This document shows, piece after piece, positions 1 through 64,000 of a stretch of DNA of 64,000 nt. The stretch lies in the IMG/VR virus record IMGVR_UViG_3300020029_000569, positions 28,207 to 92,206 of that record. The stretch is one strand, 5' to 3'. The translations under genes and the position numbers were made by a program. Every line of letters begins with the position of its first letter. Within the stretch, counting starts at the first letter, position 1. The DNA is from a virus. Its lineage: Duplodnaviria; Caudoviricetes. Under the pieces are notes generated by a model. The model was not told where the DNA came from. It saw nothing but the letters and a program-made list of their open reading frames with translations, and searched no databases.

Positions 1-572
1 CGTCCCTCTTTTTTTAACGCTTCATCCAAAGAAGTATATTCCCTTTCTATTTGAGCAAGTACTTCGTTGTATTGCCTTTCCGTTTCCTCTAATTCGTTTA
101 ATGTTTGAGTACGGCTTTTTAAATCGCCATCTTTTACGCTTTCCCTATTCATTGCCTGACGGTTACAGGCAGATATATGTTCGGCCAATGATATTGCCCT
201 TGCAAATAATCTATTCTTTTGGGATTGGATATAGGCATCTGTAACCTTGACAAATAATTCAGTATTAGAACGGATAGCCGTAAGTTCAACATCTTCACTT
301 ATTTGAATTTTGCTTTCTGTAAGTATGGAATTACATATTTCAACTTTTACAGTACGCCTATCCTTATCCATATTCATTATCCAACTACATTTATTTGAAT
401 AAGCAAGTATGATAAATGCACTAAGAAAATCAGAATCTTTTGGGTTATCAAATGTTTCATATATCGGATTGAAAAGAAAATGGATATTGTATTGTTTCAA
501 TAACGCTCTCATATATCCCGAACTGTTTAATTCAGATAATGTATCAATTAAAACTTCATATATTTTTTTCAT
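1..572 (-). CDS. Hypothetical phage protein, runs off the window edge (MKKIYEVLIDTLSELNSSGY...)
   Basis: Hand translation: open frame from ATG at 572 to the window edge; ATGA overlap with the stop of 569..859. Not in the supplied ORF track. Confidence 0.7.
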   Translation of the reverse strand, partial: MKKIYEVLIDTLSELNSSGYMRALLKQYNIHFLFNPIYETFDNPKDSDFLSAFIILAYSNKCSWIMNMDKDRRTVKVEICNSILTESKIQISEDVELTAIRSNTELFVKVTDAYIQSQKNRLFARAISLAEHISACNRQAMNRESVKDGDLKSRTQTLNELEETERQYNEVLAQIEREYTSLDEALKKEG

Positions 573-859
573 ATTATCTTTTCTTGTTTTGCTATTTTAA
601 TTATTGACCGAGTGTATAACTGAGTGAATGTAATTCCGTATATCTTATTCACCATTTCAAAAAACTTCTCTTGTGTTCTGTTAAGACATACATCGCTTCT
701 TGTCCTGCCTTCTACTAATTCTATTGTACCAATGTTGTCAAAATCTTTTTTCATTTCTAAAATAATTTCGTCATTCAATTCTTGCGAAGTGAATCCCTTT
801 TCTATCAGCTTCTTTTTTATTATAATGACATTATTGGGCAATTTCATTTGTTGCGGCAT
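569..859 (-). CDS. Hypothetical protein
   Basis: 96-aa ORF; TACTTTTG box on the minus strand at 878-885 just upstream. Confidence 0.6.
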   Translation of the reverse strand: MPQQMKLPNNVIIIKKKLIEKGFTSQELNDEIILEMKKDFDNIGTIELVEGRTRSDVCLNRTQEKFFEMVNKIYGITFTQLYTRSIIKIAKQEKII

Positions 860-877
860 CGGAAAATATCTATGTTA

Positions 878-924
878 CAAAAGTACATATATTATTTTGC
901 AATAAAAACAACTATCTACATTTG
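878..924. promoter_or_regulatory. Divergent Bacteroidota-type sigma promoters (-7 TAnnTTTG boxes)
   Basis: TACATTTG at 917-924 (+) before 943; TACTTTTG at 885-878 (-) before 859. Confidence 0.6.
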
Positions 925-942
925 TTTTGAAATTAATTACAA

Positions 943-2076
943 GTGGAAGATACAGTAACAAATACAGCAGCCGAAACACAAGTAGCACCACAAAATACTA
1001 CTACCGAACAAGCAGCACCACAAGCAACTACAACTACTACTGAAACAGCAGCAGGAACAGTTGATACTGAAACCACAGCAACTCCCGAAAGTACATCAGC
1101 AGCACCTACCGAAACTTCAACAGAAGAACAAGGAAGTGAAACAGCAACTCCGCAAGCAGTAGCACCCGCACCTAAAAAAAGTATCGAAGATATTTTAAAG
1201 GAAAACGGATACGAAGAAGAATTGCAAGTACTCCAAAACGCAAAGCAACAAAAGCAGAAAGAAGCAGAAGAAGCGGAAAAGCCATTTTCAGAAACTAAAG
1301 AATGGGCAGCTTTAATTGACTTTAGCGCAAAAAACAAATTGGCAAACGCAGATGACTTTATCGAACACAAAAAAATTAATGCAGAAAGTAATCAAACTTT
1401 GGCATTTGAAAAATTCAAAAGCGAATTTGTAGCACCCGAAGGAAGCGAAGAACTCGAAGCGTCTGAACTGAATGAATTAATTACAGAACAGTTTAATGAA
1501 AAGTTTTTTATCAATAGCGAAAATGAAGCCCTAAAGAAAATTGGAGAAAAAGAATTAGAATCTTTTGCCAATGAAGTTAGGAAACCGATAAACGAAAAAA
1601 TAGCAGTTGCTCAAAATCGTTTCGCTACTACGGCAATGTATCAACAACACCAAAAGGCACTTACTGAATTTAATAAGAATCCTCAAACGATAACTACTAA
1701 GTTCAAAGACGATGCAGGTAATGAAATTGAACTTTCAGTTGACATAACTCCTACGCTCGAACAAGCAGAAGTTGATACTTACCTTAAATCAGAAGAAGCA
1801 AGTCCCGTACTTAAAATGATTTTTGAATCATTCACAAAGGATAGGGAACAAGGTGATAAGGGGTACGGTGCAGTACTGTCATATTTGCATCAGCAAAAAT
1901 CAAAGGATATTATATCCCAAAAGATAGCTGAAAAGGCATACGAAAAAGGACTTGAAAAAGCTAAAGGATTAGCAGCAGGGGCTAAAAAGCCATTTAATTC
2001 AAAAGAAAATGCAACTCCCGAAACTACATCAGAAGAAAAACCATTAAGACAATATAGCGGAGGAAAATTCGCTTAA
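943..2076 (+). CDS. Putative capsid scaffolding/assembly protein
   Basis: Acidic, T/E/A-rich disordered N-terminus, helical body; immediately upstream of the capsid gene. Confidence 0.55.
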   Translation: MEDTVTNTAAETQVAPQNTTTEQAAPQATTTTTETAAGTVDTETTATPESTSAAPTETSTEEQGSETATPQAVAPAPKKSIEDILKENGYEEELQVLQNAKQQKQKEAEEAEKPFSETKEWAALIDFSAKNKLANADDFIEHKKINAESNQTLAFEKFKSEFVAPEGSEELEASELNELITEQFNEKFFINSENEALKKIGEKELESFANEVRKPINEKIAVAQNRFATTAMYQQHQKALTEFNKNPQTITTKFKDDAGNEIELSVDITPTLEQAEVDTYLKSEEASPVLKMIFESFTKDREQGDKGYGAVLSYLHQQKSKDIISQKIAEKAYEKGLEKAKGLAAGAKKPFNSKENATPETTSEEKPLRQYSGGKFA

Positions 2077-2111
2077 AACATATTTAAAACAAAAAATTAA
2101 AATTTAAAATT

Positions 2112-3590
2112 ATGGCTTGCGCAATAGAAAATTACACTACGGAACAATGTATCACTGAGGGTTTTCCTATTTATGACCAATATGCAGATATTTTACTCCA
2201 ACCAGACGTAAGAGAAGCAGCAATTAAACGTGGCAACTTGCCTAATTTCATGCTGTATCTTCAAGATTGGCGTAGAGGTTTGTTGGGTGGTTCATCCATG
2301 TCAAGCGAGCGCGTAGTAAAAACAAGGACGTATATGTGGGAAGAAATGAACTACCATAATAATCCTTATCTGTTTACTATCGAAAAGGAACAGTCAGCAG
2401 GTGCGCCCGGTGCGCCCGTAACGGCTACTATCATTCGTCCCGTAGGTTCGGAAGGTCAAACAGCACCCGCAACAGGATATACAGCGTTTGCTAACGTAGC
2501 AGGTGCTATCGTTCAAGTTCGTATTACAGACGTTACTGATGACCAAATCCAATTAACGCCAATTAACGGTCAAGCATTGGATTTTACAGCAGAAAATACT
2601 ACATTCACGTTTGATCCAAACTATGTGTATGATGGAAACTGTGAAAACCCAATTCCTACAACGGGATGGCAACAAACACAAATGCAAATTGGTACAGGTA
2701 CTATTCAAACATACGAAAATGGTAAATGTATCTGTGATAACGCATTGACGCACTACGGGTATAACTTCATACCTAAGAAAATGCAAATGCAAGACCCATT
2801 GACAGGCGGGTGGTTAGATACATGGTGTTTGCCAAATGCAGTACAAGACATCGTTACAGAAGGTATGTTCTACGGTCAATTTGTACAAATGATGTTTGGT
2901 CAGTATGACTTTACGCAAGACGCAGGTATCAACGGTTTAATTCCTTCTATCCTTTCACAGGGTGGATTCAATATGCCTATCAATACTTCCGATGCGAAAT
3001 CAATGCTTGCGAGTTTGAAGATTATTGCGATGGAGTACTATCGTTTAAATATCAAATCATTTGATTTGTGGTGCGATATTACAATGTACACTAACCTTAA
3101 TCAAGGACTTGCTGAATTAATTGGGCCAAATAACTTTAGTTTGCCAATTTGGAACGGTGATGCAAAAGGTAATGCAGTAGCCGATTCAGGTAGCGGTCAT
3201 ATCGAATGGTACGGTTTCCGTTCTTTAGGAAATCTGTTGGGTATGGATATTGATGTTCGTATCAATGTAATTCAAGGATGGGAACAAATGAGCCTTTTCC
3301 AAGTGTACAAAGATTTCGCTATCCTGATGCCAAATACTCCATACATGACACAAGATGGTGCTGCAATTCCACAAATTGAAATCACTCGTTTGGCAGGTTG
3401 TGAAGCATGGCAGGTTGCACCAAGAAACTCTTATGGTAGCCGTATGTGGTACTATGATTTCAGACAACAAGGTGGTAGAAAACTTGAAATTTATGGCAAA
3501 AATGAATTTGGCATGGACATTCACGGGTTGCCATTCATGGGTATTTTAACAGGTAATCAATGTCCTTTAAATTACCAAGTGGTAGCGTAA
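2112..3590 (+). CDS. Major capsid protein (crAss-like size and position)
   Basis: 492 aa; codon usage looks highly expressed; follows the scaffold-like gene; YMWEE segment in the N-terminal part. Confidence 0.7.
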   Translation: MACAIENYTTEQCITEGFPIYDQYADILLQPDVREAAIKRGNLPNFMLYLQDWRRGLLGGSSMSSERVVKTRTYMWEEMNYHNNPYLFTIEKEQSAGAPGAPVTATIIRPVGSEGQTAPATGYTAFANVAGAIVQVRITDVTDDQIQLTPINGQALDFTAENTTFTFDPNYVYDGNCENPIPTTGWQQTQMQIGTGTIQTYENGKCICDNALTHYGYNFIPKKMQMQDPLTGGWLDTWCLPNAVQDIVTEGMFYGQFVQMMFGQYDFTQDAGINGLIPSILSQGGFNMPINTSDAKSMLASLKIIAMEYYRLNIKSFDLWCDITMYTNLNQGLAELIGPNNFSLPIWNGDAKGNAVADSGSGHIEWYGFRSLGNLLGMDIDVRINVIQGWEQMSLFQVYKDFAILMPNTPYMTQDGAAIPQIEITRLAGCEAWQVAPRNSYGSRMWYYDFRQQGGRKLEIYGKNEFGMDIHGLPFMGILTGNQCPLNYQVVA

Positions 3591-3628
3591 TCAATTAAAC
3601 ATTTAACTATTAAACCAAATATAAAAAA

Positions 3629-4558
3629 ATGTCAGTAATACAATTACATATTTCCCCAAACAAAAAACCCGTAGAGCGTATATCTAATGGGATTGTGGAT
3701 AGCAAAACAGGTGAGTACAAAGGCAGACAAAACATAAAAAGTTTGCGTTACCCACCAAAGCAATTCATACCATACAGCTATACAGCCTATGTGCAGAAGA
3801 TTGATGATGGGGCAAATTATAAAGGTCAAATTAAGTTCTTATCATTAAATGAAGAAGGTGGTGAGTTTATGGAAATTCGATATTTGCAAGGATGTCCTTC
3901 TCTTGACAGAAAATGGCAAGAAGCAAAAGGATACAAACCCGTAAATGCAAAAGACGGAATGGGTGAGTTTTTTCAAGGGGCTACTTTTGTAGATATTCCC
4001 GAAGAACCAACTAATTTGTTATACCGAATGATGATTAGTAATCACCCTAACAACAGTGATAACCCACATCGTCCAAAAACATCGCCTGTTTACTTTAAAG
4101 TTCGTAATGGCAAAAATGATGTAGACTCAAGGAAAGCTAAAATGCTTTATGAAAAGAAATTGGCAGACTTCAAATTAGACCTTGCAACAGACGATAATAC
4201 GGCAGAAGTATTCTCAATTATCTACAAGATAAAACCCGAATACGAACTGAACGTAAGACGAGAAAAGGTAATGGAGAAGTTTGATGAACCTAATGGAGTT
4301 GAGAGCGTAATGAAAAGAGCAAGTGATTTCTTTGAAGCATTGCAAAATACATTCCAACACTATTTGAATAACAATGTTATTGAGGTAGTAAAAGAAGAAG
4401 TTATTTTCAAAGCAGACAAAAAACCATTAGGACTTTCAGTTAAGTTAGGTGCTAATCCTGAAAAGTACGCAGAACTATTCGTAAAAAAATGTAATAAAGA
4501 CCACGAAATATTATCAGCGTGGTTGGAAATTGAAAAAAAATTAAACAACAAAAATTAA
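3629..4558 (+). CDS. Conserved structural-module protein downstream of MCP
   Basis: 309-aa ORF with a HPNN motif; synteny resembles crAss-like capsid modules. Confidence 0.5.
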   Translation: MSVIQLHISPNKKPVERISNGIVDSKTGEYKGRQNIKSLRYPPKQFIPYSYTAYVQKIDDGANYKGQIKFLSLNEEGGEFMEIRYLQGCPSLDRKWQEAKGYKPVNAKDGMGEFFQGATFVDIPEEPTNLLYRMMISNHPNNSDNPHRPKTSPVYFKVRNGKNDVDSRKAKMLYEKKLADFKLDLATDDNTAEVFSIIYKIKPEYELNVRREKVMEKFDEPNGVESVMKRASDFFEALQNTFQHYLNNNVIEVVKEEVIFKADKKPLGLSVKLGANPEKYAELFVKKCNKDHEILSAWLEIEKKLNNKN

Positions 4559-4572
4559 AAATTTAATATATT

Positions 4573-5187
4573 ATGGCAACAGTAACTAATGGCTTCAAAA
4601 TTTGGGATTCAACTAACTTTATTAGCTGCTGCTCCGCAGGTAGCGGTTCAGGAGACCCTTCAAATGTCATTCAATGCGGTGAAGGTTGGAATCCAAGACC
4701 AGCGCAAATAACCCCCAAATATAATTGTGATATTGGTACAATAACATGGTTTTTGAATGACAACATTACTGGGTCATATCCATCGGTAGATGGTGCAAGA
4801 AACGGTATTGCAGTCACCAATCCAATGACAAATGAAGTTACTCTTTGGGACGTAACAGGTTCTACACCTGCCGAAAAACTTGCAGAATTTTTGCCGATTT
4901 GTAATTGTACGGACTGTACAGGTAATGTGGATTCATTAGCAGGCGAGTACGAATGTGATTACCCAGATGTTCCTGTGGATGCTTATTGCTATAATGTTGT
5001 ATTCGTAGGTGACGGACGAGACAATACATTGAAACTATTTGCAATGAGATATAACGCATACCTAGTAGGCTATCCATTCCAAACAGCTTACAACCCTACA
5101 ACCGGCAGCACAACTTATAGAGTTTGTCTGAACAGACCTATTGCACAAATAGGAAATCCATCAAGTCAAACTTGGACGTTGGTTTAA
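4573..5187 (+). CDS. Cys-rich virion protein (auxiliary capsid/decoration candidate)
   Basis: 204 aa; last gene before the terminator of the capsid operon. Confidence 0.45.
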   Translation: MATVTNGFKIWDSTNFISCCSAGSGSGDPSNVIQCGEGWNPRPAQITPKYNCDIGTITWFLNDNITGSYPSVDGARNGIAVTNPMTNEVTLWDVTGSTPAEKLAEFLPICNCTDCTGNVDSLAGEYECDYPDVPVDAYCYNVVFVGDGRDNTLKLFAMRYNAYLVGYPFQTAYNPTTGSTTYRVCLNRPIAQIGNPSSQTWTLV

Positions 5188-5214
5188 TAGGGGTATTTTA
5201 ATATTTACCACCGT

Positions 5215-5248
5215 TGGGGTTGCCGTGAACGGTAGCCCCATTTTTTTT
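5215..5248 (+). terminator. Rho-independent terminator
   Basis: GGGGTTGCCG-tgaa-CGGTAGCCCC stem-loop followed by A and T8. Confidence 0.8.
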
Positions 5249-5271
5249 AAATAACACAAAATTAAAATGTA

Positions 5272-8130
5272 ATGGCCTGTACAAATCCTATATACATAAA
5301 TACAACAAACGTAGACAACTTTGGGTTTTCTACAACATTTAGTCCATACGGATTAGCACCTATAACGCCAAGTGTAACCTTTGATATTGATGGTTATACG
5401 GAATTTAAAGCAGGTGGTGAAGCTAACATTACCCAAATTAATTTTGAAGTTCTTGATCCGCAAGAAAATACATACACCGCTACTATAAACCCATCATTAT
5501 CAGAAACAATGGTAACGATAGAAAACCTTGTAGGTGGACTTTTGTATTTTGGTACTTATCATATCAAAGGGACATTAATAGAGGCGAATGCAAGTACTTA
5601 TGTTATAGAGTTTGATGTTGAAGTATGTGATAGTAATTTGTTAGGTGGAAACTCAAACAACTTTATACAAGGTTGCATAAATGCAGAAGCAAACTGCGTA
5701 ACAGCAAAACTTACAATTACCGACCAAAACAGTTATATCTACAATAAGAAAACACCCGAATTTGTAGAGTATGAAGCAAAAATGTGGTTGCCTAATAACC
5801 CTGACGGTGGACTTGAAGAATTTAACTTTAATGATTTACCATACGTTAAAACACTCGCAGGGTATTACACAGGGGTTTATCAAATATCAGTCACATCGGT
5901 AGCGACATACGCTCTTAATTGCGGTGCTTTTTTAGCAATTACATATAAGAGCGCATTGACTAAAACTATTGATTGTACAGCAGCTATATGTGAATTGAAT
6001 TGTTGTTGGGCAGAAAGTAATCAGATAGCAGCAAGTGGTGGACAGAAAGCAGGACAAATGCAAGAAAAAGTAGATGCCGCCACTCCTTATTATTTAGAAG
6101 CATTTGGTAATTATTTCTGTGGTAAAAATGCAGAAAAAGCCATTGCTAAAGTAAATGAAATTTTAGGGTGTAGCTGTACTTGCAGACAATACGTTATTCA
6201 ACCCGCACCAATAACATTAGGCACAGCAAATGTATTTGGAGAGTGCGGCACAGTAGTTGAATTAGACGACAATGGAGATATTCGTATTCATTCATTAGCC
6301 TATTCAATTACAAAAGGAGACCCTTCCGATTTAGGGTATAGCATAGTGACAACTCAAATAAATGATTGTACAAAACGTACAGTAATTAGTTTTGACTACA
6401 ATGTATTACAACAAAACATTCTGAACGCTATTGCTAACAACCCACAATATATTTTGAATTGGCAGGAAGTGTTAGGGATTACAGATTGTCCTTGCGATGG
6501 AGTTCAAATAGACAATGGTGCTTCGTTAGTTACGTTAAATACACAAAGTCCTGATTTTACTACATTGGAAGATACATACTTCGTAAAAAACGATATACTG
6601 ACAGGCGTAGAATACAAAGACGAAACAACTATTGTCGGTGGTACTATTGATTACATAAAATACACAGACCAAATCATTCAGCAATCGGGAGTGCTTCAAA
6701 ACGCAGGTGGCAATATCACATTACCTTGTGGTGTTTGTGGAGAAAACATTACTGACTTATCGGGATATAAATTAATTACAGAAACGCATACTACTTGCGG
6801 ATGTGTGGAGATGAAACAATGCGACCTTGAAACGCCTTATGTTGATTATAGTGAAAGATATGGATTTGCTTATAGATTTAATCCACAAATTGAAGAACCT
6901 TGTTATACTACATATACAGAAGTAATTGACGGAGACCCTTATACCATGTATAAAATTTACTTTGGAGATACTGAAAATGATAGTTCATGGGCAGCTATAA
7001 GGGTAGCAATATTAAAAGTAGATAATGTAGGTGTAGTGTCATTGCATGAGACAAGAACGGTAATAGGTGCAGACTTTAATGACATAGATACTCCAACAAC
7101 AAATAATACATGGGGCAATCAAGTGGCACTTAATAGACCAAGTTCTGTGAATTTAGATTTTGATGAAATTGTAAACGGAGAACCCGTATTATATTTTTCT
7201 ACTTTTGGAGGCTATATATGTCGTGCAGTACGGGAAAGAAGTAGCGAGTGTGATGAAAGAGCAAATTGGAAGGTATATGTAATTGCAACTACAAGCGGTA
7301 GTTTGTATGGTGTAAAGAAATTTATTATTGATTCAAGCGGGAATAGATCATTTATATTTTACAACAACTCAACACAAAAGTTATATTCACTGACGTATGA
7401 TAACATCGGTTCAAAAAACGATTCTGCAAATTGGATAGTTACTGACTTAAACATATCATGTATAGGTACGGGTGCAAATTTTAATATAGAATTGACTAAG
7501 AATTGGATATTTGTGTTAAGCGAAGGGGCTGTTAATTTAGTAATATACACGGGCGGCACTTTGATAGCGAATATTGCCAATCCTGCCAATTATAGTTCTT
7601 ATGTGATGTGTGGTAATTTGTCAGCAACAGCAACCTCGTATATTGACGGAGATGGATTGACAGCAACAATATGGAAACCCACATGGATTCAGAAAATAGT
7701 AGTAGGTGGTGATGATAGATATTATTTTGGAAATATTGACCCTGATATTACCAACAACTATATTAAATTATCTTATGTAAGATATGTAGAACTAAGAGGC
7801 GACCCTACAACAACAGCAGATTGGGAATTTAATACTGATATAGTAGTTAACAACAATTCAATATTAGCAGGTGGTACATGGAATCCAGATGTAAGTAGTA
7901 ATGTAAACGGTGCAAGTCAAGGTATGTTTGTTTTAGGCGGCACAGGTTCAATAGCAGTGTCAATGCTGTTCTATGGTATTAAATTGTTTAATTTTACAAC
8001 TCATACAGTTTCTTTATTATCAGGACAAGCAACAGCAAACGGCAATTTGCAAACAAGCCTATTCATGGATTCTCAGTGGAGTTATGATTTAACTAATTGC
8101 GAAGGTGGTGGTAGTGGTAGTGGGGAATAA
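5272..8130 (+). CDS. Large Cys-rich virion/tail protein, beta-rich C-terminal half
   Basis: 952 aa; many CxC/CC motifs; within the structural module. Confidence 0.5.
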   Translation: MACTNPIYINTTNVDNFGFSTTFSPYGLAPITPSVTFDIDGYTEFKAGGEANITQINFEVLDPQENTYTATINPSLSETMVTIENLVGGLLYFGTYHIKGTLIEANASTYVIEFDVEVCDSNLLGGNSNNFIQGCINAEANCVTAKLTITDQNSYIYNKKTPEFVEYEAKMWLPNNPDGGLEEFNFNDLPYVKTLAGYYTGVYQISVTSVATYALNCGAFLAITYKSALTKTIDCTAAICELNCCWAESNQIAASGGQKAGQMQEKVDAATPYYLEAFGNYFCGKNAEKAIAKVNEILGCSCTCRQYVIQPAPITLGTANVFGECGTVVELDDNGDIRIHSLAYSITKGDPSDLGYSIVTTQINDCTKRTVISFDYNVLQQNILNAIANNPQYILNWQEVLGITDCPCDGVQIDNGASLVTLNTQSPDFTTLEDTYFVKNDILTGVEYKDETTIVGGTIDYIKYTDQIIQQSGVLQNAGGNITLPCGVCGENITDLSGYKLITETHTTCGCVEMKQCDLETPYVDYSERYGFAYRFNPQIEEPCYTTYTEVIDGDPYTMYKIYFGDTENDSSWAAIRVAILKVDNVGVVSLHETRTVIGADFNDIDTPTTNNTWGNQVALNRPSSVNLDFDEIVNGEPVLYFSTFGGYICRAVRERSSECDERANWKVYVIATTSGSLYGVKKFIIDSSGNRSFIFYNNSTQKLYSLTYDNIGSKNDSANWIVTDLNISCIGTGANFNIELTKNWIFVLSEGAVNLVIYTGGTLIANIANPANYSSYVMCGNLSATATSYIDGDGLTATIWKPTWIQKIVVGGDDRYYFGNIDPDITNNYIKLSYVRYVELRGDPTTTADWEFNTDIVVNNNSILAGGTWNPDVSSNVNGASQGMFVLGGTGSIAVSMLFYGIKLFNFTTHTVSLLSGQATANGNLQTSLFMDSQWSYDLTNCEGGGSGSGE

Positions 8131-8141
8131 ACAATAATATT

Positions 8142-8906
8142 ATGGCAAACAATATAGTTACATTTCAAGAGTTAGTATTAGAGTGCGTGCATCTATCAAT
8201 GAATCACGATCAAAATGCACAATTACCACCACAGATAATTTCGGTAGCTACAAGACTTTCAACGGATTTTATACTTTCAGAATTAGTCAGAGTATTCCCG
8301 TATTCAACGTCTATTCTTGACAAAGGAAGACCATTCCTTAAAAGAAAATTAGTTTCAGTAGTAGATGGGATTGCCACTTTTCCTGACGATTATAGAGATA
8401 TTTTACAAATAAGTATTGCAACTAATAAAAGTGCAACAAGTGGTTGCAATTGTGGTGAAGAAGTTGATGAATGCTATAAAGTTGACGACCATTGCACTCC
8501 CGTTGAAAAAGCACCAATAAGAAAAGAAAAGTGTTATTTTGTAAAGGTAAATATCGTAGATAATGATGCTTACGCTGATGCTACAACAAGCGAACTAATA
8601 CCACCAACATTAAAGAACCCTATTGGAATGTTTATTAATAGGCAACAGTTTAAAATATGCCCTGTTGATGGAATTTCACATATCGAAATAATCTATATTA
8701 AGCATCCTTTAAAGTATAATATAGGTTATACAATCATGCCAGACGACACATGGCAAATTGACCCTGCAACAACTATTGAACCCGAATGGGAACGTACTGT
8801 AAACCCCGAATTGTTTAAATGTATAACTTCACTTTTAGGACTTCATGTAAGAGATGGAAATTTTATACAATGGAATAATGAATTGAAAAAAATAGGAATG
8901 TTTTAA
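8142..8906 (+). CDS. Tail tubular/ring (adaptor) protein candidate
   Basis: 254 aa; ATFPDDY and IIYIKHP segments recall podovirus/crAss ring proteins. Confidence 0.5.
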   Translation: MANNIVTFQELVLECVHLSMNHDQNAQLPPQIISVATRLSTDFILSELVRVFPYSTSILDKGRPFLKRKLVSVVDGIATFPDDYRDILQISIATNKSATSGCNCGEEVDECYKVDDHCTPVEKAPIRKEKCYFVKVNIVDNDAYADATTSELIPPTLKNPIGMFINRQQFKICPVDGISHIEIIYIKHPLKYNIGYTIMPDDTWQIDPATTIEPEWERTVNPELFKCITSLLGLHVRDGNFIQWNNELKKIGMF

Positions 8907-8941
8907 TTATCTTTGTAATCAACAAAAAACTATAATAAAAA

Positions 8942-9052
8942 ATGGAAAATCTAACAAGCAAATCAAAAATCTTCATCGAAGAAGCGTGTGGTAGTTGTGG
9001 TGGAAAGAAACCAAGTACTTACCCAAGACCACCTAAAAAACCAACACGATAA
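8942..9052 (+). CDS. 36-aa CxxC, Pro/Lys-rich peptide (MENLTSKSKIFIEEACGSCGGKKPSTYPRPPKKPTR)
   Basis: Hand translation; TATCTTTG box at 8908-8915 upstream; stop overlaps the next ATG. Confidence 0.55.
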   Translation: MENLTSKSKIFIEEACGSCGGKKPSTYPRPPKKPTR

Positions 9053-9687
9053 TGGAACACATTTGGCTATCATATATCATTCACTTTGTTATCTCTATCA
9101 TTGCAGGTAGTCTTTTCTGTATTGGTTTATTTCAAAGTGCGCAAGGGGAATCATCTATTAAACCTGACGGAAGCGAAAGTACCGATTGGGGAATGATTTT
9201 TTACCCAATCACTAAATTCCTTTCAAGGAAAAATTACATTGATATTTTCTACATTGGTTGGCAATTAGAAGATTTGTATAACCGTATCAAATGTGATTTT
9301 AGACAGCATAGCGATGTCATAGAAGCAATGGGAGTTACTGAAAGTGAAATAACAATTGGAAACCCTGATTTATTGCAAATGTGGGAAATGCTGATTTGTG
9401 ATATTAAAAAGAAATACAAAATAGAAGGTTATATCCAAGACGATAGAGTTTTATTTTACGAAACCTACGAACAGCCCGTTTTCGGAGGTTGGAGAAAACC
9501 GCTTCTATTATGCTACAAATGCTATGCTTCTATTTGGGGTACGATTATATTTATCCTAATGAGTATGTTTTCCATTAAAACGGGATTGATACCCAAAGAT
9601 TTTTATATTCTGATACCTATGTGGGTGATTTACGTTTTCTCATTGGTAGTGGCAAATATGTACTTAGAAAAAAAAGTAAGAGGGTAA
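9052..9687 (+). CDS. Membrane protein with CxxC motif
   Basis: Three hydrophobic segments; LLCYKCYASIWG motif. Confidence 0.6.
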   Translation: MEHIWLSYIIHFVISIIAGSLFCIGLFQSAQGESSIKPDGSESTDWGMIFYPITKFLSRKNYIDIFYIGWQLEDLYNRIKCDFRQHSDVIEAMGVTESEITIGNPDLLQMWEMLICDIKKKYKIEGYIQDDRVLFYETYEQPVFGGWRKPLLLCYKCYASIWGTIIFILMSMFSIKTGLIPKDFYILIPMWVIYVFSLVVANMYLEKKVRG

Positions 9688-9689
9688 CA

Positions 9690-10301
9690 ATGACAATTAT
9701 ACAAGGCGCAGAACTGATACAGCAACTCGTAAAAAACGGAGTTATTAGGGGTAAGGATACCCTTACAAGAGAAGTTTATGTGTACTTAGTTACCACCGCA
9801 AGGGATTACATTCTTTTTCAAAAGAAACAAGGTGGGGATATACTTACAACCAACGCATCGGTAGTAACCCAACCCAAAGAATACCAAATACAAAACAATA
9901 CCGTTATTCTCCCAAAAGGATATAACATACAAGGTATCACTTCACTCGAATTGCTGACTAAAGGAGGTAATTATTTAGATCATTCAATATTTCCATTATA
10001 CGCAGGTGCTAAAAATATAGTGGATAATATGTTTACCTATTACATTCCATTGGCAGGAAGTATCGAATTTAAAAACTTACCTTTTAATGCAGGAAAAGTA
10101 AGGATATATTCAGTAGCAGGTTCAGACATTAATGATAATGTAAGCAATGATATTATGTATTTAATCCTAAAAGAAGTAATGAAATTAGGACAAATGAGTG
10201 AAGAAAAACGAAAAGATACAAGTGCTGACGGAAACACTACCGATGATATTTTACAAGCACAAATCAGAACTCAAACCAATGTACCTAACCAAGTAGTGTA
10301 A
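9690..10301 (+). CDS. Tail ring/structural protein candidate
   Basis: Likely ATG at 9690, just after the upstream stop; in the tail module. Confidence 0.45.
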   Translation: MTIIQGAELIQQLVKNGVIRGKDTLTREVYVYLVTTARDYILFQKKQGGDILTTNASVVTQPKEYQIQNNTVILPKGYNIQGITSLELLTKGGNYLDHSIFPLYAGAKNIVDNMFTYYIPLAGSIEFKNLPFNAGKVRIYSVAGSDINDNVSNDIMYLILKEVMKLGQMSEEKRKDTSADGNTTDDILQAQIRTQTNVPNQVV

Positions 10302-10318
10302 ACTTTAAAACAAACAAA

Positions 10319-10642
10319 ATGGAAATTAGAGACTTTTACGGAAATGGAACAGTAATGGAAGAAACCGTTAAGGATATTGCTCCAAAAGTTCAAACTACAA
10401 TCACAGTAAGAGATAAAGAAATTTATCGTGAATTGCCAGAGGGTGCAACTATTACCGAAGAAAATGTAGATATTGTAGTTGAAGAAATAGAAAATGGATG
10501 GATGAAAACCGTTAACCGATATTGCCGATTTATGAAAAAAGAAGTGGACGGTGAAGAAGAATACGATTCGTACTACAATACCAAGAAATACTATTCAAAA
10601 AACAAACCAGTTGATATAGAACTAACCTACGCAGTTTCGTAA
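10319..10642 (+). CDS. Hypothetical acidic protein
   Basis: 107-aa ORF, tightly packed in the operon. Confidence 0.55.
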   Translation: MEIRDFYGNGTVMEETVKDIAPKVQTTITVRDKEIYRELPEGATITEENVDIVVEEIENGWMKTVNRYCRFMKKEVDGEEEYDSYYNTKKYYSKNKPVDIELTYAVS

Positions 10643-10643
10643 A

Positions 10644-11711
10644 ATGGCAATTTTAACTAACTATATAAAAGCAAGTGATGTAATTCAGCAACGATGTTTG
10701 CGTGATGAAGATTTTGCAATGAGCAAAGCACCCGTTTTATTGAGTTATTTGCCAACGGTATATAACGATTTAAAATTCGAGGGAACTAAAACAACCGTGT
10801 ATCGAAAGTATTACATAAACAAAGAAAACAATACCCTTGCAATACCTAATGACTGCTTATTATTAGTAGCTGTTGGTTATGAGAATGAATGCGGTAGTAT
10901 AGTAGGTATGTGGTATAATGATGGACTGCCAAGAGATATTTTATTTGAGAATAGACACGATTGTGGGTGTGATATTTGTGGTGATGAAAATAGTTTATGT
11001 TCAAGTGTCCGTGAATTTGATAATGTAGAACAAACCGTTGTTATATTTGGAGAACCTTATACTAACATAACCAATACCTCTATTTTAGATGATGGACGTA
11101 TCTTGCAATACACTAAAACTTACATGGCATCTGATGGAAGTGGGGATGAAGAAGAAGTTATTTTTGTTGAAAAAACTGAACAAATTTGCTCATTGGAATT
11201 GTCCCCTTGTGGATGTATTGCCAAAACAGAAGATAACCAAAATAAGCTAAAGGATTTAGATAAGACTTGTTGCTCATTATCTACTAATTGCGGCACTTAT
11301 GACAAAAAATGTTGCACCAATAAAGACCCTAATAGTTTTACCTTAGATATTCAAGGCAGACTGATAGTATTTTCTCCTAATTATTTAAAAGACTATGCCA
11401 TTATTAAGTATGTCACAGCAGTCAATAGTGCAGGGGATTATCAAATTCCGTCATTGGCATTGGAAGCGGTATTAGCAGGGTTAAAATATTATTCCGAAAG
11501 TGAAAATCCCAAAGCAGCACCTTATACAAGAGGTCAAGGCGGTATGTATCATAAAATGTACACTGCCGCTATGAATAAATTTATAAAACGTATCCGTCCT
11601 ATGCCTTATCAGAGGTATATGAAAGCAATGGGAGTTGTACCCGTTCATTTACGTCAAGGATACTTTAATACACCACTACTTTCATCTAATGTAAACAATA
11701 AAAAATACTAA
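10644..11711 (+). CDS. Tail tubular/ring protein candidate, Cys-rich
   Basis: 355 aa; LAIPNDC and IIKY...GDYQIP segments; directly upstream of the large tail stabilisation-like gene. Confidence 0.5.
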   Translation: MAILTNYIKASDVIQQRCLRDEDFAMSKAPVLLSYLPTVYNDLKFEGTKTTVYRKYYINKENNTLAIPNDCLLLVAVGYENECGSIVGMWYNDGLPRDILFENRHDCGCDICGDENSLCSSVREFDNVEQTVVIFGEPYTNITNTSILDDGRILQYTKTYMASDGSGDEEEVIFVEKTEQICSLELSPCGCIAKTEDNQNKLKDLDKTCCSLSTNCGTYDKKCCTNKDPNSFTLDIQGRLIVFSPNYLKDYAIIKYVTAVNSAGDYQIPSLALEAVLAGLKYYSESENPKAAPYTRGQGGMYHKMYTAAMNKFIKRIRPMPYQRYMKAMGVVPVHLRQGYFNTPLLSSNVNNKKY

Positions 11712-11712
11712 A

Positions 11713-14700
11713 TTGGAACAAGTTAATATCCCTAAATTCCCTGTCAAATTACAATTAGACGCTGCACATGAAAAGATGCAGGATATAGAAAGTAGGTTTC
11801 TAAAAAATGTCCGTGTACTTCAAAATGCAAACCCTAATAATACAAACCTTAGTGGTAACAATACTAAGACGGGTTCTAATGCAGGTAGTCAAACACCACT
11901 ATTATCAAACAAATTAGTTGATAATGAATTTGTATTACCATTAGGGACAAATAAGACTATTGGAACTTATGAAAGTAAAGAGACAAATGAATTGTATTGG
12001 TTTGTTTGGAACTCAAATCTTCAACATACTGTAAACGTAATTGACGGGATTACCGAACAATGCTATACCGTTTTTAAAGGTAGTTGTTTGGAATTTTCAC
12101 TTGATCCAAAATATGCAATACCCGAACACAAAGTCTATCTGCAACTAACTTACGATGCTACAATAATTGACGGGGAACAAGTAAAGACACTTCTTGAAAA
12201 GGAATTGATATTTACAGATGCCCTTAATAACGTAAGGCAAATAAATGTGTTTGCAAGTATAGGTAGTAATAGTTTCACAACGGATTATTTCAAACCCGTA
12301 TTCCCTCATTACAATGCTTGCTGTGATTATATTACACTTGCACCAATAGCACCAATGTATTGCCCACAAGTAGAACTTATTAAAAGGGTTCAAGGTGCTG
12401 ATGGTCATGCTATTGATAAAGAACTGCCAAATCAATTATTCAATAATCCGTTGCAAATTGCATACAACTTTGGATATGTTGATAATAGACCAAGTAGTGC
12501 AAGTCCCTATTCGACACCTATTATAGTTGGGGGGACTGATTGTGCTGACCAAAATCCTGAAACATTACCAAGATGTGCAAAAGTTAAGTTTTGGGCGGGT
12601 AATGCTTTTGTAAACCTTATTAATATTTATTTCAGAAGCGCACCTAATGGGAATTGGTATTTGTACGATACTATATTCAAACATAATTGCCCTGACGAAA
12701 ACGTACATTGGTGGGAGCGTACAGAAGCGTGGAATGACTTTAATTACAACGAAGAAGATAACACCATTGAATATACATTTTGCGCAAATAAAGAATGTAC
12801 ACCAATAGACCAATCGCTATTTGAACACATTGAAAATAATATACCTTTTGCATCAGTAGCACTAAGTCCCGCAGGTAATAATCTATTACTCGCAAATACT
12901 TTAGTAGGTAGCGATAACCTAACTTGCGAACAAGTAAGTAGTTTTAGTATATCGGTTACACCGCAAGAAAGTGATGTTTGTGAAATACCAAAAAGGCAAA
13001 TTAAAATCTACATGATTATCAGAAATGATAGCAATGATGGGCATGGACATGGTAATGAATGTCAGTTTTTATTTGGTAATTCAAAAGGTGGCAACCAACC
13101 TATTGATGGTAGATTTTACTTTGGCGGTTTTGGTTGGAGAAGAAACCCTGCAACTACACAAATGAGAGTAGCTATTGACGGTAGAAGTGGTTGGGATAGT
13201 TGGAAAGGGTATAAACAATATGTACCTTCAACAATAGAAGAACAAACAGGTGGTTTCGTAGGTTATTTAGCAGGAACAAACTTCGTTTCAATATCAAGCC
13301 AAGTAAAATATTTTGACGGTAATTGTGATGTAGAAGAATTAGGAATTATATATCGTGATTTATCTACAATGTATAATCCAAATGGAAGTTTTGATAGCCT
13401 TGTAGAAGCATTAAAAGATGGTGAATATCTAATACTTCAAGAATTTGTTTTTGAAGATGTACCCGCAGGAAAATATGTATTTAGAGTAGCAGGGCATAGG
13501 TCAGGAATGGATAACGGATTTGAACAAACAAGTTCATACGTTTATGGGAGTGAAGCAATAACACCATGTGCAGTTGAAAGTGGAGAATGTGTTACACCCG
13601 CAATAAGAAATGATTACGAATGGACTATTGACGTTTGCGAATGTGATTACAATAGTTTGAATGATGGTTATTTAATGAAGTTATTAGACCTTACTTATCC
13701 TGATTTTGAAAACGATTTAAGGAATGTAATTACATATAATTTCGTAAGAGAAGTGTATGTTTATGAAGATGAAAATAATTCAATCCCATTTGAAAAACAA
13801 CAAGCAAACTTCGAGTTTGGGAAATTTAAAGACAAAATAACAGGAATTGATGTAACCGTAGATGGATTTGAAGTTGGTGGTGTACCGTTATTATTAATAG
13901 ACCCATTAACAACGAATATAGCAGGAATAGGATTCCCCATACCATGTCCACCTGCCCCTTTATTACCATTTGCAGGTATGTTAGATACGCCAAGTGGAGT
14001 AGAAAATACAACATTAAGAATTACAGACCATAACGGATTTGTATTTCATAGAGAACAATTTTGGAGATGGAGATTATTTTTTAATGTGCTTAATTGTTTA
14101 CCTTTTGACATGACAGCGCAATTTGGAGAACCTACATTAGGAACATTTAGCATTACTTATACGGATAAATGTTATAACCTTAATTTTAAAGATGTACAAG
14201 TAGGGATAACAAAAGTTCAACCACCTGTAACACTATTGAATAATAAAGGGTATAAAGGTTTATTGGGTACAGTATCAGTAAGTACAGGTACAGCAGATGA
14301 TGAGTGCAATAGATACCTAATAAAAGGTAATTTAAAAGATACAGACGGTAATGCTTTAGTAGGTGCAAATATTGGATATACAGGTAGCCAATTCGTAATG
14401 ACTGATGGGTTTGGTAATTTCAGTTTGATAGCACACCAAAATACTTCATTTGATAGAAGCGATTATTTCATTATTAGTAATGTAGGTAGTGCTTGTACCA
14501 TAGTATGTGTAGATAGTGAGGACTGTACGTTATGTTGTGAAGATACATACCAAGAAATAACTTTAGATGATACTCCTTGTGTATTATGTGAAAAGTTAGA
14601 AATTGATATGGGTGATTTCGTATTTAAGAAAATTAACTTTCCCGATAGAGGATTAAAAGGTAGATATGGTATTGGAGGTGTTGGTTGGGATTGTTATGGA

Positions 14701-16809
14701 CGTATTGTAACAGGGGGTGTAAATATTATAGATTATATTAATGTGCCTGAATGTTGGACTAAACACCCACTTATTTCATGGTCATGGGATGGACTTAATC
14801 TACTACCACAAGAAGTTAAATACTTTTCATTCTACATGACCAAAAACCTTAATGGTAATTATATTCAGTGGGTAGCAGATGCCTTTGATTTACTTGATGA
14901 AAATGGCAATGTAACCACAAATAGAGGTAAAGCAGTAGCAGTAGCAGTAGATATGAAATCATTGCTACAATACAACATAATAAACAAATTCAATACCCTT
15001 GCAACCTATCAATTTGTAGAAGGAGATATACTTAAAATTATTGACGATTGTGATAATCCAATATTTTACAGAATAACGGGGACTACCTTTGGAACTCCCG
15101 AACAAACTGCACTTGAACAAGAACTTACAGTAACAAACAATGTAGGGGATACGGCAACTACTAAAACTAATTATGCTACCGCAAACGGAAGTACTATTAT
15201 CATTCCTTATGATGGACAAATAGATGCTTTATTAGAAAGTTGTGGGATTAAGATTGAAATTGACAGACCCTATGAATGTCAAGACAACTCATATCCGTTT
15301 TTTGAATTATGCTGCATGATACCCGTTTACGAAGGAGTGCCAATGGATCATTTTTGTTGTGATGGAGGTAGTGGCGAAAGTGGCGGTTCGGGTAGTGGTT
15401 CGGGTAGTGGAGATTTAACGGGTTGTGTACTTAACGCATTTGACACTTATAAGATTTTCAGAAACATACCTCGAATATCTGATTGCAGTGCAAACCCTGA
15501 CGATGACCCTTACTTCTCAAATAATGTAACTGATTTTTGGGGTGCAGGTGTAGGTAGTTTTGGTAGGATAGGTGCAAGAAATCCATACGCACAAAGGATA
15601 TGGGAACAAAACAGAGTAGCAAGAAGTCAGGCATGGATAAATAATGGAATCGTAAACGGACTTGCGACATTTTGGAATGAGAACGTAAAAGATTACGATA
15701 CTCAAAACTTCGGGGGCATACAAGCGATGTACGCATTCAGAAACTTTGTTGGATTTATCTGTACGCAGGACTTCTTTGCAGCAGACTACAACGTACCTTA
15801 TCTTTATAATGATGGTGAACAAATCAGGGTAACTTCACTTGACAGAAATTTAGGCGAACCAAAACAGAAGTCAGGAATGAACTATGGATGTTTCCAAGAT
15901 AACACAAGCAGCATAGTTTTCAATGACGGATTAGCATACTACTATTCACAGAATGAGTATATCATGTGTGATTTTAATACTGCTATTGACATAGGAAAAG
16001 ACGGAGTGAAAAGTTGGATGATAGATAAAAACAAATATCTTCAAAACTTCAACAAAGCAATAGCGGATCAGGGTGCTTATGATTACTTTTTATTTGAAGT
16101 AATTTCGGGTTATGACCCTATGAATGACGAAGTAGTAACAACAGTAAGACCAAGAAACGGGTTATCTCAAAATACCAAGTCATTTGTAAATGAAAATAGA
16201 GATATTAGGATAGAAGTAGGGGAAACTATTGTGTATAACGCTATTTTAAAATCATGGGTTAATTTTAGAGGGTATGTACCCGAATACTATGGCAAACTCA
16301 AAAATGCCAAAAGCGGTATGCAGATGTACACCTTTGTATGTGGATTGCCCTATCAGCATAATAATCTTCAAGGAACGTACGGTACATTCTATGGGCATAA
16401 ACAAACACCAGTAGTTGAAGTATTGGTAAATAATACCGACAGCAAAGTAAAAATATACCTTAGTGCCTCACAAGAAATATTGCCACAAACAATGTTTGTG
16501 GATAGGATAATGTCAGAGGAAGTTAATTCACTTTCGTACCTACCAATGCCCTATTGGACGAAAAAGGAAAATATCTTTTACGGGGCATTTTGGAGGGACA
16601 TGGCAAGCTATTGGGATGCTAACTATATGCAGGAATCAACCTATTTTGAAGGTAAGAGAATATTCGGTAAATTTGCATTTATGAGATATGTAAATACATA
16701 CGATAATTCAGATAAGTACTTTGCATTAACTCATTTTTGGACTTTAGTAACAGGTAGTGAACTTTCTATGAAACCACAAATCGCTGCACCAAACCAACAA
16801 GGACAATAA
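11713..16809 (+). CDS. Tail stabilisation/nozzle protein (P22 gp10/crAss muzzle-like)
   Basis: 1698 aa; N-terminal RFLKNVR, IFTDALNNVRQIN and C-terminal KKENIFYG...EGKRIFG pattern; followed by ejection-type genes. Confidence 0.65.
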   Translation: MEQVNIPKFPVKLQLDAAHEKMQDIESRFLKNVRVLQNANPNNTNLSGNNTKTGSNAGSQTPLLSNKLVDNEFVLPLGTNKTIGTYESKETNELYWFVWNSNLQHTVNVIDGITEQCYTVFKGSCLEFSLDPKYAIPEHKVYLQLTYDATIIDGEQVKTLLEKELIFTDALNNVRQINVFASIGSNSFTTDYFKPVFPHYNACCDYITLAPIAPMYCPQVELIKRVQGADGHAIDKELPNQLFNNPLQIAYNFGYVDNRPSSASPYSTPIIVGGTDCADQNPETLPRCAKVKFWAGNAFVNLINIYFRSAPNGNWYLYDTIFKHNCPDENVHWWERTEAWNDFNYNEEDNTIEYTFCANKECTPIDQSLFEHIENNIPFASVALSPAGNNLLLANTLVGSDNLTCEQVSSFSISVTPQESDVCEIPKRQIKIYMIIRNDSNDGHGHGNECQFLFGNSKGGNQPIDGRFYFGGFGWRRNPATTQMRVAIDGRSGWDSWKGYKQYVPSTIEEQTGGFVGYLAGTNFVSISSQVKYFDGNCDVEELGIIYRDLSTMYNPNGSFDSLVEALKDGEYLILQEFVFEDVPAGKYVFRVAGHRSGMDNGFEQTSSYVYGSEAITPCAVESGECVTPAIRNDYEWTIDVCECDYNSLNDGYLMKLLDLTYPDFENDLRNVITYNFVREVYVYEDENNSIPFEKQQANFEFGKFKDKITGIDVTVDGFEVGGVPLLLIDPLTTNIAGIGFPIPCPPAPLLPFAGMLDTPSGVENTTLRITDHNGFVFHREQFWRWRLFFNVLNCLPFDMTAQFGEPTLGTFSITYTDKCYNLNFKDVQVGITKVQPPVTLLNNKGYKGLLGTVSVSTGTADDECNRYLIKGNLKDTDGNALVGANIGYTGSQFVMTDGFGNFSLIAHQNTSFDRSDYFIISNVGSACTIVCVDSEDCTLCCEDTYQEITLDDTPCVLCEKLEIDMGDFVFKKINFPDRGLKGRYGIGGVGWDCYGRIVTGGVNIIDYINVPECWTKHPLISWSWDGLNLLPQEVKYFSFYMTKNLNGNYIQWVADAFDLLDENGNVTTNRGKAVAVAVDMKSLLQYNIINKFNTLATYQFVEGDILKIIDDCDNPIFYRITGTTFGTPEQTALEQELTVTNNVGDTATTKTNYATANGSTIIIPYDGQIDALLESCGIKIEIDRPYECQDNSYPFFELCCMIPVYEGVPMDHFCCDGGSGESGGSGSGSGSGDLTGCVLNAFDTYKIFRNIPRISDCSANPDDDPYFSNNVTDFWGAGVGSFGRIGARNPYAQRIWEQNRVARSQAWINNGIVNGLATFWNENVKDYDTQNFGGIQAMYAFRNFVGFICTQDFFAADYNVPYLYNDGEQIRVTSLDRNLGEPKQKSGMNYGCFQDNTSSIVFNDGLAYYYSQNEYIMCDFNTAIDIGKDGVKSWMIDKNKYLQNFNKAIADQGAYDYFLFEVISGYDPMNDEVVTTVRPRNGLSQNTKSFVNENRDIRIEVGETIVYNAILKSWVNFRGYVPEYYGKLKNAKSGMQMYTFVCGLPYQHNNLQGTYGTFYGHKQTPVVEVLVNNTDSKVKIYLSASQEILPQTMFVDRIMSEEVNSLSYLPMPYWTKKENIFYGAFWRDMASYWDANYMQESTYFEGKRIFGKFAFMRYVNTYDNSDKYFALTHFWTLVTGSELSMKPQIAAPNQQGQ

Positions 16810-16810
16810 C

Positions 16811-17137
16811 ATGGCACTAATTACATACTTTGAACCAAATTGGGAACGAACAGTAAGGGCGGCATACGCTGAAAGTAAAAGCAATGCAATTACAGATGCA
16901 GCAGTGCAAAATATAGGTTTTTTAATTAAAAATAATTGCTATCTTTACAGAGTAGAGGACACTTCAAACGGTAGTTTTATTGGTTTTGTAGTATATGAAG
17001 GGAACGGAGTACCATTGTTAAATTACAATGGAGATTTGATACCAAAAGCAGGACACATAAGGCCGCAGTTTGAAGTTCAACCTATCATAGCAGAGTATAA
17101 TTATATCTTAACAACAACCGTAAACAATAATATTTAA
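16811..17137 (+). CDS. Hypothetical protein
   Basis: 108-aa ORF between the nozzle and ejection genes. Confidence 0.5.
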   Translation: MALITYFEPNWERTVRAAYAESKSNAITDAAVQNIGFLIKNNCYLYRVEDTSNGSFIGFVVYEGNGVPLLNYNGDLIPKAGHIRPQFEVQPIIAEYNYILTTTVNNNI

Positions 17138-17139
17138 CA

Positions 17140-17883
17140 ATGTGGGGGGCCATAATTCAACTTATCGCAGGTTTAGGGACAGCAGGATATAACGCCTACA
17201 AAGCCAATAAAACCAAAAAAGAACTTAAAGACTTAGGTGATGTTGACTATACTATACCACAAGGATATGGAGATAATGTAGGAGTTACAGCAAATGAATT
17301 AGCGCAAGGTGGGATAGATGCAGATACTCTAAATAAAATATTAGGACAATACCAACAACAATTTGCAGCATCTTCTAATTCAGTTTTACAAGCGGGTGGA
17401 GGTGTTAACGACATTGCTAAATTATACGGAAAATTTAATGACAGCGTAACTAAATTAGGGGTTCAAAGTACAGCATTAAGAAACCAAAAATTAGAGAATT
17501 ACTTACAGTCCGTATCTACTTATGCAGGACAAGGAGCATTGCAATGGAAACTTAACCAATACGATAGAAACCGTAATGATAAAGCAGCAGCATCGGCAGC
17601 ACTTCAAGGTTTTAATCAGGGGACAAATAGCGGGGTAAACATGGCAGTTCAAGGCGGTGTAAACTTAGGAAATTACTTAAATTCACCAAGCGTAAATACA
17701 AACCAAAGTCAATACAATGACATGGTTAAGAAAGCATTTGCAAGTGAAACAGACCCCGTTTTCTATAATAACAATTTTGGTAACCCGCCACTTGCAAGCA
17801 CTCAATACGCAAACCAAAACCAAGCAAACAACGCTATTGATATAGGCGGTATGAACAATGTAAACCAAATGTGGAATTTTTAA
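17140..17883 (+). CDS. Internal virion/ejection protein (small)
   Basis: Hydrophobic Gly/Ala N-terminus; Q/N/A-rich helical body; typical podovirus position. Confidence 0.6.
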   Translation: MWGAIIQLIAGLGTAGYNAYKANKTKKELKDLGDVDYTIPQGYGDNVGVTANELAQGGIDADTLNKILGQYQQQFAASSNSVLQAGGGVNDIAKLYGKFNDSVTKLGVQSTALRNQKLENYLQSVSTYAGQGALQWKLNQYDRNRNDKAAASAALQGFNQGTNSGVNMAVQGGVNLGNYLNSPSVNTNQSQYNDMVKKAFASETDPVFYNNNFGNPPLASTQYANQNQANNAIDIGGMNNVNQMWNF

Positions 17884-17884
17884 A

Positions 17885-19720
17885 ATGGCATACACGGAAC
17901 AAACATTTACGAATTTAGGCAGTGTACAAGCCCCCGATGCAAGTCAATCAACAGCATTTGCAGGTAGTACCCCATTTGCATTTTCAGAAGGTACTAATCA
18001 ACTACTTAACCAAGTAACACAACAAGCGGTAAAGAGAAGGGAAGATGAAGTAAAAATGTACAATGATAATCTGCAAGCAGCGTTATCAAAAGCAAGTAAC
18101 ATAGCAGAAGGTTTGTCAGCACAAGATTATGATGAAGCAAAATCTAAATCTAAAAAGGCAATTAAATACATTTACGATAATCCTCAAATATTATTAGGCA
18201 AAGACCCCGAAAAGTCAAACGAATTTAATAATATGCTTGTGGACATTGCATCATACACGCAACTCTCAAAAGCAACAAAAAAAATAGAGGATAACTACAA
18301 CGACCTCATTAAAAAAGATAGTGATTGGAATAACGAAGTGAATAATTATTATTTACAACAATACCGAAATACAACAGACCCTAACGAAAGGGCAAAAATG
18401 GCTTTTACTCCAATTAAAAATCCATTAGGTGATTTCCAAACATTAGTAGTACCTAAACTTCAACAAAACGCACCGATAGAAACACGCACAGAAGTTGACC
18501 CTAATGATAAAGGTAAATTAATTGTTTACCAAGATAAAATATTTGATGAAGGTGTTTATAAAGAAGCATTCAAAAACTACAACGGGGCGTATCTTACAGA
18601 AGAATGGAATGTAAGACCTGACATTCAACAACAATATGCTACTCCTGACGAATACATTGAATTTAAGGCAAAAGAAACATTCGTACCAAAAGCAACAAGC
18701 AAAAGCAGTGTTACCAATAATGTATCTTATGTTGAAGGTAAAAAGAACGAAAGAAACCAAGCAAGTATAGAAGGTAGGGCAACAGAAGGAGAAGCAAACC
18801 GTAATAACAAAATAAGGTTACAGGAATTAAAAGAAACCCAAACTTCAACTAATCCACAATACAAAAATATTGCACCTATACTTAATAATATAGACGGTTT
18901 TGAAAGTAATGTAATGAAAACAGTTGAAGCTACCCCCGCAATTGAAAAAATGACAGGTATAAAACAATACAAAGAGGTAAATCCTGCATTTATAAACGAA
19001 ACAATTATTAAAGGAGTTTATCCAAATGGCGCAAGTCAATACGGGGATGCTTATGGAAAATTGTATATCGTAACGGATGCAAAAGGTAATTCATACTACG
19101 CTCCTGCAAAGGAATTATTCAAAGTTAAGGGCAAACCTGCAACAAAAGAAGAATACGAAGCGGCACAAAAAATATCACCTACCTCAGTTTCAAAAGAAGT
19201 GCTACCAAACAACGACAAAGGACGGCAATACACCAAAGAAACATTATTAGGTAGTGCAGTTGATAATACTGGTAATGGTAGATTTGAGTATGATATTTGG
19301 AAGAAAAATAACCAAGAAATACAAACCTTAGAAACGGAAGTTAACAAACCACAATCAGTACAAAAGCAAACATATAAATATCCCAAAATAACAGGGTATG
19401 TAGAAGAACTTAAAAATGATGGAATTGGCATAGGTTCAATAGATACAGGTGGGCATAATAAAGGCTCTTTACATGGCAAAACATTGGCAGTTGATTTGCC
19501 TGCTTCTAAGAATGGTGGAATTGAAGGGCTGAAAACATTATTGCCAAAATTAAGAGAAAAATATCCCGAATTGGATATTGTAGATGAAATTACAAAACCA
19601 ACAGGACAAAGCGTTTGGACGGGGGCGCATATTCATATCGAAATGGACGGAAAAAAAGCAAATTTCCCAGAAGTACAAGTAACAACAACAAAAAAAGATT
19701 GGAGTAAATACAAAAGATAA
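17885..19720 (+). CDS. Internal virion/ejection protein with C-terminal M15-like Zn peptidase domain
   Basis: SLHGKTLAVD (H-x6-D) and HIHIE (HxH) motifs near the C-terminus. Confidence 0.65.
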   Translation: MAYTEQTFTNLGSVQAPDASQSTAFAGSTPFAFSEGTNQLLNQVTQQAVKRREDEVKMYNDNLQAALSKASNIAEGLSAQDYDEAKSKSKKAIKYIYDNPQILLGKDPEKSNEFNNMLVDIASYTQLSKATKKIEDNYNDLIKKDSDWNNEVNNYYLQQYRNTTDPNERAKMAFTPIKNPLGDFQTLVVPKLQQNAPIETRTEVDPNDKGKLIVYQDKIFDEGVYKEAFKNYNGAYLTEEWNVRPDIQQQYATPDEYIEFKAKETFVPKATSKSSVTNNVSYVEGKKNERNQASIEGRATEGEANRNNKIRLQELKETQTSTNPQYKNIAPILNNIDGFESNVMKTVEATPAIEKMTGIKQYKEVNPAFINETIIKGVYPNGASQYGDAYGKLYIVTDAKGNSYYAPAKELFKVKGKPATKEEYEAAQKISPTSVSKEVLPNNDKGRQYTKETLLGSAVDNTGNGRFEYDIWKKNNQEIQTLETEVNKPQSVQKQTYKYPKITGYVEELKNDGIGIGSIDTGGHNKGSLHGKTLAVDLPASKNGGIEGLKTLLPKLREKYPELDIVDEITKPTGQSVWTGAHIHIEMDGKKANFPEVQVTTTKKDWSKYKR

Positions 19721-22700
19721 TGCCAATAAAAAAAACATATCAGTTAGGTAATGAAAAGTTTGATATTCCCGTAGAGGAAACACAGGCATTTTTAGCAGAT
19801 AATCCCGATGCAGTAGAACTAAGTAGCTTTGTTGTTGGGAAAGATACGTTTGATATTCCTTTGCCCGAAGTTGAATCTTTTTTAGCAGATAATCCTGATG
19901 CTAAAGAAACATTTGGCGCAGTAAAAAAAAAAGAAACTCCGATACTATCACCGAACAAACCAAAAGCAGAATATCCTATCGCAAGTGGTTTATCAAGTGG
20001 CTCAATACCTCAATCACCTACACAAAGTACCCCAACGGTACAAAGCAATGGACAATCACAAAAAAGTAGTTTTTGGAAGGATGCTATAACAGCTACTAAA
20101 GAAAATATTGCCCAACAAGGGAAAGTAAATAGACCTATTAAAGAAGATATTTTTACTCAAAATATATCAGGTGTAAAATCACCTATTGAAGTTGCAAGTA
20201 AGCCACAAAAGAAAGCAATAAAAGTTAATCTTAATGAGCAACAACAAAAAGAAGAAGATTACAAGCAGTCGTTACGAGATAAAATAAATTCAGGCATACC
20301 ATTAGATATAGAAGAAACTAAATATGTAAAAAAAGCATTTGGGAAAATTGCACCACAAATAGGTAGTTTATCTGTTGCGGAAATTAATCAAGGGTTATTT
20401 GATGCAAACAAAAAAAATACACAACAACGTAGGGATGAATTGCTCAAAGAACATGAATTTGCTGATGTAAATAATAGAATAAAAAATGGCGAAGTAAGTA
20501 AAGAAGATTTACAGATAGCACAGGATAATGGGTTAATCCCACCATTTTTAAAATCAGAACAAGCCGAACAACTAAGGGTTAATTGGAATGCTGATATTAA
20601 AAATGCTCATGCTGAAATAGATAATGCGCTTTCAAATAATATATCATCAATAGTCCAAAATCAACAAACAGAAAACGATAGGATTGACGCACTTAAAGCA
20701 GGTATCCGTTCTGAAAATTATTATCGTAAAGAAGATACGCCACAAAGGATTGCTCATATAAAAGATATGGAAAATGAGTTATTCCAACTTGAAACTAAAA
20801 GAAAAAGAGAAGATGATTACCTAAACTCATTAGTTGATAATACTATCAAAGAAAGTCAAAGAGATATAATGATGATGGGTGGTTTTGAATTTGACAAAGA
20901 TAATCGTGGATTGCTTACTGAAAAAGGGCGTGCAGAGGTGGCAAAAGCAGTAGAAGATTATGTAGCAAAACAACCAGCAAGTAAACAGTTTTTGCTTAAT
21001 TATAAAAATATCCGTAAAGAATCTTCACTAAAGTATCTCGTATCTCCTCTCATATCATCTCAATTCAAAACATCTGACGTTACAAAAGGAAATGCTTATT
21101 TAGAAGAAGTTGTCGCAAGGACAGCGGAAATATTGCCAAAGTATTTTAAGAATTACTACAAGTCAGTAGATGAAATTTCAAAAGACTTACCAAAAGAAGC
21201 AAAAGGACTTGTAAAGCAAGTCGCTGGAATAGAAGGTGGTACATTTGATAATAATTTTCGTCCAAAATTACTAAATGAGCAAGAAAAAGTAGCAGCAGTC
21301 AATACATTGAAATTCATGGAAATGAAGGGAGATGTAGATAGTCAAAATGCAAAATTTGAACAAGTAGTAAACACGCCACAAGTCAAATCGGTATTAGGGC
21401 AAGAGTTAACAGACCTTGAAAACAAATACAATAATAAGGAGATAAATGGCGCAACTTTCAAAAACGAAAGACTTAAATTATTATACCTTAATCCTCAAAC
21501 AAAATCATTAGCAGAACAATATATACAATCAGTTACAAATGCACAAAATAAGTATGAAAAAGACGTAAATGATTATTTAAAATCTATTCAGCCCGATTTT
21601 GCTAAATATACTAAAATTGATAATAAAGGAAATATAGTTTCTATTGCAGGGATGAAACCTGAAAAATTTGCATCCGTAATGACTGAATTGCAAAGTGCAA
21701 AACAAGTTTCAGAAATAAATGCAACTAAAGAAGTAATACAGGATAGAGAACAGAGAGGTAATGAAGCAATGGGTGAACCTACTGATATGAAAATAATCCA
21801 ACAAGGGTTTACGTCAGGATTAAATAATATGTACACCGCAAGGGCAAAATGGCTTTATGACCAAACAGGCATTGACTTTTTTAATGATGCAAGAATAGGT
21901 GGAGAAATGGTTTTAAATACTGCAAATCAACCTAACGAAAGTACATTTGCAAAGGACAATTTTACATTAGAAGCAGGAGATTGGATGGGTGCATTGAATC
22001 CTGCTTATATACTTCATACAGCATCTTCAAGCGCACCGTATATGATGGAAGCGATGGGTACAGGAATAGGCATAGGCGGTATTGCTAAAAATGTGCTATT
22101 AGAAGCAGGATTAGGAGAAGGAGTAGCATTATCAAGGTCGGGTAGATTAATTCAAAAATCACTTGCAGGGGCAAGCGGTGGTAGTCAGGATGCTTTTAGT
22201 ACAATGGTATCAAACTATAATGATTTAGTTAAAGAAGGATTTAGCGTTAAAGATGCTGATAGAATTTCAAAAGAAGCATTTGTAAAAGAGGTAGTACCTG
22301 ATATGTTATTTAGTGGAATTGGGATGGAAGGATTATTTAGGGCAACTGCAAAACCAACATTAAAAAATGTACTTAAAAGAACTGCTACAACATTTTTAGA
22401 ACAAATACCCGAAGGCGCACAAGAAGCTATACAAGGGTATGCTTTAGAAGATGCGAAAGGAACAAAAGAAAATATATTCAATTATGCGTTAGAGGATAAG
22501 GATGGTTTTAATAATTTGATGGGTGGTTTTTCAGGTGGATTAGGAAGCGGTACGGTAGTATCGGCAGTAGGATTGGCAAAAGATACATACGGTTGGAATA
22601 AACTTTATAATATTTCAACTTCTGATATGCAAGATGCAGTAAGATATAGTGCAGTTGCAAATATGGTAAATAATCCTTCGGATATAAAATCACAATCAGC

Positions 22701-25700
22701 ATTAGACATGATGAAATTAAGCATGGATGATTACCGAAAGGTGTATATGGAAACTCCCGAAACGGATAAATTAGCAAAAGACAAGGCACGTCAAGATTAT
22801 TCAAATTCATTAAGAACTTACGCCTATGCCAAAGAGTATAATAGGCAAGCACAAAAATCTAATGTAGAGGACATTCACGCTGATTACAAAGCACATAACC
22901 GAGCAGTAGCAAACTCGTATCAAAAGTTAGCTGATAATGCAGAAGAAGCAAATAAAAAAACATACCAAAAACAAGCTGACCATTATACTCAATTAGCGGA
23001 CAAAGCAGAATACGGACAGCAAACTCCTATCTATGCTTTTGAAACTAATACAGGTAGAGTATTCATTACAGAAAGCACAGCTAAGACACTCGCAGAAGGT
23101 AGTATTTTAGATAAAAACGATAAGTTTAATGATGCAGTAAAGAATGGAGTAATTACAGGAATACAGGTTATTGATGATAGCGAAACCAATAAAAAACTTA
23201 CTGAAAAATTTGCAGAAGCACAAAAGAAAAAAGCACCACCGATAGCACCAATCATTTCAGAAGAACAAGAAAATCAAATAGATAATTCAAATACCACACA
23301 AGGAATAGGAGTAGTTGAATCTAATGGTAAATTCACTGTTGTTAATCCTAATGGAACTAAAGAAGTATTTGATACAAAAGACGAAGCAGATGCGAGAGCA
23401 TTGGAAATAGCAAACCCTAAAACTGAAAATAAAGCAGTAGAAAATATAATATCTATTGAGGACAGAAAAAGAAAAGATTTATTTCCTGACGAATCAGAAT
23501 TTGCAGATGTTATCGGAGAAAGCGGTAAAAATTCAAATATATCATCATACAGAGAAGTGAACGGTATTGGAATATCTGAATATACTAATCCTGATAACGG
23601 TTTGGTTGATGTAATAATGTCAGGCACATCAGATAACGACTATGTAGGATACGTTAGAATTTATGAAAACGGTAAGCCGACAGAAAGGTGGACTTCTAAA
23701 ATGGAGAACAAGTCAGGCAATAAAGAGAATTTTAAAACTATGATTTCGGAAGTACAAAAATTACTTCCACAAGGGCATGAATATACCGAAAAGACAAACA
23801 TTTCATTAGACGGATTAAGAGTTTATGCCAATCAATTAAACAGAGGATATGAAATTGCTACCGATGAAAATGGAGATGCTATAACAAACAATGTAGAATT
23901 AAATAACGCTACATTAGAGGCATTACAGGGGGCAAAAACAGAAAGCGAAGTAAGTAGTTTATACGACAAAAAAACAGGCATAACTAAAGAAGAATTTGAT
24001 AAAATAAAAGATAAAATAAATTCTCTTATTCCTAATACAAGGGTACTATTCAATTCTTCTAATGGTTCTGTCATAATAAAATTACCTGTACTAAAATCTA
24101 AAACCCAAAATGCTACACAAAACACAGAAATTGCAAGTGCAGAAAGCACAACAACTATTGGACAAAACGAATTGCCCCAAACGGAAGGAACGGTTAATGA
24201 AAATGTTACTGAAACTCAAAAACCTATTTCAGCAACATTAGAAGGTAAACCTATAACCATTGAAAAAACAGAAACGGGTTACACCTACACCACCGCAAAA
24301 GGAATAGTAGAGGAAGTTTCAGAAACAGAACACCAAGAAAATATTGCAGACAACTCATTGGTTATACCAAAAACTACGCCTGATGAAAAAATAGTAAATG
24401 ATAATACATTTACAAGGGATGATATGAAGTCAGTATCTGACGGTACAGGACTAGCCAAGAAAGGTGCTGAGGTAATGACAACTGACAAAGTAGAATCTAA
24501 TTTAAGAGTAGGCGATAAGGTTACATTTTTTGCAGAAAAAGAAAGAAGTGGGGTATGGGATGGAAAATCAATAAAAGACAAAGACGGAAATCCTTGGGGG
24601 GTAATGGGTATTTTAGCAGATACTAATGGATGGATAAGAAATGATACTAAAATTGAAGAATCTAAAAAAGAAGCAGTAGTAAGCAGTACGGATGCTATCG
24701 AAGTACCCACAACCACTGATACGCCTACTGCTGAAACTGCAACCAAAGGAGAACCCGAAAGAATATCACAACCTATTGAATTAGACCCAAACATTACATC
24801 ACCATTAAATACAGAACAAGATGCCATTCAAAAGTCAGAAACAGAGGGCGGCGTGTTACGCACAGAACAACCCAAATTGGAACTGCAAAGCGTGGGAGAA
24901 GGAAACACCCAAGAGCAAACCGCTACCACAGAAAGTGAAGCCAAAAAAGAAACCATAACTCCTATTCAAAGAATAACAGGTAACAAAGATGCAGTAACAT
25001 TAAGTGGGTTAACAGAAAAAGAAAGGCAACAACAAATTGCAGAAAGAGATAACAGTTTAAAACTTTCAAAAGAAAAAGAAGCTGAAAGTAATTTAGCGGG
25101 ACAAGTACGAAGGTTTAATGAAATGCGCAGGAATGATGCCAAAAGACCAAGATTACTTAATGACATTAGAAAAGCATCAACGGAACAAGGATTTGAAGTT
25201 AAGTATGACGGTAAGGGAATTGAGGTATTAAAGAAAACCAAAAAAGGCAAACCGACTAAAATAAACTCTTATTCATCAGAAGTGGGCAGACGTAGCACAA
25301 CTAATGAAAAAGCATTGCATGAAAGAAGTGAAGCGGTACAAGACCTTTATGTGAAATTAATGGATTTGGGTATTGATTTGGATTTAAGAAATTCAGACGA
25401 TAATAGTCGTTTTTCTGAATCACAAATAGAAAGTGCAATAACAGATATTGAAAATGGAATACCAAGCAGACAAGCAAATGAAATATTAAACAAAGTTGAA
25501 GCATTAGCGGAAACGGGTAAATTAGAAGTAGGTGATAAAGTAAGTGGGTATAAGTCAATTCCTATTGATGAATTAATTACAGAAGCAGAAGAATTAAGAA
25601 GCGAAGAACTTTTTAAAGACCTTACAAATGATGAAGTTTTTGAACTTTACTCAAACGAATTACTTGCATCAAACGAAACCGATAACATTATAAACCAAGA

Positions 25701-28700
25701 ATATGAAAGAATTAACAATGAAGGAGCAGTTTCAAGCACTCCCGAAACAAGCACAACAGACAGCAGTACAGCAAATGAAGAAACATCTGATGAAAAAGGA
25801 ACTAACGAAGCGACTTATGAAACAAAAGAAACAGATGTAGTTGAAAGCGCATCCAAAAATATATTTAACGAAACAAAAGAAAGCATCAGCAAAAAAATAA
25901 AATCAGTTCAAGAAAAAATATCAAAAGCGATAAATGATGGGATAAGTAAGTGGGGTTCTAAAAAAGGGTATTACGGGGAGGAATATGGAGATCAAAACGA
26001 AAAAGAAATTAATATCCCTAATTATACTTTTTCCGATAAGAGAAATGTAGAAGGTTCTGAATATAAAGAAGATTTCGATAATTATAGAAAACTAACAACA
26101 GAAGCTCAGAAGTTACATGAGTTATTGGATGCTGTGAATCCAAAATTAGAATCAGAAAGTTCAAAAAACCTAAAGAAAAGGTTAGGTAGTATTGCCTTTA
26201 ATTTTAGTTCTAATTCAGATACGGATAAAATACTTTTATCAAAAGAGGTAGATAATATTCTTAAAGAGTTAGAAAGCAGAGACGAAAATGTTGATGGAGA
26301 AAAACTGTTAAGCGATTATTACAATGCGGATGCAGATGAATCGCAAATTCAACAAATGAAAAATAATTCTGCTGAAATAACAGAGTTGATTAAATCAAAT
26401 ACGCCCACAAAACTGATTGGAATAGTACCAGAAAAAATATCAGAATCATTTGATAAACTTGCTGATAAAATATTAGCATTAAGGTCAAAAGGAGATAGCC
26501 TAAAAACTGATATTACTTTAGGACTTAAAGATGCCGCACTAACAGAAATAGCATCTCTAATAAGAGATATTGGTACAGTCGCAGACAAGGTAGCAGAGGT
26601 GATAAAAGCTATCAATAAAGTACTTTCAAAACCCGAATACAAAGACCTAAATAAAGATGAAATTAGGAATGAAGTTTTATCTGCCATTAATCCTATCAGC
26701 GATGCAAATAAAAAGTACTTAGACGGGGTAATTAAAAATATCGAAGATGGCAAAACTACTCTCGAAGAAGAAATAAAAGACATTCAAGACGACCTACCTA
26801 AAAGGTACGCTGACAAATACATAAAATACCTCAATGATAATTATACACCAAAACAAGAAAATAAAAAAGAAAAAACCGATAACACCAAAACCGAAGCCAA
26901 AGAAACAGAAGTATTAAGCGAAGAAGATAATCAAGCAGGCATAGCACATAGACTGACAGAAGAAACAAGGAAAGAATTAGGATTGCCAGAATATGAAAAA
27001 GAAACGATAACTGATGCCGAATTGGATGGTATGGCTGATGCTGAAATTAAAAACGGGTACAATATTAAAAAGTTAGTTACTAAAATGGCAAAAGGGGTAT
27101 TACCTACTGCCTTAGAACAAACTATAATGAAAAAGTATCTTGCAAGTTTGGAAGCGCAGATAGAAAAAAATCCTACCAATGAATCAATAAACGATTACAA
27201 AACAGCCGTTGAAGCGAGTGATGCAATAGGTTCAGAAATAGGTAGAAGTCTTAGAAGCAGGAGAGGTGGTATCATTAAAGATGATAGTATTGCTGCATAC
27301 TTTTTAACTGAATTGGAATCATCGGGTGTTGACGAATTAACCGAAGCGCAAAAGAACAAAGTACAAAAAGAGTTCAACGATATTCAGGAAGCGAACAGGA
27401 AATTACAAGAAAAAATAGCACAGTTAGAAATTGAAAATGCTAAAATATTGGCAGACAAGGCTATTGCTAAAGAAGCAAAAACAAAGTCTAAAAAAGAAGA
27501 TTTAAAGAAGCAAAAAGAAGATATTAAAGAATCTATCAAGCAGAAACTAAAAGAAGCAAGAAGCCAATTAAGTTCTACCCCTGTACCGTATCTGAATGAA
27601 ATATTAGCAATTACACCTGATGTTGCTAAATTAGTAAAAGTATATGCAGAAGAAGGGATTATCAAATTAGACGAAATTGTAGATAATATCCATGCTATTA
27701 TTAAAGAAAATTCAGACAACATAACTAAAAAAGATATTATAGATATTATAGCGGGTAAATACAATGAAAGAAAACAAACCCGTTCTGATATTGCAAAACA
27801 ACTTTTAGACCTTAGAACACAAGCTAATTTAGTCGGCAAATTAGAAAGTTTAGAAAATGGGATTGAACCTAAAACCGAAACTAAAAAAGTGGAAAGGAAT
27901 AAGGAAATATCTTCTTTGAGAAAAAAAATAAATGAGAATTATCTTACTAAATTATCCTCTGCAAAAAATACTATTCAAAACCAAATTGACAAACTTAGAG
28001 AAGATTTAAGCACAGGAAACTTTTTAGATAAACAAGAAAACCAAGAACTTAAATTAGACAAAGAAGCTATTGCATTAAAAGACGAATTGATTAAGTTGAA
28101 GAAAGAAAGAGATATTAGACTTTTAAGGCAACAATATCAAAACAGGTCATTAAAGCAGAAAGCAGTTGATTCTTTTTTGGAGATAATTAATGTGCCAAGA
28201 ACAATAATGAGTTCAATGGATTTTTCAGCCCCTTTAAGACAGGGGTTAATTGCAAGCATATCCCACCCCACAGTTGCATTTAAAGCATTTGGGGAAATGT
28301 TCAGGCAAGCGGTTTCTCAAAAAAGATTTGACAGGTGGTTTAATGATATTCGAGAAAGCGAGTTATTTGAAATAATGGAGAAAAGTGGTTTGTATGTAGC
28401 TGCCCCTCACGACCTTAGATTATCTGCCAAAGAAGAACAGTTTATGAATAATCTTGCAGAAAAAATACCGTTCATTGGGGGTGCAGTAAGAATACCTCAA
28501 TCAGTACCATTAATAGGGGGTAAGAAAATTGGAGGATTAATAAAAGGCAGTGAACGTGCGTATGTATCTTACTTAAATAAAATGAGAGTAGATTTATTTA
28601 CACAAGGCGCACAGGTATTAGAATCAATGGGTAAGACTTATGATAATAGTCCTAAAGAATATGAAGGTCTTGCAAGTTTTGTAAATAACTCAACAGGTCG

Positions 28701-29412
28701 TGGTAAATTAGGTGCTATTGAATCCGCAGCACCAATATTAAATTCAGTATTCTTTTCTCCAAGATTAATTGCATCGAGGCTTAACTTATTAAATCCCTTG
28801 TACTATGCTCAATTACCACCATACGCCCGTAAAATGGCATTAAAAGATATGACTAAATTTATAACTTTTGGTGTTACATTATTGGCTTTAATAAAACAAA
28901 CGTGGGGGTGTCCTGATGATTGCCCCGAATGTACAGATTGCGCCAATATCGAATTAGACCCAAGAAGTACTGATTTTGGCAAAATACGAGTAGGTAATAC
29001 AAGGTATGATGCATGGGGTGGCTTTCAACAGTACGCAAGGATAATAGCGCAAATGATAACGGGGGAAGCAAAATCTTCAACAACGGGTAACGTCAGAAAA
29101 ATAGATGGTGAAGGTTTGTTTGGCAAGGATAGAGCCGATGTTTTAGGATCATTTTTTAGGGGTAAATTAGCACCTGTTCCTGCATCTATTTTAGATATTG
29201 TATCGGGTAGGAATATTATTGGAGAAAAAGTAGATGCAAAAATGATAGCAGAAAGAACCCTATTACCTCTAATATACAGTGATGTTAAAGAAGCAGTAAA
29301 TGAGCAAGGAATTAAAGCATTAGCAACAGTAGGATTGCCCGCAGCATTTGGTATCGGGGTAAATACATATACTCCAAAAAAATCAAAATACGATAAAGAA
29401 GAAACTAAATGA
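19720..29412 (+). CDS. Giant internal virion/polyvalent-type protein
   Basis: 3230 aa; helical/coiled-coil; N-terminal duplicated ~30-aa motif; C-terminal DPRSTDFGKIRVGNTRYDAWGG domain. Confidence 0.65.
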   Translation: MPIKKTYQLGNEKFDIPVEETQAFLADNPDAVELSSFVVGKDTFDIPLPEVESFLADNPDAKETFGAVKKKETPILSPNKPKAEYPIASGLSSGSIPQSPTQSTPTVQSNGQSQKSSFWKDAITATKENIAQQGKVNRPIKEDIFTQNISGVKSPIEVASKPQKKAIKVNLNEQQQKEEDYKQSLRDKINSGIPLDIEETKYVKKAFGKIAPQIGSLSVAEINQGLFDANKKNTQQRRDELLKEHEFADVNNRIKNGEVSKEDLQIAQDNGLIPPFLKSEQAEQLRVNWNADIKNAHAEIDNALSNNISSIVQNQQTENDRIDALKAGIRSENYYRKEDTPQRIAHIKDMENELFQLETKRKREDDYLNSLVDNTIKESQRDIMMMGGFEFDKDNRGLLTEKGRAEVAKAVEDYVAKQPASKQFLLNYKNIRKESSLKYLVSPLISSQFKTSDVTKGNAYLEEVVARTAEILPKYFKNYYKSVDEISKDLPKEAKGLVKQVAGIEGGTFDNNFRPKLLNEQEKVAAVNTLKFMEMKGDVDSQNAKFEQVVNTPQVKSVLGQELTDLENKYNNKEINGATFKNERLKLLYLNPQTKSLAEQYIQSVTNAQNKYEKDVNDYLKSIQPDFAKYTKIDNKGNIVSIAGMKPEKFASVMTELQSAKQVSEINATKEVIQDREQRGNEAMGEPTDMKIIQQGFTSGLNNMYTARAKWLYDQTGIDFFNDARIGGEMVLNTANQPNESTFAKDNFTLEAGDWMGALNPAYILHTASSSAPYMMEAMGTGIGIGGIAKNVLLEAGLGEGVALSRSGRLIQKSLAGASGGSQDAFSTMVSNYNDLVKEGFSVKDADRISKEAFVKEVVPDMLFSGIGMEGLFRATAKPTLKNVLKRTATTFLEQIPEGAQEAIQGYALEDAKGTKENIFNYALEDKDGFNNLMGGFSGGLGSGTVVSAVGLAKDTYGWNKLYNISTSDMQDAVRYSAVANMVNNPSDIKSQSALDMMKLSMDDYRKVYMETPETDKLAKDKARQDYSNSLRTYAYAKEYNRQAQKSNVEDIHADYKAHNRAVANSYQKLADNAEEANKKTYQKQADHYTQLADKAEYGQQTPIYAFETNTGRVFITESTAKTLAEGSILDKNDKFNDAVKNGVITGIQVIDDSETNKKLTEKFAEAQKKKAPPIAPIISEEQENQIDNSNTTQGIGVVESNGKFTVVNPNGTKEVFDTKDEADARALEIANPKTENKAVENIISIEDRKRKDLFPDESEFADVIGESGKNSNISSYREVNGIGISEYTNPDNGLVDVIMSGTSDNDYVGYVRIYENGKPTERWTSKMENKSGNKENFKTMISEVQKLLPQGHEYTEKTNISLDGLRVYANQLNRGYEIATDENGDAITNNVELNNATLEALQGAKTESEVSSLYDKKTGITKEEFDKIKDKINSLIPNTRVLFNSSNGSVIIKLPVLKSKTQNATQNTEIASAESTTTIGQNELPQTEGTVNENVTETQKPISATLEGKPITIEKTETGYTYTTAKGIVEEVSETEHQENIADNSLVIPKTTPDEKIVNDNTFTRDDMKSVSDGTGLAKKGAEVMTTDKVESNLRVGDKVTFFAEKERSGVWDGKSIKDKDGNPWGVMGILADTNGWIRNDTKIEESKKEAVVSSTDAIEVPTTTDTPTAETATKGEPERISQPIELDPNITSPLNTEQDAIQKSETEGGVLRTEQPKLELQSVGEGNTQEQTATTESEAKKETITPIQRITGNKDAVTLSGLTEKERQQQIAERDNSLKLSKEKEAESNLAGQVRRFNEMRRNDAKRPRLLNDIRKASTEQGFEVKYDGKGIEVLKKTKKGKPTKINSYSSEVGRRSTTNEKALHERSEAVQDLYVKLMDLGIDLDLRNSDDNSRFSESQIESAITDIENGIPSRQANEILNKVEALAETGKLEVGDKVSGYKSIPIDELITEAEELRSEELFKDLTNDEVFELYSNELLASNETDNIINQEYERINNEGAVSSTPETSTTDSSTANEETSDEKGTNEATYETKETDVVESASKNIFNETKESISKKIKSVQEKISKAINDGISKWGSKKGYYGEEYGDQNEKEINIPNYTFSDKRNVEGSEYKEDFDNYRKLTTEAQKLHELLDAVNPKLESESSKNLKKRLGSIAFNFSSNSDTDKILLSKEVDNILKELESRDENVDGEKLLSDYYNADADESQIQQMKNNSAEITELIKSNTPTKLIGIVPEKISESFDKLADKILALRSKGDSLKTDITLGLKDAALTEIASLIRDIGTVADKVAEVIKAINKVLSKPEYKDLNKDEIRNEVLSAINPISDANKKYLDGVIKNIEDGKTTLEEEIKDIQDDLPKRYADKYIKYLNDNYTPKQENKKEKTDNTKTEAKETEVLSEEDNQAGIAHRLTEETRKELGLPEYEKETITDAELDGMADAEIKNGYNIKKLVTKMAKGVLPTALEQTIMKKYLASLEAQIEKNPTNESINDYKTAVEASDAIGSEIGRSLRSRRGGIIKDDSIAAYFLTELESSGVDELTEAQKNKVQKEFNDIQEANRKLQEKIAQLEIENAKILADKAIAKEAKTKSKKEDLKKQKEDIKESIKQKLKEARSQLSSTPVPYLNEILAITPDVAKLVKVYAEEGIIKLDEIVDNIHAIIKENSDNITKKDIIDIIAGKYNERKQTRSDIAKQLLDLRTQANLVGKLESLENGIEPKTETKKVERNKEISSLRKKINENYLTKLSSAKNTIQNQIDKLREDLSTGNFLDKQENQELKLDKEAIALKDELIKLKKERDIRLLRQQYQNRSLKQKAVDSFLEIINVPRTIMSSMDFSAPLRQGLIASISHPTVAFKAFGEMFRQAVSQKRFDRWFNDIRESELFEIMEKSGLYVAAPHDLRLSAKEEQFMNNLAEKIPFIGGAVRIPQSVPLIGGKKIGGLIKGSERAYVSYLNKMRVDLFTQGAQVLESMGKTYDNSPKEYEGLASFVNNSTGRGKLGAIESAAPILNSVFFSPRLIASRLNLLNPLYYAQLPPYARKMALKDMTKFITFGVTLLALIKQTWGCPDDCPECTDCANIELDPRSTDFGKIRVGNTRYDAWGGFQQYARIIAQMITGEAKSSTTGNVRKIDGEGLFGKDRADVLGSFFRGKLAPVPASILDIVSGRNIIGEKVDAKMIAERTLLPLIYSDVKEAVNEQGIKALATVGLPAAFGIGVNTYTPKKSKYDKEETK

Positions 29413-29618
29413 TTATAGATACGCCATATAATTTCGGGGATATAGTTTTCTTAAAAACAGACATTGAGCAAAACGAAAGAATGATAACTAAGTTCTCTAT
29501 TGAAAGTCCTACACTAATACAATACGAACTTAGTTTTGGTGCTTTTGTTTCATGGCATAATGAGTACGAATTTGAAAGAGAATTAAGCCTATCTAAGAAA
29601 TTTGGCAGTTCTGATTAA
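29409..29618 (+). CDS. Small hypothetical protein
   Basis: 69 aa; ATGA overlap with the upstream gene; YNFGDIVFLK start. Confidence 0.6.
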   Translation: MIIDTPYNFGDIVFLKTDIEQNERMITKFSIESPTLIQYELSFGAFVSWHNEYEFERELSLSKKFGSSD

Positions 29619-32041
29619 TAAGTTTCCATTTCCTTTTTAGCTTGTTCTTGCTGAATGTTCAGTTCTGTTTTTTGCTGATTTTCCTGTAAACGATTTTGAT
29701 TAGTTTTATCCTTAACCTCAATTTGTCCTTGTGTTTTTAATTGAGTTTCTAAGGCTAATATCCTTGCTTCTAATGCAGCATCTTCTTGTTTTTGTTGGGA
29801 TGCAATTTGTATCGCTTGCGCTTGTGCTGCTTGTTGTTGCTGACCTTGTATTTCCATTGCACGTTTGGCATTCTCGATATTTATCCTTTCTTGTTTTCGG
29901 ATAGACATAGTAACAAACGCTTTTGCAAGTTTGAAGTTTGGAATATCTTGCGCTTGCAAGGTAGTTCCTTTTGGTACTACTCTTGTCGCTTCATACTGAA
30001 CACATAACGCCATTAGTTGTATTCTCTCTTGCGTGGAGGGTGCGTTTTGAATTTGCAGGGTACATCTTTGAATAGGCATATCTTTATACACTTCTAACCA
30101 CACAGTACCTTTAGTTCCTATGAGTGCTTTCATTTCTTCTGCACGTTCTGTTTCGGGTTCTCCGTTCTTATTAAATTCAGTAATCACTTGCTGATTATAG
30201 TACAGCATTCTTTGTCCGAATTGTTTAAGGGCAAACGTATATGCTTCTTCAATACTTGCTGTACTGTAATCACTTGTTTGGTTTGCTAATTCAGTACCTT
30301 TTTGTGTTTGTCGCGGTTTTGGGTCTTGACCTAATCTACTTGCAGGTACGCCTAATGCCATAAGCATTGTATTATACACACTAAACATTTCCTGCATTAA
30401 ACCTTGCAAATTAAGAAGGATTTTATTTTCCATTATAAACGTAGGTCTATCCAACCTTTGTTCGTCATTATCTCCTGACCTTAATTTGAATACACCTCTA
30501 CCTGTAAGTACATAGTTTCGGATAATCTTTTCAGTAATGCCCTGTAAACTTAGACTTGTAATATCATGCCCTTGTTCTCTCATTAAATCTTCTTCTTCTG
30601 CTTTGATTTCTTCTGCAAGTTCACGGATAGTTTCTTCTGCAAATGCTACACCCTCTGGGATAAAGTTTGCAAGTGTATTAAGATATTGATTATACAAAAT
30701 GTTCAACCTTAAAAAGTCCCCTTGTTGAGCATCATAGAAACTTTGACGCTGCATATCCTTGTAGATAATAAGACTGAAATCTGCATTTTGAAGATTAGTG
30801 CCGTGCCTGTACATATCCTGCAAGTCCCCTAAGTCAAAGATAAAACTTTCTTCATTATCAACTTTAAATCCACTAATTAAAGGGAGGTAGTAGAACTTTT
30901 TAATTGTATCGTAGTACTTATCTGTTTTTTCATCATAGACGTGCTTTTTAACTTCAAAGTATCCTAATTGAATATAAGTATTCATTAAAGCGTAATTGTA
31001 AGCATACCAATTATTGTACATCCCATTAGGGGTAAATGTATTTTGGAATTGGTAGGCAACGGGGAACTCACTTCTTGTATTGTAATACATATTTCTATTT
31101 GTTTCATAGACAAGTTTGCAAGTTTCGGGACTTAATTTGCCGCCTACCATTTGCATAAAAGTTGACCATGTAACGGTTTGAACATAGTACCAATAATCCA
31201 TATCAGCACCATTACGTCTGTAAAAGTTTGAAGTATAGATAGCAGCAGGGTCAATGTATTGAACCATAGGTAATCCCGTGACTACACTTGTGTAAAAACG
31301 ATAAGTCAAAGCATTAACTTTCATAAAGTCGCTTATGATTAAGGGACTTACATTAGTAAGGAAATCTGAACTATTAAGGTAGAACGATATAAGTTCCTCA
31401 TGTGAAATTTCCACACCGTCCTTTAGCATATCTGCTTCATTCAGCAAGTTAAAATCCATATCGTCAACTGCTTCATTTTTAATGCTGTCAATCAGACTAA
31501 GGGATTCATTTGCTATTTCATTTCCTTCTTCATCTATTTCGAGGTTGGTATCTTCATCATACGGTGCTTCATTAGTCATTTTTTTTATGTAGTTGACTAC
31601 TTCTAATAATGCCCGTCTTGTTTTGATTTTAAGTTTTTGCTTTTCTTTTTTGGAAACGGATAGTTTATCACTACCACTCCCTACTTTTAATTCAATAGGC
31701 ATTCCCTCAATATTCTTTTGGATAATCATATTGACTGCATGAACTAATGGGGAAATCCTCCAATCAGTACGCATAAGGTCTGCCTTTTGAGATATTGGAA
31801 CATTCTCATTAGGTTCAAAATATCTTTTCATTTCCGCTTCATCCCCAATTCCTAAATCAATGCCACGATATTTTGCTAAAGGCTGTGCAAATGGACTTGA
31901 ATTAGTATAGATATACGCCCAACTAAGGAACTGTGCCGCCCACCTTTCATCTACTTCCATGTAAGCATCAGCGATAATATTTTGTGGGTTTATTGATGGA
32001 TTACTCGAAGAACTGTTATTTTCTGAGGATTTTTTTGCCAT
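29615..32041 (-). CDS. Portal protein (crAss-like size)
   Basis: About 808 aa from the likely ATG at 32041; Q-rich coiled-coil C-terminus; LGVPASRLGQ segment typical of P22-like portals. Confidence 0.65.
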   Translation of the reverse strand: MAKKSSENNSSSSNPSINPQNIIADAYMEVDERWAAQFLSWAYIYTNSSPFAQPLAKYRGIDLGIGDEAEMKRYFEPNENVPISQKADLMRTDWRISPLVHAVNMIIQKNIEGMPIELKVGSGSDKLSVSKKEKQKLKIKTRRALLEVVNYIKKMTNEAPYDEDTNLEIDEEGNEIANESLSLIDSIKNEAVDDMDFNLLNEADMLKDGVEISHEELISFYLNSSDFLTNVSPLIISDFMKVNALTYRFYTSVVTGLPMVQYIDPAAIYTSNFYRRNGADMDYWYYVQTVTWSTFMQMVGGKLSPETCKLVYETNRNMYYNTRSEFPVAYQFQNTFTPNGMYNNWYAYNYALMNTYIQLGYFEVKKHVYDEKTDKYYDTIKKFYYLPLISGFKVDNEESFIFDLGDLQDMYRHGTNLQNADFSLIIYKDMQRQSFYDAQQGDFLRLNILYNQYLNTLANFIPEGVAFAEETIRELAEEIKAEEEDLMREQGHDITSLSLQGITEKIIRNYVLTGRGVFKLRSGDNDEQRLDRPTFIMENKILLNLQGLMQEMFSVYNTMLMALGVPASRLGQDPKPRQTQKGTELANQTSDYSTASIEEAYTFALKQFGQRMLYYNQQVITEFNKNGEPETERAEEMKALIGTKGTVWLEVYKDMPIQRCTLQIQNAPSTQERIQLMALCVQYEATRVVPKGTTLQAQDIPNFKLAKAFVTMSIRKQERINIENAKRAMEIQGQQQQAAQAQAIQIASQQKQEDAALEARILALETQLKTQGQIEVKDKTNQNRLQENQQKTELNIQQEQAKKEMETY

Positions 32042-32087
32042 AAAAAAAATATTTATGTAAAAATAGCATTTTTCTGTAAATTTGTGC

Positions 32088-33086
32088 ATGATAATTTCAA
32101 TACCATACAGTTACATTAATGGCATACCCGTTGGGGATTGCGGAGTACAAAACCTAACTATTGACCTTACGGGATACCCGTTATGTACTGATAAGTATTT
32201 TGAATTAAGGATAGTATCAATTTCAACGGTTGACGGTCAAACAATTACCACCTTTAATTATCAGCAAAACACATACGGTACAACTACCTTATCCCCTACC
32301 GAATTGATACTACTATTATCTACTGCATTTATATGCCCACCTTCTTATGGATGTTTAGGACAAGAAGCGTCTTTTGATTGGGAACTTACGCCTATTCAAG
32401 CAGATAAATGGATCAGCGATAGCATTGTAAATGCAGTATCCCCTTCAAATGTAGTCTATTCGTTTAGTGATATTACAGTAAATGGGATTGCCTATACCCC
32501 ACTACCTCATGTATTTTGGACTGATGCAGTAGATGGGAATGCAAGTAGTCATGTTTTTGATTACATAGAAGAAATAATAGCGTATATAGTAAGTTTGAAC
32601 ATACCCGAATATGTAGGTGCTATCAACTATGCAAGCAATGGAATGTCGGATAACTTAGACGGTACAGGACTTTTAGAACTTTATTTTGAAACAGGAACTA
32701 CCGTGTCAATTGATATTACCGCCCCTTCACCCGTTATTGCAGGTACATTTACAGGCGGCACAGCAACAACGGTAATGCTATCATTGGAAATTACAGATAC
32801 AAGCACAATGGCAACAGGCGATATACTTACACAAACTAATTACCAAGTCACAGACGGAGTTAATTTAATAGGAAGTACTACCACTCCCGTTGCTACTGTA
32901 CTGCCTTATAATATTTTTTGCGGTGGGTGTGGACTTAACAAAAACCAAAGTTGGGTAATTACAGAAACGATAGTAACACAAAACGTATGCGCCCGAAATA
33001 ATGTAGCCACAGGGTACATTGAATCAGATGAAATAATAGATGCTATCAACAACGTAATTACTAAAACGGGTAGTTCGATAGGGTAG
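32088..33086 (+). CDS. Cys/Thr-rich beta-structured virion protein
   Basis: About 332 aa; TAAATTTG box at 32077-32084. Confidence 0.5.
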   Translation: MIISIPYSYINGIPVGDCGVQNLTIDLTGYPLCTDKYFELRIVSISTVDGQTITTFNYQQNTYGTTTLSPTELILLLSTAFICPPSYGCLGQEASFDWELTPIQADKWISDSIVNAVSPSNVVYSFSDITVNGIAYTPLPHVFWTDAVDGNASSHVFDYIEEIIAYIVSLNIPEYVGAINYASNGMSDNLDGTGLLELYFETGTTVSIDITAPSPVIAGTFTGGTATTVMLSLEITDTSTMATGDILTQTNYQVTDGVNLIGSTTTPVATVLPYNIFCGGCGLNKNQSWVITETIVTQNVCARNNVATGYIESDEIIDAINNVITKTGSSIG

Positions 33087-33154
33087 GCATTTCAAATATT
33101 TTTTTTAGTGATTAAATTATAATTTATCTTTATGCCTTAAAATTCAGTTTCCCA

Positions 33155-33970
33155 ATGGCAGATTACCAAAATTTAAAAACAGGTCAAGTACTAACTGAAT
33201 GTGAGTTCTATGATTGCCTTATAGATAAGTGTTGTTATAAATGTAGTATGGGTTGGGCATGGGAAAACTTAACTACTCATGTTGTCCATACGGGTCAGGT
33301 ATGGCTTGAAATATTCCAATTAAACCCACCATTTTGTGATTGTGCTGATATTGGTTGTCCAAACGGTAGGGAAGTGGGTTATTTCAATATAATAGAAAGC
33401 ATCAGCATGGGTGGTATGAGTTCACAATTTGTGCAAGTCACTCTTAATGCTGCGACATTTATTGACAACGAAAGTTTAGTACCGCCAACACCCGATTACA
33501 TAGTAGATTGGGGGGATGGAAGTCCTACTCAGTCAATTACCATTGGCCAAACTCTTAATCATGCACCTGCAACAACGGGTATCGTAAAAGGGTCAATATC
33601 ATGGCAAGACGCATCAGTAGATTTTTGGTATGAGTTTAACTTTGGGGTAGTAACAAATTCACAAACAGAACGAATATCATCGGTAGATTACGATTTAGAT
33701 TGCACTTTGTATCCAAGTTACCCTGTTGACATTACAGATAGTGCTACTATTACAACTTATACAGTAAGGACAAGGGTTGGAACCATATTTGGACAAACGA
33801 TTTACAGTCTAAATGCAACAGGTCAAACCTATTCAGAAAGTGGACAACTACTAACTGATTATACTTTACCGTCAGACCAAATAGTAACTTCTTATAGCAT
33901 TAGATTTGGTGCTACAAATACACAAACATTTAGGAATACATCTGTACTAAGAACTAAATGTATTGATTAA
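33155..33970 (+). CDS. Virion protein with PKD/Ig-like motif
   Basis: VDWGDGS motif; N-terminal Cys-rich domain paralogous to the next gene. Confidence 0.55.
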   Translation: MADYQNLKTGQVLTECEFYDCLIDKCCYKCSMGWAWENLTTHVVHTGQVWLEIFQLNPPFCDCADIGCPNGREVGYFNIIESISMGGMSSQFVQVTLNAATFIDNESLVPPTPDYIVDWGDGSPTQSITIGQTLNHAPATTGIVKGSISWQDASVDFWYEFNFGVVTNSQTERISSVDYDLDCTLYPSYPVDITDSATITTYTVRTRVGTIFGQTIYSLNATGQTYSESGQLLTDYTLPSDQIVTSYSIRFGATNTQTFRNTSVLRTKCID

Positions 33971-34359
33971 TGGCAAACTATGAAAAAATAGGGAGTTTAG
34001 TTATTGTTAGCGAATGTTTATTTTATTCAATGCTGTTAGGAGATTGTAATTGCAATTTGAAATATCGTTGGAAAAATCTAACTACTAACATAACTAAAAC
34101 AGGTGCAGAGTGGAAATCGTACTTTGTCACAAACCCACCCGACTGTGCTACTGACGATAACTCACTTTATGGAACTACAATAACAGGAGTAGCAGGTAGT
34201 ACTATTACAATGCCACCCAATACAGGTACAGCATTCACTATTGCATGGGATAATACAATTATGACAAGTGGGTGGGTACAAGTTGGAACTTCAATAGATA
34301 TTACGCCCTCTGTATTAGCAGGTGGGGAAGAAGTAAAAGTAACCTATACGAAACCTTAA
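33970..34359 (+). CDS. Small virion protein, paralog of the preceding gene's N-terminal domain
   Basis: MANYEK..ECLFY..WKNLTT..TG..W..NPP aligns with MADYQN..ECEFY..WENLTT..TG..W..NPP. Confidence 0.55.
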   Translation: MANYEKIGSLVIVSECLFYSMLLGDCNCNLKYRWKNLTTNITKTGAEWKSYFVTNPPDCATDDNSLYGTTITGVAGSTITMPPNTGTAFTIAWDNTIMTSGWVQVGTSIDITPSVLAGGEEVKVTYTKP

Positions 34360-34619
34360 AAAAAAGTTTGGATATTTAGAATTAGCAATTATCTTTGTAT
34401 TTCATAACCGTGCGGTTTTTATATATCACTTAGACCACAGACCTTTGCATATACATATAATAGTGTATATAAAATGAATGAAAACACTAAAAAAAATAAG
34501 AGTTCTTTGTAGGAAAATATCAATAAGAATTTATAATATTAGAATGGCTTGTATAGGGCAAATAAGCGCAACAAAATACCCTCATAAATGGGATGATTCT
34601 TTGTCATGGGATGAAAACG

Positions 34620-34967
34620 TTAAGAGGATAGGTCAATCTTAAAATCTCGTATAGCTTCAAACGTATTTTGGGGAGGTAGTTGTATTTGCGTTAAATTCAT
34701 TCCTCCGATTCCATTTACAACGCTTTCAACTACTACTATTATCGGATTAACTCCTACTGAATTAGTAAGAGATAAAACATGATTTGAAATAGTCTGTGAA
34801 TTGGAATTGTTTTTAATTCTATATGCTGGTCGTGGCAATGCAAAATACAATCCATTACTTTCAAAGTATTTTACATATCCGTTTTTAATTAAAACATCAT
34901 ATATTCTATTATAATTATCTTCTGTGTCTCCGATAGGCAGACTAACAATAATTATGAAATTTTTCAT
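34620..34967 (-). CDS. Hypothetical protein, possible passenger gene of the IS element
   Basis: ATG at 34967; TATATTTG box at 35000-34993. Confidence 0.5.
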   Translation of the reverse strand: MKNFIIIVSLPIGDTEDNYNRIYDVLIKNGYVKYFESNGLYFALPRPAYRIKNNSNSQTISNHVLSLTNSVGVNPIIVVVESVVNGIGGMNLTQIQLPPQNTFEAIRDFKIDLSS

Positions 34968-35001
34968 CTTATTATTTGTTTTGTGGTTATTACAAATATA
35001 C

Positions 35002-35036
35002 AAAAAGGTTGGTAGTTAATTCTACCAACCTTTTTT
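35002..35036. terminator. Bidirectional terminator
   Basis: AAAAAGGTTGGTAG-ttaatt-CTACCAACCTTTTT inverted repeat. Confidence 0.75.
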
Positions 35037-35052
35037 AAATCGAATTGTATAT

Positions 35053-35280
35053 TTATAAAAAATCTTTTACATCACATTCTAATACCTCAGCTATTAATTT
35101 TAAGGTCGTTATCTTACTTCCGTAATGTCCGTTTTCTATCATGCAAATAGCCGTAAAATCCATGTTGCATAATTTCCCCATTTCACGGATATTAATACCC
35201 CTTGAACGTCTTATTATTCGCATTTTTGCGCCCATGCTAACCAAATAAGGGTCTTTTACTATTTCTCTTTTTTGTCGCAT
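35053..35280 (-). CDS. XRE/Cro-C1 helix-turn-helix regulator
   Basis: RIIRRSRGINIREMG...ICMIENG...TLKLIAEVLEC pattern; overlaps the transposase 3' end. Confidence 0.85.
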   Translation of the reverse strand: MRQKREIVKDPYLVSMGAKMRIIRRSRGINIREMGKLCNMDFTAICMIENGHYGSKITTLKLIAEVLECDVKDFL

Positions 35281-36203
35281 GTTGAAGTTAATTTTTTATA
35301 GTTCAAATTTCCATTACAGTTACTCAATGCTGCCTGAAATCTATCGGACTGACATATTTGTTTGCTGTTATATCTAAAAGCGTTTTCATTGCAATACCGT
35401 TGCAAGTGTTTAGGACTTACAAAGTGGTGAATACCTGCGATTTGCTTTTTTAATATATTCCAATATCCCTCTATCGTATTAGTATGCACTACTAAATTTT
35501 CAGTATATCTTACATATTCATCGGCTCTATGATAAACACTTTCATGTTTATATTCTCCGCTTACTTGTCTGTATCCGCTTTTTTCATCTGATACCATAGT
35601 ACTATTTGGCTTAACAAATTCTTTAACTGCCTGAACTAATGTACTTGCATCAGTATCGGGTATTACTTTTGTTTTTACTTTGCCATTTCTCTGAACTGCA
35701 CCAAATACAGGTGTTTTATTATCCAATGGCTTTTTACCTTTCTTTTTACTTCTATGTATATTGCCTAATTTGCCCCCGATAAACGTCTCGTCGCATTCCA
35801 CAACATTTTCAAGCAAAGCAGGTGCGCTATCTTTCAGCATTTCACGGATACGGTGGTTTAAATGCCATGCTGATTTTTGAGTAATACCGAGCCACCCAGC
35901 TAACTGCAAACTGCTAATACCCTTACTATGTACAGTAAGTATGTAAGTAGCTAAAAACCACTTTGTAAGGGGGATTTTAGTATTCTCATACACAGAGCCA
36001 ACAAGTACAGAAAATTTAAAACCGTTGCATTGCTTTTCACGACATTTAAATGTTTTACGATTACTAAAACGACAAACATTTATAGAGCCACATTGAGGGC
36101 AGGCAGGCGTGCCGTTCCACCTCTGCAACTCTAAATACTTTCTGCACTTTTCATCAGTATTGAAGCGTTTTTGAAATTCTAATAAGTTTTTGAAGTGTAT
36201 CAT
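35259..36203 (-). mobile_element. IS1595-family (ISXO2-like) transposase
   Basis: N-terminal Zn ribbon (CPQC..CREKQC), KGISSLQL HTH, DDE-type motifs VECDETF, VSDE, HTNTIEGYW, FRYN; element ends not resolved. Confidence 0.92.
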
Positions 36204-36307
36204 TTTAAAGAGTTATGAAATGTAAAGGTATATACATTGTATATACTTTCAAAGTATTTAGTAAGTTATTTTTAAAAATGTATATATTTTATTATTACCT
36301 TTGCTTT

Positions 36308-36499
36308 ATGAAAGATAATCAGGTATTAATCAAATTGTCTGAAGATGAAAAGAAAGCATTTAAGAAGGCTGCTGAATTAAGTGGTATAGGCTTTTCAGCA
36401 TGGGCAAGGCAGCAATTAAGAGCAGCAGCCATAAAAGATTTAAATGCAGCAGGTATAGAAGTAGATTTTTTAAAAACTCCCACCAATGGCAAAAGCTAA
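36308..36499 (+). CDS. Ribbon-helix-helix-type small DNA-binding protein
   Basis: MKDNQVLIKLSEDEKKAFKKAAELSGIGFSAWAR; TACCTTTG box at 36296-36303; divergent from the transposase. Confidence 0.65.
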   Translation: MKDNQVLIKLSEDEKKAFKKAAELSGIGFSAWARQQLRAAAIKDLNAAGIEVDFLKTPTNGKS

Positions 36500-36629
36500 A
36501 AAAATAATATTGAAAGAAGAAGATTTAAAGGACAGTAAAGAATCATCTTTATTATTTCACAACATAATGAAAGCATCTGTAAGCATTCTACCCAAAAAGA
36601 AAGTTGAAAAGAAAAAGAAGGAAAATTAA
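36486..36629 (+). CDS. 47-aa basic peptide (…FHNIMKASV…)
   Basis: Hand translation; overlaps the 3' end of the RHH gene. Confidence 0.5.
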   Translation: MAKAKKIILKEEDLKDSKESSLLFHNIMKASVSILPKKKVEKKKKEN

Positions 36630-36654
36630 AAATTTGTATATACATTTGTAAAAA

Positions 36655-36905
36655 CAAAGCAACCCCGACAAGCGATTTCACCTAATGAGGGTACTCATAT
36701 GAGAAGTTCTACTTGCGGGGAATTGGGTTGAAGCTATACAATTAACAACTTCCCTATGCTCTGGTGCTGCGTCAACAGCTTTATTTACAAAAAAGCGAGA
36801 GGGGGTTTGGATCCCTAACAGGCTGTTAATCTTTAACCTGTTGTCACCGACCTCGAATCTTCAAGAATTTATACCCCGCCTGCTGCAAACAAGCGGTTTT
36901 TTTTA
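36655..36905 (+). ncRNA. Candidate structured non-coding RNA
   Basis: TACATTTG box at 36641-36648; GC-richer non-coding segment with several nested stems; ends in a CCGC..GCGG-T-run terminator. Confidence 0.4.
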
Positions 36906-36928
36906 TTTAAAAAATGTATATTTGAAAA

Positions 36929-39061
36929 ATGAAAAAGATACTTATATTAATGACAATTATATTTTTGTCATACTTCTCGAAGGCTCAAGGTATTACCACT
37001 CAAGGGGCGGCAAATTCATCAATAATTTCAAGGGGTGGATTACTTGCAGATAGTATGTTTGTAGTTCCTTTAAGGGATACTATCCCCCCCCCAACTTATA
37101 ATAATACTCTAAGAAAAACAGGGGCAATAGTAATTAAAAGTAGTAACCAATTACCATATTATTTTAATGGAACAAAATGGGTACAATTTTCTATTGGAAC
37201 AAGTAATGGATATGTACTATATTCCGACAGTAATACAGTCTATGTAACACAATACGGTGCTGATACTGCAAGGAGTACTATAAATACTCAAATAGGACTA
37301 AGGGTCAAGTATTCAGATAGTGTGACTACTTATGTTACTCCAACAATGTTAAATGACACAGCAGCAGCAATAAGGGCAGCAATACCCGCTATACCTACTC
37401 TATATTATCAAACAGTACAAAGAAATGCAGTATCAGTAACACAAAGACCACGACTTAATTTTAGTACTCAATTTTCAGCAACAGATAATGGGGGTAATAC
37501 TTCATCAGATATAGCAGTAACTTCAATAGCACAAAATATAGTAACAGGACTACAAGATAGTTTAAACACAAGAGTTCGGTACACCGATACAAGTTCTATA
37601 TTAGGTAATTATGCTTATAAAGACGGGTCAAATGCAACAGGAACATGGAACAATAACGCCAATACTGCAACAAAATGGATAACGCCACGTACAGTAGCAA
37701 TAACAGGAGATTTGACTTACAATTCGGGTAATTTAGACGGGTCAACAAGCGTAACAGCAGCAGGTACGTTAGCAACCGTAAATGCAAATACAGGAACATT
37801 TGGGAGTGCTACACAAGCACCAATATTTACTGTAAATGGAAAAGGATTAATTACGGCAGCAAGCAACACTACTATCACTCCCGCTATTGGTAGTATTACT
37901 GGATTAGGTACAGGCGTGGCAACTGCATTAGGAGTAAATGTAGGAACGGCAGGGGCTTTTGTCGTCAACGGGGGCGCACTCGGCACTCCATCAAGCGGTA
38001 ACGGATCAAATCTGACTAACATTACCGCTACTACCAACGCAAATCTTACTGGCCCTATAACGTCAGTAGGTAATACAACATCTGTTGCATCTCAAACAGG
38101 CACAGGGTCAACGTTTGCAATGTCAGTTGGGCCATCATTTACAGGCACTGCCAATGCAGTAAATATGAATGTCGGTGGCGGCACCTCGAATGCTGTAGTT
38201 ACAGCAACAAGCGCAACGGATATATCACTCACATCTACAGGTCATGGCTTGACGGTAGGAGGTGCTGCATCATCAACTAATATGGCACTTGGAGAATATG
38301 CCACCGGTGTAGGAATACAAGCCCGAAATAACGGTAATGTCGGTGTGCTGCATCTTAATGCAGAAGGTGGCGATGTTCGTGCAGGATTTAACGCACCGGC
38401 AGGCGCAAGTAATTTAACATTGTTTCAAACAGGCACAGGTACAGGTGACTATGCTGAAATATCAGCGCGTAACGGTGCAGGTGCAGCAGCAGATGGGTTA
38501 TTACATAGAACATTTGGAACGGCATGGACAACTTCGGGCAGTAACTTTCAGGACGGTGCTGCATCAATGACAGGTACAAACCTAAGTGGTGGCTATTCAA
38601 TAGGCACTCAGGCATCGGCAGATTTGCGATTTTACACCAACAATACATTACGCACAACATGGGCAGCGGCGACAGGCAATATTACAACAACAGGCGGTAT
38701 AGCTTCTTCTTCTGTCAGTGCAGGGATTGGATATGCAGTTGGTGCGGGTTTAGTGGTTACGCAAATCACTTCAAAGGCGACAGGAGTTACGATTAATGCA
38801 GTAACGGGCGCAATTACAACTAACAATGCAGCTTTAGCGGCAGGTGCAGAAGTAAAATTTACTGTAACAAATTCTCGTGTTGCTGCAATAGACATACCAA
38901 TTGTGGCAATAAAATCAGGTGGCACATCGGGTCGTTATCTAATTACAGTCAGTGCTGTGGCGGCAGGTAGTTTTGATATTGTGCTTTCAAACGTAAGCGC
39001 AGGTAGTCTTAGTGAAGCGGTAGTTATAAATTTTGGAATTATTAAAGGTCAAGTAAATTAA
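36929..39061 (+). CDS. Tail fibre-like G/T/A/S-rich protein with N-terminal signal peptide
   Basis: 710 aa; repeated VxYSDS motifs; TVNGKGLITAAS fibre motif; MKKILILMTIIFLSYFSKA|Q start. Confidence 0.6.
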   Translation: MKKILILMTIIFLSYFSKAQGITTQGAANSSIISRGGLLADSMFVVPLRDTIPPPTYNNTLRKTGAIVIKSSNQLPYYFNGTKWVQFSIGTSNGYVLYSDSNTVYVTQYGADTARSTINTQIGLRVKYSDSVTTYVTPTMLNDTAAAIRAAIPAIPTLYYQTVQRNAVSVTQRPRLNFSTQFSATDNGGNTSSDIAVTSIAQNIVTGLQDSLNTRVRYTDTSSILGNYAYKDGSNATGTWNNNANTATKWITPRTVAITGDLTYNSGNLDGSTSVTAAGTLATVNANTGTFGSATQAPIFTVNGKGLITAASNTTITPAIGSITGLGTGVATALGVNVGTAGAFVVNGGALGTPSSGNGSNLTNITATTNANLTGPITSVGNTTSVASQTGTGSTFAMSVGPSFTGTANAVNMNVGGGTSNAVVTATSATDISLTSTGHGLTVGGAASSTNMALGEYATGVGIQARNNGNVGVLHLNAEGGDVRAGFNAPAGASNLTLFQTGTGTGDYAEISARNGAGAAADGLLHRTFGTAWTTSGSNFQDGAASMTGTNLSGGYSIGTQASADLRFYTNNTLRTTWAAATGNITTTGGIASSSVSAGIGYAVGAGLVVTQITSKATGVTINAVTGAITTNNAALAAGAEVKFTVTNSRVAAIDIPIVAIKSGGTSGRYLITVSAVAAGSFDIVLSNVSAGSLSEAVVINFGIIKGQVN

Positions 39062-39066
39062 TAAAT

Positions 39067-39822
39067 ATGAAAATAAAATGTATAGACTGCGGCAAAGAGC
39101 GAAACGTCAGAGGTGCGCGCGCGAAGTATCAGAAAAGGTGTCAAGATTGTAATCAAAAAAATAGGGCGGGACAAACACTGCCACAAATAGATATTGTTGG
39201 GCAAACATACGGTAAACTTACAGTCTTAAAATATAATAGCGGGTCTCGCACTAAAAAAGCTACATGGGCTTGCAAGTGCGACTGCGGGGGCATGGCACAT
39301 GTTATTGGAGCGAATCTTAAAAATGGTACAACTAAAAGTTGCGGCTGTATTAGCATTGATAGAATGGCTAAGTTAAATAAAACACATGGTTTATCTTCTA
39401 AAGTTCCTGAATATAGCGTTTGGGCAGATATGAGAAGTAGGTGTACGAATACTAATAGAAAGTGTTACGCAGACTATGGAGCAAGGGGAATAAAAGTTTG
39501 TGAAAGATGGGATTCATTTGAGAATTTTTATTCAGACATGGGCAAACGACCAACATCAAAGCATAGTATAGAAAGAGATGATGTAAATGGAGATTATGAA
39601 CCGTCTAATTGCAGATGGGCAACACAAGTTGAACAAGCGAACAACAAGACAAATAGCGTTTACTATACATACAAAGGAACAACAAAAACATTTGCAAATT
39701 GGATGAGGATACTGTCAATTAGCAGAACCCATTTCGGCAGAATGATTAAGCGAATGACTTTTGAAGAAATAGTCGAAAAGTATCCACCGATAGATGCAGT
39801 AATTAAAGCAGCAAATAATTAA
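39067..39822 (+). CDS. Free-standing HNH homing endonuclease with Zn-ribbon
   Basis: CKCDCG, TKSCGC, YGARGIKVCERW, HSIERDDVNGDYEPSNCRWAT..QANN. Confidence 0.9.
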   Translation: MKIKCIDCGKERNVRGARAKYQKRCQDCNQKNRAGQTLPQIDIVGQTYGKLTVLKYNSGSRTKKATWACKCDCGGMAHVIGANLKNGTTKSCGCISIDRMAKLNKTHGLSSKVPEYSVWADMRSRCTNTNRKCYADYGARGIKVCERWDSFENFYSDMGKRPTSKHSIERDDVNGDYEPSNCRWATQVEQANNKTNSVYYTYKGTTKTFANWMRILSISRTHFGRMIKRMTFEEIVEKYPPIDAVIKAANN

Positions 39823-39823
39823 C

Positions 39824-40438
39824 ATGAAAAAACTCCTATTCCTTCTCCTATTACCATTCACGCTATCAGCGCAGTATGTAGATACATATTCCAACATTCA
39901 AACATTAAAAGCATCAGGACTATTAGTTTCGGGAATGTCATACATGATAACCGACTTAGGTAAGATGGAAATAATGGCAAGGACTATAAACTCATTTTAC
40001 CCTATACCAATTAAAAGAACTCCATTTGCAATGGAATACGATTTTGAGACTTTTAATTTTGATACCAAAGTAGTAACAGGGTATGATAATATCCAATGTG
40101 TAGCACGTTGTAATAGTGGGGTGTGGGCTTTAATTAATGACGTAGGACATACCCCTTACAAAGCAGCATACGCATCTAATAACCTAATGGTTCACTTCTA
40201 TAAAACATACGATAAGGTAATATCTTCATCTACTAATATTGATGATGGGTACGCAGCAAGTTCTTTAATGATTTCATGTGGGGCAAGTGTTTCTTTTAAC
40301 TATATAGCAGTTTTGCTGTATAAGACCGTATTTAATAACGGAATACCAACAAAAGTACAAATGACACTCCAAGAAGCGAGTATAGCAGGAGCAAATATAT
40401 TTTTATACGTTACAATGGCAAAATTTATACCTTTATAA
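39824..40438 (+). CDS. Secreted-type hypothetical protein
   Basis: MKKLLFLLLLPFTLSA|Q signal peptide. Confidence 0.6.
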   Translation: MKKLLFLLLLPFTLSAQYVDTYSNIQTLKASGLLVSGMSYMITDLGKMEIMARTINSFYPIPIKRTPFAMEYDFETFNFDTKVVTGYDNIQCVARCNSGVWALINDVGHTPYKAAYASNNLMVHFYKTYDKVISSSTNIDDGYAASSLMISCGASVSFNYIAVLLYKTVFNNGIPTKVQMTLQEASIAGANIFLYVTMAKFIPL

Positions 40439-40657
40439 TGCAAAATATTCAAAATCAATTAATTATCTTTACAAAATGGATACTATAAAAGTAAAAGACG
40501 GCAAAATCTATGAAAGTCAAGACGTAGAAATAAACCTACCGCAACTTGAAATAGAATTAGAGGAAAGACAAAAAAGCATTGATGAACAAATAGCCAATGT
40601 CAACGCCCTAAAAGAAAAAATAGAATACATAAAATTACTTCAAAAAAAATAATAAAA

Positions 40658-40858
40658 ATGCCACAATTTGTATTACAAATAGACGGTGCAACACCACCAA
40701 AATATATCCTCGCAGTAACAAGAGATACGGCAGGTGCAATTACAAACTATACAACTACTACCGCTATTACTGCCGCATGGCACGGTACAGAAACAGAAGC
40801 AATTGCTTTGAGTACTGAATTAACAGGATTTGTAGGAACAACGCCCGTTAGAAAATAG
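40658..40858 (+). CDS. Hypothetical protein
   Basis: 66-aa ORF with A-rich leader. Confidence 0.55.
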   Translation: MPQFVLQIDGATPPKYILAVTRDTAGAITNYTTTTAITAAWHGTETEAIALSTELTGFVGTTPVRK

Positions 40859-41199
40859 TGAATACTGTACGGAAAATAGCATTTGTTATCGGATTCGCAT
40901 TTCCTATGTATGGATATGCGATTTTAGGTAAACAATGGTTTGATTTATGCACACAAGTTTTCATTATGACTATTCTTGCATTATTGCTTGAATTTGTTAT
41001 AAAACTAAAAGATAAAACTTACATTGCAATGATAGTATCTGCAATGGGTACTGTTTTATATGCAATGGCAAAACAAGTCCTAAAGGTTGGAACTGTCTAT
41101 GTTTGGACTGATGAAGTGATGTGGTGGTTAGTACCTTTTGTATTTGTGCTAATCCTCATTATTGATTTAGTTAAAACATATCGTAATGCAACCAAATAG
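40858..41199 (+). CDS. Membrane protein (4 hydrophobic segments)
   Basis: Hydrophobic stretches in the translation. Confidence 0.55.
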   Translation: MNTVRKIAFVIGFAFPMYGYAILGKQWFDLCTQVFIMTILALLLEFVIKLKDKTYIAMIVSAMGTVLYAMAKQVLKVGTVYVWTDEVMWWLVPFVFVLILIIDLVKTYRNATK

Positions 41200-41442
41200 C
41201 ACTCATGTCGGAATGATAATTTTTTTTTGTAACTTTGTTAGTAGTGGTATTGATTATTGCTATTTACAAAGTAAAAAAATATAAAAAAGGACAAATTGCA
41301 GACTATAAAAAACTAAGTGAAGCGTGTATAAAAAGCATTGATATTTTTACAGTAGAGAGCAAAAAATTACATGACATAACGGAGTGTTTAATGAAAGAAA
41401 TGGTTGATTTTAAAAAAAGCGATATTTACAAAAATTACAAGA

Positions 41443-41787
41443 ATGACAGAAGAAACTAAAGAACTTTTAAAACTTTTTGGAGTTATATGCACTCCTATCG
41501 TTACATTTTTTGTAGGTAAATCGGGTATCGTAAAAAGGTATTTTGAGAATCGTCTATCTAAAGTAGAACGCCAACAAAAACGTGAAGAATCGGAAGTGGA
41601 AAAGACTAAATTAGAGAATGAACAACTACATAGATTAGTAGATGATCTGACGCAAAAAGTATCTCATTTAGAAAAAGAATTAGCCACCACTAACCTTAAA
41701 TTGAAACTACTTTTAGCATATTTTGAGAAAACACAACCTGATGCTGATAGTTTCATTGAAAACCTAAAAAGAACATCTGAACAATAA
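41443..41787 (+). CDS. N-terminal TM plus coiled-coil protein (lysis-module candidate)
   Basis: Hydrophobic N-terminus followed by a heptad-rich region. Confidence 0.5.
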   Translation: MTEETKELLKLFGVICTPIVTFFVGKSGIVKRYFENRLSKVERQQKREESEVEKTKLENEQLHRLVDDLTQKVSHLEKELATTNLKLKLLLAYFEKTQPDADSFIENLKRTSEQ

Positions 41788-41801
41788 AAAAAAACTCAAT
41801 T

Positions 41802-42077
41802 ATGACAAATAGAAACACAGTACTTATTGACGGTAAAGCGATTGATATTTCAGATACTAAAACATCATTATCATTCAAATCCCCATCTCCTAAATGGGCA
41901 AGTCAAGTATTCAATATTTGGGTCACCTTATCTATGATTGCAGCATTAGCAATTGTTACCTTTTCCGATGAAATACCTGACGATACAGAAGCTATTATAA
42001 ACAAGTCATTGCTATTTGGGACGGGCGTTATGAGGATACTTACAAAAGCCTTTGGACTTGAAGTAAAAGAAGATTAG
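41802..42077 (+). CDS. Putative holin
   Basis: 91 aa; two hydrophobic segments; SPSPKW motif; end of the late operon. Confidence 0.45.
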   Translation: MTNRNTVLIDGKAIDISDTKTSLSFKSPSPKWASQVFNIWVTLSMIAALAIVTFSDEIPDDTEAIINKSLLFGTGVMRILTKAFGLEVKED

Positions 42078-42316
42078 ATAGTAACACTCGAATAGTCTGA
42101 ATATGTCAATTTCCCCTTTTCGTTTATAATACCAATACATACTGAAAGCGGGGCATTTTGACAAGATTCAACAGCTAATAGTACAAATCCATCAGAAGGT
42201 TGATAGAATACCGAAAAATCAAAATCTATATATTTAGATAATTGCCTTTCTACTTCTCCCAATTCAGAATCATATTTTGACTTAGCGTTAATTAATTTAC
42301 TTATTTTAATTTTCAT
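42074..42316 (-). CDS. Hypothetical protein
   Basis: 80-aa ORF. Confidence 0.55.
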   Translation of the reverse strand: MKIKISKLINAKSKYDSELGEVERQLSKYIDFDFSVFYQPSDGFVLLAVESCQNAPLSVCIGIINEKGKLTYSDYSSVTI

Positions 42317-42318
42317 AT

Positions 42319-42522
42319 TTAATTTATTAGTGGTAATTGTATTTCTGATTTGTTTACGAAAGTATAGAACTTTTCATAGTTAAGATTTCTATTCATACCA
42401 TTATCAATTCTATCAATGCTATGTTGTGATTGATTTGATACATCTAATCTTTTAACTACCTCTCTACTTTCATATTCTCTAATTTCAAGGTATGTGAATA
42501 CACCTACTTTTTGATTATTCAT
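42319..42522 (-). CDS. Hypothetical protein
   Basis: 67-aa ORF, adjacent to the previous gene. Confidence 0.55.
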   Translation of the reverse strand: MNNQKVGVFTYLEIREYESREVVKRLDVSNQSQHSIDRIDNGMNRNLNYEKFYTFVNKSEIQLPLIN

Positions 42523-42841
42523 ATTTGTATTTCTTTTTAGATATTTTAATTAACCACTTTCTTGTTTTCTTACTAATACTTACGGGTTGGTGTCTTAGTG
42601 GTAGTTTCTTTTTCATAGTTATATTTTATCACTCCAAACATATTTTACGGGGTCATACTTTTTTGGGTCTTTGTAATCTTTGACATTTATCGCATCTTTC
42701 GCACGTCCTATCAAATCCTTCTTCTATTAAATATTTCAATTTAACGTCCTTGTATCTACTCCATTTAGTAATCTCCCATTTGTGTAGTCCTAATTTGCAT
42801 AGGAATATATTTATCAGTTTCATTCTTATCGGGTTATTTCA

Positions 42842-43063
42842 TTATTCATTAAACCAAATATTACTAACATACGCTGAATCTTTAGTATAGTTATTAACCC
42901 CTGTAACCTCTCTTAATCTACCACAAGCATACCCATTTTCAAAGACTGCCATTAAATCATTTTCTTTCATACTTGCAGTATCAGATAGACTTACAACCGT
43001 TACGCCAATGGTCATTGCCATACCGATAACAATTCCTACTAATAAACTTAATTTGTTTTTCAT
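42842..43063 (-). CDS. Small membrane-anchored protein
   Basis: ATG at 43063; TACCTTTG box at 43090-43083. Confidence 0.55.
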   Translation of the reverse strand: MKNKLSLLVGIVIGMAMTIGVTVVSLSDTASMKENDLMAVFENGYACGRLREVTGVNNYTKDSAYVSNIWFNE

Positions 43064-43176
43064 TTTTTTTAATATTTTTAGACAAAGGTAATACGGCAAA
43101 TCGGATTAAAAAATATTTTACACATTTTTTTGTACAATTCTTTGAATTATAAAATTGTTTTATGTATCTTTGTTTT

Positions 43177-43404
43177 ATGAATTACAAATTAACAACTCCC
43201 GCAATAGACTTTCTTCGCATTACGATTAAGGAAGTACAAGGTGCAGCAGATTTAATGAGAATATTAAAACTGAAAGAAGCACAAATCAGAAATGTAATCA
43301 GCGCAAACTCGCCAAACGGTCAACTGACAATGGTTGCAGTAGTTGAATACATCAAAGAAAATTCATCATTGAGAAGTGAAAGTAAAATATTAGAAACGGT
43401 ATGA
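43177..43404 (+). CDS. Small putative DNA-binding regulator at a divergent promoter
   Basis: TATCTTTG box at 43165-43172; HTH-like helical sequence; first gene of the rightward operon. Confidence 0.45.
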   Translation: MNYKLTTPAIDFLRITIKEVQGAADLMRILKLKEAQIRNVISANSPNGQLTMVAVVEYIKENSSLRSESKILETV

Positions 43405-43740
43405 TAAACATTTCAATAATAACATTTTTATTAGGAATGATAACAACATCATTTATTAGGCATAGTCATACGTGGCATATAGCATTACCAATTCTTACAG
43501 GATATTTACTGTGCCTTATTTTTAACTGCAAAAAACAAAGTAAATGAAAAATCCAACGCATTTTATTGAGGTATGGCGGCACAGACATAAAGGTGCTGAA
43601 ACAATTTGCGGTAAAACAATGCCGATAGGCGCACTTAAAACAGTATTACAAAATACAAAAAGGTTAGACGCATACACCATCTGCATTTTCCTAATAACTA
43701 AAAAATAAAAACGTAAGGCTGCTTTAAAGCCATTAAATAT

Positions 43741-44025
43741 ATGAAATATTTAAAGTACAAAGAAGGTGATATTTTATGTATTGACGCTGACAACATAGGG
43801 CATCAATATGAAATGGGTGAATTGGTTACAGTTTTGGAACTAATTGACGAACCGTATCTTACAGACGAACCGCATTATAGGGTTACAAACGGCATTAGAC
43901 AAAGATGTGTTTTAGACGAAGAAGTTAATCTTTATAAATCTAAAAAGCAACAAGAATATGACAAAGAAAAGCACAGCAAAAAGAATCGTGAATATAGCCC
44001 GGTAACTAAAATAATTAAACCCTAA
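43741..44025 (+). CDS. Hypothetical phage protein
   Basis: 94-aa ORF. Confidence 0.55.
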   Translation: MKYLKYKEGDILCIDADNIGHQYEMGELVTVLELIDEPYLTDEPHYRVTNGIRQRCVLDEEVNLYKSKKQQEYDKEKHSKKNREYSPVTKIIKP

Positions 44026-44028
44026 ACC

Positions 44029-44427
44029 ATGCAAACCCTAAACCACCGCCGCCAGTCCTTGCTGTTAAACCCTGATAGTAAAATAGGGGTGATTAATGAG
44101 AGGGGCGATTTAAGCCAATTACAAACGATCCTTAGTAGTCCGAATATGTGTGGGAGTTACAGGTACTATACAATCATGTTAGCTACTGACATACCGGAAG
44201 CGGGCATTATTTACCAGCCAATTTCCTATTTTTACGAACCCGACACCATCATAACTGATGAAGTGGAACTGCCGAAAGTGGATCGTAAGCCGTCAGCATA
44301 TAACACACCGTATGGAGTTGTATATCCATGCCAATTAAAGCCTATTTATTGCACTGAATTTAAAATGGAAAACGGATCACTCATTCACCTCACCGATTTA
44401 GACATTGAAAACATTAAAAAATTGTAA
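44029..44427 (+). CDS. Hypothetical phage protein
   Basis: 132-aa ORF in the operon. Confidence 0.55.
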   Translation: MQTLNHRRQSLLLNPDSKIGVINERGDLSQLQTILSSPNMCGSYRYYTIMLATDIPEAGIIYQPISYFYEPDTIITDEVELPKVDRKPSAYNTPYGVVYPCQLKPIYCTEFKMENGSLIHLTDLDIENIKKL

Positions 44428-44429
44428 TT

Positions 44430-44852
44430 ATGACAATAGAACAATTATCGGCTTATTTGCCGTATGAAATTGACATTTTTTGGAAGAATGAAAAACTACT
44501 ACTCAGGTCATTACTTATTAATGGTAGGTGTCAATTAATTGATGACTACGATCAAGTATTTGGTGTTGAAATTAAACACATTAAACCATACCTTCGCCCC
44601 CTATCCCAACTAACTGAAACTATTGTGCATGAGGGTAAAGAGGTGAATGTGGCAGATATATTTTGGCAAGAGTTTGGCGCAGGAGTATCTATAAATTACA
44701 AAAAAGTATGGCAGGGTGTATTTATGGATAATATAAAAAACAGTCCATATACATCAATTCAATATGGTACACTTCAGACATTACTACAATACCACTTCAA
44801 CATCTTCAACTTACCAGAATCCGAATTTATACCCATCCCGACTGCGAAATGA
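44430..44852 (+). CDS. Hypothetical phage protein (AYLPY...KPYLRPLSQL motif)
   Basis: 140 aa; motif pattern I associate with Bacteroidota phage proteins. Confidence 0.6.
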   Translation: MTIEQLSAYLPYEIDIFWKNEKLLLRSLLINGRCQLIDDYDQVFGVEIKHIKPYLRPLSQLTETIVHEGKEVNVADIFWQEFGAGVSINYKKVWQGVFMDNIKNSPYTSIQYGTLQTLLQYHFNIFNLPESEFIPIPTAK

Positions 44853-44885
44853 TAGCTAAAAATTATAAATTAAAAAATAAGTAAG

Positions 44886-45233
44886 ATGAGATTTAACCAA
44901 GCGACATTAAGTTATTTATCAGAGGTAGGCGCAGTTCTACAAAAGTCAGAATACAAAGTTACTGATGTTAATTTCGGAGAATTGAAAGCGTATGTAAATA
45001 AAGTTGATACATATAAAAAGCGAAATGGTAAGATTTGTAAAGTTGAACACCACTTTGGCAAATGGGTATCATTCCCTAAAGAATATGTCAGTTATGGCCA
45101 AAGAAAATACACTGGGGAGACTAATGATTGGTGCGTTGGAGACCGCGAAACAATTAGCGGAACAACTACTTGCAAATATCTAAATGCTGCCGCTAAAGAG
45201 CATATAGTCAAACTTTATCACAAACTGCCATAA
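44886..45233 (+). CDS. Hypothetical phage protein
   Basis: 115-aa ORF. Confidence 0.55.
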   Translation: MRFNQATLSYLSEVGAVLQKSEYKVTDVNFGELKAYVNKVDTYKKRNGKICKVEHHFGKWVSFPKEYVSYGQRKYTGETNDWCVGDRETISGTTTCKYLNAAAKEHIVKLYHKLP

Positions 45234-45281
45234 ACAAAATTTACAACTAAAACGGTAGGCCCCGTAAATGCCAGATGAGAT

Positions 45282-45692
45282 ATGAAAACATTTAAAGCAA
45301 ATCAGGAATTAATCCTATTTACGCTACCTCTTGATGCGCACTATGTAAAACCTGTATTATGTATGGGGTGTGCGGGAATAACTTGGTTAGAAAGGAAACC
45401 ATCTCACTATAATTTCATTTTTATGCCCTCTGTAAGTCCGAATAAATTATCTGATTGGCAACTACTCGGAAAACTATCAGAAATATCAGAAGATGTGGCA
45501 AAGACTATGGTGGACGACTGCCCATACTTTGCAAAATGCTGGAAGAATTACGGGTATGTAAAAACACATGAAAGCGTAAAAGAAAGAACGCGAGATACTT
45601 CATGCAACACCGCCATCGAATCGCTGCAATCAATCGCAAAGCATCTTGGATTTGAATTGACTGACAATATTTATTTACTTACAAACCAATAA
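45282..45692 (+). CDS. Hypothetical phage protein
   Basis: 136-aa ORF. Confidence 0.55.
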   Translation: MKTFKANQELILFTLPLDAHYVKPVLCMGCAGITWLERKPSHYNFIFMPSVSPNKLSDWQLLGKLSEISEDVAKTMVDDCPYFAKCWKNYGYVKTHESVKERTRDTSCNTAIESLQSIAKHLGFELTDNIYLLTNQ

Positions 45693-45693
45693 C

Positions 45694-45882
45694 ATGAACA
45701 AACAAATTAAAGATATTTTAGAAAAGCACGTTGACCTTAAATTTATAGGCAATGGTACATTCGCAGAAAACCTAAATAACGCCATCATTGATATATGCAG
45801 CAGGCAAATTGAAGTTACCGCAAAACAACTATCAAAGTACTTAAAGAAAGTAGAATTAACTTATAAAAACATCTCAAAATGA
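45694..45882 (+). CDS. Hypothetical protein
   Basis: 62 aa; overlaps the next start. Confidence 0.5.
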   Translation: MNKQIKDILEKHVDLKFIGNGTFAENLNNAIIDICSRQIEVTAKQLSKYLKKVELTYKNISK

Positions 45883-46358
45883 ACAAACAAACAAATGAGG
45901 GGCTGCGGAAGCCACTCGATAAAATAATAGCACACATGAAAAGTTGTGCAGAATATGCCGAAAAAGAAGGAGAAAACATGGATGATGTATCATGGGACAT
46001 GGAGGAGGGTATTTTAATATCATACAATGATGCTAAACTTATACTAAGCGAACTACTCAGCACTCAAAAAATGGGAGTGGAAGGGGATGGGTGGGCAGAT
46101 GATTTAAATTCGGAAGAACTGCACCCTGATAGTGTAAGGCTATTAGAAATAACATTTGAAGAACTGCGATTAAAAATGATCAAAAGCCAGAAAAAATACG
46201 GATATACAAACGGATGGCTGACCTCAAATTGGGAAGATGAATGCAGAGAACAATTAATACAGCATTTATACAAAGGCGATCCGCTTGATGTAGCTATATA
46301 CGCATTGTTTATGATTTATAGAGGTTGGTCAACTAACCCCACCAACCCGAACCGATAA
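45879..46358 (+). CDS. Phage protein with KGDPxDVA motif (MazG-like fold possible)
   Basis: C-terminal KKYGY..W..HLYKGDPLDVAIYALF. Confidence 0.5.
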   Translation: MNKQTNEGLRKPLDKIIAHMKSCAEYAEKEGENMDDVSWDMEEGILISYNDAKLILSELLSTQKMGVEGDGWADDLNSEELHPDSVRLLEITFEELRLKMIKSQKKYGYTNGWLTSNWEDECREQLIQHLYKGDPLDVAIYALFMIYRGWSTNPTNPNR

Positions 46359-46384
46359 AATGATGAATATGGAGGCGGTAAAGG

Positions 46385-47191
46385 TAACGGTCTGACGCTA
46401 TACGAAGGCAGGGAATAAGATGCACTCCCTTTCAGCCTTGCACAAATGATAAATAGACTTGTTTATTTGAAAAATTATATTTATCTTTGTGGTATGAAAA
46501 ATTGTTACGTTTACATACACAAAAAAGCAGACACGAAAGAAGTGTTTTACGTTGGAATAGGAAACCAATTAAAATATAGGAGAGCTTATCAGGTTACTGC
46601 AAATCGTAGAAGCAAAGAATGGGCAAGGGTTGTTGAGAAACACGGAGTTGAGGTTGAAGTATTTGCGGATAATTTAACAAGAGAAGAAGCTTTTGAAATA
46701 GAAATTTCTCTTATTAAAAAATATGGCAGAATAGACTTAGGCAATGGTTGTTTAGTGAATATGACAAAAGGTGGAGATGGTATTTATGAATTATCAGAAG
46801 AAGCTAAAAAACGAAATCCGAGAAATAGGGGGCAGAAAAGAGCAGAACACGCAACAAGAATTACTAAAGAAAAACTAACTGGTAGAGTTTTAAGTGAGGA
46901 AACAAAACACAAGATGAGGTTGTCTAAATTAGGTAAAAAACAATCAAAAGAGCATTTAGAAAAGAGAAAGCAAGGTTTAAAAAACACACATTATAAGGGT
47001 AGGACAATTTTAAATACTGAAACCAATGAAACATTTAACTCTATTTCAGAAGCAGCAAGGTTTTATAATATTGAAATTTCTACACTAAATAGAAAGCTAA
47101 ATGGCAAAACCAAAAACGATACGAATTTAATTATTAAATAAAGAAACGCTCACTTTAGCAGTACGCCCCTGCTTTTGTATAGCGTATGTTA
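46385..47191 (+). repeat. attC-like site 1, interrupted by a GIY-YIG gene
   Basis: TAAC ggtctg ACGCTATACGAAGGCAGGG (46395-46413) ... CCCTGCTTTTGTATAGCGT (47167-47185) at GTTA. Confidence 0.75.
46494..47141 (+). CDS. GIY-YIG homing endonuclease with NUMOD3/NUMOD1-type DNA-binding repeats
   Basis: YVYIH..FYVGIG..R..E..LVNMTKGGDG; LSEETKHKMRLSK; FNSISEAAR; own TATCTTTG box at 46482-46489. Confidence 0.88.
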   Translation: MKNCYVYIHKKADTKEVFYVGIGNQLKYRRAYQVTANRRSKEWARVVEKHGVEVEVFADNLTREEAFEIEISLIKKYGRIDLGNGCLVNMTKGGDGIYELSEEAKKRNPRNRGQKRAEHATRITKEKLTGRVLSEETKHKMRLSKLGKKQSKEHLEKRKQGLKNTHYKGRTILNTETNETFNSISEAARFYNIEISTLNRKLNGKTKNDTNLIIK

Positions 47192-47214
47192 TGGGGCGTT
47201 TTTAATCGAAATTT

Positions 47215-47496
47215 ATGAACACATACGAAATTCAAAAAGACCTTCAAAAGGCACTCGAAAACATTGATAAGAACGATTATATTCTTCGTTCACTAATCGC
47301 TCACTTGGAAGAACAATGTACTGAGGAAGAAGTAAAATTGGTTGAAGATAAAATATTTGAACTTGAACCGAAAGAATATGATAATAGGGAAGATTTCTTA
47401 GAAGACTATCAGCCAATTTTTGATTTGGTTGAATTTCCTTTCAAAGACTGCTTTCGTCTTTTTGACAAACGGCAACTTAATTGGGATGCTCTGTAA
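47215..47496 (+). CDS. Cassette A: acidic hypothetical protein
   Basis: 93 aa between GTTATGGGGCGTTTT and AAAATGCCCTATAAC. Confidence 0.7.
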   Translation: MNTYEIQKDLQKALENIDKNDYILRSLIAHLEEQCTEEEVKLVEDKIFELEPKEYDNREDFLEDYQPIFDLVEFPFKDCFRLFDKRQLNWDAL

Positions 47497-47505
47497 AATG
47501 CCCTA

Positions 47506-47598
47506 TAACGTTTTGCGGCTTTGTGTCTGTTTGCCCCTTGCACAAAGTTTCAAGTTACCACAAATGCTGATGGGGCAAATAGCACAAAACCGCTGTTA
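47506..47598 (+). repeat. attC-like site 2 (93 bp)
   Basis: TAAC gtttt GCGGCTTTGTGTCTGTTTGCCCC ... GGGGCAAATAGCACAAAACCGC t GTTA. Confidence 0.8.
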
Positions 47599-47626
47599 GG
47601 CGTATGTATTTAAAAACTTTGACGAA

Positions 47627-48286
47627 ATGATAAAGCACCCTGCAACGTACACAAATAGTTTCATTCCAAAATTTGCTGAACTGCTTATTGGATGTGAAAA
47701 CGTACTTGACATTTTCGGAGGCATTGGAAAACTTGCCCTGATAAAAGAACACGGATTTACTGGCAAAGTAATCTGTAATGAATTAGAACGAGAATGGGCG
47801 GAAACATCACCGTATAATGTTGATGAATGGCATATTGGAGATGCTGCGAATATGCAGTGGGCTGAAAGTAACTCTTTTGATGCAATATGCACAAGCCCGA
47901 CCTATGGCAATAGAATGGCTGACCACCATAACGCAAAAGATGGAAGCAAAAGAGTTACTTACAAACATTTTTTAGGGCGGGATTTGAACGAAGCTAATAC
48001 TGGTAGAATGCAATGGGGTGATAAATACCGAGAAAAGCACTTGGAGATTTACAAAGAATGTGCAAGGGTTCTAAAAAATGGTGGGCTTATGATTGTGAAT
48101 GTTTCCGACCATATCCGAAAAGGGCAAGTTGTGAATGTGGTAGAATGGCATAAGGAAGCACTAACAAATTTTGGAATGAAACTTATAGACGAAATAAAAA
48201 TTGAAACACCGAGAATGGGATTTGGGCAGAACGCTAAAAGCAGGGTGCAACACGAATGTATCTTGGTCTTTCGGCATGGCGTATAA
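47627..48286 (+). CDS. Cassette B: SAM-dependent DNA methyltransferase (N4C/N6A-type)
   Basis: LDIFGGIG SAM motif then TSPTY catalytic-like motif; stop codon is the TAA of TAAC. Confidence 0.8.
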   Translation: MIKHPATYTNSFIPKFAELLIGCENVLDIFGGIGKLALIKEHGFTGKVICNELEREWAETSPYNVDEWHIGDAANMQWAESNSFDAICTSPTYGNRMADHHNAKDGSKRVTYKHFLGRDLNEANTGRMQWGDKYREKHLEIYKECARVLKNGGLMIVNVSDHIRKGQVVNVVEWHKEALTNFGMKLIDEIKIETPRMGFGQNAKSRVQHECILVFRHGV

Positions 48287-48409
48287 CGTTTTGCGTGTAT
48301 AAGAAGTGGCGGATTAGAAATCCAAAACTTTCAGCAAACGCAGAACTTTGATAGAATGACAAAACTTTAAATTAACCAAAAAAACCGCCATTTTTTATAC
48401 ACGCTGTTA
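48284..48409 (+). repeat. attC-like site 3 (126 bp)
   Basis: TAAC gttttg CGTGTATAAGAAGTGGCGG ... CCGCCATTTTTTATACACG ct GTTA. Confidence 0.85.
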
Positions 48410-48512
48410 TAAGCTGGTGCGGTTTATTAACGCAGAATTTGAATCAAAGAACGAAACCTTTTTCTTTTCTTTTTTGAGCGATGGCAAAAATAAATTTGAA
48501 AAATTTAAAAAT

Positions 48513-49355
48513 ATGATTGATATAAACAAAAATTACAATGAAAGCAATTTAGAAACAATGGCAAAGATGCCTGATTGTTTTGTAGATTTAACGGTAACAT
48601 CACCACCGTATGATAATTTAAGAACCTATGAGAACGATGACTACTTAACTTGTGGTGAGTTTGAAGATATGGTTAAGGAGCTTTGGCGAATTACAAAAGA
48701 TGGTGGTGTAGTTGTTTGGATTGTAGGTGATTCAGTTAAAAACGGAAACGAAAGTGGGACAAGTTTTTATCATGCTTTGACTTTTAAGAAGTATGGTTGG
48801 AACTTATTTGATACTATGATTTACTTTAAAAATGGCGGTCTAAATTCAGGTGCGAATAACTCATACATTCAAAAGTTTGAGTATATGTTTGTTTTTTCAA
48901 AGGGTAAAATAAAAACAACAAACATTATTGAGGATAGACCAAACGAACACACAAAGCCACGAAAAAAGAAAAAACGAAACCCTGATGGCACATTTAGAAT
49001 ACAGGAAGTGCTAACGAAAGAACAAGGCAAGAGATATAATATTTGGTGTGTAAATACAGGAATACCGCACTCAACCCAAGACAAAATCGCTTATGAGCAT
49101 CCTGCAATATTCCCAGAAGTACTTGCTAATGACCACATAATAAGTTGGAGTAATGAAGGTGATTTGGTTTACGACCCTTTTATGGGAAGTGGAACAACTG
49201 CTAAAATGAGTATTCTAAATAATAGAAATTGGATTGGAAGCGAAATATCTTCTGAATATTGTGAGATTATTGAAGAACGTATTAAAAAAGCGTGGGAAGA
49301 AAAAAGAAAAGAAAAAGATTTACAAGCAGGAACTCTATTCGGAGACGAAATGTAG
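48513..49355 (+). CDS. Cassette C: beta-class N4C/N6A DNA methyltransferase
   Basis: TSPPY, HPAIFP, DPFMGSGTT; likely ATG at 48513. Confidence 0.92.
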   Translation: MIDINKNYNESNLETMAKMPDCFVDLTVTSPPYDNLRTYENDDYLTCGEFEDMVKELWRITKDGGVVVWIVGDSVKNGNESGTSFYHALTFKKYGWNLFDTMIYFKNGGLNSGANNSYIQKFEYMFVFSKGKIKTTNIIEDRPNEHTKPRKKKKRNPDGTFRIQEVLTKEQGKRYNIWCVNTGIPHSTQDKIAYEHPAIFPEVLANDHIISWSNEGDLVYDPFMGSGTTAKMSILNNRNWIGSEISSEYCEIIEERIKKAWEEKRKEKDLQAGTLFGDEM

Positions 49356-49365
49356 CACTTGCTTA

Positions 49366-49435
49366 TAACGTTAAAACTACACGCTGGTTGCCTATTTATT
49401 CCAATGCTTCGGCAACTAGCTTGTAGTGATTGTTA
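49366..49435 (+). repeat. attC-like site 4 (70 bp)
   Basis: TAAC gttaaa ACTACACGCTGGTTGCC ... GGCAACTAGCTTGTAGT gatt GTTA. Confidence 0.8.
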
Positions 49436-49542
49436 GTAGCTGTTTATCTAATTTACATTTATTTTGAAAATATTTGTAATTTTATTAGGTTATACAAAAA
49501 TTAGTTGTATATTTGTATAACAAAATCAAACAAATACAAATT

Positions 49543-49767
49543 ATGAAAACATCAACTTACACTTACCAATTTACAAACGGAACTTTTACAATCACAAAAG
49601 GAATAAGAACAAAATTTGATTGGTTTGTTGAAGTAGAATTAAATCCAATTGAATGTGATGGATATGTTGAAAAGAGATTTATAAAACTAGACCAAAATTT
49701 ATTTTTAACTTTAAAAAATGCAAAAGAAACCACAATTAAATTACTAACTAAATTTAACTTATTATAA
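49543..49767 (+). CDS. Cassette D gene 1, hypothetical
   Basis: ATG at 49543 after a TATATTTG box at 49508-49515. Confidence 0.6.
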   Translation: MKTSTYTYQFTNGTFTITKGIRTKFDWFVEVELNPIECDGYVEKRFIKLDQNLFLTLKNAKETTIKLLTKFNLL

Positions 49768-50180
49768 TGAAACTAATTCCAATGACTAATTTTGTTTTCC
49801 AGCAAAAAGAAAAATTAACAGATATTTACGGTAATGCAAAAGATGTGTTAGAAATTGACAAATCAAGAATAAATTTTATTCACAGCGTTTCAAATTACGC
49901 AAAGTTCCTAAATGAAACAATTTCACTAGGAATGCTAGTTCCTTGTGATGAAAAAGGAATTGAAATAATTATAGATACTGAGCACCGAGAAGATAGCACA
50001 AGTTGGTCACCTGATGAAATTGAACAATATAAAAAAGCTGAAACCGAAATTTATTTAAAAACAACAATAGATTTAGATACTGCTAAATTTCACGTTAAGC
50101 AAAAAAGAACAATTGAATATTTTACCTCTTTTAATATTGAAATATCCGAGTATGCTATTAAAAAATTTCAATTAGAATAG
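49767..50180 (+). CDS. Cassette D gene 2, hypothetical phage protein
   Basis: 137 aa; MKLIPMTNFV..NYAKFL..LGMLVPCDE. Confidence 0.65.
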   Translation: MKLIPMTNFVFQQKEKLTDIYGNAKDVLEIDKSRINFIHSVSNYAKFLNETISLGMLVPCDEKGIEIIIDTEHREDSTSWSPDEIEQYKKAETEIYLKTTIDLDTAKFHVKQKRTIEYFTSFNIEISEYAIKKFQLE

Positions 50181-50182
50181 TT

Positions 50183-50350
50183 ATGCAAAGACAATCAATA
50201 ATAGTATTTATTCAAGGCGATAGAATAGAAACGTATGGAAACTTAAAAAAGTGCTGTGAATGTGAGAACTTGAAATATCACACTTTAGCACGTTTAAAAT
50301 TTCCAATTCGGCTAAATGATGTAGTTATACACAAAACGCTCTTTAAATAG
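50183..50350 (+). CDS. Cassette D gene 3, 55-aa putative DNA-binding protein
   Basis: Hand translation MQRQSIIVFIQGDRIETYGNLKKCCECENLKYHTLARLK... Confidence 0.55.
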   Translation: MQRQSIIVFIQGDRIETYGNLKKCCECENLKYHTLARLKFPIRLNDVVIHKTLFK

Positions 50351-50354
50351 CTAC

Positions 50355-50481
50355 TAACGTATCGGTGCTATACGATGTGGCGGATTTTTAGTACTAAAGT
50401 CCAATACGAAGCACCAAAGTTGAATTTAAAATAAATGTTTAATCGAATCACGTCAGCCGCCATATTGTATAGCACTTGTTA
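50355..50481 (+). repeat. attC-like site 5 (127 bp)
   Basis: TAAC gtatcg GTGCTATACGATGTGGCGG ... CCGCCATATTGTATAGCAC tt GTTA. Confidence 0.85.
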
Positions 50482-50512
50482 GCGGATGCCGTTTCTTCAC
50501 AATAATTTCAAA

Positions 50513-50749
50513 ATGGAATACAAAGCACAAGAATTAAAAAAAGATTTAATTACAAAGCGTTGCATTGATAACGATATGACAATGGATGAAGCTTGTAAAG
50601 AAATAGGAATTTCAAAAGCTACATTATCAAGGTTGGAAAAGTCAAAACTGCCCGATGTCGAAACTCTTGGTAAGGTATGCACTTGGTTAGGGACAGAGCC
50701 AAATAAATACTTTGTCATTGTTCGCAAGCGTCAAGACGGTTTCCGCTAA
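50513..50749 (+). CDS. Cassette E: XRE-family HTH regulator
   Basis: MTMDEACKEIGISKATLSRLEKSKLPDVETLGKVCTWL; stop in TAAC. Confidence 0.85.
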   Translation: MEYKAQELKKDLITKRCIDNDMTMDEACKEIGISKATLSRLEKSKLPDVETLGKVCTWLGTEPNKYFVIVRKRQDGFR

Positions 50750-50871
50750 CGGTCGAGTATTGCCGAAGGTGGGGCATTATACCACTAATGTTTAATTGAA
50801 ATACAAAACTTGATAATATGAAAAATGTTGATTTGAAAAACGAAACCCCCACTTGCGGCAATACTTTGTTA
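50747..50871 (+). repeat. attC-like site 6 (125 bp)
   Basis: TAAC ggtcg AGTATTGCCGAAGGTGGGG ... CCCCACTTGCGGCAATACT tt GTTA. Confidence 0.85.
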
Positions 50872-51207
50872 TGCCCCGTTTTGGGTCAAACTTACAACTA
50901 CTTTGATGACGGGAAGATTAGACCAAGTAGAAGAATGGAAGTTGTTATTACAGAAATTATCCCATTTAATGAAATTGATGCAGAAACTTTGGAATCTTGG
51001 AAAGAAGAAGTTGAAGAATGTAATTGGCTTTACGCTAAAGAAACTGATTTCTTTGTAAAGGGTGATTTAAAAGTTTCTGATGATAAGATTGAAAAGATAA
51101 TTTTTGTAAGAACTATCAATAATAATGATGGTTGGTTTAGTCTTGGATGGTGGGGAGGTAGATTAGATATTGACGGTTCGTTGAACGCTCTGTTAAATGG
51201 GGCATAA
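50818..51207 (+). CDS. Cassette F: hypothetical protein (start codon inside site 6)
   Basis: 129 aa; stop in TAAC. Confidence 0.7.
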   Translation: MKNVDLKNETPTCGNTLLCPVLGQTYNYFDDGKIRPSRRMEVVITEIIPFNEIDAETLESWKEEVEECNWLYAKETDFFVKGDLKVSDDKIEKIIFVRTINNNDGWFSLGWWGGRLDIDGSLNALLNGA

Positions 51208-51330
51208 CGTAAAAGCATTGCTGTCAGTGGCGGAAATTGAAGCACAAAAGTTAAATTATGCAGAAAAGTTTATTTGAAAATATACAGTTGAATGAAGTAC
51301 ATCAGCCGCCATTGCAGCAATGCAGTGTTA
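51205..51330 (+). repeat. attC-like site 7 (126 bp)
   Basis: TAAC gtaaaa GCATTGCTGTCAGTGGCGG ... CCGCCATTGCAGCAATGC agt GTTA. Confidence 0.85.
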
Positions 51331-52271
51331 GCCGCAGTACTTTGTTATTAGGTGATTGCTTAATTGAAAGCGATAAAATTGAAAGCGGAACAGTTGATTT
51401 GATATTGACTGATTTACCTTATGGAAATATGGGAATGGAAGGTACAAATCACGGAATGACAGGGAAAGTTAGCTGGGATGAAACTATAAACCCAAGTGAT
51501 TTATTTGTGGTTGCGGATAGAATTTTGCGAAAAAACGGCAAAATGATTTTGTTTAGCCAAGAACCATATACAAACGAATTGATAAGTAAGGCAATACCTA
51601 ATTTACCATATAACTATAAGGCTTTTTGGGAGAAAGACCATTTTGCCAACGCTTTAAATGCTAAAAAAGCAATGTTAAATTATGCAGAAGAAATACTTAT
51701 ATACAGCAAAAACAACCCAAAACACGACTTTGAAGGATTACACCCATTGAGAGTATACTTTTTAACTCAAAAAGAAGAAAGTAAATTAACCGATAGCGAT
51801 ATAAAAAAAATACTTGGTAACGGAATGGGTGGGCATTACTTTACTAATGGCAGTCAGTTTTGTTTACCTACTTTGGCTAATTATGAAAAACTACAAACTA
51901 CTGGATTTTTTAAGCGTGATTGGAATGAATTAAAGCAAATAGATACGGAATACCGAACCGAACTATTAAAGCAAATGAATGACAAATACCCAAGCACCTT
52001 TAACCTATGGGAAGGCAACAAATACAAAAGCAACATCCTGAAATACAAAAAGGATTACAACGGCTACCACCCCACACAAAAACCTGTTTTATTGCTCGAA
52101 GATTTAATCAAGACTTTCAGTAATGAAAATGATTTAGTAGTTGATTTGACAATGGGAAGCGGCTCAACTGGTGTAGCCTGTCGAAATACAAACAGAAGAT
52201 TTATCGGCATAGAGAAAGATGAAAAGTATTTTGAGATTGCAGTACGGAGGGTGTCTGCGTATTGCGGCTAA
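51258..52271 (+). CDS. Cassette G: beta-class N6A DNA methyltransferase (start inside site 7)
   Basis: TDLPY, HPTQKP, DLTMGSGSTG; stop in TAAC. Confidence 0.92.
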   Translation: MQKSLFENIQLNEVHQPPLQQCSVSRSTLLLGDCLIESDKIESGTVDLILTDLPYGNMGMEGTNHGMTGKVSWDETINPSDLFVVADRILRKNGKMILFSQEPYTNELISKAIPNLPYNYKAFWEKDHFANALNAKKAMLNYAEEILIYSKNNPKHDFEGLHPLRVYFLTQKEESKLTDSDIKKILGNGMGGHYFTNGSQFCLPTLANYEKLQTTGFFKRDWNELKQIDTEYRTELLKQMNDKYPSTFNLWEGNKYKSNILKYKKDYNGYHPTQKPVLLLEDLIKTFSNENDLVVDLTMGSGSTGVACRNTNRRFIGIEKDEKYFEIAVRRVSAYCG

Positions 52272-52388
52272 CGGTTTCGGGCTTGGCGAAGTGGCTGAAC
52301 CCGAAGCTAAACTGGAACACAGAACTTTAAAATTAAGAACGAATGATTGATAGAATTACCGAACAGCCATTTCGCCAAACCCGTGTTA
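52269..52388 (+). repeat. attC-like site 8 (120 bp)
   Basis: TAAC ggttt CGGGCTTGGCGAAGTGGCTG ... CAGCCATTTCGCCAAACCCG t GTTA. Confidence 0.85.
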
Positions 52389-53149
52389 TGTGCAGGGCGG
52401 TTGATAACCTTGAACTCCTTTTGTCGCAACCTGATGAAAGTGTAGATTTGATTTACTGCGACATTCTTTATGGAACTGGTAGAAATTTCGGTGATTACCA
52501 AGACTTAAAACCGATTAGAAGCGAAATTGAAGCACATTATTTGCCACGATTAAAAGAAATGCACCGAGTATTAAAACAAAACGGCTCAATTTATTTGCAA
52601 ATGGATTATAGAATATCCCATTGGATTAGGTTGATAATGGATGATATTTTTGGGTATGATAATTTTGTAAATGAAATTATATGGTGCTACACTATGCCAA
52701 ACAACAACAAAAGGAGATTTAATGCAAAACACGATAATATATTTTCTTACGCAAAAACTAAAGACTATACATTTAATTGGCAAAGCGTATTAACAGATTA
52801 TTCCGAAAGTAGTAAAGAAAGAGGTAAGTATGGAAGTAACTCAATGATGGGTAAAGCCGACAGCCCTTTATCTAAAAACGGAGGTAAAATTATGGAAGAT
52901 TGGATGGTAATACACACACTTAAAGGCAATTCAAAAGAGTATTCAAAATACCCAACCCAAAAGCCAAAAGCATTAATTGAACGAATTATAAAAGCAAGTT
53001 CAAACGAAGGAGATACGGTTGCAGATTACTATTTAGGTTCAGGAACGACAGCAGTAGTTTGTAAAGAATTAAACCGAAATTTTATAGGTTGTGACATTAA
53101 CCCAAAGGCTATTGAAATAACGAAAGCTCGATTGAATGGTGGTCAGTAG
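52343..53149 (+). CDS. Cassette H: beta-class DNA methyltransferase with variant catalytic motif
   Basis: LIYCDILY (in place of DPPY), YPTQKP, DYYLGSGTT. Confidence 0.85.
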   Translation: MIDRITEQPFRQTRVMCRAVDNLELLLSQPDESVDLIYCDILYGTGRNFGDYQDLKPIRSEIEAHYLPRLKEMHRVLKQNGSIYLQMDYRISHWIRLIMDDIFGYDNFVNEIIWCYTMPNNNKRRFNAKHDNIFSYAKTKDYTFNWQSVLTDYSESSKERGKYGSNSMMGKADSPLSKNGGKIMEDWMVIHTLKGNSKEYSKYPTQKPKALIERIIKASSNEGDTVADYYLGSGTTAVVCKELNRNFIGCDINPKAIEITKARLNGGQ

Positions 53150-53275
53150 CATTGCACATAACTACTCGCTTGCTCTGTAAAACTACCTATATAAGTACTA
53201 TATGGAGTTATAGGCGCACCAATGGTTTGTTAATGACTATCACAATTATTCCGTAAATCCGCAAAAATTTAAACA

Positions 53276-53524
53276 ATGTCAAAATACCACAATTTAAGAT
53301 TAGAGTTTTCAGAACCATTTTCAAAGACTGACCTTTCATTTCATAAGGAATTTAAAAAAGCAAGTAGTAGGACAGATAGTGAAGATGAAATAAGGAAGAT
53401 ATTAGTAGAAGTACTAAAGGAGTATGCTAACAGTAAGGCAAAGACTAAAGGAGGGAGGTTAGGTAGGTTCTTTGCAAGGATAGGGGCTATTGTATTGCCT
53501 TTTGTTAGTTTTAAAAAGAAGTAA
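53276..53524 (+). CDS. Hypothetical protein with amphipathic C-terminus
   Basis: 82-aa ORF before the terminator. Confidence 0.55.
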   Translation: MSKYHNLRLEFSEPFSKTDLSFHKEFKKASSRTDSEDEIRKILVEVLKEYANSKAKTKGGRLGRFFARIGAIVLPFVSFKKK

Positions 53525-53550
53525 GTTTTAGGGTATTATCCCTTAATGTA

Positions 53551-53582
53551 AAAAGCCTACCCCGTTATTGGAGTAGGCTTTT
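53551..53582. terminator. Bidirectional terminator at the convergence of the two transcription arms
   Basis: AAAAGCCTAC-cccgttattgga-GTAGGCTTTT. Confidence 0.8.
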
Positions 53583-53602
53583 CTGCTTTTGGATTGGGGG
53601 TG

Positions 53603-53788
53603 TTATATTCCCTCAGTATTGACCCCTAATTCGGGAGTGCTTACTTCTCCGTTACCCCTATCGTCTATGGATATGTTTATGATAGTATCGTCAGGTTTCT
53701 CTCCGTGACTTAACATTACTACTCTTAGAAGGTCATGTAGTTCACCTATGGTAGTAGATACTGTGTTGGTGTTATGGATTATTGTCAT
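53603..53788 (-). CDS. Hypothetical protein
   Basis: 61-aa ORF, last gene of the leftward cluster. Confidence 0.5.
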   Translation of the reverse strand: MTIIHNTNTVSTTIGELHDLLRVVMLSHGEKPDDTIINISIDDRGNGEVSTPELGVNTEGI

Positions 53789-53794
53789 GGTTAA

Positions 53795-54034
53795 TTAGTT
53801 TTTGATTTTTTTATTATATTTTCTAATAGCTGATTTTTGATTAAGTGCAACAATACATTCACCTTTAATCCAAAACTCTTTTAGTCCTTTAGCTTTTAAA
53901 CGTTCAGATCGTAGGCGTTCTTTTTGTTCATCAGTTAATGGAGTATATTCACTATCATCATCATAATGCTTTCCACTCATAGGTGCTGCCATAGCCATCA
54001 TTGCAAGTATTGGCAATAGATTTTTCGTATTCAT
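53795..54034 (-). CDS. Hypothetical protein
   Basis: Likely ATG at 54034; IVALNQKSAIRK C-terminus. Confidence 0.55.
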   Translation of the reverse strand: MNTKNLLPILAMMAMAAPMSGKHYDDDSEYTPLTDEQKERLRSERLKAKGLKEFWIKGECIVALNQKSAIRKYNKKIKN

Positions 54035-54035
54035 T

Positions 54036-54551
54036 TTACTTACTTTTAAAGCTAATAGATTCAATATTAGAATAGTCAATAACACTATCTCCGTATAGGG
54101 TGGTATTGATTTCTAATTGTTTATGGTCTGTATCGTTATTGGTAACGGTACAGTCGTGTAGTTTGCTTTTGTCCTTCATAGTTATACGGTTTACTATCTG
54201 AGTGGGTTGTAATCCTCTTAATACATAGAAGATGTTTTGTTGCATGATGTCCTTTTGCATTTCTAATTTTTTAGTGTAGTATTTTTGATTTTTAATTCTG
54301 TTTGATTCGGGGGTGGTGTATATTTTAGATCCTCCTTTTTCTTCAAGAAGTTTTCTATTTGATTCTAACTTATCAGGGTTTACAATGTAATACACAGTCA
54401 TAGGACTTACCCCAAACTCTCTTGCTGTTGCCCTTAGTCTGTTGGTAGCCTTATACATTAAGATTATAGCCTGTTTATCCTTGTCGTTTATCTTTACCCT
54501 TCCGTCCTTGTCACGGTCTGAAATAGTCTTGTGCGTCCCTTTATTTTCCAT
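54036..54551 (-). CDS. HTH-containing DNA-binding protein
   Basis: LRATAREFGVSPMTVYYIV. Confidence 0.65.
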   Translation of the reverse strand: MENKGTHKTISDRDKDGRVKINDKDKQAIILMYKATNRLRATAREFGVSPMTVYYIVNPDKLESNRKLLEEKGGSKIYTTPESNRIKNQKYYTKKLEMQKDIMQQNIFYVLRGLQPTQIVNRITMKDKSKLHDCTVTNNDTDHKQLEINTTLYGDSVIDYSNIESISFKSK

Positions 54552-54841
54552 ATAATACAGATAAAAAGTTAAGAATGAATATACCTGCTACCATTGCTAC
54601 AATCATAATCACAAAAAGTATCTTTTCGATATTATCCCTTTTCATTAGTTTGTCGTTTTCTTGTTCAGTTGTCATTATTTTTATGGATTTTTAGGTTTAT
54701 CTAATCCTAATTTATTAATCACCGCATTTGCATATTTTTCAGCATTTTCATCTGCCGTATCTTGCCCAATACCCCAATCTCTATCAAGCCATCCTTGTAG
54801 ATATATTTCTTCTAATTTCTTTTTTAATTCTTCCGTTGTCA

Positions 54842-55210
54842 TTATTCGATTGTTATTTTTTTACGTTCCAAATCTATTTCAATATTAGAAGGGTAAAGAA
54901 CATTATCTTTAATTTTCATTTCATCTACTATTGTAAAGTCATTACTATGAATTTCAAATGTTTTAGTCAGGAGGTTATTACATTCTACATCATCTTCGCT
55001 GTAATACTGAAATTCTATTTCTGCTTCTACTGACTGAAAAAAACAACTAATGTCTTTAATGCCCCATAACATTGCAGCTATTTCAACACCCCATTTAACT
55101 GTTGCTGAGGCTATTATATCACTTATCTCAATGTCTTTATGAAGTTCAAGGTACTTGGGTACTCCATAACAGGATATGCTTTCGTTATGCAATTTAGTTT
55201 TAAATTCCAT
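54842..55210 (-). CDS. Hypothetical protein, paralog of 56335..56697
   Basis: MEFKTK..KW..EI...WGIK..IEID..KKITIE. Confidence 0.7.
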   Translation of the reverse strand: MEFKTKLHNESISCYGVPKYLELHKDIEISDIIASATVKWGVEIAAMLWGIKDISCFFQSVEAEIEFQYYSEDDVECNNLLTKTFEIHSNDFTIVDEMKIKDNVLYPSNIEIDLERKKITIE

Positions 55211-55215
55211 TATTT

Positions 55216-55479
55216 TTAAATATTAGTGATTGAATTAATAACTTCCACCTTTGCATTGATAAAGGTATCTTCTGATATTGCTTGTGCTAATCCCTTTTCT
55301 TTTGATGATCTTTTTAGTATTCTGAACTTATCGTTTTGAGAGTTGTACCTATCATCATAATAATCATCTATGTTGTTTTCTATGTGTTCAAGTACCTTTT
55401 TTTCATTTGCATCTGTAAAGGTAAACTTTGCCTTTGTATCTGGGTTGTCAATACTGTAAAATAAGTATGTGGTAGCCAT
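55216..55479 (-). CDS. Hypothetical protein
   Basis: 87-aa ORF. Confidence 0.55.
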   Translation of the reverse strand: MATTYLFYSIDNPDTKAKFTFTDANEKKVLEHIENNIDDYYDDRYNSQNDKFRILKRSSKEKGLAQAISEDTFINAKVEVINSITNI

Positions 55480-55660
55480 TGTATTTAGTCTTTATGTTGT
55501 TTCTTAATGTTAATCAAAAAATCAATTCCATCCATTATGAACATTATTAGCAGAATGAATGCAACAAAATAAGGGTGTCCAGATTCATCTATACTACCCT
55601 TTCTAATAGCATCGCTTACAAATAATAGTCCAAAAAATATTGCTGTTCTCATTGTCTTTA

Positions 55661-55930
55661 TTATTTAAGTTCAGTTAATAAATTCCTCATTCTATCCACT
55701 AATGAATCATCATAAGTTTCTTGTATTCTTTTGCAAGCCAATTCCAATACTTCTAATAGTCTTTCATGGTTATTAACCGCTTTACAGATTAGTTTTGCAT
55801 TTGCATAATTTTTAGTAGTATTAGGCAATTCAAGGATAGAATCGGGACTATGATAATCCCCTACGATTTCTACTTCTGATTTGCTTGTGCGTAGTACCCA
55901 ATCTAAGGGTGTATGTTTTGTTTCTGCCAT
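55661..55930 (-). CDS. Hypothetical phage protein (KHTP.W ... ANAKLI..A family)
   Basis: Motif pattern common in small phage proteins. Confidence 0.65.
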   Translation of the reverse strand: MAETKHTPLDWVLRTSKSEVEIVGDYHSPDSILELPNTTKNYANAKLICKAVNNHERLLEVLELACKRIQETYDDSLVDRMRNLLTELK

Positions 55931-55940
55931 TGTCTTTATT

Positions 55941-56195
55941 TTAAAGTATTATATTATTCCCTTTTGTAATTGGATTACCCATTCCTAACTTCATGTGTTT
56001 ACCAAAAATATTCATAAAATCCCATAATTGAAATTCAGTTACTCCGAATATATCTGCTCTTTTTTTATATTCTTCTATTGGTTTTCTAAACTCAATAGGT
56101 AAATAACTATCATCGTGTTCTTTCCATAATTTATAACCCGAATCAGTTAATTCTGCTTTTATGGATTGGTTGAAGTTCATTATCAAATCTGCCAT
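55941..56195 (-). CDS. Hypothetical phage protein (FQLWDFMNIFG motif)
   Basis: 84-aa ORF with AAGACAATG start context. Confidence 0.65.
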   Translation of the reverse strand: MADLIMNFNQSIKAELTDSGYKLWKEHDDSYLPIEFRKPIEEYKKRADIFGVTEFQLWDFMNIFGKHMKLGMGNPITKGNNIIL

Positions 56196-56334
56196 TGTCT
56201 TTATTTTTAACGTGTAATAAATATTAGAAACCCTATTGGTATGCTAAGTATAACCATCATAATAACTATAAAGATAACTATATGTTCTATTAGGTTTTGC
56301 TTAATTAGTTTTTTATTTTCTTTACTTGCTTCCA

Positions 56335-56697
56335 TTATTCTATTGTTATTGTTTTATCATCAAAATTAACATCTATATGGTTTGGGCAAAGAAAATCAGA
56401 AGTCATTTTAAAGTTATCGTCTATAACTGTAAACCCTTCATCAGTAATAATAAAAGAATCGTCTATTAAGTTATCACCTTTAATATCTTCTTTTTCATAA
56501 TATGAGTATTCAATTTCAATAGATACGCTACGAATGATAGATATAATACTTTTTATACCCCATTCTCTTGCTTCTACTTCTGCACTCCATTTAATTACTG
56601 CAAGTGCTGAATAATCATCTACTTCAATACCTAAATGCTTATCAAGTCCGTAAATGTCTATCTTGGGTGTATCGCTTATTTTTGTTGTAAATTCCAT
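56335..56697 (-). CDS. Hypothetical protein, paralog of 54842..55210
   Basis: MEFTTK..KWSAEVEAREWGIK..DVNFDDKTITIE. Confidence 0.7.
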   Translation of the reverse strand: MEFTTKISDTPKIDIYGLDKHLGIEVDDYSALAVIKWSAEVEAREWGIKSIISIIRSVSIEIEYSYYEKEDIKGDNLIDDSFIITDEGFTVIDDNFKMTSDFLCPNHIDVNFDDKTITIE

Positions 56698-56701
56698 TGT
56701 C

Positions 56702-56899
56702 TTATAGTTGTTTAATAGTTTCCAAATGAGTTTGAATAAAGTTAAGTCTTAATCCTGATTGCTCGGCAAGTGATTGTATTGCATGGCTTTTACCATCCTG
56801 CACCAATTGTTTAAGTCCATAGCATAATCTAAATTGTTTTAGTATGAGGTCTTTATGCCACTGTTCTAAGGGGTAATTACATTGAGGAGGTTTAGTCAT
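56702..56899 (-). CDS. Hypothetical protein
   Basis: 65 aa; AAGACAATG start. Confidence 0.55.
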   Translation of the reverse strand: MTKPPQCNYPLEQWHKDLILKQFRLCYGLKQLVQDGKSHAIQSLAEQSGLRLNFIQTHLETIKQL

Positions 56900-56905
56900 T
56901 GTCTT

Positions 56906-57187
56906 TTATTTTAAACTTATACAAGTTGTATTTTCTACCGTATCAATTGAAATAACGGTTAAATTTTGCCCTAATTTTATAGTACTGTCTATTCCTGCTA
57001 TTTCCATGTAATACGCTGATTCTTCCCAACAGAAATCACAGTTACAACTCTTGTCGTGGTAACGTGGGTCAACCGTTGAGTAAATTATTTCATCGTCTGC
57101 TTGAACGTCTTTAAATTCACTTGTTGAAATAATACCCATTATAGTAAGTACTATACATAGAAGGGTTATTTTGATTGCTGTTTGCAT
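56906..57187 (-). CDS. Membrane-anchored protein with HxxxCxCxxC motif
   Basis: Hydrophobic N-terminus; HDKSCNCDFC. Confidence 0.55.
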   Translation of the reverse strand: MQTAIKITLLCIVLTIMGIISTSEFKDVQADDEIIYSTVDPRYHDKSCNCDFCWEESAYYMEIAGIDSTIKLGQNLTVISIDTVENTTCISLK

Positions 57188-57189
57188 GA

Positions 57190-57417
57190 TTAGGAATTTA
57201 TAAGTGATTGTAAAAGTGAATTATCTTGTGGTTTGTTGAGGTAAAATTCAGCATCCTCCTTTATTGATTCATCGGTGGTATTATCTTTAGCAATCCATCC
57301 TTTCATAACTACCCCTTTTACTAATACTCTTACCCCTTTATTGTAATTTGAATCAGTGTTTAGCCTTCTTACTTGTACTTCTGTATTTTCGTTTATTTTT
57401 ATAGTTCTGTATGCCAT
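57190..57417 (-). CDS. Hypothetical protein
   Basis: 75 aa; AAGACAATG start. Confidence 0.6.
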   Translation of the reverse strand: MAYRTIKINENTEVQVRRLNTDSNYNKGVRVLVKGVVMKGWIAKDNTTDESIKEDAEFYLNKPQDNSLLQSLINS

Positions 57418-57427
57418 TGTCTTTAAT

Positions 57428-57793
57428 TTATTTGTAAACTGTTGGTGTTTCTTCCTGTGATAATTCAGCGTGTATCTTCTTTCCGTACTTGCTAACTTTG
57501 TTTATTTTATATGTATCTCCACTATTGTTAATGTACCAAATATTATTTTTACCGTCTGCACCTAAACTGGGGATTGCCAATCTTCCCATGTAATAATATC
57601 CCTTTGAATACCAAACTTTTTTACCCTTTGCTTTTTTGTCATCTGCGCTGTCTTTACCTGATAAAATATATTTACCCTTCGCTGTCTTTAAAAAATAGTA
57701 TTCTCCTGTATGTTTATACTCAACTATCAAAGGTGTGTTGTAAGTTAAATTTGAATAGGTTATATTAACTGCAAATATTTTTGTAATTTCCAT
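57428..57793 (-). CDS. Hypothetical protein
   Basis: 121 aa; AAGACAATG start. Confidence 0.6.
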   Translation of the reverse strand: MEITKIFAVNITYSNLTYNTPLIVEYKHTGEYYFLKTAKGKYILSGKDSADDKKAKGKKVWYSKGYYYMGRLAIPSLGADGKNNIWYINNSGDTYKINKVSKYGKKIHAELSQEETPTVYK

Positions 57794-57806
57794 TGTCTTT
57801 AGTTTA

Positions 57807-58079
57807 TTAGTTTTCTATTTCGTACATAGGTACGTTACTTTTATTTGTATGTGCATAAGAATCGAAATTTAGAAATGAGGCTTTGCAAGTTTTTACTTCT
57901 AATTTTAATTCATTTTTGCAAACTAAATAGGCTGGTTTGTTTAATTCCATTAAAATCTCCATTTTCTTATCATCAATATCTTTAGCAATTTGATACATTG
58001 TTTGTTTCTTTCTTTCGTCTATTGACTTTCTAATATAGTAGCCATTTTCTTTAAGTTCTGAAATTTTTATCTTTCTCAT
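57807..58079 (-). CDS. Hypothetical protein
   Basis: 90 aa; AAGACAATG start. Confidence 0.6.
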   Translation of the reverse strand: MRKIKISELKENGYYIRKSIDERKKQTMYQIAKDIDDKKMEILMELNKPAYLVCKNELKLEVKTCKASFLNFDSYAHTNKSNVPMYEIEN

Positions 58080-58084
58080 TGTCT

Positions 58085-58279
58085 TTAGTTTAAAAAGGTT
58101 GTTCTATTTATAAAATACTCATTGGCGGTAAATTCAGCATCTTTAAGGCTGTCATAACTCCACGCTATGCAACTAATATCAGAAGGTTTACCTGTGCATA
58201 CTTTAAAAGTACCTTTGCTATCCTTTGTAATGTAGCAAACTATCTTTCTATTTTTCTTGTATTGTTTTACTATTGCCAT
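58085..58279 (-). CDS. Hypothetical protein
   Basis: 64 aa; AAGACAATG start. Confidence 0.6.
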   Translation of the reverse strand: MAIVKQYKKNRKIVCYITKDSKGTFKVCTGKPSDISCIAWSYDSLKDAEFTANEYFINRTTFLN

Positions 58280-58284
58280 TGTCT

Positions 58285-58581
58285 TTACATTTTAACCGTT
58301 TTACTTCTGCTTATTTCAATAGCCTTTACAATGTGTTCTATACTTGTATTTTGGTCTCTGCTTGCATACATCTGGGATTGTATGTAAGCATCAGAATAAC
58401 CACCGCTTACCCATTTATCCGCTTTTTTTTGGCAATGTGGCGTAATTGTCTTAGCGGTTATCTCTGCCTGTATTTCATCCAAAGTAAAAGGATTATACTG
58501 TTTATGTTCTTCCCTGTCTTTCATCCTTATTAATTCGTCTAAGGAGTAAAGGGTAATATTATTATCTTGTTCGGTTCTCAT
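58285..58581 (-). CDS. Hypothetical protein
   Basis: 98-aa ORF. Confidence 0.55.
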   Translation of the reverse strand: MRTEQDNNITLYSLDELIRMKDREEHKQYNPFTLDEIQAEITAKTITPHCQKKADKWVSGGYSDAYIQSQMYASRDQNTSIEHIVKAIEISRSKTVKM

Positions 58582-58592
58582 TTTATTTGATT

Positions 58593-58982
58593 TTAAAAGT
58601 TATTGTTTGTAAATTCTACTGCTGTACATTTTTGAAAGTCCTCTTTTGGAAATATACCCAAATTAAAAGACTTACCTACAAAATACTCATCTACTGATTT
58701 CTCGGTACTCTGTGCGCTTACATTAGTTTCATAATTATATGAAGGATCGGCAAATAGTACTTTTACGCTATTCAGTTTATCAGGGGCAATTAGTTTTAAT
58801 TCGTCTGCCATATATGCACCCATTGAAGTATTAATAAGATAGTTTTTAATTCCGTCCTTGTCTGTCAATATCTCGGTAATTTCTCCTAACTGAGTAAACG
58901 CTCCGTTTATGTCTTTGTAGCATACCCGCAAACCTTGTTTTAGTTCGCTGTCTTTAGTGATTTTATTTATTAAAATTGTCAT
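58593..58982 (-). CDS. Hypothetical protein
   Basis: 129 aa; AAGACAATG start. Confidence 0.6.
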   Translation of the reverse strand: MTILINKITKDSELKQGLRVCYKDINGAFTQLGEITEILTDKDGIKNYLINTSMGAYMADELKLIAPDKLNSVKVLFADPSYNYETNVSAQSTEKSVDEYFVGKSFNLGIFPKEDFQKCTAVEFTNNNF

Positions 58983-59008
58983 TGTCTTTAAGTTGTTTTT
59001 ATAAGTGA

Positions 59009-60052
59009 TTAATATTTAATTTGCGGTTTGTTCTCGTTTCCGTCTCTATCCAATACTATATAATTATCAAAAATTGTTTTAGTGTCCTGTATGTCTGTGT
59101 AATCTACGCTCCATTTCCACGCATTGCCCGGAATACTCATCCAATTTAGTACCGTTACGCTTTTGGCATTTAATGATTTAACGGGGTAGAATGTGCCTCT
59201 ATATTTAACGTGTGTACATTTCATTTCTTTTAAACTGGCTTTACTGTGTATTACAATACCGCAACTTAATAGCTTCTCTTTGAAAAATGCTAATTTGTCG
59301 TTTTCTTCATTGATTTGTACCTGTAGTTTTTCCTTTCTTTCATCTGAAACATAAGCAGGATTTTCTTTTGTGCTTTGATGTCCGCTTACTCTATCCCAAT
59401 ATCCTACGCCTGTAAAGTATCGGTTTAATTCTCTTAATCTGGCTTCTACTTCCTTTATTCTGTTGCCCAAATAAACGGGGTTTGAATACTGCGCCCCCTC
59501 TGCTGTATATTTGGCGGTTTCTGCCCTGTCTTTGTAGTATGATGCTTTTTTATCCTCTTCAATGCTTTTGCCCATTCTATTATGGTTTCTTTCAATCAAT
59601 GCTCTATGTCTTTTCTCGCTGTGGTGTCCAATTTTGATTGGTTCGCCTAAACTTAAAAAGTCTTTACCCTCGTTTGATGCTTCATAGTACTGTTGGCTTC
59701 TCTTTTCTGCGTTCTCTGCATATTTTTCAAACCTTTCTGCCCTGTTTTCTGCTTTCTCTTGCTGCACTTCTATTTGTTCTGCAAAACTCAATTTTTCGCC
59801 CCTTTCGCCCTGATAAATTGCGCCTAATTGATTGCAGACATTTTCAGCACTCCATGTATTATTCTTTGCCCTGCTTACCCATGCACCGGCATAAGATGAA
59901 AATAGAAAATTACTTTTGATCATTTTCTTTTGATCTTCTGGCATACTTATATAGTCTGCCTTTTCAAATTTTAATTCTATTTTCCCAGTTTCAAGGTTTT
60001 TATAATATTGTCTTGTTTCTGTGCCTGTAGTGGCTGTGTTTGTTGTTTGCAT
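59009..60052 (-). CDS. DUF3560-domain protein
   Basis: LGEPIKIGHHSEKRHR signature. Confidence 0.8.
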   Translation of the reverse strand: MQTTNTATTGTETRQYYKNLETGKIELKFEKADYISMPEDQKKMIKSNFLFSSYAGAWVSRAKNNTWSAENVCNQLGAIYQGERGEKLSFAEQIEVQQEKAENRAERFEKYAENAEKRSQQYYEASNEGKDFLSLGEPIKIGHHSEKRHRALIERNHNRMGKSIEEDKKASYYKDRAETAKYTAEGAQYSNPVYLGNRIKEVEARLRELNRYFTGVGYWDRVSGHQSTKENPAYVSDERKEKLQVQINEENDKLAFFKEKLLSCGIVIHSKASLKEMKCTHVKYRGTFYPVKSLNAKSVTVLNWMSIPGNAWKWSVDYTDIQDTKTIFDNYIVLDRDGNENKPQIKY

Positions 60053-60150
60053 GATAGTTTGTTGCGCCTGTTATGGTCTGCGCTTGACATTTATAGATTT
60101 GTGATTGTGAAAAGATTAATTTGTTTTATGGCTGTATAGTCGGTTTGTAA

Positions 60151-60477
60151 TTAGATGTTTTCTGTTTTAATTATTATTAGGTCTAAGGCGTCATGTTGAT
60201 TGTATTCTATGGTATATTTTTTATTTTTCATCCATTTAGGAGCGCTTGCGCCCGCTTTTACACATTCGTCTATTAGTGCGCCCACTTGCCTTATATCTAC
60301 GGTATCAAGCCATGAATTAAAATCTTTCTTAAAGTCTGAAAGTTTAGTGTGAAAACTATCTCTTCTTATGAGTGCCTTTGTTCCTTGCATAAGTACGCAG
60401 TCGGTTGCTTTTTTGCTATCCACAAAGGTTTGATAGAATAGCTTTTTTACTGCTTCAAAATTTGGTTGTGTTTGCAT
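60151..60477 (-). CDS. Hypothetical protein
   Basis: 108-aa ORF. Confidence 0.55.
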   Translation of the reverse strand: MQTQPNFEAVKKLFYQTFVDSKKATDCVLMQGTKALIRRDSFHTKLSDFKKDFNSWLDTVDIRQVGALIDECVKAGASAPKWMKNKKYTIEYNQHDALDLIIIKTENI

Positions 60478-60519
60478 AGTATTATAGTTTTATAGTTTTA
60501 TTGAGTGATTATGTTTAAT

Positions 60520-60867
60520 TTATGCCCAAAGTTTTTTGGCTGTTTCGACTTTCTTAGTCAAGTCGTTGACCTCTTTTTTTGCATACGACATACTAAAAGA
60601 GTGTTCTTGTTTGCGTTCTCCGCTTTTATATTGTCGGTGCAGTTCGGTTGCCTTTGTCTTTAATTGCAGGTGTATTTTAGCCAATTTAAGGGCTGCCTTA
60701 GTCTTGAATACCCTAACAGATGCAATTCCCCTTTTTACGGTTGTTTCTACTTTTTTAGGGCTGTGGATAATAATATACCCCAATGAGGTAACACCTTGCA
60801 ATTTTCGTTTAATGTTCTGCGGTTTTACCGTTGTCTTAACTGAGTTTTTAATTTTTAAAAGTTTCAT
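60520..60867 (-). CDS. Chimeric ORF carrying a copy of the DUF3560 protein's C-terminus
   Basis: Last ~40 aa nearly identical to those of 61958..62650. Confidence 0.55.
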   Translation of the reverse strand: MKLLKIKNSVKTTVKPQNIKRKLQGVTSLGYIIIHSPKKVETTVKRGIASVRVFKTKAALKLAKIHLQLKTKATELHRQYKSGERKQEHSFSMSYAKKEVNDLTKKVETAKKLWA

Positions 60868-60937
60868 GTTTTGTTGAGTTTAAATATTAGTAATTTATTA
60901 AAATATAAATAGTTTATGAGAGTGAATTAATGGCGGG

Positions 60938-61228
60938 TTAAGCGATTTCGATTTGTACCATGTAGCCCGTGCAGTTATGCCTGACTTCTTTTGCCATTTC
61001 GCTGTACCTGCTTTGCTTTGTCTTATAAATTGAAACTTGCGTTCTTTTTGATACGTTCTCATATCTGTAAATCTCTCCTTTATGCAAAGTGTTCATGTGC
61101 GGTGTTTTTGTACCATTCATCAGTTTTGCGCAATCGTTGTAAATAATACCGTTATTTGGTAATTGTGCGCATAAAAATTGAATTGCTGCGCGTTTAGTAT
61201 TAAATTCTTGATTAATTTTAGTTGCCAT
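60938..61228 (-). CDS. Hypothetical protein
   Basis: 96-aa ORF. Confidence 0.55.
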   Translation of the reverse strand: MATKINQEFNTKRAAIQFLCAQLPNNGIIYNDCAKLMNGTKTPHMNTLHKGEIYRYENVSKRTQVSIYKTKQSRYSEMAKEVRHNCTGYMVQIEIA

Positions 61229-61352
61229 AAAATAATTGGTGTTTTGTTAAGTGTTAAAAAAATGATTGTGAAAAAATAGTAGGTATTTATGCGAGTGGGG
61301 TTAATTGATCGTATTTTACTATTTCGTATATCATTGTCTTTGAGTTTAGGAG

Positions 61353-61754
61353 TTATTTAATAATGTTTATGATAGTTTCTTTTACAGTTTTGCAGGTTAT
61401 ATGTTCGTATTCAGCGTATAGTTGCTCCTCTGCTTCGGGCAATGTCTTTGCGGTGTATGATGCAGTAATACTGTAAAATTTACCATCTGCGCCCACCGTG
61501 CGCCCGTTGAACTTAAATGTAAACTTTGTATTTGCTATTTTATTAGCTGAAAACATCTCGTTAAGGTGCTTTTTACTGCATACTTTCAAACGTCTATTCC
61601 AATACTCATATATTTTGATCTCTGAGTTTTTGGTTTCTTCATTGGCTAATACTGCCGGAATGTCTTTAAGGTTGCAAAAAATATCAAAAGAGTTCCCGAA
61701 GCCTTGAGACTGTATTAAAAATTTTCGTTGGTTGTTATCTATTGTAGTTATCAT
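61353..61754 (-). CDS. Hypothetical protein
   Basis: 133-aa ORF. Confidence 0.55.
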   Translation of the reverse strand: MITTIDNNQRKFLIQSQGFGNSFDIFCNLKDIPAVLANEETKNSEIKIYEYWNRRLKVCSKKHLNEMFSANKIANTKFTFKFNGRTVGADGKFYSITASYTAKTLPEAEEQLYAEYEHITCKTVKETIINIIK

Positions 61755-61957
61755 GGTATTATATTGTTTTATGATTGTGATTAAAATGTAGTAGGTTATT
61801 CACGTTCCTTTATACTTCACTGAATAGGGGTTTATTCTCGTAACTCATAACGCCCCCTATATTGCCGTCTTTGCCATCATTGTGCCATAAATGGCCCTGT
61901 ATTTCTGTCTTTATATCTTCCGGCAAAGTAAAATCAATATGCCCCTTTGCTAACATA

Positions 61958-62650
61958 TTATGCCCAAAGTTTTTTGGCTGTTTCTAATTTCTTTGTCAAT
62001 TCGTTAACGTCTTTTTTAGCATAACTCATACTAAATGAGTGTTCCTGTTTTCGTTCTCCGCATTTGTATTGTCGGTGCAATTCTATTGCCTCCTCAAGTT
62101 TGAACTCAAAATACTCTATACTTTCAGGAAGTGACAAATCTATTTTATTCGCCATCTTTTCCCAATATTGCGCCCTGCTTTCATATCCTTCTACTTTTTT
62201 GCCTTCTTCAACACTTTTGTGCATACGGTTGTGGTTTCTTTCAATTAAAGCTCTATGTCTTTTTTCGCTGTGGTGTCCTATCTTAATAGGTTCCCCCAAA
62301 CTTAAAAAGTCTTTGCCCTCGTCTGCTGCTGCCCAAAGTTCGTTACTCCTTTTTTCTGCATTAGCCGCCCAACCTTGTAATCGTTCCGCTTTTGCCTTTG
62401 CCCTTTCCTGTGAATTAAAGCCGTCAGTACGGGTAATTGAATAGTAATAGCTCCCATCTTTGCCCCGTCCCACAAAATTGTGTACATAACATTCATGCTC
62501 TTTGCCGTATTGAGTAGTTAATGTTATTACCTCGTCTTTTTGGTGTTGCTCGGTGCATTTTGCTACCCATACATTGGGGCAATATTTCGCATAAGTATTA
62601 ACGCCTGTTTGTGTTGCTGTGCCGTCTATGGCTGTTGAGTTGTTGTTCAT
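61958..62650 (-). CDS. DUF3560-domain protein
   Basis: NTYAKYCPNVWVAKC start; LGEPIKIGHHSEKRHR. Confidence 0.85.
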   Translation of the reverse strand: MNNNSTAIDGTATQTGVNTYAKYCPNVWVAKCTEQHQKDEVITLTTQYGKEHECYVHNFVGRGKDGSYYYSITRTDGFNSQERAKAKAERLQGWAANAEKRSNELWAAADEGKDFLSLGEPIKIGHHSEKRHRALIERNHNRMHKSVEEGKKVEGYESRAQYWEKMANKIDLSLPESIEYFEFKLEEAIELHRQYKCGERKQEHSFSMSYAKKDVNELTKKLETAKKLWA

Positions 62651-62736
62651 GTTGTTAAGTTTTTTTATTTGTGATTGTGAAGTGATTAAATAGTAATTGA
62701 GTGATTGTTATATATTAGTATGGTTATGGTAGTGGC

Positions 62737-63039
62737 TTAATCTTCTATAATCATCTCGTCTTGGATATTATTTGCAGCGATCCACAGTATGCGCTCTAAA
62801 TTTGCTTGATGGTCTTGCAATTCGTCCATATCCCAAGCGCCGTACTGTTGTAATTCCTTTATAAGTTGGTGACTCCCAATTTTATTTAATTGGCTGATTA
62901 TTTCAGGTAGTTGCATACACATTTTTACATCGTTGTCACATTGGCCCGAATGCGAGCAGGCGTTAACTATATTCAATGTAAGTGTAATACAGTCAATGTA
63001 GTTGAAATAAGCGGTAAATGTTTGATTTTTAGTTGCCAT
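62737..63039 (-). CDS. Hypothetical phage protein
   Basis: 100 aa; CSHSGQCD..ELQQYGAWD..NLERILWIAA. Confidence 0.65.
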   Translation of the reverse strand: MATKNQTFTAYFNYIDCITLTLNIVNACSHSGQCDNDVKMCMQLPEIISQLNKIGSHQLIKELQQYGAWDMDELQDHQANLERILWIAANNIQDEMIIED

Positions 63040-64000
63040 GTTTGTTAAGTTTAAAAAGTGAATAATGTTTGTTATTTGTTTATCAGGTGTGAAGATAGTA
63101 ACAATATCTGTAATAGCAAAATAAATATAAGAATATTGTACATTTTGCGATGAATCTATTTATTTTGTCGGTGAATAAATGAAAATGTACATTAATTCAT
63201 TCAAATGCCTATAATATTATTTTACATTTAATTATTCCAATTTCCCCCAACTATTTTTATAATTTTCTATAAATGTCGCTATTTTGTCGCTACTCTCCCT
63301 CCCCCTATTTCACCCACCACCAGCAGCAGTTAAACCACTGTGATCCGCCCCCACAGAACACCCCACACAGCAAAGTATAACCGCCACCAAACGCCATTGA
63401 AATCATAGCACCCTACCTACAACACAGCAACGGCAATACATACGGGCATACCTATACGAGATCACAGGCAAGTAAAAAAATAAAAAAAAGATACCTTAGT
63501 TTATAGGCTAAAGCGCAAAAAGGAAAGTGAAAACCCGACACAAACCCCGCCCCGTTACGCATATACGCCTCGTCTTGCTTTTAAATGTTTCTATTTTTTC
63601 TATTTTGGGTGTTAGTTATGTGTTCTTTGTGGTTATTGGTTGGTGTTGTTTTTTGTGGGTATAAGTGGGGTGTTTATGTGTATAGTGTGTGGATAAGCAT
63701 AATTGGGGTTTATTTGGGTGTTTTATAAAAATAAAGGGTTGATTTTGGGGTATTTTTGGGTGTTCAATTGGCAATATCAACGAAATATCTTTTAGGGCTT
63801 TAAAATGCTCCCAATAACTGTATTGTAATATTTCGATCTTTATTGTCATTTTTTAAGGTTTAATATGTATAAATTATAAACCCAAATTTAGGATAAATGC
63901 TTTTCATTTCAAGTTCTCCCGATTCAAGCAACGATGTGACAAATCCAATACAAGCAACATCAATTTGCCTTTTAGTCATTTGGTTGTTCATTGCCATTTG

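Follow-up and report, generated by a model that had tools for sequence, protein, structure and literature searches.

The record IMGVR_UViG_3300020029_000569 is a 92-kb phage record whose hosts are Flavobacterium-type bacteria, and the window analyzed here is a 64,000-nucleotide stretch of it. Eight sites, each running from TAAC and G through a hairpin to GTTA, and a terminal TAAC half-site delimit eight co-oriented cassettes (Table 1). All eight sites claimed in the original prediction lie where it had placed them. The seven uninterrupted sites measure 70, 93, and 120-127 bp, within the predicted 70-127 bp, and site 1, for which a far longer span had been given, owes its length to a 231-aa homing endonuclease gene in its loop; this gene has no Pfam match at E<=0.01. 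As was also predicted, four genes end in the TAA of TAAC (at 48284, 50747, 51205, and 52269), and the TAAC half-site at 53159 is present; it has no hairpin. Four of the eight accessory gene units are DNA methyltransferases, and the true start of the one in cassette 3 is likely the ATG at 48514, judging from its sequence. The array has its attI-like end at the terminal half-site. No clear attI consensus was found, terminal junctions having only TAAC in common. In about half of the cases, the TAAC of terminal junctions is followed by TAYWATAT-like bases.

Table 1. Features of the cassette array, with positions in the window. An inverted-repeat search recovered the arms of sites 1, 3, 5, 6, and 8.
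Feature	Position	Strand	Description
Site 1	46385..47191	+	TAACG, arms 46395-46413 and 47167-47185, GTTA; loop split by homing endonuclease gene; heads cassette 1
Homing endonuclease gene	46446..47141	+	231 aa, in site 1 loop; phrog_314, E 1.4e-19
Cassette 1 cargo	47215..47496	+	93-aa ORF, function unknown
Site 2	47506..47598	+	93 bp
Cassette 2 cargo	47627..48286	+	219-aa N6/N4 DNA methyltransferase; PF01555, E 1e-11
Site 3	48284..48409	+	126 bp; covariance model R1, 108 bits; inverted repeat
Cassette 3 cargo	48417..49355	+	N6/N4 DNA methyltransferase; PF01555, E 7e-41
Site 4	49366..49435	+	70 bp, short loop; R1 44.8 bits
Cassette 4 cargo	49513..50350	+	three small ORFs: 84, 137, and 55 aa
Site 5	50355..50481	+	127 bp; R1 97.3 bits; inverted repeat
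Cassette 5 cargo	50486..50749	+	87-aa HTH (Cro/C1-type) regulator; PF13443, PF01381, PHROGs
Site 6	50747..50871	+	125 bp; ATG 50818 inside loop; R1 87.3 bits; inverted repeat
Cassette 6 cargo	50818..51207	+	129-aa ORF, function unknown
Site 7	51205..51330	+	126 bp; ATG 51258 inside loop; R1 82.6 bits
Cassette 7 cargo	51258..52271	+	337-aa N6/N4 DNA methyltransferase; PF01555, E 2e-32
Site 8	52269..52388	+	120 bp; ATG 52343 inside loop; R1 101.5 bits; inverted repeat
Cassette 8 cargo	52343..53149	+	268-aa N6/N4 DNA methyltransferase; PF01555, E 5e-53
Terminal half-site	53153..53162	+	TGCACATAAC, followed by T, without hairpin; complementary to GTTATGTGCA at 52385; inverted-repeat search

Structure of the sites and of the cassette ends

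When the window was scanned loosely for pattern plus stem, it gave no more hits than shuffles did, so a covariance model (R1), built on 30 sites from the window and from Baltic phages, was used instead. The significance of the sites rests on this model, their clustering, and covariation. TAAC...GTTA was invariant in all 30 sites, only TAACG and TGTTA were invariant overall, and mean column identity was 49%, with stems varying in sequence. In these sites, 84% of cells were paired, compared with 62% in shuffles and 36-48% with a slid partner, and compensatory changes were found in 18 of 20 stem pairs, confirming the earlier claim that structure rather than sequence is conserved. Two features of the roughly 20-bp stem are conserved, a C x A mismatch and a G.T pair (a G.U-compatible pair is kept in 28 of the 30 sites), and the spacers are asymmetric, with 4-5 nt after the G and 1-2 nt before GTTA. 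On the whole 92-kb genome, R1 found seven sites, every one on the + strand and within 47500-52394; site 1, the remaining one, is interrupted by the endonuclease gene and lies outside these matches. A new model had been proposed as a check, and R1 recovered both the seven window sites and sites in Flavobacteriaceae genomes. An Rfam scan of the region gave only chance-level matches and no attC family. In DNA folding, 22 of 33 sites had the more stable fold on the + strand, with a mean difference of 0.7 kcal/mol. The idea that the sense strand folds clearly better was dropped because these values are too weak; folding favours neither strand clearly, so the active strand is not assignable from it.

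The two ends of most cassettes are complementary to each other. Beyond GTTA/TAAC, 6-7 of 8 bases were complementary between a cassette's own ends in seven of the eight cassettes (9-10 bp in total), compared with 2.7 on average and at most 5 of 8 in the 56 non-own end pairs. Such cassette-specific complementarity was likewise found in Baltic phages and in one bacterial array. This own-end complementarity is newly reported here and resembles that of integron cassettes. The exception is cassette 2, and its hairpin occurs with other cargo elsewhere: 37 Baltic Flavobacterium phage records contain a site that has 85-90% identity to site 2 but different cargo, and a homologue of the cassette 2 methyltransferase on contig L085 has a regular R box. 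The missing end pairing together with the other cargo indicates that exchanges also occur at the GTTA side, which a simple cassette model does not predict.

The polarity of the cassettes differs between phages and bacteria. All 10 ORFs in the window share the strand of the site model, and 193 of 197 R1 matches in IMG/VR loci are on the gene strand, whereas 82 of 93 ORFs in bacterial arrays are opposite to the site strand. The integron arrangement in which the site follows the gene therefore does not hold in the phage. The hairpin belongs to the downstream gene, and phage cassettes are thus flipped relative to classical and bacterial ones, so that the hairpin stands upstream of its own gene and often holds the start codon. 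The earlier description of sites separating co-oriented genes stands, with the correction that each hairpin is part of the downstream gene's cassette.

Cassette movement in sister phages and distribution of the site family

Cassette mobility is directly seen in genome comparisons among relatives of the 92-kb phage. The Baltic Flavobacterium phage isolates lillamy9-1 and lillamy9-3 have the same length, 38,268 bp, with blocks 98-100% identical, and their sole difference is the position of one 439-bp unit. This unit leaves the internal junction between ..ATAAC and GTTAAAGC.. and enters the array end between ..GCTTATAAC and TACAAT, at the terminal half-site, and the hairpin moves together with the downstream ORF. 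The two positions that separate these isolates, 3074 and 3513, each recur in several Lillamyvirus isolates, and snork6-2 is without one cassette, the gap being precise. The junctions lie at one exact position with identities of only 5-7 bp; microhomology-driven events remain formally compatible with junctions of this kind. Thus, near-identical Baltic phages gain, lose, and move cassettes at TAAC/G, which supports the predicted cassette capture and shuffling platform; the fixed gene order without gain or loss that had been named as the contrary outcome was looked for in related phages and is not the case. Homologues of the 137- and 55-aa ORFs of cassette 4 occupy separate cassettes in lillamy9-1. 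In an all-against-all ORF blastp of the 92-kb phage, lillamy9-1, and the Polaribacter phage P12002L, only cassette genes were common, indicating at the sequence level that these phages have cassettes but not backbones in common.

The array belongs to a site family that reaches well beyond the 92-kb phage. R1 matched in 67 of 151 sampled Flavobacteriaceae species genomes (44%) and in none of 101 genomes of a betaproteobacterial order. The bacterial genomes were reached through a methyltransferase search. Many of the Flavobacteriaceae sites stand in chromosomal arrays, and a bacterial array contains a group II intron. Sites of the family are also found in contigs binned to Chitinophagales, Saprospiraceae, and Sphingobacteriales, and in many phage contigs. 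In the complete Baltic phage genomes, arrays take up about 8 of 38 kb, and one phage-like MAG contig has 17 kb of array. The shorter sites of P12002L were missed by R1, and their membership of the family is read from the sequence.

A candidate recombinase and a proposed mechanism

The original prediction found no tyrosine recombinase in the window, and this holds for the whole 92-kb record, in which PF00589 (tyrosine), PF00239 (serine), and PF01797 (Y1) had no match. PF00589 also had no match in five complete phage genomes, which carry 0-15 R1 matches each, all on one strand. A recombinase common to the phages was rejected as well, since the blastp comparison above gave only cassette genes in common with the 92-kb phage. 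An HUH (Y1) transposase or a serine recombinase was discarded as the enzyme for want of a genome match, as was an IS200/IS605-type transposon, for which PF01797 gave no match and which does not fit one hairpin per unit instead of hairpins at both ends.

An enzyme encoded elsewhere in the phage genome, one of the two predicted sources, was not borne out by these searches; the other, a host-encoded enzyme acting in trans on the phage array, is plausible. An Xer-like tyrosine recombinase adjoins bacterial arrays. A recombinase beside homologous arrays had been suggested as a further check, and it was found in Flavobacteriaceae chromosomes and in some viral contigs. In at least 12 Flavobacteriaceae genomes, the gene lies 1.5-13 kb from the sites in one fixed geometry. 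About 40 bp 3' of the bacterial recombinase stands GTTGTAGCC, whose pairing partner GGCTACAAC lies where the first cassette ends. Five viral or MAG contigs (L083, L089, L038, L124, and L126) carry a homologue of the recombinase immediately 3' of the array, although the viral call or MAG binning of several contigs may be wrong; in L083, a cassette 8 homologue with the same R box directly adjoins the recombinase gene. The array-adjoining bacterial recombinase scored 192 bits against the TIGR02249 cut-off of 265, and no match at this family cut-off was found in five array-bearing genomes. It is without the IntI4 179-250 region, and about 43 residues are missing where VchIntIA has the extra domain. 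The associated recombinase is Xer/XerA-like and does not have the IntI-specific domain. Its gene neighbourhood suggests that it acts on these sites.

Taken together, these results make it quite probable that the eight cassettes of the region are mobile and belong to an integron-like system that is specific to Bacteroidota and their phages and is served by an Xer-like enzyme in trans. Each cassette would begin with the folded site (G, a 4-5 nt spacer, a stem of about 20 bp, a variable loop, and a 1-2 nt spacer), continue with GTTA, 5-6 cassette-specific bases and the cargo gene or genes, and end with bases complementary to its start, then TAAC. Strand exchange within the TAAC/G junction, probably on a single-stranded folded substrate, would allow cassettes to be cut out and put back. 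The excised form is most likely a circle whose two ends pair into the R box, and the favoured target would be the hairpin-less terminal TAAC half-site in the attI role. The enzyme is most likely an Xer-like tyrosine recombinase without the IntI-specific domain; since the phage does not encode it, it would be supplied in trans by the host chromosome or a co-infecting phage. The phage cargo appears to lie on the strand equivalent to the attC bottom strand, so that the site precedes the gene and its loop gives the leader and often the start codon. This cargo, mainly orphan DNA methyltransferases, is most likely an exchangeable kit against restriction. Overall, the array is a real integron-like system, and the enzyme assigned to it is the one we infer.

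Integrons are usually viewed as a largely proteobacterial device, with IntI as the defining enzyme. If the Xer-like enzyme drives the present system, cassette capture would have arisen, or persisted, outside the IntI lineage. The model also gives a concrete account of how phages turn over methyltransferase genes so quickly, a turnover that Nilsson et al. (2020; PMC7077304) linked to plating efficiency on different hosts. Because the Baltic phages are cultured, the model is directly testable. On balance, we lean towards a wider reading, in which Bacteroidota and their phages have a widespread integron analogue that standard tools miss and that uses an Xer-like enzyme without the IntI domain, while virulent phages without the enzyme borrow it from hosts or co-infecting phages, reshuffle flipped, self-starting cassettes, and keep exchangeable anti-restriction methyltransferases.

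Relation to known systems

The array might instead consist of ordinary integron cassettes, with true attC sites moved by a canonical host IntI carrying the IntI-specific domain, and be a plain CALIN as known in phages. The sites do have the attC layout, namely AAC...GTT ends, R/L boxes, lengths within 57-141 bp (70-127 bp here), overlapping stop codons, and conservation of structure over sequence; eight of them within 6.8 kb and no recombinase in the record would make the array a CALIN if they count as attC-type. The group II intron in a bacterial array is likewise known for attC sites. In the text available of Qi et al. (2023; PMC9892861), clusters of attC sites (CALINs) in virulent phages were reported, including two sites in P12002L, in work with classical attC tools and IntI1. 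HattCI called P12002L_attC1, the only tested site of the present family, an attC, yet it was the one site without recombination with IntI1 in E. coli. This failure fits another enzyme and proves nothing. As read from its sequence, P12002L_attC1 belongs to the present site family, and the published precedent is partial; in the same available text, the 37 Baltic phage records are unmentioned, and flipped polarity, end complementarity, isolate-to-isolate cassette movement, and an Xer-like partner were not found. Surveys with IntegronFinder detected almost no integrons in Bacteroidetes (PMC9024848). This explanation is unlikely, considering also the unreached TIGR02249 cut-off, the short recombinase, and the lack of R1 matches in the betaproteobacterial order.

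In T4-type phages, PeSL cassettes have promoter and stem-loop motifs that flank accessory genes in hyperplastic regions and mark where genes are gained and lost; PeSLs carry expression signals, are sequence-conserved, and recombine by homology. As a precedent for phage cassette shuffling, they share with the present sites the stem-loop boundaries and the expression signals. If our hairpins were regulatory stem-loops of this kind, shuffling would be a by-product of general or microhomology recombination by the phage, with no site-specific enzyme, in keeping with the absence of a recombinase from the 92-kb phage and five complete relatives and with leaders and start codons in the loops. We regard this as very unlikely. 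The sites have in common structure and TAAC/GTTA instead of a sequence-conserved motif, their stem sequences differ and so give no homology for recombination, and the exchange point is exact with little in common at the junctions. Moreover, own-end complementarity is not created by homologous exchange, and the same sites stand beside one recombinase family in bacteria and some viral contigs. That the hairpins act only in RNA (processing, stability, or display of translation starts), cassette-like boundaries being incidental, is hardly credible, even with all phage sites on the sense strand, start codons within loops, and the G.U-compatible pair. Bacterial array genes are on the other strand, so their transcripts would hold the site complement; gain, loss, or movement of whole cassettes takes place exactly at sites; and invariant TAAC/GTTA with cassette-specific end pairing has no RNA rationale. 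The hairpins of the favoured integron-like cassettes could still have an additional RNA role.

The phage CALINs, such as that of P12002L, are like the present array integrase-less clusters of attC-type sites carrying DNA methyltransferases. Integrons likewise have arrays of small cassettes, structure-conserved imperfect palindromes with AAC...GTT ends, first cassette bases that pair with the start of the cassette's own site, insertion at a simple hairpin-less site at one array end, and a tyrosine recombinase gene at that end, as here in bacteria and some viral contigs. Sedentary chromosomal integrons are especially close, the intron in a bacterial array being a further likeness. In contrast to integrons, no intI with the extra domain was found in the 92-kb phage or beside the bacterial arrays, and the recombinase is Xer/XerA-like. 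The present sites also differ in their stems of about 20 bp, whose C x A mismatch and G.T pair are fixed, and in spacers of 5 versus 1-2 nt, and R1 finds none in the betaproteobacterial order; the phages have their cargo on the other strand, with the site upstream and holding the gene start. In the integration of CTX phage at dif, host XerCD acts on a hairpin of phage DNA. This offers an analogy to the host Xer-type tyrosine recombinase proposed here to act on folded phage DNA, but CTX inserts a whole phage genome into one chromosomal site, whereas here many small cassettes are exchanged in arrays.

Structure and cargo of the sites

The array contains eight sites on the + strand. As read from the sequence, each runs from TAAC-G and a spacer of 4-5 nt into the first arm of an imperfect stem (about 20 bp), then across a variable loop and along the second arm to a spacer of 1-2 nt and GTTA. 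The array terminates in TGCACATAAC followed by T, without a hairpin. Eight such hairpin sites and a terminal TAAC half-site had been claimed in the original prediction and were present on this strand, and the sequence also bore out its claim that four genes use the TAA of TAAC as their stop codon. The cargo, on the + strand throughout, comprises four N6/N4 DNA methyltransferases, one HTH regulator and small ORFs without assigned function. In site 1 one mobile element is nested in the site of another, the arms being about 750 bp apart owing to a homing endonuclease gene. One cassette holds both the 137-aa and the 55-aa ORF, 3 nt apart; their homologues gp017 and gp019 in the Baltic Flavobacterium phage lillamy9-1 occupy separate cassettes in reversed order.

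Coordinates of the features of the array and of compared loci
Feature	Location	Strand	Remark
Array, sites 1-8 and terminal half-site	window 46385-53162	+	
Homing endonuclease gene, 231 aa	window 46446-47141	+	phrog_314; splits loop of site 1
Site 2	window 47505-47598	+	
Cassette 2 ends	window 47595-47606 and 48277-48288		no end complementarity
137-aa and 55-aa ORFs	window 49767-50350	+	
Array end	window 53163-53230 (after the terminal TAAC)		
Very long ORF, 1698 aa	window 11713-16809	+	structural part of phage
Very long ORF, 3230 aa	window 19720-29412	+	structural part of phage
gp017 and gp019	L001 1-1079		
Counterpart of site 2	L001 4001-4094		90% identical
Homologue of cassette 2	L085 ~18040-18740		80% identical
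Group II intron reverse transcriptase/maturase gene	L068 7170-8486	-	strand opposite cargo
Array of phage-like contig	L023 49-16652		17 kb, at least 16 sites
Array of 215-kb contig	L020 3094-11106		cargo of both orientations

In an alignment of 30 sites from the window and Baltic Flavobacterium phages, scored against a named structure, 84% of cells paired, compared with 62% after shuffling and 36-48% after sliding of the partners, and compensatory changes were found at 18 of the 20 stem pairs. These values support the earlier claim that structure rather than stem sequence is conserved. TAACG and TGTTA were invariant, a C x A mismatch was retained in 23 of the 30 sites, and the adjacent T-A pair and a G.T pair in 30 and 28, respectively. 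The covariance model built from this alignment (R1) matched exactly the seven uninterrupted sites, on a single strand, in the whole 92-kb genome. When the folding of both strands of the sites was compared, neither was clearly better.

Exchange of cassettes among related phages

Among Baltic Flavobacterium phages, 37 records contain a site with 85-90% identity to site 2, and these phages carry arrays of the same site family. In the comparison with the Baltic siphovirus locus L001, the similarity spans ATAAC to GTTA and the flanking genes are unrelated on both sides; judged from these sequences, the hairpin would thus be an exchangeable module in itself. The genes that lillamy9-1 and Polaribacter phage P12002L have in common with this phage are cassette genes only.

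The integron-like character originally predicted was supported by cassette content and order in related phages, where one unit had moved and another was absent, at TAAC junctions. The isolates lillamy9-1 and lillamy9-3 are each 38,268 bp long and consist of blocks 98-100% identical, with a single 439-bp unit relocated. This unit comprises G, the hairpin, GTTATAACTC, an ORF and GAGTTATAAC. At its first place lillamy9-3 reads ATAAC followed directly by GTTAAAGC, and the unit is now flanked by GCTTATAAC on one side and TACAAT on the other, at the terminal half-site. A different cassette is exactly absent from snork6-2. From the relocation and the loss it follows that the hairpin moves with its downstream gene, that exchange occurs inside the shared ATAAC and that the terminal half-site takes in cassettes as attI does. 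Both match positions distinguishing lillamy9-1 from lillamy9-3 each recur in several Lillamyvirus isolates.

In seven of the eight cassettes, the hairpin is followed by GTTA and then 5-6 bases complementary to those preceding TAAC at the same cassette's own end, with 6-7 of 8 positions matching; the 56 non-own end pairs averaged 2.7 complementary bases and never exceeded 5. Such a relation is expected if the cassette passes through a circular form. Circular intermediates and a single-stranded substrate are inferred. The sole exception is cassette 2, whose homologue in locus L085 reads GTTATACGCC...GGCGTATAAC. After GTTA, cassette 2 has GGCGTA and the homologue TACGCC, that is, six bases inverted in place. 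The hairpin ahead of cassette 2 also differs from that of L085, and its kind accompanies other cargo in Baltic phages; exchanges thus also take place at the GTTA side.

Bacterial arrays and a candidate recombinase

A search of Bacteroidota genomes with a covariance model had been proposed. R1 matched 67 of the 151 Flavobacteriaceae genomes sampled, and none of 101 from a betaproteobacterial order. Many of the matches form chromosomal arrays, with cargo including a STAND NTPase, TIR-Mrr and a beta-lactamase-fold protein. Arrays were also seen in metagenomic bins. In L023, a phage-like contig assigned to a Chitinophagales MAG, the cargo includes N6/N4 DNA methyltransferases, three C5 DNA methyltransferases and a glycosyltransferase; LAGLIDADG and ribonucleotide reductase genes follow. 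In a Bacteroidetes MAG (L020), the methyltransferases have the phage orientation, SNase and others have the bacterial one, and a DDE transposase gene interrupts the array.

No tyrosine recombinase, serine recombinase or Y1 transposase was found in the 92-kb record, and PF00589 had no match in five complete relatives, four of which have 10-15 sites apiece, confined to about 8 kb of a single strand. The original prediction that the window lacks a tyrosine recombinase therefore holds; of the two sources it named, elsewhere in the genome or the host, the first found no counterpart in this record, and an Xer-like recombinase lies near arrays in Flavobacteriaceae. Specifically, at least 12 Flavobacteriaceae genomes encode a tyrosine recombinase (about 375-410 aa) at 1.5-13 kb from the sites, always with the same geometry, and five viral or MAG contigs have a homologue (38-46% identity) immediately 3' of the array. 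In the chromosomal locus L068, with the recombinase gene at 1842-2969, GTTGTAGCC, about 40 bp after the recombinase stop, pairs with GGCTACAAC at the first cassette's end. In L083 the homologue adjoins a cassette homologous to cassette 8, with an identical R box (the paired cassette ends). These associations suggest that this enzyme acts on the sites.

Relation to classical integrons

The L068 recombinase scored 232 bits against NF040815 (XerA-type) and 192 bits against the integron-integrase model, below the cut-off of 265 bits. The array-linked recombinase has the catalytic motifs and aligned with VchIntIA in two pieces. At the position of the IntI-specific domain, its 29 residues stand against 72 in IntI4. 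Almost no integrons were reported in Bacteroidetes with IntegronFinder 2.0 (PMC9024848). Qi et al. (2023; PMC9892861) describe CALINs in phages, P12002L with methyltransferases among them, and P12002L_attC1 as the sole site that failed with IntI1; by its sequence, this site belongs to the present family. Variable methyltransferase content was tied to plating efficiency by Nilsson et al. (2020; PMC7077304), the sites being unremarked. Our literature search found no description of the site family or its recombinase.

In several arrays, including those of L089, L124 and L001, the terminal TAAC is followed by TAYWATAT-like bases (TACTATATG, TATTATATAT, TACAATATT), possibly a weak attI-like motif.

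Of the 93 ORFs in nine bacterial arrays, 82 are encoded on the strand opposite the site model. About 112 of 122 ORFs in viral contigs and two phage-like MAG-binned contigs lie on the site-model strand, as do genes for 193 of 197 R1 matches in IMG/VR loci. In phages the site thus lies ahead of its gene, with the leader and often the ATG inside the loop, as in sites 6-8 here; in many loci the methyltransferase start is within the site. Read in the bacterial (classical) orientation, the phage + strand is the equivalent of the attC bottom strand, and the observed phage exchange point then coincides with the G|TT position of classical integrons. Classical integrons have group IIC-attC introns, and the group II intron inside the L068 array recalls these.

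Follow-up and report, generated by a model that had tools for sequence, protein, structure and literature searches.

An integron-like array of eight probable mobile units, with hairpins preceding the genes, in a phage of Bacteroidota

The textbook example of gene capture in Proteobacteria is the integron. Small gene modules bounded by recombinase sites are known as pdif modules, and the PeSL repeats in the hyperplastic regions of T4-type phages are stem-loops between small accessory genes that are thought to promote modular shuffling, acting via homologous recombination. Integron surveys have found hardly any in Bacteroidota, and in phages no more than fragments (PMC4889954, PMC9024848). No paper describing a system of hairpin-plus-gene arrays was found in the literature searched, the nearest being the two-site CALIN of the Polaribacter phage P12002L. 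The two sites of this phage were reported by classical attC models and termed divergent, and IntI1 acts in E. coli on a hairpin of the array and recombines it at G/TT, the slash marking the point of exchange; unit boundaries, a recombinase or a wider family are not described in that paper (Qi et al. 2023, PMC9892861).

In the current analysis a window of 64,000 nucleotides, taken from IMG/VR virus record IMGVR_UViG_3300020029_000569, has been considered. In the segment 46385-53162 a phage of Bacteroidota probably carries eight mobile units, arranged in an integron-like array. It runs from TAAC at 46385 to a bare TAAC at the end of unit 8 (Table 1) and holds eight attC-like sites within 6.8 kb, with no tyrosine recombinase in the record, which agrees with a CALIN, defined as at least two attC sites in series and no integron integrase nearby. 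The cargo of the eight units comprises four orphan DNA methylases, one HTH protein and small genes without known family. An earlier sequence-only reading of this DNA had placed the GTT(A) and (T)AAC boxes correctly, as the sequence itself confirms.

Table 1. Features of the array in window coordinates, with the self score of the ends of each unit (matches out of 11)
Feature	Span	Strand	Hairpin	GTT start	C of AAC	ORF	Self score	Remarks
Hairpin site 1	46385..47191	+						TAAC 46385-46388, GTTA 47188-47191; sequence read
Site 1 arms	~46395-46413 and ~47167-47185	+						complementary, two G.T pairs; loop carries GIY-YIG-type gene
ORF in site 1 loop	46446..47141	+				231 aa		GIY-YIG/NUMOD-like homing endonuclease by sequence reading
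Unit 1 cargo	47188..47509	+		47188	47509	A, 47215-47496, 93 aa	9/11	no confident family
Unit 1 boxes	5' 47188-47202, 3' 47495-47509	+						
Unit 2	47506..48287	+	47506-47598	47595	48287	B, 47627-48286	2/11	N6/N4 DNA methylase; ends do not pair
Unit 3	48284..49369	+	48284-48409	48406	49369	C, 48417-49355	9/11	N6/N4 DNA methylase, PF01555 6.8e-41
Unit 4	49366..50358	+	49366-49435 (short)	49432	50358	49513-49767, 49767-50180, 50183-50350	10/11	three small ORFs
Unit 5	50355..50750	+	50355-50481	50478	50750	E, 50486-50749	9/11	Cro/C1-type HTH protein
Unit 6	50747..51208	+	50747-50871	50868	51208	F, 50818-51207 as listed	9/11	no family
Unit 7	51205..52272	+	51205-51330	51327	52272	G, 51258-52271	9/11	N6/N4 DNA methylase
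Unit 8	52269..53162	+	52269-52388	52385	53162	H, 52343-53149	8/11	N6/N4 DNA methylase; terminal TAAC 53159-53162
Terminal flank	53163..53275	+						without hairpin; position where other arrays carry attI-like motif, then recombinase gene

The ORF in the loop of site 1 gave no Pfam match at E<=0.01 and owes its family name to its sequence as read. Four public sequencing runs have been compared with the array, all of them as contigs, a form of data in which circles do not show; no circular unit was seen, and stretches of the array without cover or contig ends at TAAC are given no weight. One contig (run X1) joins 46457 to 47148 via 9 other letters, which is the form of site 1 without the gene. 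Because this gene-less joint exists, the GIY-YIG-like gene is a present/absent insertion outside the cassette machinery. As a candidate for the mobilising enzyme it has been rejected, being polymorphic and confined to one loop.

The hairpins of the family are imperfect, ~70-130 nt long, and consist of TAAC, an unpaired spacer, a long covarying stem, a loop and TGTTA. TAAC and GTTA are invariant, the spacer of 4-5 nt occurs on one side only, after TAAC, and the loops measure 20-90 nt. Changes on both sides are seen in 12 of the 24 pairs examined in the stem of ~20 bp, and the observed measures were reached by none of 500 shuffles; the hairpin is a conserved structure. A covariance model built from five window sites recovers the left-out sixth window site as well as 15 sites in the unrelated Flavobacterium phage filifjonk9-1. 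Ungapped stem scoring, or a duplex forced to include TAAC/GTTA, misses known sites. The sense strand is the folding strand: it is the more stable one in 192 of 197 reconstituted hairpins (-26.3 versus -21.6 kcal/mol), which contain 740 G.T pairs on this strand. A role of the loop as promoter of the unit finds no support in the Bacteroidota promoter motif TAnnTTTG, which occurs on the sense strand at 5 of 413 sites as against 57 on the antisense strand.

The sequence-only reading had observed that the 5' end of each unit is complementary to the 3' end of the same unit and not to its partner within the same hairpin. This holds good. When the 11 bases beyond GTTA/TAAC were scored for all pairings of 5' with 3' ends, the self scores of the eight units summed to 65, a value that the true pairing alone reaches among all 40,320 permutations (mean 32.5, sd 6.1); only unit B (unit 2) fails, and it had been noted as weaker. 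If 3' ends are instead matched to the 5' ends on the other side of their hairpin, the score over 7 sites is 24, whereas the self pairs of these units reach 56. The pattern extends to 292 units from 122 IMG/VR and phage loci, where the self mean is 7.9/11 and the non-self and same-site means are both 3.7, and is seen at 15 sites of filifjonk9-1. An outer stem of ~14-15 bp had been predicted; the stem consists of 9-10 bp, a G.T pair and then 4 bp. Position 11 is never Watson-Crick: of 197 good pairs, 185 have there a conserved G (5' end) facing T (3' end), and 53 have T facing T at position 10. The outer stem is partly a family consensus, about GCAGTACT / AGTATTGC, with the unit-specific part mainly at positions 5-10. 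In the full stem the order is own 3' end, TAAC, hairpin, GTTA and own 5' end, which are contiguous only if the unit is circularised. It is proposed that the ends are complementary because, in an excised circular unit, they would extend the hairpin into one long stem.

The boundaries of the units have been examined from the places at which homology between genomes breaks. In 31 pairs the left end of the homology coincides with the upstream TAAC, as against 8 pairs (~1/5 of the informative left junctions) with the upstream GTTA; for the right end, the downstream TAAC accounts for 20 pairs and the downstream GTTA for none. Two cultured Flavobacterium phages, mumin6-1 and mumin6-3, are 99.9% identical and differ by exactly one unit of hairpin plus gene, the indel of ~500-506 bp being flanked by a direct TAACGTT repeat; a 5.4-kb multi-unit indel with its junction at TAAC separates filifjonk9-1 from a UViG that is 99-100% identical to it. 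Arrays begin with a hairpin and finish with a bare TAAC, as is the case in 76 arrays that end in TAAC without a hairpin. T is found at -11 in 284 of 286 internal sites, and the upstream partner in only 17 of 72 first sites. Among unrelated phages with arrays, the array content is the only shared sequence.

Since the homology breaks, the mumin6 indel and the array ends all point to TAAC, the mobile unit appears to be the upstream hairpin together with the gene, with the crossover probably in TAAC on the sense strand. The sequence-only reading had put the crossover at GTT(A) and the cassettes from GTT to AAC, and had suggested testing whether homology with other genomes breaks at GTT; the indel is bounded by TAAC and only a minority of junctions lie at GTTA, and the cassette boundaries of that reading seem to be shifted by one hairpin. 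The chemistry that it envisaged may hold, as a TAAC crossover read on the opposite strand is the classical G/TT. Its argument for real excision and integration is borne out insofar as the units behave as discrete mobile cassettes, precisely gained and lost between near-identical phages.

Individual units of the window have counterparts elsewhere. Unit 7 is homologous with gp017 of filifjonk9-1 from position 51225 in the hairpin loop, through GTT and on into the gene, and on the 3' side this homology stops at AAC (52273); that of unit 4 with the same phage begins at GTT (49430) and stops at AAC (50360). A contig of run X9 has unit 5 from TAAC 50355 onwards, with ~1.07 kb of other DNA lying between it and unit 1. 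Searched for by peptide patterns in the viral collection, the left-flank protein (45879-46358) gave no relatives, and an 'empty site' version of the phage was therefore not found.

Following the terminal TAAC, the motif T..T.(T)ATA..CGCAA is present in fixed register in 73 unique arrays, and in other arrays this attI-like motif lies 50-400 nt before a recombinase gene. The flank in the window matches the motif weakly at TAAC and better ~45 nt further on (~53207-53219), and no recombinase follows. An IMG/VR contig (L302) has, as the last unit before its recombinase gene, one that shares end boxes with unit 8. A strict 24-base pattern has at least 120 matches in the viral and at least 120 in the bacterial collection; among the matches listed, 16 of 120 bacterial site loci have a recombinase, always downstream and with gaps of ~100-400 nt. 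Searching from the recombinase, 31 of 31 sites were on the predicted side, in 13 of 20 loci, and the other seven loci had no sites within 8 kb. Sites accompany 9 of 30 viral recombinase loci, and all 35 of them are upstream with gaps of 50-93 nt. The array-linked enzyme is the sole tyrosine recombinase in two large phage records and is carried by about one third of 401 sampled Bacteroidota genomes. When 3,046 ORFs from 242 loci were clustered, a tyrosine recombinase recurred near the arrays; apart from a DDE transposase in 5 bacterial loci, no recurrent transposase-like family was found among them. Recombination genes of ERF or YqaJ type are often situated upstream of phage arrays.

The array-linked recombinases are ~278 aa long, match PF00589 and PF13495 (SAM-like N-terminal core-binding domain), and have the catalytic R, K, HxxR, H and Y invariant in the alignment. 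The 220-bit cut-off of NF040815 is reached or exceeded by 3 of 10 tested. With TIGR02249 they score 161-226 bits, below its cut-off of 265, and the match is split into two stretches in 10 of 10, missing profile positions ~177-240 where coordinates were shown. The array-linked clade is set apart from the chromosomal Xer paralogues of the same genomes (~1e-50 to 1e-63 versus ~1e-31). These enzymes of the relatives appear to be simple tyrosine recombinases of Xer/IntI-like type without the IntI-specific insert, the extra domain around patch III by which integron integrases are defined, and their adjacency to the arrays suggests that they catalyse the recombination. No tyrosine recombinase (PF00589, TIGR02249) was found in the 92-kb record of the present phage, which is 79% complete, nor in the complete genomes of Muminvirus and P12002L. 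Muminvirus isolates differ by whole units despite such genomes, an observation that counts against the enzyme-based model set out below.

The best explanation as a whole, which we consider rather likely, is an integron-like array with units running TAAC to TAAC, a folded sense strand and an Xer/IntI-like recombinase. The excised unit would be a circle, and its long stem, folded from the single-stranded sense strand, would serve as substrate of the tyrosine recombinase. Strand exchange would take place within TAAC, by analogy as AA/C; excision and joining would thus go from TAAC to TAAC, and insertion would use the TAAC beside the attI-like flank. As enzyme, a small tyrosine recombinase of Xer/IntI-like type that has no IntI insert and is encoded just past the last TAAC of arrays in Bacteroidota genomes and some large phages is the most likely candidate. 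Because the present phage has no tyrosine recombinase, its array would be serviced in trans, by the host or a co-infecting element, or be currently static. The likely payoff would be a fast reshuffling of anti-restriction methylases.

It is unlikely, in our estimate, that the arrays work without a dedicated recombinase, the hairpins being conserved intergenic repeats such as transcription or RNA-processing signals and the units being shuffled by homologous or microhomology recombination in replication, a process suggested for the promoter-stem-loop repeats of T4-type phages. The frequent lack of a tyrosine recombinase in array phages, the ERF- and YqaJ-type genes upstream, the likeness of hairpins from different units, which is enough for them to recombine, and the junctions at both TAAC and GTTA would all suit such a process. 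However, the mumin6-1/6-3 indel is flanked by only 7 identical bases and the adjoining arms differ; the unit-specific complementary ends would be left without a role, and a fixed-register terminal motif with a one-sided recombinase would be unexpected.

A function in RNA is still more doubtful. The boxes of each cistron would then base-pair within the transcript and act jointly with the hairpin on processing, stability or translation, and mobility would come second. All mismatches are G.T on the sense strand, classically a mark of structure in the transcribed strand, and the conserved G.T would equally suit an RNA structure; the hairpins lie just upstream of genes, and the first long ORF begins inside the hairpin in 111 of 292 units (38%), about one third being expected from the frame alone. 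Precise DNA indels at TAAC, hairpins shared with unrelated cargo, and the recombinase with its attI-like flank are left unexplained, and no Rfam family matches the hairpins.

A classical integron, in which the cassette is the gene with its downstream hairpin, the crossover is at G/TT after the hairpin and the antisense strand is recombined, has very little probability here. GTT and AAC are invariant, the ends pair as in a classical circular cassette, a few homology breaks lie at GTTA and IntI1 cuts a related hairpin at G/TT (PMC9892861), but in none of the homologous pairs does the downstream hairpin travel with the gene, as the right ends indicate, the indels run TAAC to TAAC, the arrays open with a hairpin and close on a bare TAAC, and the sense strand folds better. 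Single-strand transposition by an HUH (IS200/IS605-like) transposase or by the adjacent GIY-YIG endonuclease is scarcely credible, for although a cut next to a fixed 4-mer, directed by a hairpin, is reminiscent of IS608 with its insertion 3' of TTAC, and a GIY-YIG-like gene lies in site 1, no transposase-like family recurs near the arrays beyond the DDE cases above, and the GIY-YIG gene is absent from other arrays.

The preferred reading, an integron-like array served by an Xer-like enzyme, assigns a common hairpin site family to Bacteroidota and the phages that infect them, a group nearly devoid of integrons in the surveys. Whether these bacteria and phages share a widespread sense-strand, mirror-image analogue of the integron with an Xer-like enzyme, which lytic phages borrow in trans for methylase swaps so that host range changes by single-unit events, we judge to be an even chance. 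The arrays of cultured Flavobacterium phages carry as cargo methylases tied to plating efficiency on different hosts (PMC7077304). If true, the model would explain how the anti-restriction repertoire of Bacteroidota phages changes by single units, and it offers a natural experiment on what an integron needs: the enzyme lacks the 'defining' IntI insert, the strand is the opposite one and the hairpins stand before the genes. The cultured pairs of Muminvirus and Flavobacterium sp. LMO6-LMO9 make the system directly testable.

Among the known systems, Xer/dif resembles the arrays in its enzyme, since the array-linked recombinase scores like XerA, XerC and XerD, and differs in its site, dif being ~28 bp of double-stranded DNA with two enzyme-binding arms whereas the arrays have folded hairpins of 70-130 nt. 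PeSLs, unlike the arrays, have no unit-specific complementary ends, fixed 4-base junction or linked recombinase. P12002L, a lytic phage of flavobacteria, likewise has TAACG...TGTTA hairpins between its DNA methylase genes and unit ends that are self-complementary; its hairpins are a short-loop variant, recognised by eye, that gave no match with the hairpin covariance model R1. With integrons and CALINs (Cury et al. 2016, PMC4889954; IntegronFinder 2, PMC9024848) the arrays share the tandem one-way arrangement of small units, structure-specific imperfect hairpins of attC type with invariant AAC/GTT, unpaired spacer and variable loop, unit ends that complete the site only in the circular form, and a tyrosine recombinase at one end of the array, next to a conserved flank that may be a primary site; arrays without enzyme are common, as in CALINs. 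They differ in that the recombinase has no IntI-specific insert and is encoded past the 3' end of the array, the record having no PF00589 or TIGR02249 match and the enzymes of relatives falling below cut-off, and in that the hosts are Bacteroidota and their phages. The outer stem of ~15 bp with its fixed G.T at position 11 is longer than the 7-bp R box of classical attC, as the sequence-only reading had pointed out. In a classical cassette the gene is followed by attC, with G/TT exchange on the bottom strand; in the phage arrays the hairpin precedes the gene, the junctions are at TAAC, and the crossover would lie on the sense strand, which folds better. The phage system would be an integron in mirror image, with the hairpin before the gene and the sense strand as the one that folds.

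The window, which is the 64 kb at the right-hand end of a 92-kb IMG/VR virus record, contains the array, a one-way series of small genes with long imperfect hairpins between them, each hairpin starting with TAACG and ending with TGTTA. Counted from TAAC to TAAC it comprises eight complete units (A to H) of a hairpin and a gene, and the orphan half-sites at both ends, which are left when units are read from GTT, vanish. The hairpin arms of the first site have been confirmed, with a GIY-YIG-like gene within the loop. In a contig of a public run this site holds 9 other bases in place of the GIY-YIG/NUMOD-like gene, which is therefore a present/absent insertion and is probably a homing endonuclease targeting the hairpin loop. 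In units F, G and H a conserved loop position holds an ATG whose reading frame is that of the downstream gene; elsewhere such an ATG is found in 111 of 292 units (38%), near the chance rate, and loop start codons have been used by the GenBank annotators of the cultured Flavobacterium phage vB_FspS_filifjonk9-1.

Positions of array features in the window
Feature	Position	Description
Array	46385-53162	+ strand; first TAAC at 46385
Site 1	46385-47191	first hairpin of the array
GIY-YIG/NUMOD-like gene	46446-47141	inside the loop of site 1
Unit A cargo		small protein without family
Unit B, C, G and H cargo		four N6/N4 DNA methylases
Unit D cargo (D1-D3)		small proteins without family
Unit E cargo		Cro/C1-type HTH protein
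Unit F cargo		small protein without family
Unit B ends	47595-47609, 48273-48287	unpaired
Hairpin regions of high contig depth	47219-47852, 51974-52607	wastewater/activated-sludge runs
TAAC resumed in contig of run X9	50355	
Loop ATG, unit F	50818	in frame with downstream gene
Loop ATG, unit G	51258	in frame with downstream gene
Loop ATG, unit H	52343	in frame with downstream gene
Terminal TAAC	53159-53162	
attI-like core	53207-53219	TTATAGGCGCAC

The sequence-only reading had proposed that the 5' end of each unit is complementary to its own 3' end, and this has been borne out. Each 15-base stretch starting at a GTT was compared with each one ending at an AAC, and the 11 positions beyond GTTA and TAAC were scored. 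The self scores of units A to H are 9, 2, 9, 10, 9, 9, 9 and 8, and their sum of 65 is reached by the true pairing alone among 40,320 permutations (mean 32.5, sd 6.1); in the window, ends paired across the same hairpin do not score above random. Among 292 units between neighbouring sites of viral and phage loci the result has been replicated, with a self mean of 7.9 of 11 against 3.7 for non-self pairs and 3.7 across the same hairpin. Unit B, already regarded as weaker in that reading, is the sole exception in the window. Its two ends do not pair, yet both contain the hexamer GGCGTA at an equal distance from GTTA and TAAC, in direct and not inverted orientation, and the bases GCGTATGT are also found immediately before the GTTA of site 1. 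An outer stem of about 14-15 bp had also been suggested. At its position 11 a fixed G faces T in 185 of 197 cases, and at position 10 T frequently faces T, so that the stem carries a conserved wobble or mismatch, and it is partly a family consensus. A role of the end pairing at the RNA level is a main rival to the recombination mechanism favoured below.

The edges of the units have been located by comparing each unit and its flanks with all other loci. The left end of homology lies at the upstream hairpin's TAAC in 31 pairs and at the GTTA of that hairpin in 8, and the right end at the unit's own TAAC in 20 and at the downstream hairpin's GTTA in none; in the alignments, identity breaks within TAAC(G) on both sides. 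Over the array region the cultured phages mumin6-1 and mumin6-3 have 99.9% identity and differ by one indel of about 500-506 bp, which is exactly one hairpin, one gene and the 3' box of that gene, with the direct repeat TAACGTT at its flanks. Filifjonk9-1 differs from a UViG of 99-100% identity in a 5.4-kb, multi-unit block that has its junction at TAAC, and another unit is placed elsewhere in the array. A Logan contig (run X9) follows unit 1 to its TAAC, continues with about 1.07 kb of other DNA and resumes at a TAAC through unit 5, which again puts the unit edges at TAAC. A T at position -11 is present in 284 of 286 internal sites and an upstream partner in 17 of 72 first sites; arrays open with a hairpin preceded by bases that are not a unit end and close with a TAAC that no hairpin follows.

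The mobile unit is thus the upstream hairpin with its gene, from TAAC to TAAC. Cassettes running from GTT to AAC, with crossover at GTT(A), had been proposed from the sequence; homology in other genomes breaks chiefly at TAAC, and the indels are bounded by TAAC. What survives of that proposal is that the units are real and mobile, and the logic of circular forms holds; the crossover point and the unit boundaries had been misplaced. Either recombination of the antisense strand, the less stable of the two, or homologous exchange among similar hairpins could explain the minority of GTTA junctions (the 8 left ends). Shuffling of units by general recombination at the conserved repeats is the other main rival. 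Read on the opposite strand, the unit is a classical cassette (G|TT ... gene ... AAC, hairpin, G) with the gene reversed, hence the name mirror image.

A covariance model trained on five of the window's hairpins matched a sixth window site that the training set did not include, and 15 sites within the first 10 kb of filifjonk9-1, where the unit ends pair likewise. No Rfam family matching the hairpins was found. A simple detector (TAACG...TGTTA with an arm duplex) identified 414 sites in viral and phage loci, always on one strand within a locus. The hairpin has invariant TAAC and GTTA, a spacer of 4-5 nt confined to the 5' side, a stem of about 20 bp with both-side changes in 12 of 24 pairs (reached by 0 of 500 shuffles) and a loop of 20-90 nt, and its anatomy is that of an attC site. 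The non-Watson-Crick oppositions are all G.T on the sense strand. Once rebuilt with their own unit ends, 192 of 197 hairpins are more stable as the sense strand (mean -26.3 against -21.6 kcal/mol for the antisense strand, Wilcoxon p = 1.6e-33), a preference also seen in the seven sites of the window itself. The Bacteroidota -7 promoter motif TAnnTTTG occurs 5 times on the sense and 57 times on the antisense strand of 413 viral-locus sites, and may act as an outward or antisense promoter at some of them.

A strict 24-base hairpin pattern has at least 120 matches in IMG/VR and at least 120 in bacterial genomes; the bacterial matches listed are nearly all from Bacteroidota, with some from Ignavibacteriota and Chlorobi-type bins. 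The bins of five short site-bearing contigs (L131, L158, L167, L189 and L237) bear the labels Bacillota, Nitrosotalea, Proteobacteria, Clostridium or Citrobacter; these contigs are probably phage or Bacteroidota DNA placed in the wrong bin. In four wastewater or activated-sludge runs the contig depth, when summed, is 50 to 300 times as high over the hairpins as over the phage flanks, which indicates a very abundant hairpin family with many carrier organisms in these habitats.

No tyrosine recombinase has been found in the 92-kb record or in the complete genomes of filifjonk9-1, mumin6-1 and Polaribacter phage P12002L; array content is the sole material shared by filifjonk9-1 and the window phage. 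Clustering of the ORFs of 242 loci revealed, methylases aside, one recurrent non-cargo family in bacteria, a tyrosine recombinase. Among the matches listed it is present in 16 of 120 bacterial loci, always downstream of the sites, its gene starting about 100-400 nt past the terminal TAAC. Its catalytic residues are invariant. In NCBIfam it is matched best by NF040815 (XerA/integron integrase) and TIGR02249, the TIGR02249 match being below cut-off and split in two stretches in 10 of 10 proteins, with the IntI-specific middle skipped where coordinates are shown; among PDB entries, XerA and IntI4 match it to the same degree. It is encoded at E<=1e-42 in 134 of 401 sampled Bacteroidota genomes, chromosomal Xer paralogues scoring only about 1e-31. 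Starting from the recombinase, the model identified 31 sites in 13 of 20 loci, all on the predicted side. Of the 30 best IMG/VR recombinase loci, 9 have the gene directly preceded by an array, which has up to ten sites and is separated from the gene by 50-93 nt. Two large phage records encode this enzyme and no other tyrosine recombinase, and in one of them the last unit before it shares end boxes with unit H. Around the closest homologues of the Planobacterium recombinase (L280-L287) the model finds no hairpin within 8 kb in seven of eight loci and one weak match in L282; these loci may have a divergent site type or another role.

Between the terminal TAAC and the recombinase gene a fixed-register motif, T..T.(T)ATA..CGCAA, has been identified in 73 unique arrays of phages and bacteria. 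The window has a good copy of this attI-like core about 45 nt past its terminal TAAC, the position in most arrays being directly after it; the intervening 45 nt may be a remnant. By its position beside the arrays the recombinase is a candidate catalyst. Structure-specific recombination of the sense strand at TAAC is the best explanation of the system and a reasonably probable one: the hairpin would be rebuilt from the unit's own ends, and the sense strand would fold and undergo recombination at TAAC through a Xer/IntI-like enzyme that phages without a tyrosine recombinase would receive in trans.

The literature searched holds no description of such a hairpin and gene array system. The study in which the Muminviruses were described reported 15 methylase genes whose presence correlated with plating efficiency, hairpins and cassettes being unmentioned (PMC7077304). 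Published surveys of Bacteroidetes list only In0 elements and one complete integron (PMC9024848). A screen of 10,705 phage genomes gave 17 CALINs, among them a two-site one in P12002L, of which one hairpin was recombined by IntI1 at G|TT (PMC9892861); by our own inspection P12002L has TAACG...TGTTA units as in the window, but in a short-loop form. According to a classification of tyrosine recombinases, the integron-like subgroup has an IntI insert that is 'not fully conserved' (PMC8138268). The arrays work like integrons, but they depart from two features that define this family: the IntI insert of the enzyme, and the polarity of gene then attC with recombination of the antisense strand.

Follow-up and report, generated by a model that had tools for sequence, protein, structure and literature searches.

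Integron attC sites are imperfect hairpins with R''/R' boxes (RYYYAAC/GTTRRRY), inner L boxes, an unpaired spacer and a variable loop; they have a length of 57–141 bp, and are marked by extrahelical bases on the bottom strand and a crossover at G|TT. The integrase IntI, which has a specific extra domain, is encoded next to the array and diverges from it. Arrays of attC sites with no integrase, known as CALINs, have been described in virulent phages, one of which is a Polaribacter phage carrying methyltransferase cassettes (Qi et al. 2023; PMC9892861), and one attC site of Polaribacter phage P12002L was shown to be recombined by IntI1, on the bottom strand (PMC9892861). Integron attC sites are also the targets of group IIC-attC introns (PMC3001079) and IS1111-attC insertion sequences (PMC11187229). 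In T4-type phages, the stem-loops of PeSL cassettes reportedly bound small swappable gene units in plastic regions (Arbiol et al. 2010). PeSLs are thought to work by homologous recombination. Homing endonucleases, for their part, target conserved genes. No endonuclease in a site is described in PMC9892861, in which the word "homing" is absent, and we found no report, in the literature searched, of a homing endonuclease in the loop of an attC or attC-like site. We describe here a phage locus in which a GIY-YIG homing endonuclease gene has very likely been copied into the variable loop of one of eight attC-like sites, with cleavage and homing themselves being inferred.

The window, that is, the whole stretch of 64,000 nt analysed, forms the final 64 kb of a virus record of 92 kb in IMG/VR (IMGVR_UViG_3300020029_000569), which is estimated to be 79% complete. 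This record has inverted terminal repeats and carries large tail genes, an IS1595-family transposase and Bacteroidota-style promoter boxes, and several studies have yielded metagenomes containing the DNA of this phage, the sources being wastewater, activated sludge and freshwater. When the entire 92-kb record was scanned, sites with a TAAC-stem-loop-stem-GTTA architecture proved to be confined to 46.4–52.4 kb, all on the + strand. The array comprises eight sites and a terminal TAAC half-site at 53159 (+). Downstream from site 1, the rest of the array (47506..53162, +) contains S2 (47506–47598), S3 (48284–48409), S4 (49366–49435), S5 (50355–50481), S6 (50747–50871), S7 (51205–51330) and S8 (52269–52388), all on the + strand. 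Site lengths across the array range from 70 to 127 nt; S3 and S5 to S8 have a length of 120–127 nt, and S2 (93 nt) and S4 (70 nt) are shorter. The cargo of the array includes four N6/N4 DNA methyltransferases. The gene preceding site 1 (45879..46358, +) encodes a 159-aa protein of unknown function with only weak PHROG matches to families of unknown function, and, under an integron-like model, the cassette of this gene extends through site 1 to the G of GTT. A search for the expected 5' end of the first cassette (GTTACCTTTAC) yielded no more matches than expected by chance; near-matches at 41955 and 46504 lie inside ORFs and were discarded. No Rfam family matched the region from 45.5 to 54 kb, and, in a megablast search of the 10-kb array against GenBank phages, the sole match corresponded to 94 nt of site 2.

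Site 1 consists of a left half (46385..46457, +), with the outer TAAC motif (46385–46388), a spacer, the left arm (46395–46413) and the left part of the loop, and a right half (47145..47191, +), with the right part of the loop, the right arm (47167–47185) and the outer GTTA motif (47188–47191). The arms are 19 nt long and form 17 Watson-Crick pairs (89%) and two G-T pairs, and they are separated by 753 nt. The arms of the sibling sites are 66–73 nt apart, so site 1 has the appearance of an ordinary site enlarged by about 0.7 kb. An 11-mer (CCTTGCACAAA) is common to site 1 (46435–46445) and the loop of site 2 (approximately 47537–47547). Folding of the sites is much stronger than that of shuffled controls (z −4.2 to −5.8). 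AAC and GTT are invariant, TAAC and GTTA are present in all eight sites, and the GTTRRRY consensus is fully matched only by S2. The arms, of 19–23 bp, are separated from the R box by an asymmetric spacer (4–6 nt versus 1–2 nt) and have no bulged bases. The two G-T pairs occupy fixed, conserved positions on the top strand and correspond to A-C mismatches on the bottom strand. On the coding strand, the positions departing from Watson-Crick pairing are G-T, so the + strand folds better than the − strand at every site. Upstream genes have their stop codons within TAAC, and the start codons of three downstream ORFs are located in loops.

An exact 18-nt search of IMG/VR with the left arm yielded 37 contigs, about 29 of which have an identical right arm, with the same two G-T positions, at 69–73 nt from the left arm. 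The presence of the same arms and the same G-T positions in about 29 other viral contigs excludes chance complementarity. The empty loops read GATAAATAGA-TGCACG-AACGCTCAC, whereas the window reads GATAAATAGA, insert, AACGCTCAC in the alignment. The inserted module (46458..47144, +) is thus a sequence of 687 nt replacing about 6 nt (TGCACG), and site 1 without it has a length of about 120–126 nt. The empty allele is also present in 6–7 Bacteroidota assemblies, including Olivibacter sitiensis, Pedobacter alpinus, Daejeonella, Chryseobacterium and a Chitinophagales MAG. Furthermore, the same junction was recovered from two wastewater/freshwater runs that also hold the phage, with contigs joining 46457 to 47145 with exactly TGCACG between them. 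In these two runs, the summed contig depth was 110–550 for the hairpin halves and 10–13 for the gene, and empty sites greatly outnumber occupied ones in those two communities. Occupancy is low: none of the approximately 36 site-1-type sites among the IMG/VR matches contains the gene, the depth of which is about 20–40 fold below that of the hairpin halves. The halves of site 1 are 88–96% identical to the same halves at about 45 other loci, and no intact copy of the target was found elsewhere in the 92-kb record. A contig from an RNA library spans the occupied site; DNA carry-over is not excluded, and this contig does not prove transcription.

No metagenome contigs spanned the stretch in full. 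Given the shortness of the occupied contigs, no phage backbone was observed in both states, with the gene and lacking it. What the sequences do show is the insertion, the existence of empty and occupied alleles, the recurrent position of the gene, purifying selection on it and the family to which the nuclease belongs. An assembly artefact was considered and rejected for the gene in site 1. We also rejected a group I intron, as the flanks are intergenic and no ribozyme match is present, and the reading of the gene as an ordinary cassette. The empty allele runs uninterrupted across the junction.

The protein search identified eight clusters of homologues at 80–93% amino-acid identity and three at 54–62%, and contigs were examined for five of the former and for each of the latter. 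The close homologues were found in seven independent metagenome contigs, at the identical loop position in the same type of hairpin; at these site 1 junctions (loci L053, L054/55, L056, L057, L080 and L081/82), the genes both up- and downstream differ, and the left half of the hairpin is chimeric in L057. The homologues at 54–62% identity (L077–L079) occupy the equivalent loop position in a second type of hairpin with different arms (ATATTGCCGATGGTGGGG and its partner), for which empty alleles were also found (L170, L176 and L169), with flanks matching those of the occupied L078. There are therefore two co-diverged nuclease/hairpin pairs. The occurrence of the same gene at the same spot in many phage fragments indicates a nuclease lineage specialised on such sites. 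The distant relatives from the IMG/VR loci L003–L015, all with less than 40% identity except that in L003, are ordinary free-standing genes outside hairpins, and loop targeting is thus a property of this sub-lineage only; in L003, nothing but a C-terminal remnant is present, and it is fused to another ORF. Members of one sub-lineage of the nuclease (dS 0.06) each have a different cassette upstream. This pattern is consistent with repeated homing into different phages, although ongoing recombination at the occupied site is not excluded.

The insert encodes nothing beyond the GIY-YIG protein. The ORF extends from 46446 or 46494 to 47141; we annotate a gene of 215 aa (46494..47141, +), but gene callers may use the in-loop ATG at 46446, giving a product of 231 aa. 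The protein matches PHROG 314 "homing endonuclease" (E 1.5e-19) and contains the motif VYIH...FYVGIG. In an alignment of 26 relatives, Y7, Y19, G21, E70 and N89 are invariant and R30 is near-invariant; these residues correspond to the GIY-YIG catalytic set. The Pfam domains identified among the 26 relatives are NUMOD3 (18), GIY-YIG (6) and an I-HmuI NUMOD-like domain (4). The window protein itself had no Pfam match at E<=0.01 and only noise in a phmmer search of PDB, and the profile of the relatives gave only a weak GIY-YIG match in PDB (E 0.019). The AF2 model of the protein (pLDDT 82) has as its top 16 Foldseek matches either GIY-YIG domains (UvrC, I-TevI) or the I-TevI DNA-binding domain, with high to very high probability (0.85–0.99) and weak E values (0.02–0.3). 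Pairwise dN/dS values for eight alleles are 0.07–0.21, with dS up to 1.4, and the gene is under purifying selection. With dS reaching 1.4 in the gene and identities of about 88–96% in the hairpin halves, both the gene and the hairpin are under selection. The promoter-like sequence of the insert (46466..46489, +) comprises TTTG at 46466–46469 and a Bacteroidota-type −7 box, TATCTTTG, at 46482–46489, 4 nt before the ATG at 46494. The −7 box and the 4-nt distance are retained in all 11 occupied alleles, including those of the 54–62% relatives. We infer that the insert has its own promoter, and the 4-nt spacing would yield a leaderless mRNA.

The insertion had been proposed in an earlier note, made without database searches, which described two arms with two G-T pairs about 750 bp apart enclosing a GIY-YIG/NUMOD gene with its own promoter. 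The arms, their pairing and their distance held, and the nature of the gene is upheld by PHROG 314, the domains of the relatives and the predicted fold, in the absence of a Pfam match for the protein itself; the promoter box is present and conserved, its activity being inferred only. The note had also claimed that the removal of roughly 46457–47141 leaves a site of about 122 bp, which holds approximately with the boundaries fixed above; that the sibling sites have a length of 120–127 bp, which is true of five of them but not of S2 and S4; and that the left remnant shares sequence with the loop of site 2, which was confirmed. The absence of any empty allele, together with homologues lacking flanking arms, would have refuted the proposal. 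Both points came out in its favour, with uninterrupted alleles in IMG/VR contigs, Bacteroidota assemblies and same-sample wastewater contigs, and homologues between the same arms in seven independent contigs and in the second hairpin type in three more. The claim of a selfish endonuclease in the variable loop of a recombination site is supported.

One line of evidence for recombination at these hairpins comes from the cassette ends. The 8 nt after GTT of each site were compared with the reverse complement of the 8 nt before AAC of the following site, and 6, 3, 6, 7, 6, 7, 7 and 7 of the 8 positions matched along the array, versus 1, 2, 5, 4, 4, 1, 3 and 4 of 8 for the same comparison within each hairpin. 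In other phage contigs, 43 non-redundant neighbouring pairs gave a mean of 5.2 of 8, versus 3.2 for the same hairpin and 3.3 for random pairs, and arrays such as that of L016 have 8–9 of 10 matches at cassette ends at nearly every step. The ends are complementary across the cassette rather than within the hairpin, which we interpret as the footprint of cassettes circularising and crossing over at GTT.

Hundreds of Bacteroidota-type phage contigs contain such arrays directly upstream of a XerA/IntI-like recombinase, which is thus a candidate enzyme for the system. A 180-kb phage encodes a tyrosine recombinase of 270 aa at the 3' end of an array of 12 sites, and a relative of this protein (45% identity) lies 1.1 kb from a three-site mini-array on an Olivibacter chromosome. 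In 80 viral loci, which were fetched using the recombinase, 238 sites were found upstream from the recombinase gene (0.75 per kb) and 3 downstream (0.007 per kb); the site and the recombinase are on the same strand in 240 cases and on opposite strands in one, and at least one site is present in 46 of the 50 loci having more than 3 kb of sequence upstream. The best model for the array-linked recombinase is NF040815 (XerA/integron integrase); it scores below the TIGR02249 cut-off, lacks model positions of about 181–237 (the IntI-specific segment), and is located downstream of the array, on the same strand. A canonical integron integrase (TIGR02249 above the cut-off) was found in none of the five bacterial genomes carrying the hairpin. 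The 92-kb phage record contains no tyrosine, serine or Y1 recombinase; the array therefore resembles a CALIN and may be inert in this phage. Based on the cassette ends, the linked recombinase and the precedent in phage P12002L, these hairpins are likely to be integron-type DNA recombination sites, with recombination itself remaining an inference. Given the small number of invariant bases, the lack of bulges and the downstream position of the recombinase on the same strand, we refer to them as attC-like rather than as canonical attC sites. The same term in the earlier note is supported on these grounds, and canonical attC status has not been shown.

An alternative is that the hairpins, lying between early genes, function chiefly in RNA, for processing, for termination or as translational elements, a role that might coexist with one in DNA. 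The RNase III sites of phage T7 provide a model for such a reading. It is favoured by the G-T pairs on the coding strand and the better folding of the + strand at every site, by the stop codons in TAAC and the three ORF starts in loops, and by the RNA-library contig over the occupied site, for which DNA carry-over is not excluded. However, it leaves unexplained both the complementarity of cassette ends to each other rather than to their own hairpin and the 100-fold enrichment of sites directly upstream of a single family of tyrosine recombinases, and IntI1 has been shown to recombine an attC site of a methyltransferase-bearing CALIN in a Polaribacter phage (PMC9892861). We therefore consider a mainly RNA-level function unlikely.

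It could also be argued that the arms are the terminal inverted repeats of a nuclease-bearing element, the 125-nt "empty" hairpins being internally deleted, non-autonomous, MITE-like copies. The site-1-type hairpin is indeed 88–96% identical in dozens of unrelated contexts, in several Bacteroidota orders, and its summed metagenome depth is far above that of its flanks. However, hairpins of the same architecture and of many other sequences form recombinase-linked arrays without a nuclease gene, the cassette ends bear the signature of site-specific crossover at GTT, and the empty loops contain TGCACG and are uninterrupted across the junction. Furthermore, the divergence of the gene (dS to 1.4) relative to that of the hairpin halves (about 90–96% identity) points to conservation of the hairpins by selection rather than to recent co-copying, and GIY-YIG enzymes of this type are not known to act as transposases. 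The MITE-like reading is thus very unlikely, and an endonuclease gene inserted into a recombination site remains the preferred interpretation.

The effect of the insert on site 1 was modelled by equilibrium folding. For the empty site, the probability of arm pairing is 0.97 for top-strand DNA and 0.78 for bottom-strand DNA; with the insert, these values are 0.96 and 0.01, respectively. The model, which ignores kinetics, predicts that the insert should cripple site 1 if the bottom strand is the substrate, as in integrons, and that it may leave the site working if the substrate is the top strand. The earlier note had suggested that the insert might be tolerated, hitch-hike with cassettes or inactivate the site. 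Of these possible outcomes, inactivation is predicted by folding, and only for a bottom-strand substrate.

We propose that the phage meets DNA with an uninterrupted conserved hairpin, in a co-infecting phage, a prophage or a host chromosome, and that the enzyme would recognise and cut the intact loop sequence around AAATAGATGCACGAACGCT. The break would be repaired from the occupied allele, with the hairpin halves of 50–70 nt serving as homology, such that the gene is copied in; the occupied allele, lacking an intact target, would be immune to the enzyme. The loop is a good landing place on two counts: it is conserved in many phages, making targets abundant, and it lies outside the arms and the TAAC/GTTA boxes, which an insertion need not destroy. 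How specifically the enzyme cleaves, whether it homes through break repair, whether the promoter is used and how the working of the site is affected are all matters of inference, and a weak point of this scheme is that the hairpin halves provide only short homology for break repair.

Alternatively, the nuclease may have been domesticated, serving the array or the phage by, for example, cutting the arrays of competitors or triggering cassette exchange after the loss of the integrase. Strong purifying selection across deep divergence, the absence from this phage of the recombinase that accompanies arrays elsewhere, and the differing upstream cassettes within a single gene sub-lineage (dS 0.06) are consistent with this possibility. 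However, the low occupancy (0 of about 36 IMG/VR sites and a depth lower by about 20–40 fold) fits a parasite better than a needed function, and purifying selection is equally expected of an actively homing gene. Domestication is thus improbable, and we retain the view of the gene as a selfish element. A bolder, speculative possibility is that the nuclease is a gene drive layered on a phage integron-like system. A break in the hairpin of a rival phage would force repair from the genome encoding the nuclease, and the neighbouring anti-restriction methyltransferase cassettes might be dragged along, such that break repair would spread or shuffle array contents even in phages that, like this one, have lost the recombinase. 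In a still bolder form of this hypothesis, the nuclease would recognise the folded hairpin rather than duplex DNA.

A nuclease lineage on hairpin loops joins two themes, homing endonucleases and attC-targeting elements, and the locus shows that the loop of such a site can take 0.7 kb of foreign DNA, with both arms remaining conserved. The empty and occupied sites constitute a pair of natural alleles that could be used to probe loop size and strand choice in recombination. Phage cassette arrays with counter-defence genes thus have parasites of their own, which may move cassettes between phages. The association of arrays with the recombinase may matter more than the nuclease insertion.

The protein resembles the Seg proteins of T4 and I-TevI in having a GIY-YIG domain at the N terminus, in which the Tyr, Tyr, Arg, Glu and Asn residues are conserved, followed, as inferred from its relatives and its fold model, by NUMOD3-type linker repeats and a C-terminal helix-turn-helix. 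As for free-standing phage GIY-YIG genes, it is phage-borne, with an inferred promoter of its own, and it displays presence/absence polymorphism at a fixed site, at which few target bases are replaced. Unlike that of Seg proteins and I-TevI, its inferred target is the hairpin loop of a recombination site repeated across many genomes, rather than a conserved protein or RNA gene or an ordinary intergenic gap, and two related nuclease lineages are paired here with two hairpin families. With group IIC-attC introns and IS1111-attC elements, it shares the landing of a mobile element on a conserved, repeated and tolerated site of a cassette array. However, those elements are, respectively, a retroelement ribozyme and an insertion sequence with a DEDD transposase recognising attC sequence or structure, whereas the insert described here is a DNA endonuclease gene presumed to spread by break repair, and it occupies the variable loop, not the stem or core, in Bacteroidota phages. 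The likeness therefore lies in the choice of target and not in the machinery, as the insert has no RT, ribozyme or DEDD transposase.

The array itself resembles the CALIN of Polaribacter phage P12002L (PMC9892861), in which a Flavobacteriia-type phage without an integrase carries attC-type hairpins in an array with a cargo of orphan N6/N4 DNA methyltransferases. It differs from the phage CALINs described in that study, which have 2–3 sites per phage, in having eight sites and a nuclease gene in one loop, and related phages have a dedicated XerA/IntI-like recombinase 3' of arrays of up to 12 sites. As in PeSL cassettes, repeated stem-loops delimit swappable gene units in a phage, but the cassette ends here have a fixed crossover point at GTT, and a tyrosine recombinase is linked to the arrays. 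The nuclease adds a new member to the group of free-standing GIY-YIG enzymes, and its association with the loop of an attC-like site appears to be new.

Within the window, the TAA in the TAAC box of the attC-like hairpins serves as the stop codon of four upstream genes (window positions 48284, 50747, 51205 and 52269), and three downstream ORFs, two of them encoding methyltransferases, start at ATG codons in the loops of sites 6–8 (50818, 51258 and 52343) and read through the right arm. Site 2 alone (47505–47598) displayed 85–90% identity to 37 GenBank Flavobacterium phage records, including lillamy and hattifnatt, and in the two records examined (L001 and L002) its counterpart was directly followed by a gene for a 219-aa methyltransferase. 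In wastewater runs, the summed contig depth of site 2 was about 4000, versus about 8 for its flanks.

Other features of the window lie outside the cassettes. An IS1595-family transposase is encoded within the phage genome on the minus strand (35259–36203; DDE_Tnp_IS1595 at 6.7e-39, together with its zinc ribbon). The motif CATTGTCTTTA, which reads TAAAGACAATG on the coding strand, is repeated at the starts of about 10 minus-strand genes (55631–61346), where it probably serves as a common signal for translation or as a promoter element. Two duplicated segment pairs were also found, at 59523–59681 and 62172–62330 (79% identical) and at 60520–60653 and 61958–62091 (87% identical).

Rearranged forms of the site-1-type hairpin were identified around copies of its left arm in four other loci. 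The left half is fused to a site-8-type right half in L017, different DNA is inserted at an earlier loop position in L036 and L044, and the right arm is substituted in L042. Strong hairpins of the same kind, with ends 370–633 nt apart, surround small non-nuclease ORFs of 118, 85 and 95 aa in two further loci (L023:1191–1823 and L027:1034–1403). Genes other than that of the nuclease can also sit in loops, or between paired like sites. A 200-aa ORF in another contig (L003:2653–3255) has a C-terminal part corresponding to the last 84 residues of the nuclease (76% identity), but its N-terminus, which contains an HPPC motif, is unrelated; the ORF appears to be a relic of an earlier nuclease invasion at another place.

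The hairpins also occur outside phages, since a three-site mini-array, with one site of the site-1 type, was found amid ordinary chromosomal genes in a scaffold of Olivibacter sitiensis DSM 17696 (L065:5245–6556 and L069:1216–2283). One of its cassettes is a DinB-family gene, and a 355-aa recombinase scoring above the cut-off of NF040815, the XerA/integron integrase model, is encoded 1.1 kb away.

In the viral contigs L083–L162, a XerA/IntI-like tyrosine recombinase of 270 aa is encoded at the 3' end of the array, on the same strand as the hairpins. Across these 80 viral loci, 238 hairpin sites were located upstream from the recombinase, versus only 3 downstream, and the largest recombinase-linked arrays had up to 12 sites; in L083, for example, the array (263–5945) is followed by the recombinase at 6001–6810. 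This array-linked enzyme is a candidate recombinase for the phage cassette system, with a layout unlike that of classical integrons: here, the recombinase lies 3' of the array and shares its strand.

Follow-up and report, generated by a model that had tools for sequence, protein, structure and literature searches.

Hairpin sites and genes at the locus

The window, which is the whole 64-kb stretch of phage DNA that was analyzed, was searched with a strand-symmetric pattern (TAAC..GTTA with complementary arms). Seven strong sites were found, all in one region, and no further strong TAAC..GTTA site was detected in the rest of the 64 kb. With one split site included, the array consists of eight sites in 46385-52388. 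All eight carry the TAAC...GTTA core, in agreement with the inverted core boxes of attC sites (R'' RYYYAAC ... R' GTTRRRY). The features of the array are listed below.

46385-47191, + strand: site 1, split, with a GIY-YIG gene (~46497-47141) inside its loop
47215-53149, all + strand: cassette genes (four N6_N4 DNA methyltransferases, an HTH protein, small ORFs)
47506-47598, + strand: site 2, 93 nt; G47510-T47594 (TAACG/TGTTA), G47529-T47580, C47519-A47589; bulged T in the 5' arm
47627-48286, 48417-49355, 51258-52271, and 52343-53149, + strand: N6_N4 DNA methyltransferases
48284-48409, + strand: site 3, 126 nt; G48288-T48405, G48303-T48394, G48306-T48391; row 1 of alignment A1
49366-49435, + strand: site 4, 70 nt, short loop; G49370-T49431, G49386-T49417; C-T mismatch 49382/49421
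50355-50481, + strand: site 5, 127 nt; G50359-T50477, G50374-T50466, G50377-T50463
50486-50749, + strand: HTH protein
50747-50871, + strand: site 6, 125 nt; G50751-T50867, G50768-T50853; A-G mismatch 50766/50855; loop holds the start of ORF 50818-51207
51205-51330, + strand: site 7, 126 nt; G51209-T51326, G51227-T51312; bulged T in the 5' arm; loop holds the start of methyltransferase ORF 51258-52271
52269-52388, + strand: site 8, 120 nt; G52273-T52384, G52291-T52370, C52282-A52379; moves with the downstream methyltransferase gene 52343-53149
53149-53162, + strand: terminal half-site GCATTGCACATAAC, at which both the last cassette and the array end on their 3' side; an attI-like end, followed by TAC... 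without a hairpin

The arms of the split site 1, after TAAC at 46385 and before GTTA at 47191, fit the family pattern, with two G-T pairs 3 positions apart. An insert-free version of this site, in which 46453 is joined to 47145, is present in metagenome contigs. The start codons of downstream ORFs are located in hairpin loops, and the loops are A-rich (AT skew +0.24) and contain a conserved motif. In seven of the eight window cassettes, the 5' end is complementary to the box before the cassette's own 3' junction, the exception being cassette 47599-48283. Such complementarity is the footprint of a circular form and is also found in attC cassettes. The family consensus of the two cassette ends is ATTGCnnnTAAC / GTTAnnnGCAGT.

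Hairpin architecture and fixed wobble pairs

Covariation among homologues, a check suggested with the original prediction, was calculated from an alignment of 59 sites (A1). Paired cells made up 91.8% of this alignment compared to 65.3% in shuffles, and 0 of 500 shuffles were as high. The covariation score was 0.607 versus 0.143 in shuffles, and did not exceed 0.11 when the partners were slid. Compensatory changes were seen in 18 of the 20 inner-stem pairs; as in attC sites, the structure is conserved while the sequence varies. The hairpin is thus demonstrated by covariation.

The outer stem pairs TAAC with GTTA and the next G with a T. The excised circle adds ~10 outer-stem pairs from the two ends of the cassette, one of them a T-G wobble 7 nt out, and these complementary ends of 8-10 nt covary as well. 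On the 5' arm, 4 nt bulge out between the outer stem and an inner stem of ~20 bp, which has a near-invariant G-T pair 6-7 bp below the tip. Usually, the stem also has another G-T or a bulged T 3-5 bp below the apical G-T. The TAAC-side arm carries the spacer of 4-5 nt as well as the bulged T, while the opposite arm has 0-2 nt. The spacer after TAAC is 5 nt in 111 of 177 related sites and the spacer before GTTA is 1-2 nt in 137 of them, so the longer spacer after TAAC that had been noticed in the window holds for its relatives. Bulges in related sites are also unequal, with 38 on the TAAC-side (5') arm and 18 on the other. Within the window, a bulged T was seen in just sites 2 and 7, the two sites for which a clear bulged base had been reported.

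The apical G-T is present in all 59 rows of A1 and in 112 of 118 non-redundant sites, and was in no case replaced by a Watson-Crick pair. The TAACG/TGTTA G-T was found in 114 of the 118 sites and in 80 of 85 sites of a replication set. A T at -7 occurs in 107 and a G at +7 in 95 of the 118, and the remaining stem positions of these sites are nearly all Watson-Crick. The wobbles are therefore a few near-invariant positions amid covarying Watson-Crick pairs and not a diffuse tolerance.

G-T pairs exceed C-A pairs on the + strand

The original prediction gave a hand count of about 19 G-T pairs and about 2 C-A pairs on the + strand of the window, and our recount agrees with it. The inner stems of the window sites, which are related to one another and whose mismatch counts are not independent, contain 9-13 G-T pairs (9-11 in intact sites, plus 2 in the split site) versus 2 C-A pairs. 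The latter are C47519-A47589 in site 2 and C52282-A52379 in site 8, the same two sites as in the hand count. The cassette-end stems have one G-T in seven of the eight cognate pairs. There is a T 7 nt before TAAC in all seven intact sites and a G 7 nt after GTTA in six of the seven. One additional wobble was overlooked in the hand count: in all window sites, the G that follows TAAC is paired with the T that precedes GTTA.

Larger sets gave the same bias. There were 228 G-T and 81 C-A pairs in 127 non-redundant related sites, with 1.82 vs 0.61 per site (~1.8 vs 0.6) in the non-redundant set of 118. The replication set of 85 non-redundant sites, which was gathered independently via the recombinase gene, had 145 vs 42 (1.7 vs 0.5 per site). 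Base composition predicts a ratio of ~1:1 (G x T = 0.055, C x A = 0.054). Since the composition expects parity and the skew recurs in two sets of related sites, chance does not account for it. The G-T skew on the + strand is real and general to related sites, and it did not vanish in a larger alignment.

Folding energies of the two strands

Both strands were folded with DNA and RNA parameters. DNA parameters favored the sense strand in 95-103 of the 118 non-redundant sites, with a mean advantage of 1.7-2.0 kcal/mol (Wilcoxon p < 1e-13). RNA parameters gave a difference of 2.8-5.7 kcal/mol in the same direction. For the seven window sites in array form, the DNA ensemble energy of the + strand minus that of the - strand was +0.3, -0.1, -1.0, -3.5, -1.9, -2.3, and +0.1 kcal/mol. 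The DNA fold of site 4 was -12.4 kcal/mol on the + strand and -11.6 on the - strand. When the cognate cassette ends were joined, the + strand was better in seven of seven window sites, with a mean of 3.5 kcal/mol. The original prediction would have been refuted by bottom strands that fold as well or better. This is the case for three of the seven array-form sites, which fold equally well on both strands, but not for the 118-site set or for any of the joined sites.

Breakpoints and the probable mobile unit

The methyltransferase cassette of site 8 (gene 52343-53149) was found in 17-18 contexts. In 17 contexts other than the window, similarity runs from the site 8 TAAC to ...GCACATAAC after the gene, and identity extends from the TAAC of the upstream site to the TAAC of the next site. 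An activated-sludge contig is the same as 50355-50746 with 0 differences; the match begins exactly at the site 5 TAAC, and the gene order differs. Metagenome contigs with 0-2 differences start or stop at TAAC, and breakpoints are exact at this 4-5-nt motif between otherwise unrelated flanks. Right ends of homology blocks fall at TAAC in 89 cases and at GTTA in 7, and left ends at TAAC in 144 and at GTTA in 76. Core families had 43 changes of distinct left flanks versus 17 of right flanks, with left never lower than right.

Because the blocks break mainly at TAAC, each site appears to move with the gene downstream of it. In classical integrons, the cassette gene is followed on its 3' side by the attC site, with crossover at G|TT of R', whereas the core here is tied to the downstream gene. 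Selection could explain part of this link, as ORFs open in the loop. For about one-third of genes, the break at the 5' end is at GTTA and not at TAAC, and one core was also found with different downstream genes. These cases suggest that the other side or strand also recombines or that another process acts. The core of site 2 is 90% identical to a core in Flavobacterium phage lillamy9-1, and the flanks diverge exactly from TAAC and GTTA outward.

A recombinase beside the arrays of related phages

No PF00589 gene was found in the 92-kb record, and no recombinase in the window. The array of this phage would therefore need an enzyme in trans or be inactive. With at least two attC-type sites and no integrase nearby, the array is a CALIN, provided that its sites count as attC-type. 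In relatives, window-type sites stand beside a short PF00589 recombinase, an Xer-like tyrosine recombinase of 259-289 aa that adjoins the terminal TAAC, which lies ~40-55 nt before the start of the gene. In 49 related loci fetched through the Xer-like recombinase, the sites upstream of the gene were co-oriented in 138 cases and opposite in 4, with 0 and 3, respectively, downstream.

A distinct recombinase family had been suggested, and in support of it the arrays in these loci adjoin an enzyme that fails the curated IntI, XerC/D, and XerA cut-offs. The IntI scores of recombinases by related arrays are 139-155 bits, compared to a cut-off of 265. They match the IntI model in two pieces, with the stretch ~180-238 of the model missing, which we take to be the place of the extrahelical-base-binding insertion of IntI. 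The IntI model had no match in 301 genomes of a likely host family, in a search run without a positive control. No flanking gene was widely shared among 37 array-bearing loci. A Bacteroidota-phage cassette system with an Xer-like recombinase was not described in the literature searched.

Comparison with classical integrons

The G-T skew had been regarded as unlike classical attC, and this view is not supported. In 263 classical attC sites, G:T mispairs are 1.24 on the recombined bottom strand and 0.39 on the top strand, with an advantage of 2.12 kcal/mol (Nivina 2016; PMC5027507). The skew and the ~2 kcal/mol advantage of the phage family are similar. Given the same skew in classical attC, the skew probably marks the recombined strand in phage sites as it does in classical sites. 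On its own the G-T skew is not unusual; the gene polarity is. The classical R' on the bottom strand reads 5'-RYYYAAC-3' (PMC5027507), and because the phage site lies 5' of its own gene, the coding strand is what corresponds to the classical bottom strand.

Classical integrons (e.g., attC-aadA7, Vibrio cholerae repeats) share with the phage arrays the AAC...GTT inverted core, the imperfect, structure-conserved hairpin, the complementary cassette ends, and an array end at an attI-like site by a tyrosine recombinase gene whose transcription leads away from the array. In both, a minority of events involves the other side or strand. The phage sites differ in that they stand 5' of the gene, have their main crossover at TAAC, and would be recombined on the coding strand. 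With respect to the recombinase and the attI-like end, the sites have the same polarity in both, but phage genes point towards this end, opposite to those of classical integrons. The 4-nt bulge is one-sided, in contrast to the two-sided unpaired central spacer of attC. The phage sites also have near-invariant wobble positions, a longer outer box (~14 bp), and loops with a conserved motif and start codons, and the associated enzyme is Xer-like rather than IntI. In classical attC, cleavage occurs on one arm and the extrahelical bases are on the other, near L'' (PMC5027507), whereas the extra bases of the phage sites would be on the cleaved arm. Since the 4-nt bulge and the bulged T share an arm with the main crossover, the classical extrahelical-base rule would point to the antisense strand as the substrate.

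Proposed mechanism and alternatives

Because the folding energy and G-T skew, the TAAC breaks, and the array-recombinase layout concur, the + (sense) strand, which folds better, is most likely also the strand that is recombined, as had been proposed for the top strand. We consider it probable that these hairpins, as folded single-strand DNA, serve as the recombination sites of an integron-like gene-cassette system in Bacteroidota phages, in which the wobble asymmetry sets the strand. At each fixed wobble position, the antisense strand has a C-A mismatch. The wobbles would make the strands unequal, and a tyrosine recombinase would take the sense strand. Outer-box cleavage by such an enzyme on a hairpin would fall on the 5' arm (5'-AA|C), here the sense-strand 5' TAAC, and the movement of each site with its downstream gene would be the outcome. 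From the observed energy asymmetry, fixed wobbles, breakpoint positions, and array-recombinase layout in relatives, we infer a folded single-strand DNA substrate, the cleaved strand, and the acting enzyme. A more specific and tentative version is a "reverse-polarity integron." Here, the Xer-like recombinase would read an invariant G-T code flanking the one-sided 4-nt bulge and pick the coding strand; the site would precede its gene, and the hairpin would double as mRNA 5' leader, start codon, and first codons.

Another possible explanation, which we find unlikely, is that the antisense (-) strand is the substrate and that C-A mismatches and extra bases (AAAAC-type bulge, bulged A) on its 3' arm act as extrahelical bases read by the recombinase. 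The extra bases on the + 5' arm are indeed on the - 3' arm (38 vs 18 bulges; 5-nt vs 1-2-nt spacer), like the classical extrahelical bases near L'' (PMC5027507). The lack of Watson-Crick pairs at fixed positions (0 of 112) suits a required mismatch as well as a required wobble, and GTTA-side breaks do occur (the 76 block left ends). However, the - strand folds worse by 1.7-3.5 kcal/mol, and the array-linked recombinases are without the IntI-model stretch ~180-238. An antisense substrate also predicts crossover at GTTA and units of a gene plus its downstream site, in contrast to the block right ends, which are mostly at TAAC.

It is also improbable that the G-U skew was selected mainly in mRNA, where hairpins would be processing or stability elements, or would keep an A-rich loop with the start codon open, with DNA recombination indifferent to the strand. 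Site orientation agrees with transcription in 136 cases and not in 5, and for this reason sequence by itself cannot part DNA-level from RNA-level selection. The start codons within loops, the larger sense advantage with RNA parameters, and the A-rich loops are all consistent with such selection. An A-rich context suits Bacteroidota translation starts. Stability alone, however, gives no reason for absent Watson-Crick pairs at fixed positions. The cassette-end T-G wobble pairs sequences that are adjacent solely in the excised circle, while in a transcript the whole gene is between them. The sites keep a constant polarity with respect to the recombinase gene and match no RNA family, and classical attC shares the skew, which there tracks DNA strand choice (PMC5027507).

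Least plausible is the absence of any structure-specific mechanism, with PeSL-like homologous or illegitimate recombination at intergenic repeats and a skew due to mutational bias (e.g., one-strand C-to-T deamination); the window phage has no recombinase and the 37 array-bearing loci have no widely shared flanking gene, but exact breaks between unrelated flanks, covarying cassette ends, wobbles that are position-specific and not scattered over the stems, and the tight, directional link of arrays to a tyrosine recombinase in 49 loci argue against it.

Other systems and implications

The proposed sense-strand recombination of folded sites has a parallel in CTX phage, which uses XerCD and the chromosomal dif site. 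Its attP is folded single-strand phage DNA of one specific strand, and integration proceeds by a single strand exchange whose product is resolved by replication. Shared with the phage sites would be an Xer-type tyrosine recombinase acting on a strand-specific phage DNA hairpin. In CTX, a whole filamentous phage integrates via host XerCD, whereas here a gene-cassette array lies in a tailed phage whose relatives have their own short recombinase. T4-type phages have PeSL modules, which consist of a promoter and stem-loop flanking shuffled genes, and the shuffling is ascribed to homologous recombination between repeats. These modules resemble the phage cassettes in having intergenic stem-loops around accessory genes of a hyperplastic region and expression signals for the downstream gene. 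The phage cassettes differ by exact TAAC or GTTA breaks, complementary ends, and a linked dedicated recombinase.

Integron biology has so far been built on a single site design and a single enzyme family, IntI. If sense-strand recombination is correct, a second enzyme lineage would use the same trick of single-strand hairpins, G-T strand choice, and replicative resolution, and would differ by reversed gene polarity and other unpaired features. The physics of wobble asymmetry could then be separated from the IntI-specific attC features (extrahelical bases) by direct test. Such a mechanism would also account for the swapping of anti-restriction methyltransferase genes among Flavobacteria-type phages. 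Integron-finding tools and published phage CALIN calls orient or miss these sites.

Phage CALINs, which are attC clusters without an integrase, include that of Polaribacter phage P12002L (Qi et al. 2023; PMC9892861). This phage, like the window, has no integrase, and it has window-family sites between methyltransferase genes, one of which is the published P12002L_attC1. IntI1 failed to recombine P12002L_attC1, the sole failure of six sites tested (Qi et al. 2023; PMC9892861). The single family member tested so far was thus assayed with an enzyme unable to recombine it. Qi et al. (2023; PMC9892861) handle the P12002L sites as ordinary attC, and the polarity, fixed wobbles, and Xer-like enzyme are not described there. 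P12002L_attC2 was considered as a family member and rejected, because it corresponds to the opposite strand of the array-terminal region.

The array and its hairpin sites

The window covers the right-hand 64 kb of a 92-kb phage record from IMG/VR that bears inverted terminal repeats, and the closest DNA relatives of this phage are Flavobacterium, Cellulophaga and Polaribacter phages. From 46385 to 53162 every gene lies on the + strand. The genes encode four N6_N4 DNA methyltransferases, one HTH protein and small ORFs, and they are set apart by hairpin sites that open with TAAC and close with GTTA. A strand-symmetric finder detected seven strong sites in the array and none elsewhere in the window. 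The array also contains the following elements:

46385-47191, + strand: eighth site, with its loop interrupted by a GIY-YIG gene and arms that carry the family mismatch pattern
53149-53162, + strand: terminal half-site GCATTGCACATAAC, the end of the array

Metagenome contigs fuse 46453 to 47145, and the insert is absent from the split site in these contigs. In four wastewater/activated-sludge metagenomes, summed contig depth (window 46300-53300) was 10-300 times higher on the hairpin cores than on gene bodies. Depth in run X1, for example, was 30467 in the bin 52150-52383 and about 50-90 over the genes themselves. Many phages of these communities share the cores, which are abundant repeats there.

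Several cassettes have features of their own. The ends of the methyltransferase cassette at 47599-48283 are not complementary; GGCGTAT is present there as a direct rather than an inverted repeat, after GTTA (from 47599) and before TAAC (up to 48283), and the base 7 nt after GTTA (47605) is T in place of G. Downstream cassette ORFs start at an ATG located in the upstream hairpin's loop, at 50818, 51258 and 52343, and at 3015 in the comparison locus L001. These ORFs run on through the 3' arm of the hairpin. Elsewhere in the window, two DUF3560 paralogues of 347 and 230 aa (59009-60052 and 61958-62650, - strand) lie in a leftward gene cluster.

Wobble pairs are fixed on the sense strand

Mismatches were counted on the + strand by aligning each 5' arm to the reverse complement of its own 3' arm. 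The seven intact inner stems contain 9-11 G-T pairs and the split site 2 more. The cassette-end stems of all seven intact sites have T at 7 nt upstream of TAAC, and six of the seven have G at 7 nt downstream of GTTA. Only 2 C-A pairs were seen, in sites 2 (47506-47598) and 8 (52269-52388); from base composition the two types would be expected at about the same frequency. Bulged T was limited to sites 2 and 7 (51205-51330) in the window. The original prediction, made from the sequence alone, had counted about 19 G-T against 2 C-A pairs and noted a bulged base in sites 2 and 7; arm alignments of all window sites gave the same picture. They also revealed a wobble that it had overlooked, G after TAAC opposite T before GTTA, in every window site.

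Larger samples sharpened this observation. The first set, 80 viral loci fetched via the last methyltransferase of the array, provided 177 sites (127 non-redundant), while shuffled sequence gives 9. In coding-strand orientation, 228 G-T pairs, 81 C-A pairs and 56 transversion mismatches were counted in the non-redundant sites. Orientation came from an ORF-based heuristic, which left 36 of the 177 ambiguous and scored three (L057, L055 and L049) as reversed. The long spacer of these three is on the other side, so they look mis-oriented rather than truly reversed. A second, independent set, collected via the recombinase gene described below, contributed a further 85 non-redundant sites, in which 145 G-T pairs stand against 42 C-A pairs. 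The G-T bias thus persists at roughly 3:1. The asymmetric spacers that had been proposed also hold in the first set, where the spacer is 5 nt on the TAAC side and 1-2 nt on the GTTA side.

When mismatches were indexed along the stem, nearly all positions were Watson-Crick, with a few fixed exceptions and no scatter. In 112 of 118 sites an apical G on the 5' arm, 6-7 bp down from the tip of the stem, faces T on the 3' arm, and Watson-Crick pairs never occupy this position. A second G-T pair or a bulged T follows 3 or 5 bp below it in about 70% of sites, C-A occupies pair 4-5 from the stem base in about 30%, and some sites have A-C directly above the apical 6 bp. G after TAAC together with T before GTTA was found in 114/118 sites, T at -7 in 107/118 and G at +7 in 95/118. 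All of these irregularities are transition-type, and a wobble on one strand is a mismatch on the other.

To examine covariation among homologues, 59 sites were aligned with MAFFT. In the named structure, 91.8% of cells are paired compared to 65.3% in shuffles, and the covariation score is 0.607 versus 0.143, a value that none of 500 shuffles equalled. Double changes occur at 18 of 20 inner-stem pairs, and two columns are invariant G-T (59/59 and 57/59). Watson-Crick pairing is avoided at the fixed positions, so selection seems to maintain an inequality between the strands rather than just to tolerate wobble.

A T-A pair at alignment columns 16 and 128 (48298 / 48399 in site 3) is present in 58/59 sites while its neighbors covary freely. 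This near-invariant pair looks like a sequence-specific contact. The 4-nt bulge after TAACG varies freely (GTTT, GGTT, TTAT, ATTT, TTCG and others) across 17 copies of the core of window site 52269-52388, in loci L004-L035, which elsewhere are about 90% identical. This variation does not track the upstream cassette, and it does not track the core either. The bulge is either unconstrained or rebuilt at every exchange. A search of the sites against Rfam gave no family, the sole match being a chance snoRNA at E = 0.11.

The sense strand folds better

Folding energies were calculated for both strands. With DNA parameters, strand differences among the window sites are small in array form: four of the seven favor the + strand by 1-3.5 kcal/mol, and the other three fold equally well on both strands. 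Joining the two ends of each cassette, as an excised circle would, makes the + strand better in 7/7, by a mean of 3.5 kcal/mol, and the sites are then predicted to fold into one continuous hairpin whose 4-nt bulge comes right after TAACG. In the larger sample, the sense strand folds better in 95-103 of 118 non-redundant sites, with a mean advantage of 1.7-2.0 kcal/mol. RNA parameters raise this to 2.8-5.7 kcal/mol for the same sites.

Exchange occurs mainly at TAAC

The last methyltransferase cassette was found in 17-18 distinct contexts. Identity runs from the TAAC of the upstream site through the hairpin and gene and ends at the next TAAC. Contigs of an activated-sludge metagenome carry 50355-50746 with zero differences from TAAC on, in a different gene order. 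Core families show 43 left-flank changes compared to 17 right-flank changes, and the left flank is more conserved in no family. Between loci, homology blocks 150 bp or longer have right ends at TAAC in 89 cases and at GTTA in 7; their left ends are at TAAC in 144 and at GTTA in 76. Exchanges at GTTA are thus a substantial minority. The cleaved phosphodiester within TAAC(G) is ambiguous, as these bases are common to all partners. Because the breakpoints fall mainly at TAAC, the mobile unit is mostly a site with its downstream gene, the reverse of the classical gene with its attC. Separately, two different genes were found fused to the same core, with the break precisely at GTTA.

A tyrosine recombinase acting on the hairpin would cleave the outer box on the 5' arm (AA|C), which together with the dominant TAAC breakpoints argues for the sense strand. 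The main rival is the antisense strand, to which the classical extrahelical-base rule, taken alone, points. The breakpoints agree with the wobble and the energy asymmetry, and together these patterns point to the sense strand as the one recombined. The hairpins could have a role in the mRNA besides recombination, for instance as leaders that expose an A-rich start region. With sites and genes invariably pointing the same way (136 vs 5), such a role is inseparable by sequence, but it does not explain the wobble of the cassette-end stems, whose halves are neighbors in the circle only.

A Xer-like recombinase accompanies related arrays

Tyrosine (PF00589), serine (PF00239) and HUH Y1 (PF01797) recombinases were all not found in the 92-kb record, and Pfam detected no recombinase in ORFs beside the window array and lillamy gp001. 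Among the flanking genes of 37 array-bearing loci, none was widely shared. One ORF cluster, present in 3 of these 37 loci and recognized by Pfam, is a PF00589 protein of 259-289 aa, and its gene starts about 40-55 nt past the terminal TAAC of the array. The best model is archaeal XerA (170-206 bits, cut-off 220); IntI gives 139-155 bits (cut-off 265) in two pieces, with the middle of the model skipped. In 49 viral loci collected via this gene, 138 upstream sites are co-oriented and 4 opposite, compared to 0 and 3 downstream, where more DNA was searched. A Xer-like gene with co-oriented upstream arrays, below both cut-offs, supports the proposed distinct recombinase family.

Other tyrosine recombinases were also seen. 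Proteins of 371-373 aa are encoded at G006:C16:100842-101660 and G007:C167:979-1794, in MAGs labelled Flavobacterium sp. and Flavobacteriaceae bacterium. They match IntI in two pieces (about 116 + 95 and 117 + 74 bits), with the middle skipped and below the cut-off. The IntI model had no match in 301 genomes of the family of G006, and control genomes gave none either, so this negative carries little weight. Contig C9 of genome G001 encodes a 552-aa tyrosine recombinase. This contig is presumably the 215-kb contig with the L090 array, which would place the gene about 17 kb from that array. The protein was taken for a prophage integrase.

Comparison with classical integrons and phage CALINs

Among 263 classical attC sites, folding is 2.12 kcal/mol more favorable for the recombined bottom strand, which carries 1.24 G:T mispairs compared to 0.39 on the top strand (Nivina et al. 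2016; PMC5027507). That strand is purine-rich, its R' reads 5'-RYYYAAC-3', and extrahelical bases lie near L'' (PMC5027507). The G-T skew is therefore a known mark of the recombined strand. The original prediction had framed it as unlike classical attC, and this frame falls, while its sense-strand substrate and different recombinase family are supported.

Layout relative to the recombinase and attI-like end is identical to that of a classical integron; the phage cassette genes alone are turned round. The phage sites differ from classical attC in having the 4-nt bulge and bulged T on the cleaved rather than the opposite arm, no two-sided central spacer, an outer box of about 14 bp with a wobble of its own, and loops that hold a conserved motif and, in many cases, also the downstream gene's start codon.

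Phage attC clusters have been described before, among others in P12002L, a Polaribacter phage (Qi et al. 2023; PMC9892861). P12002L carries sites of the window hairpin family, and the published P12002L_attC1, the sole failure with IntI1 among six tested sites (PMC9892861), is one of them. The site family represents a variant of the integron design and has already come partly into view in published work, as phage CALINs. The second published site, P12002L_attC2, did recombine with IntI1 (PMC9892861) but is not a family hairpin; it corresponds to the array-terminal region (GTGCCTAAC then backbone) on the opposite strand (comparison locus L002, 29150-29260 and 29960-30090).

Family sites also occur on contigs binned to cellular genomes. 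One family site (L091) lies on a contig assigned to a Methanolobus MAG; this contig is probably of phage origin and mis-binned. A 32.5-kb Chitinophagales MAG contig, binned as bacterial, has a very long array of about 16 family sites over 17 kb (L089, 43-16634).
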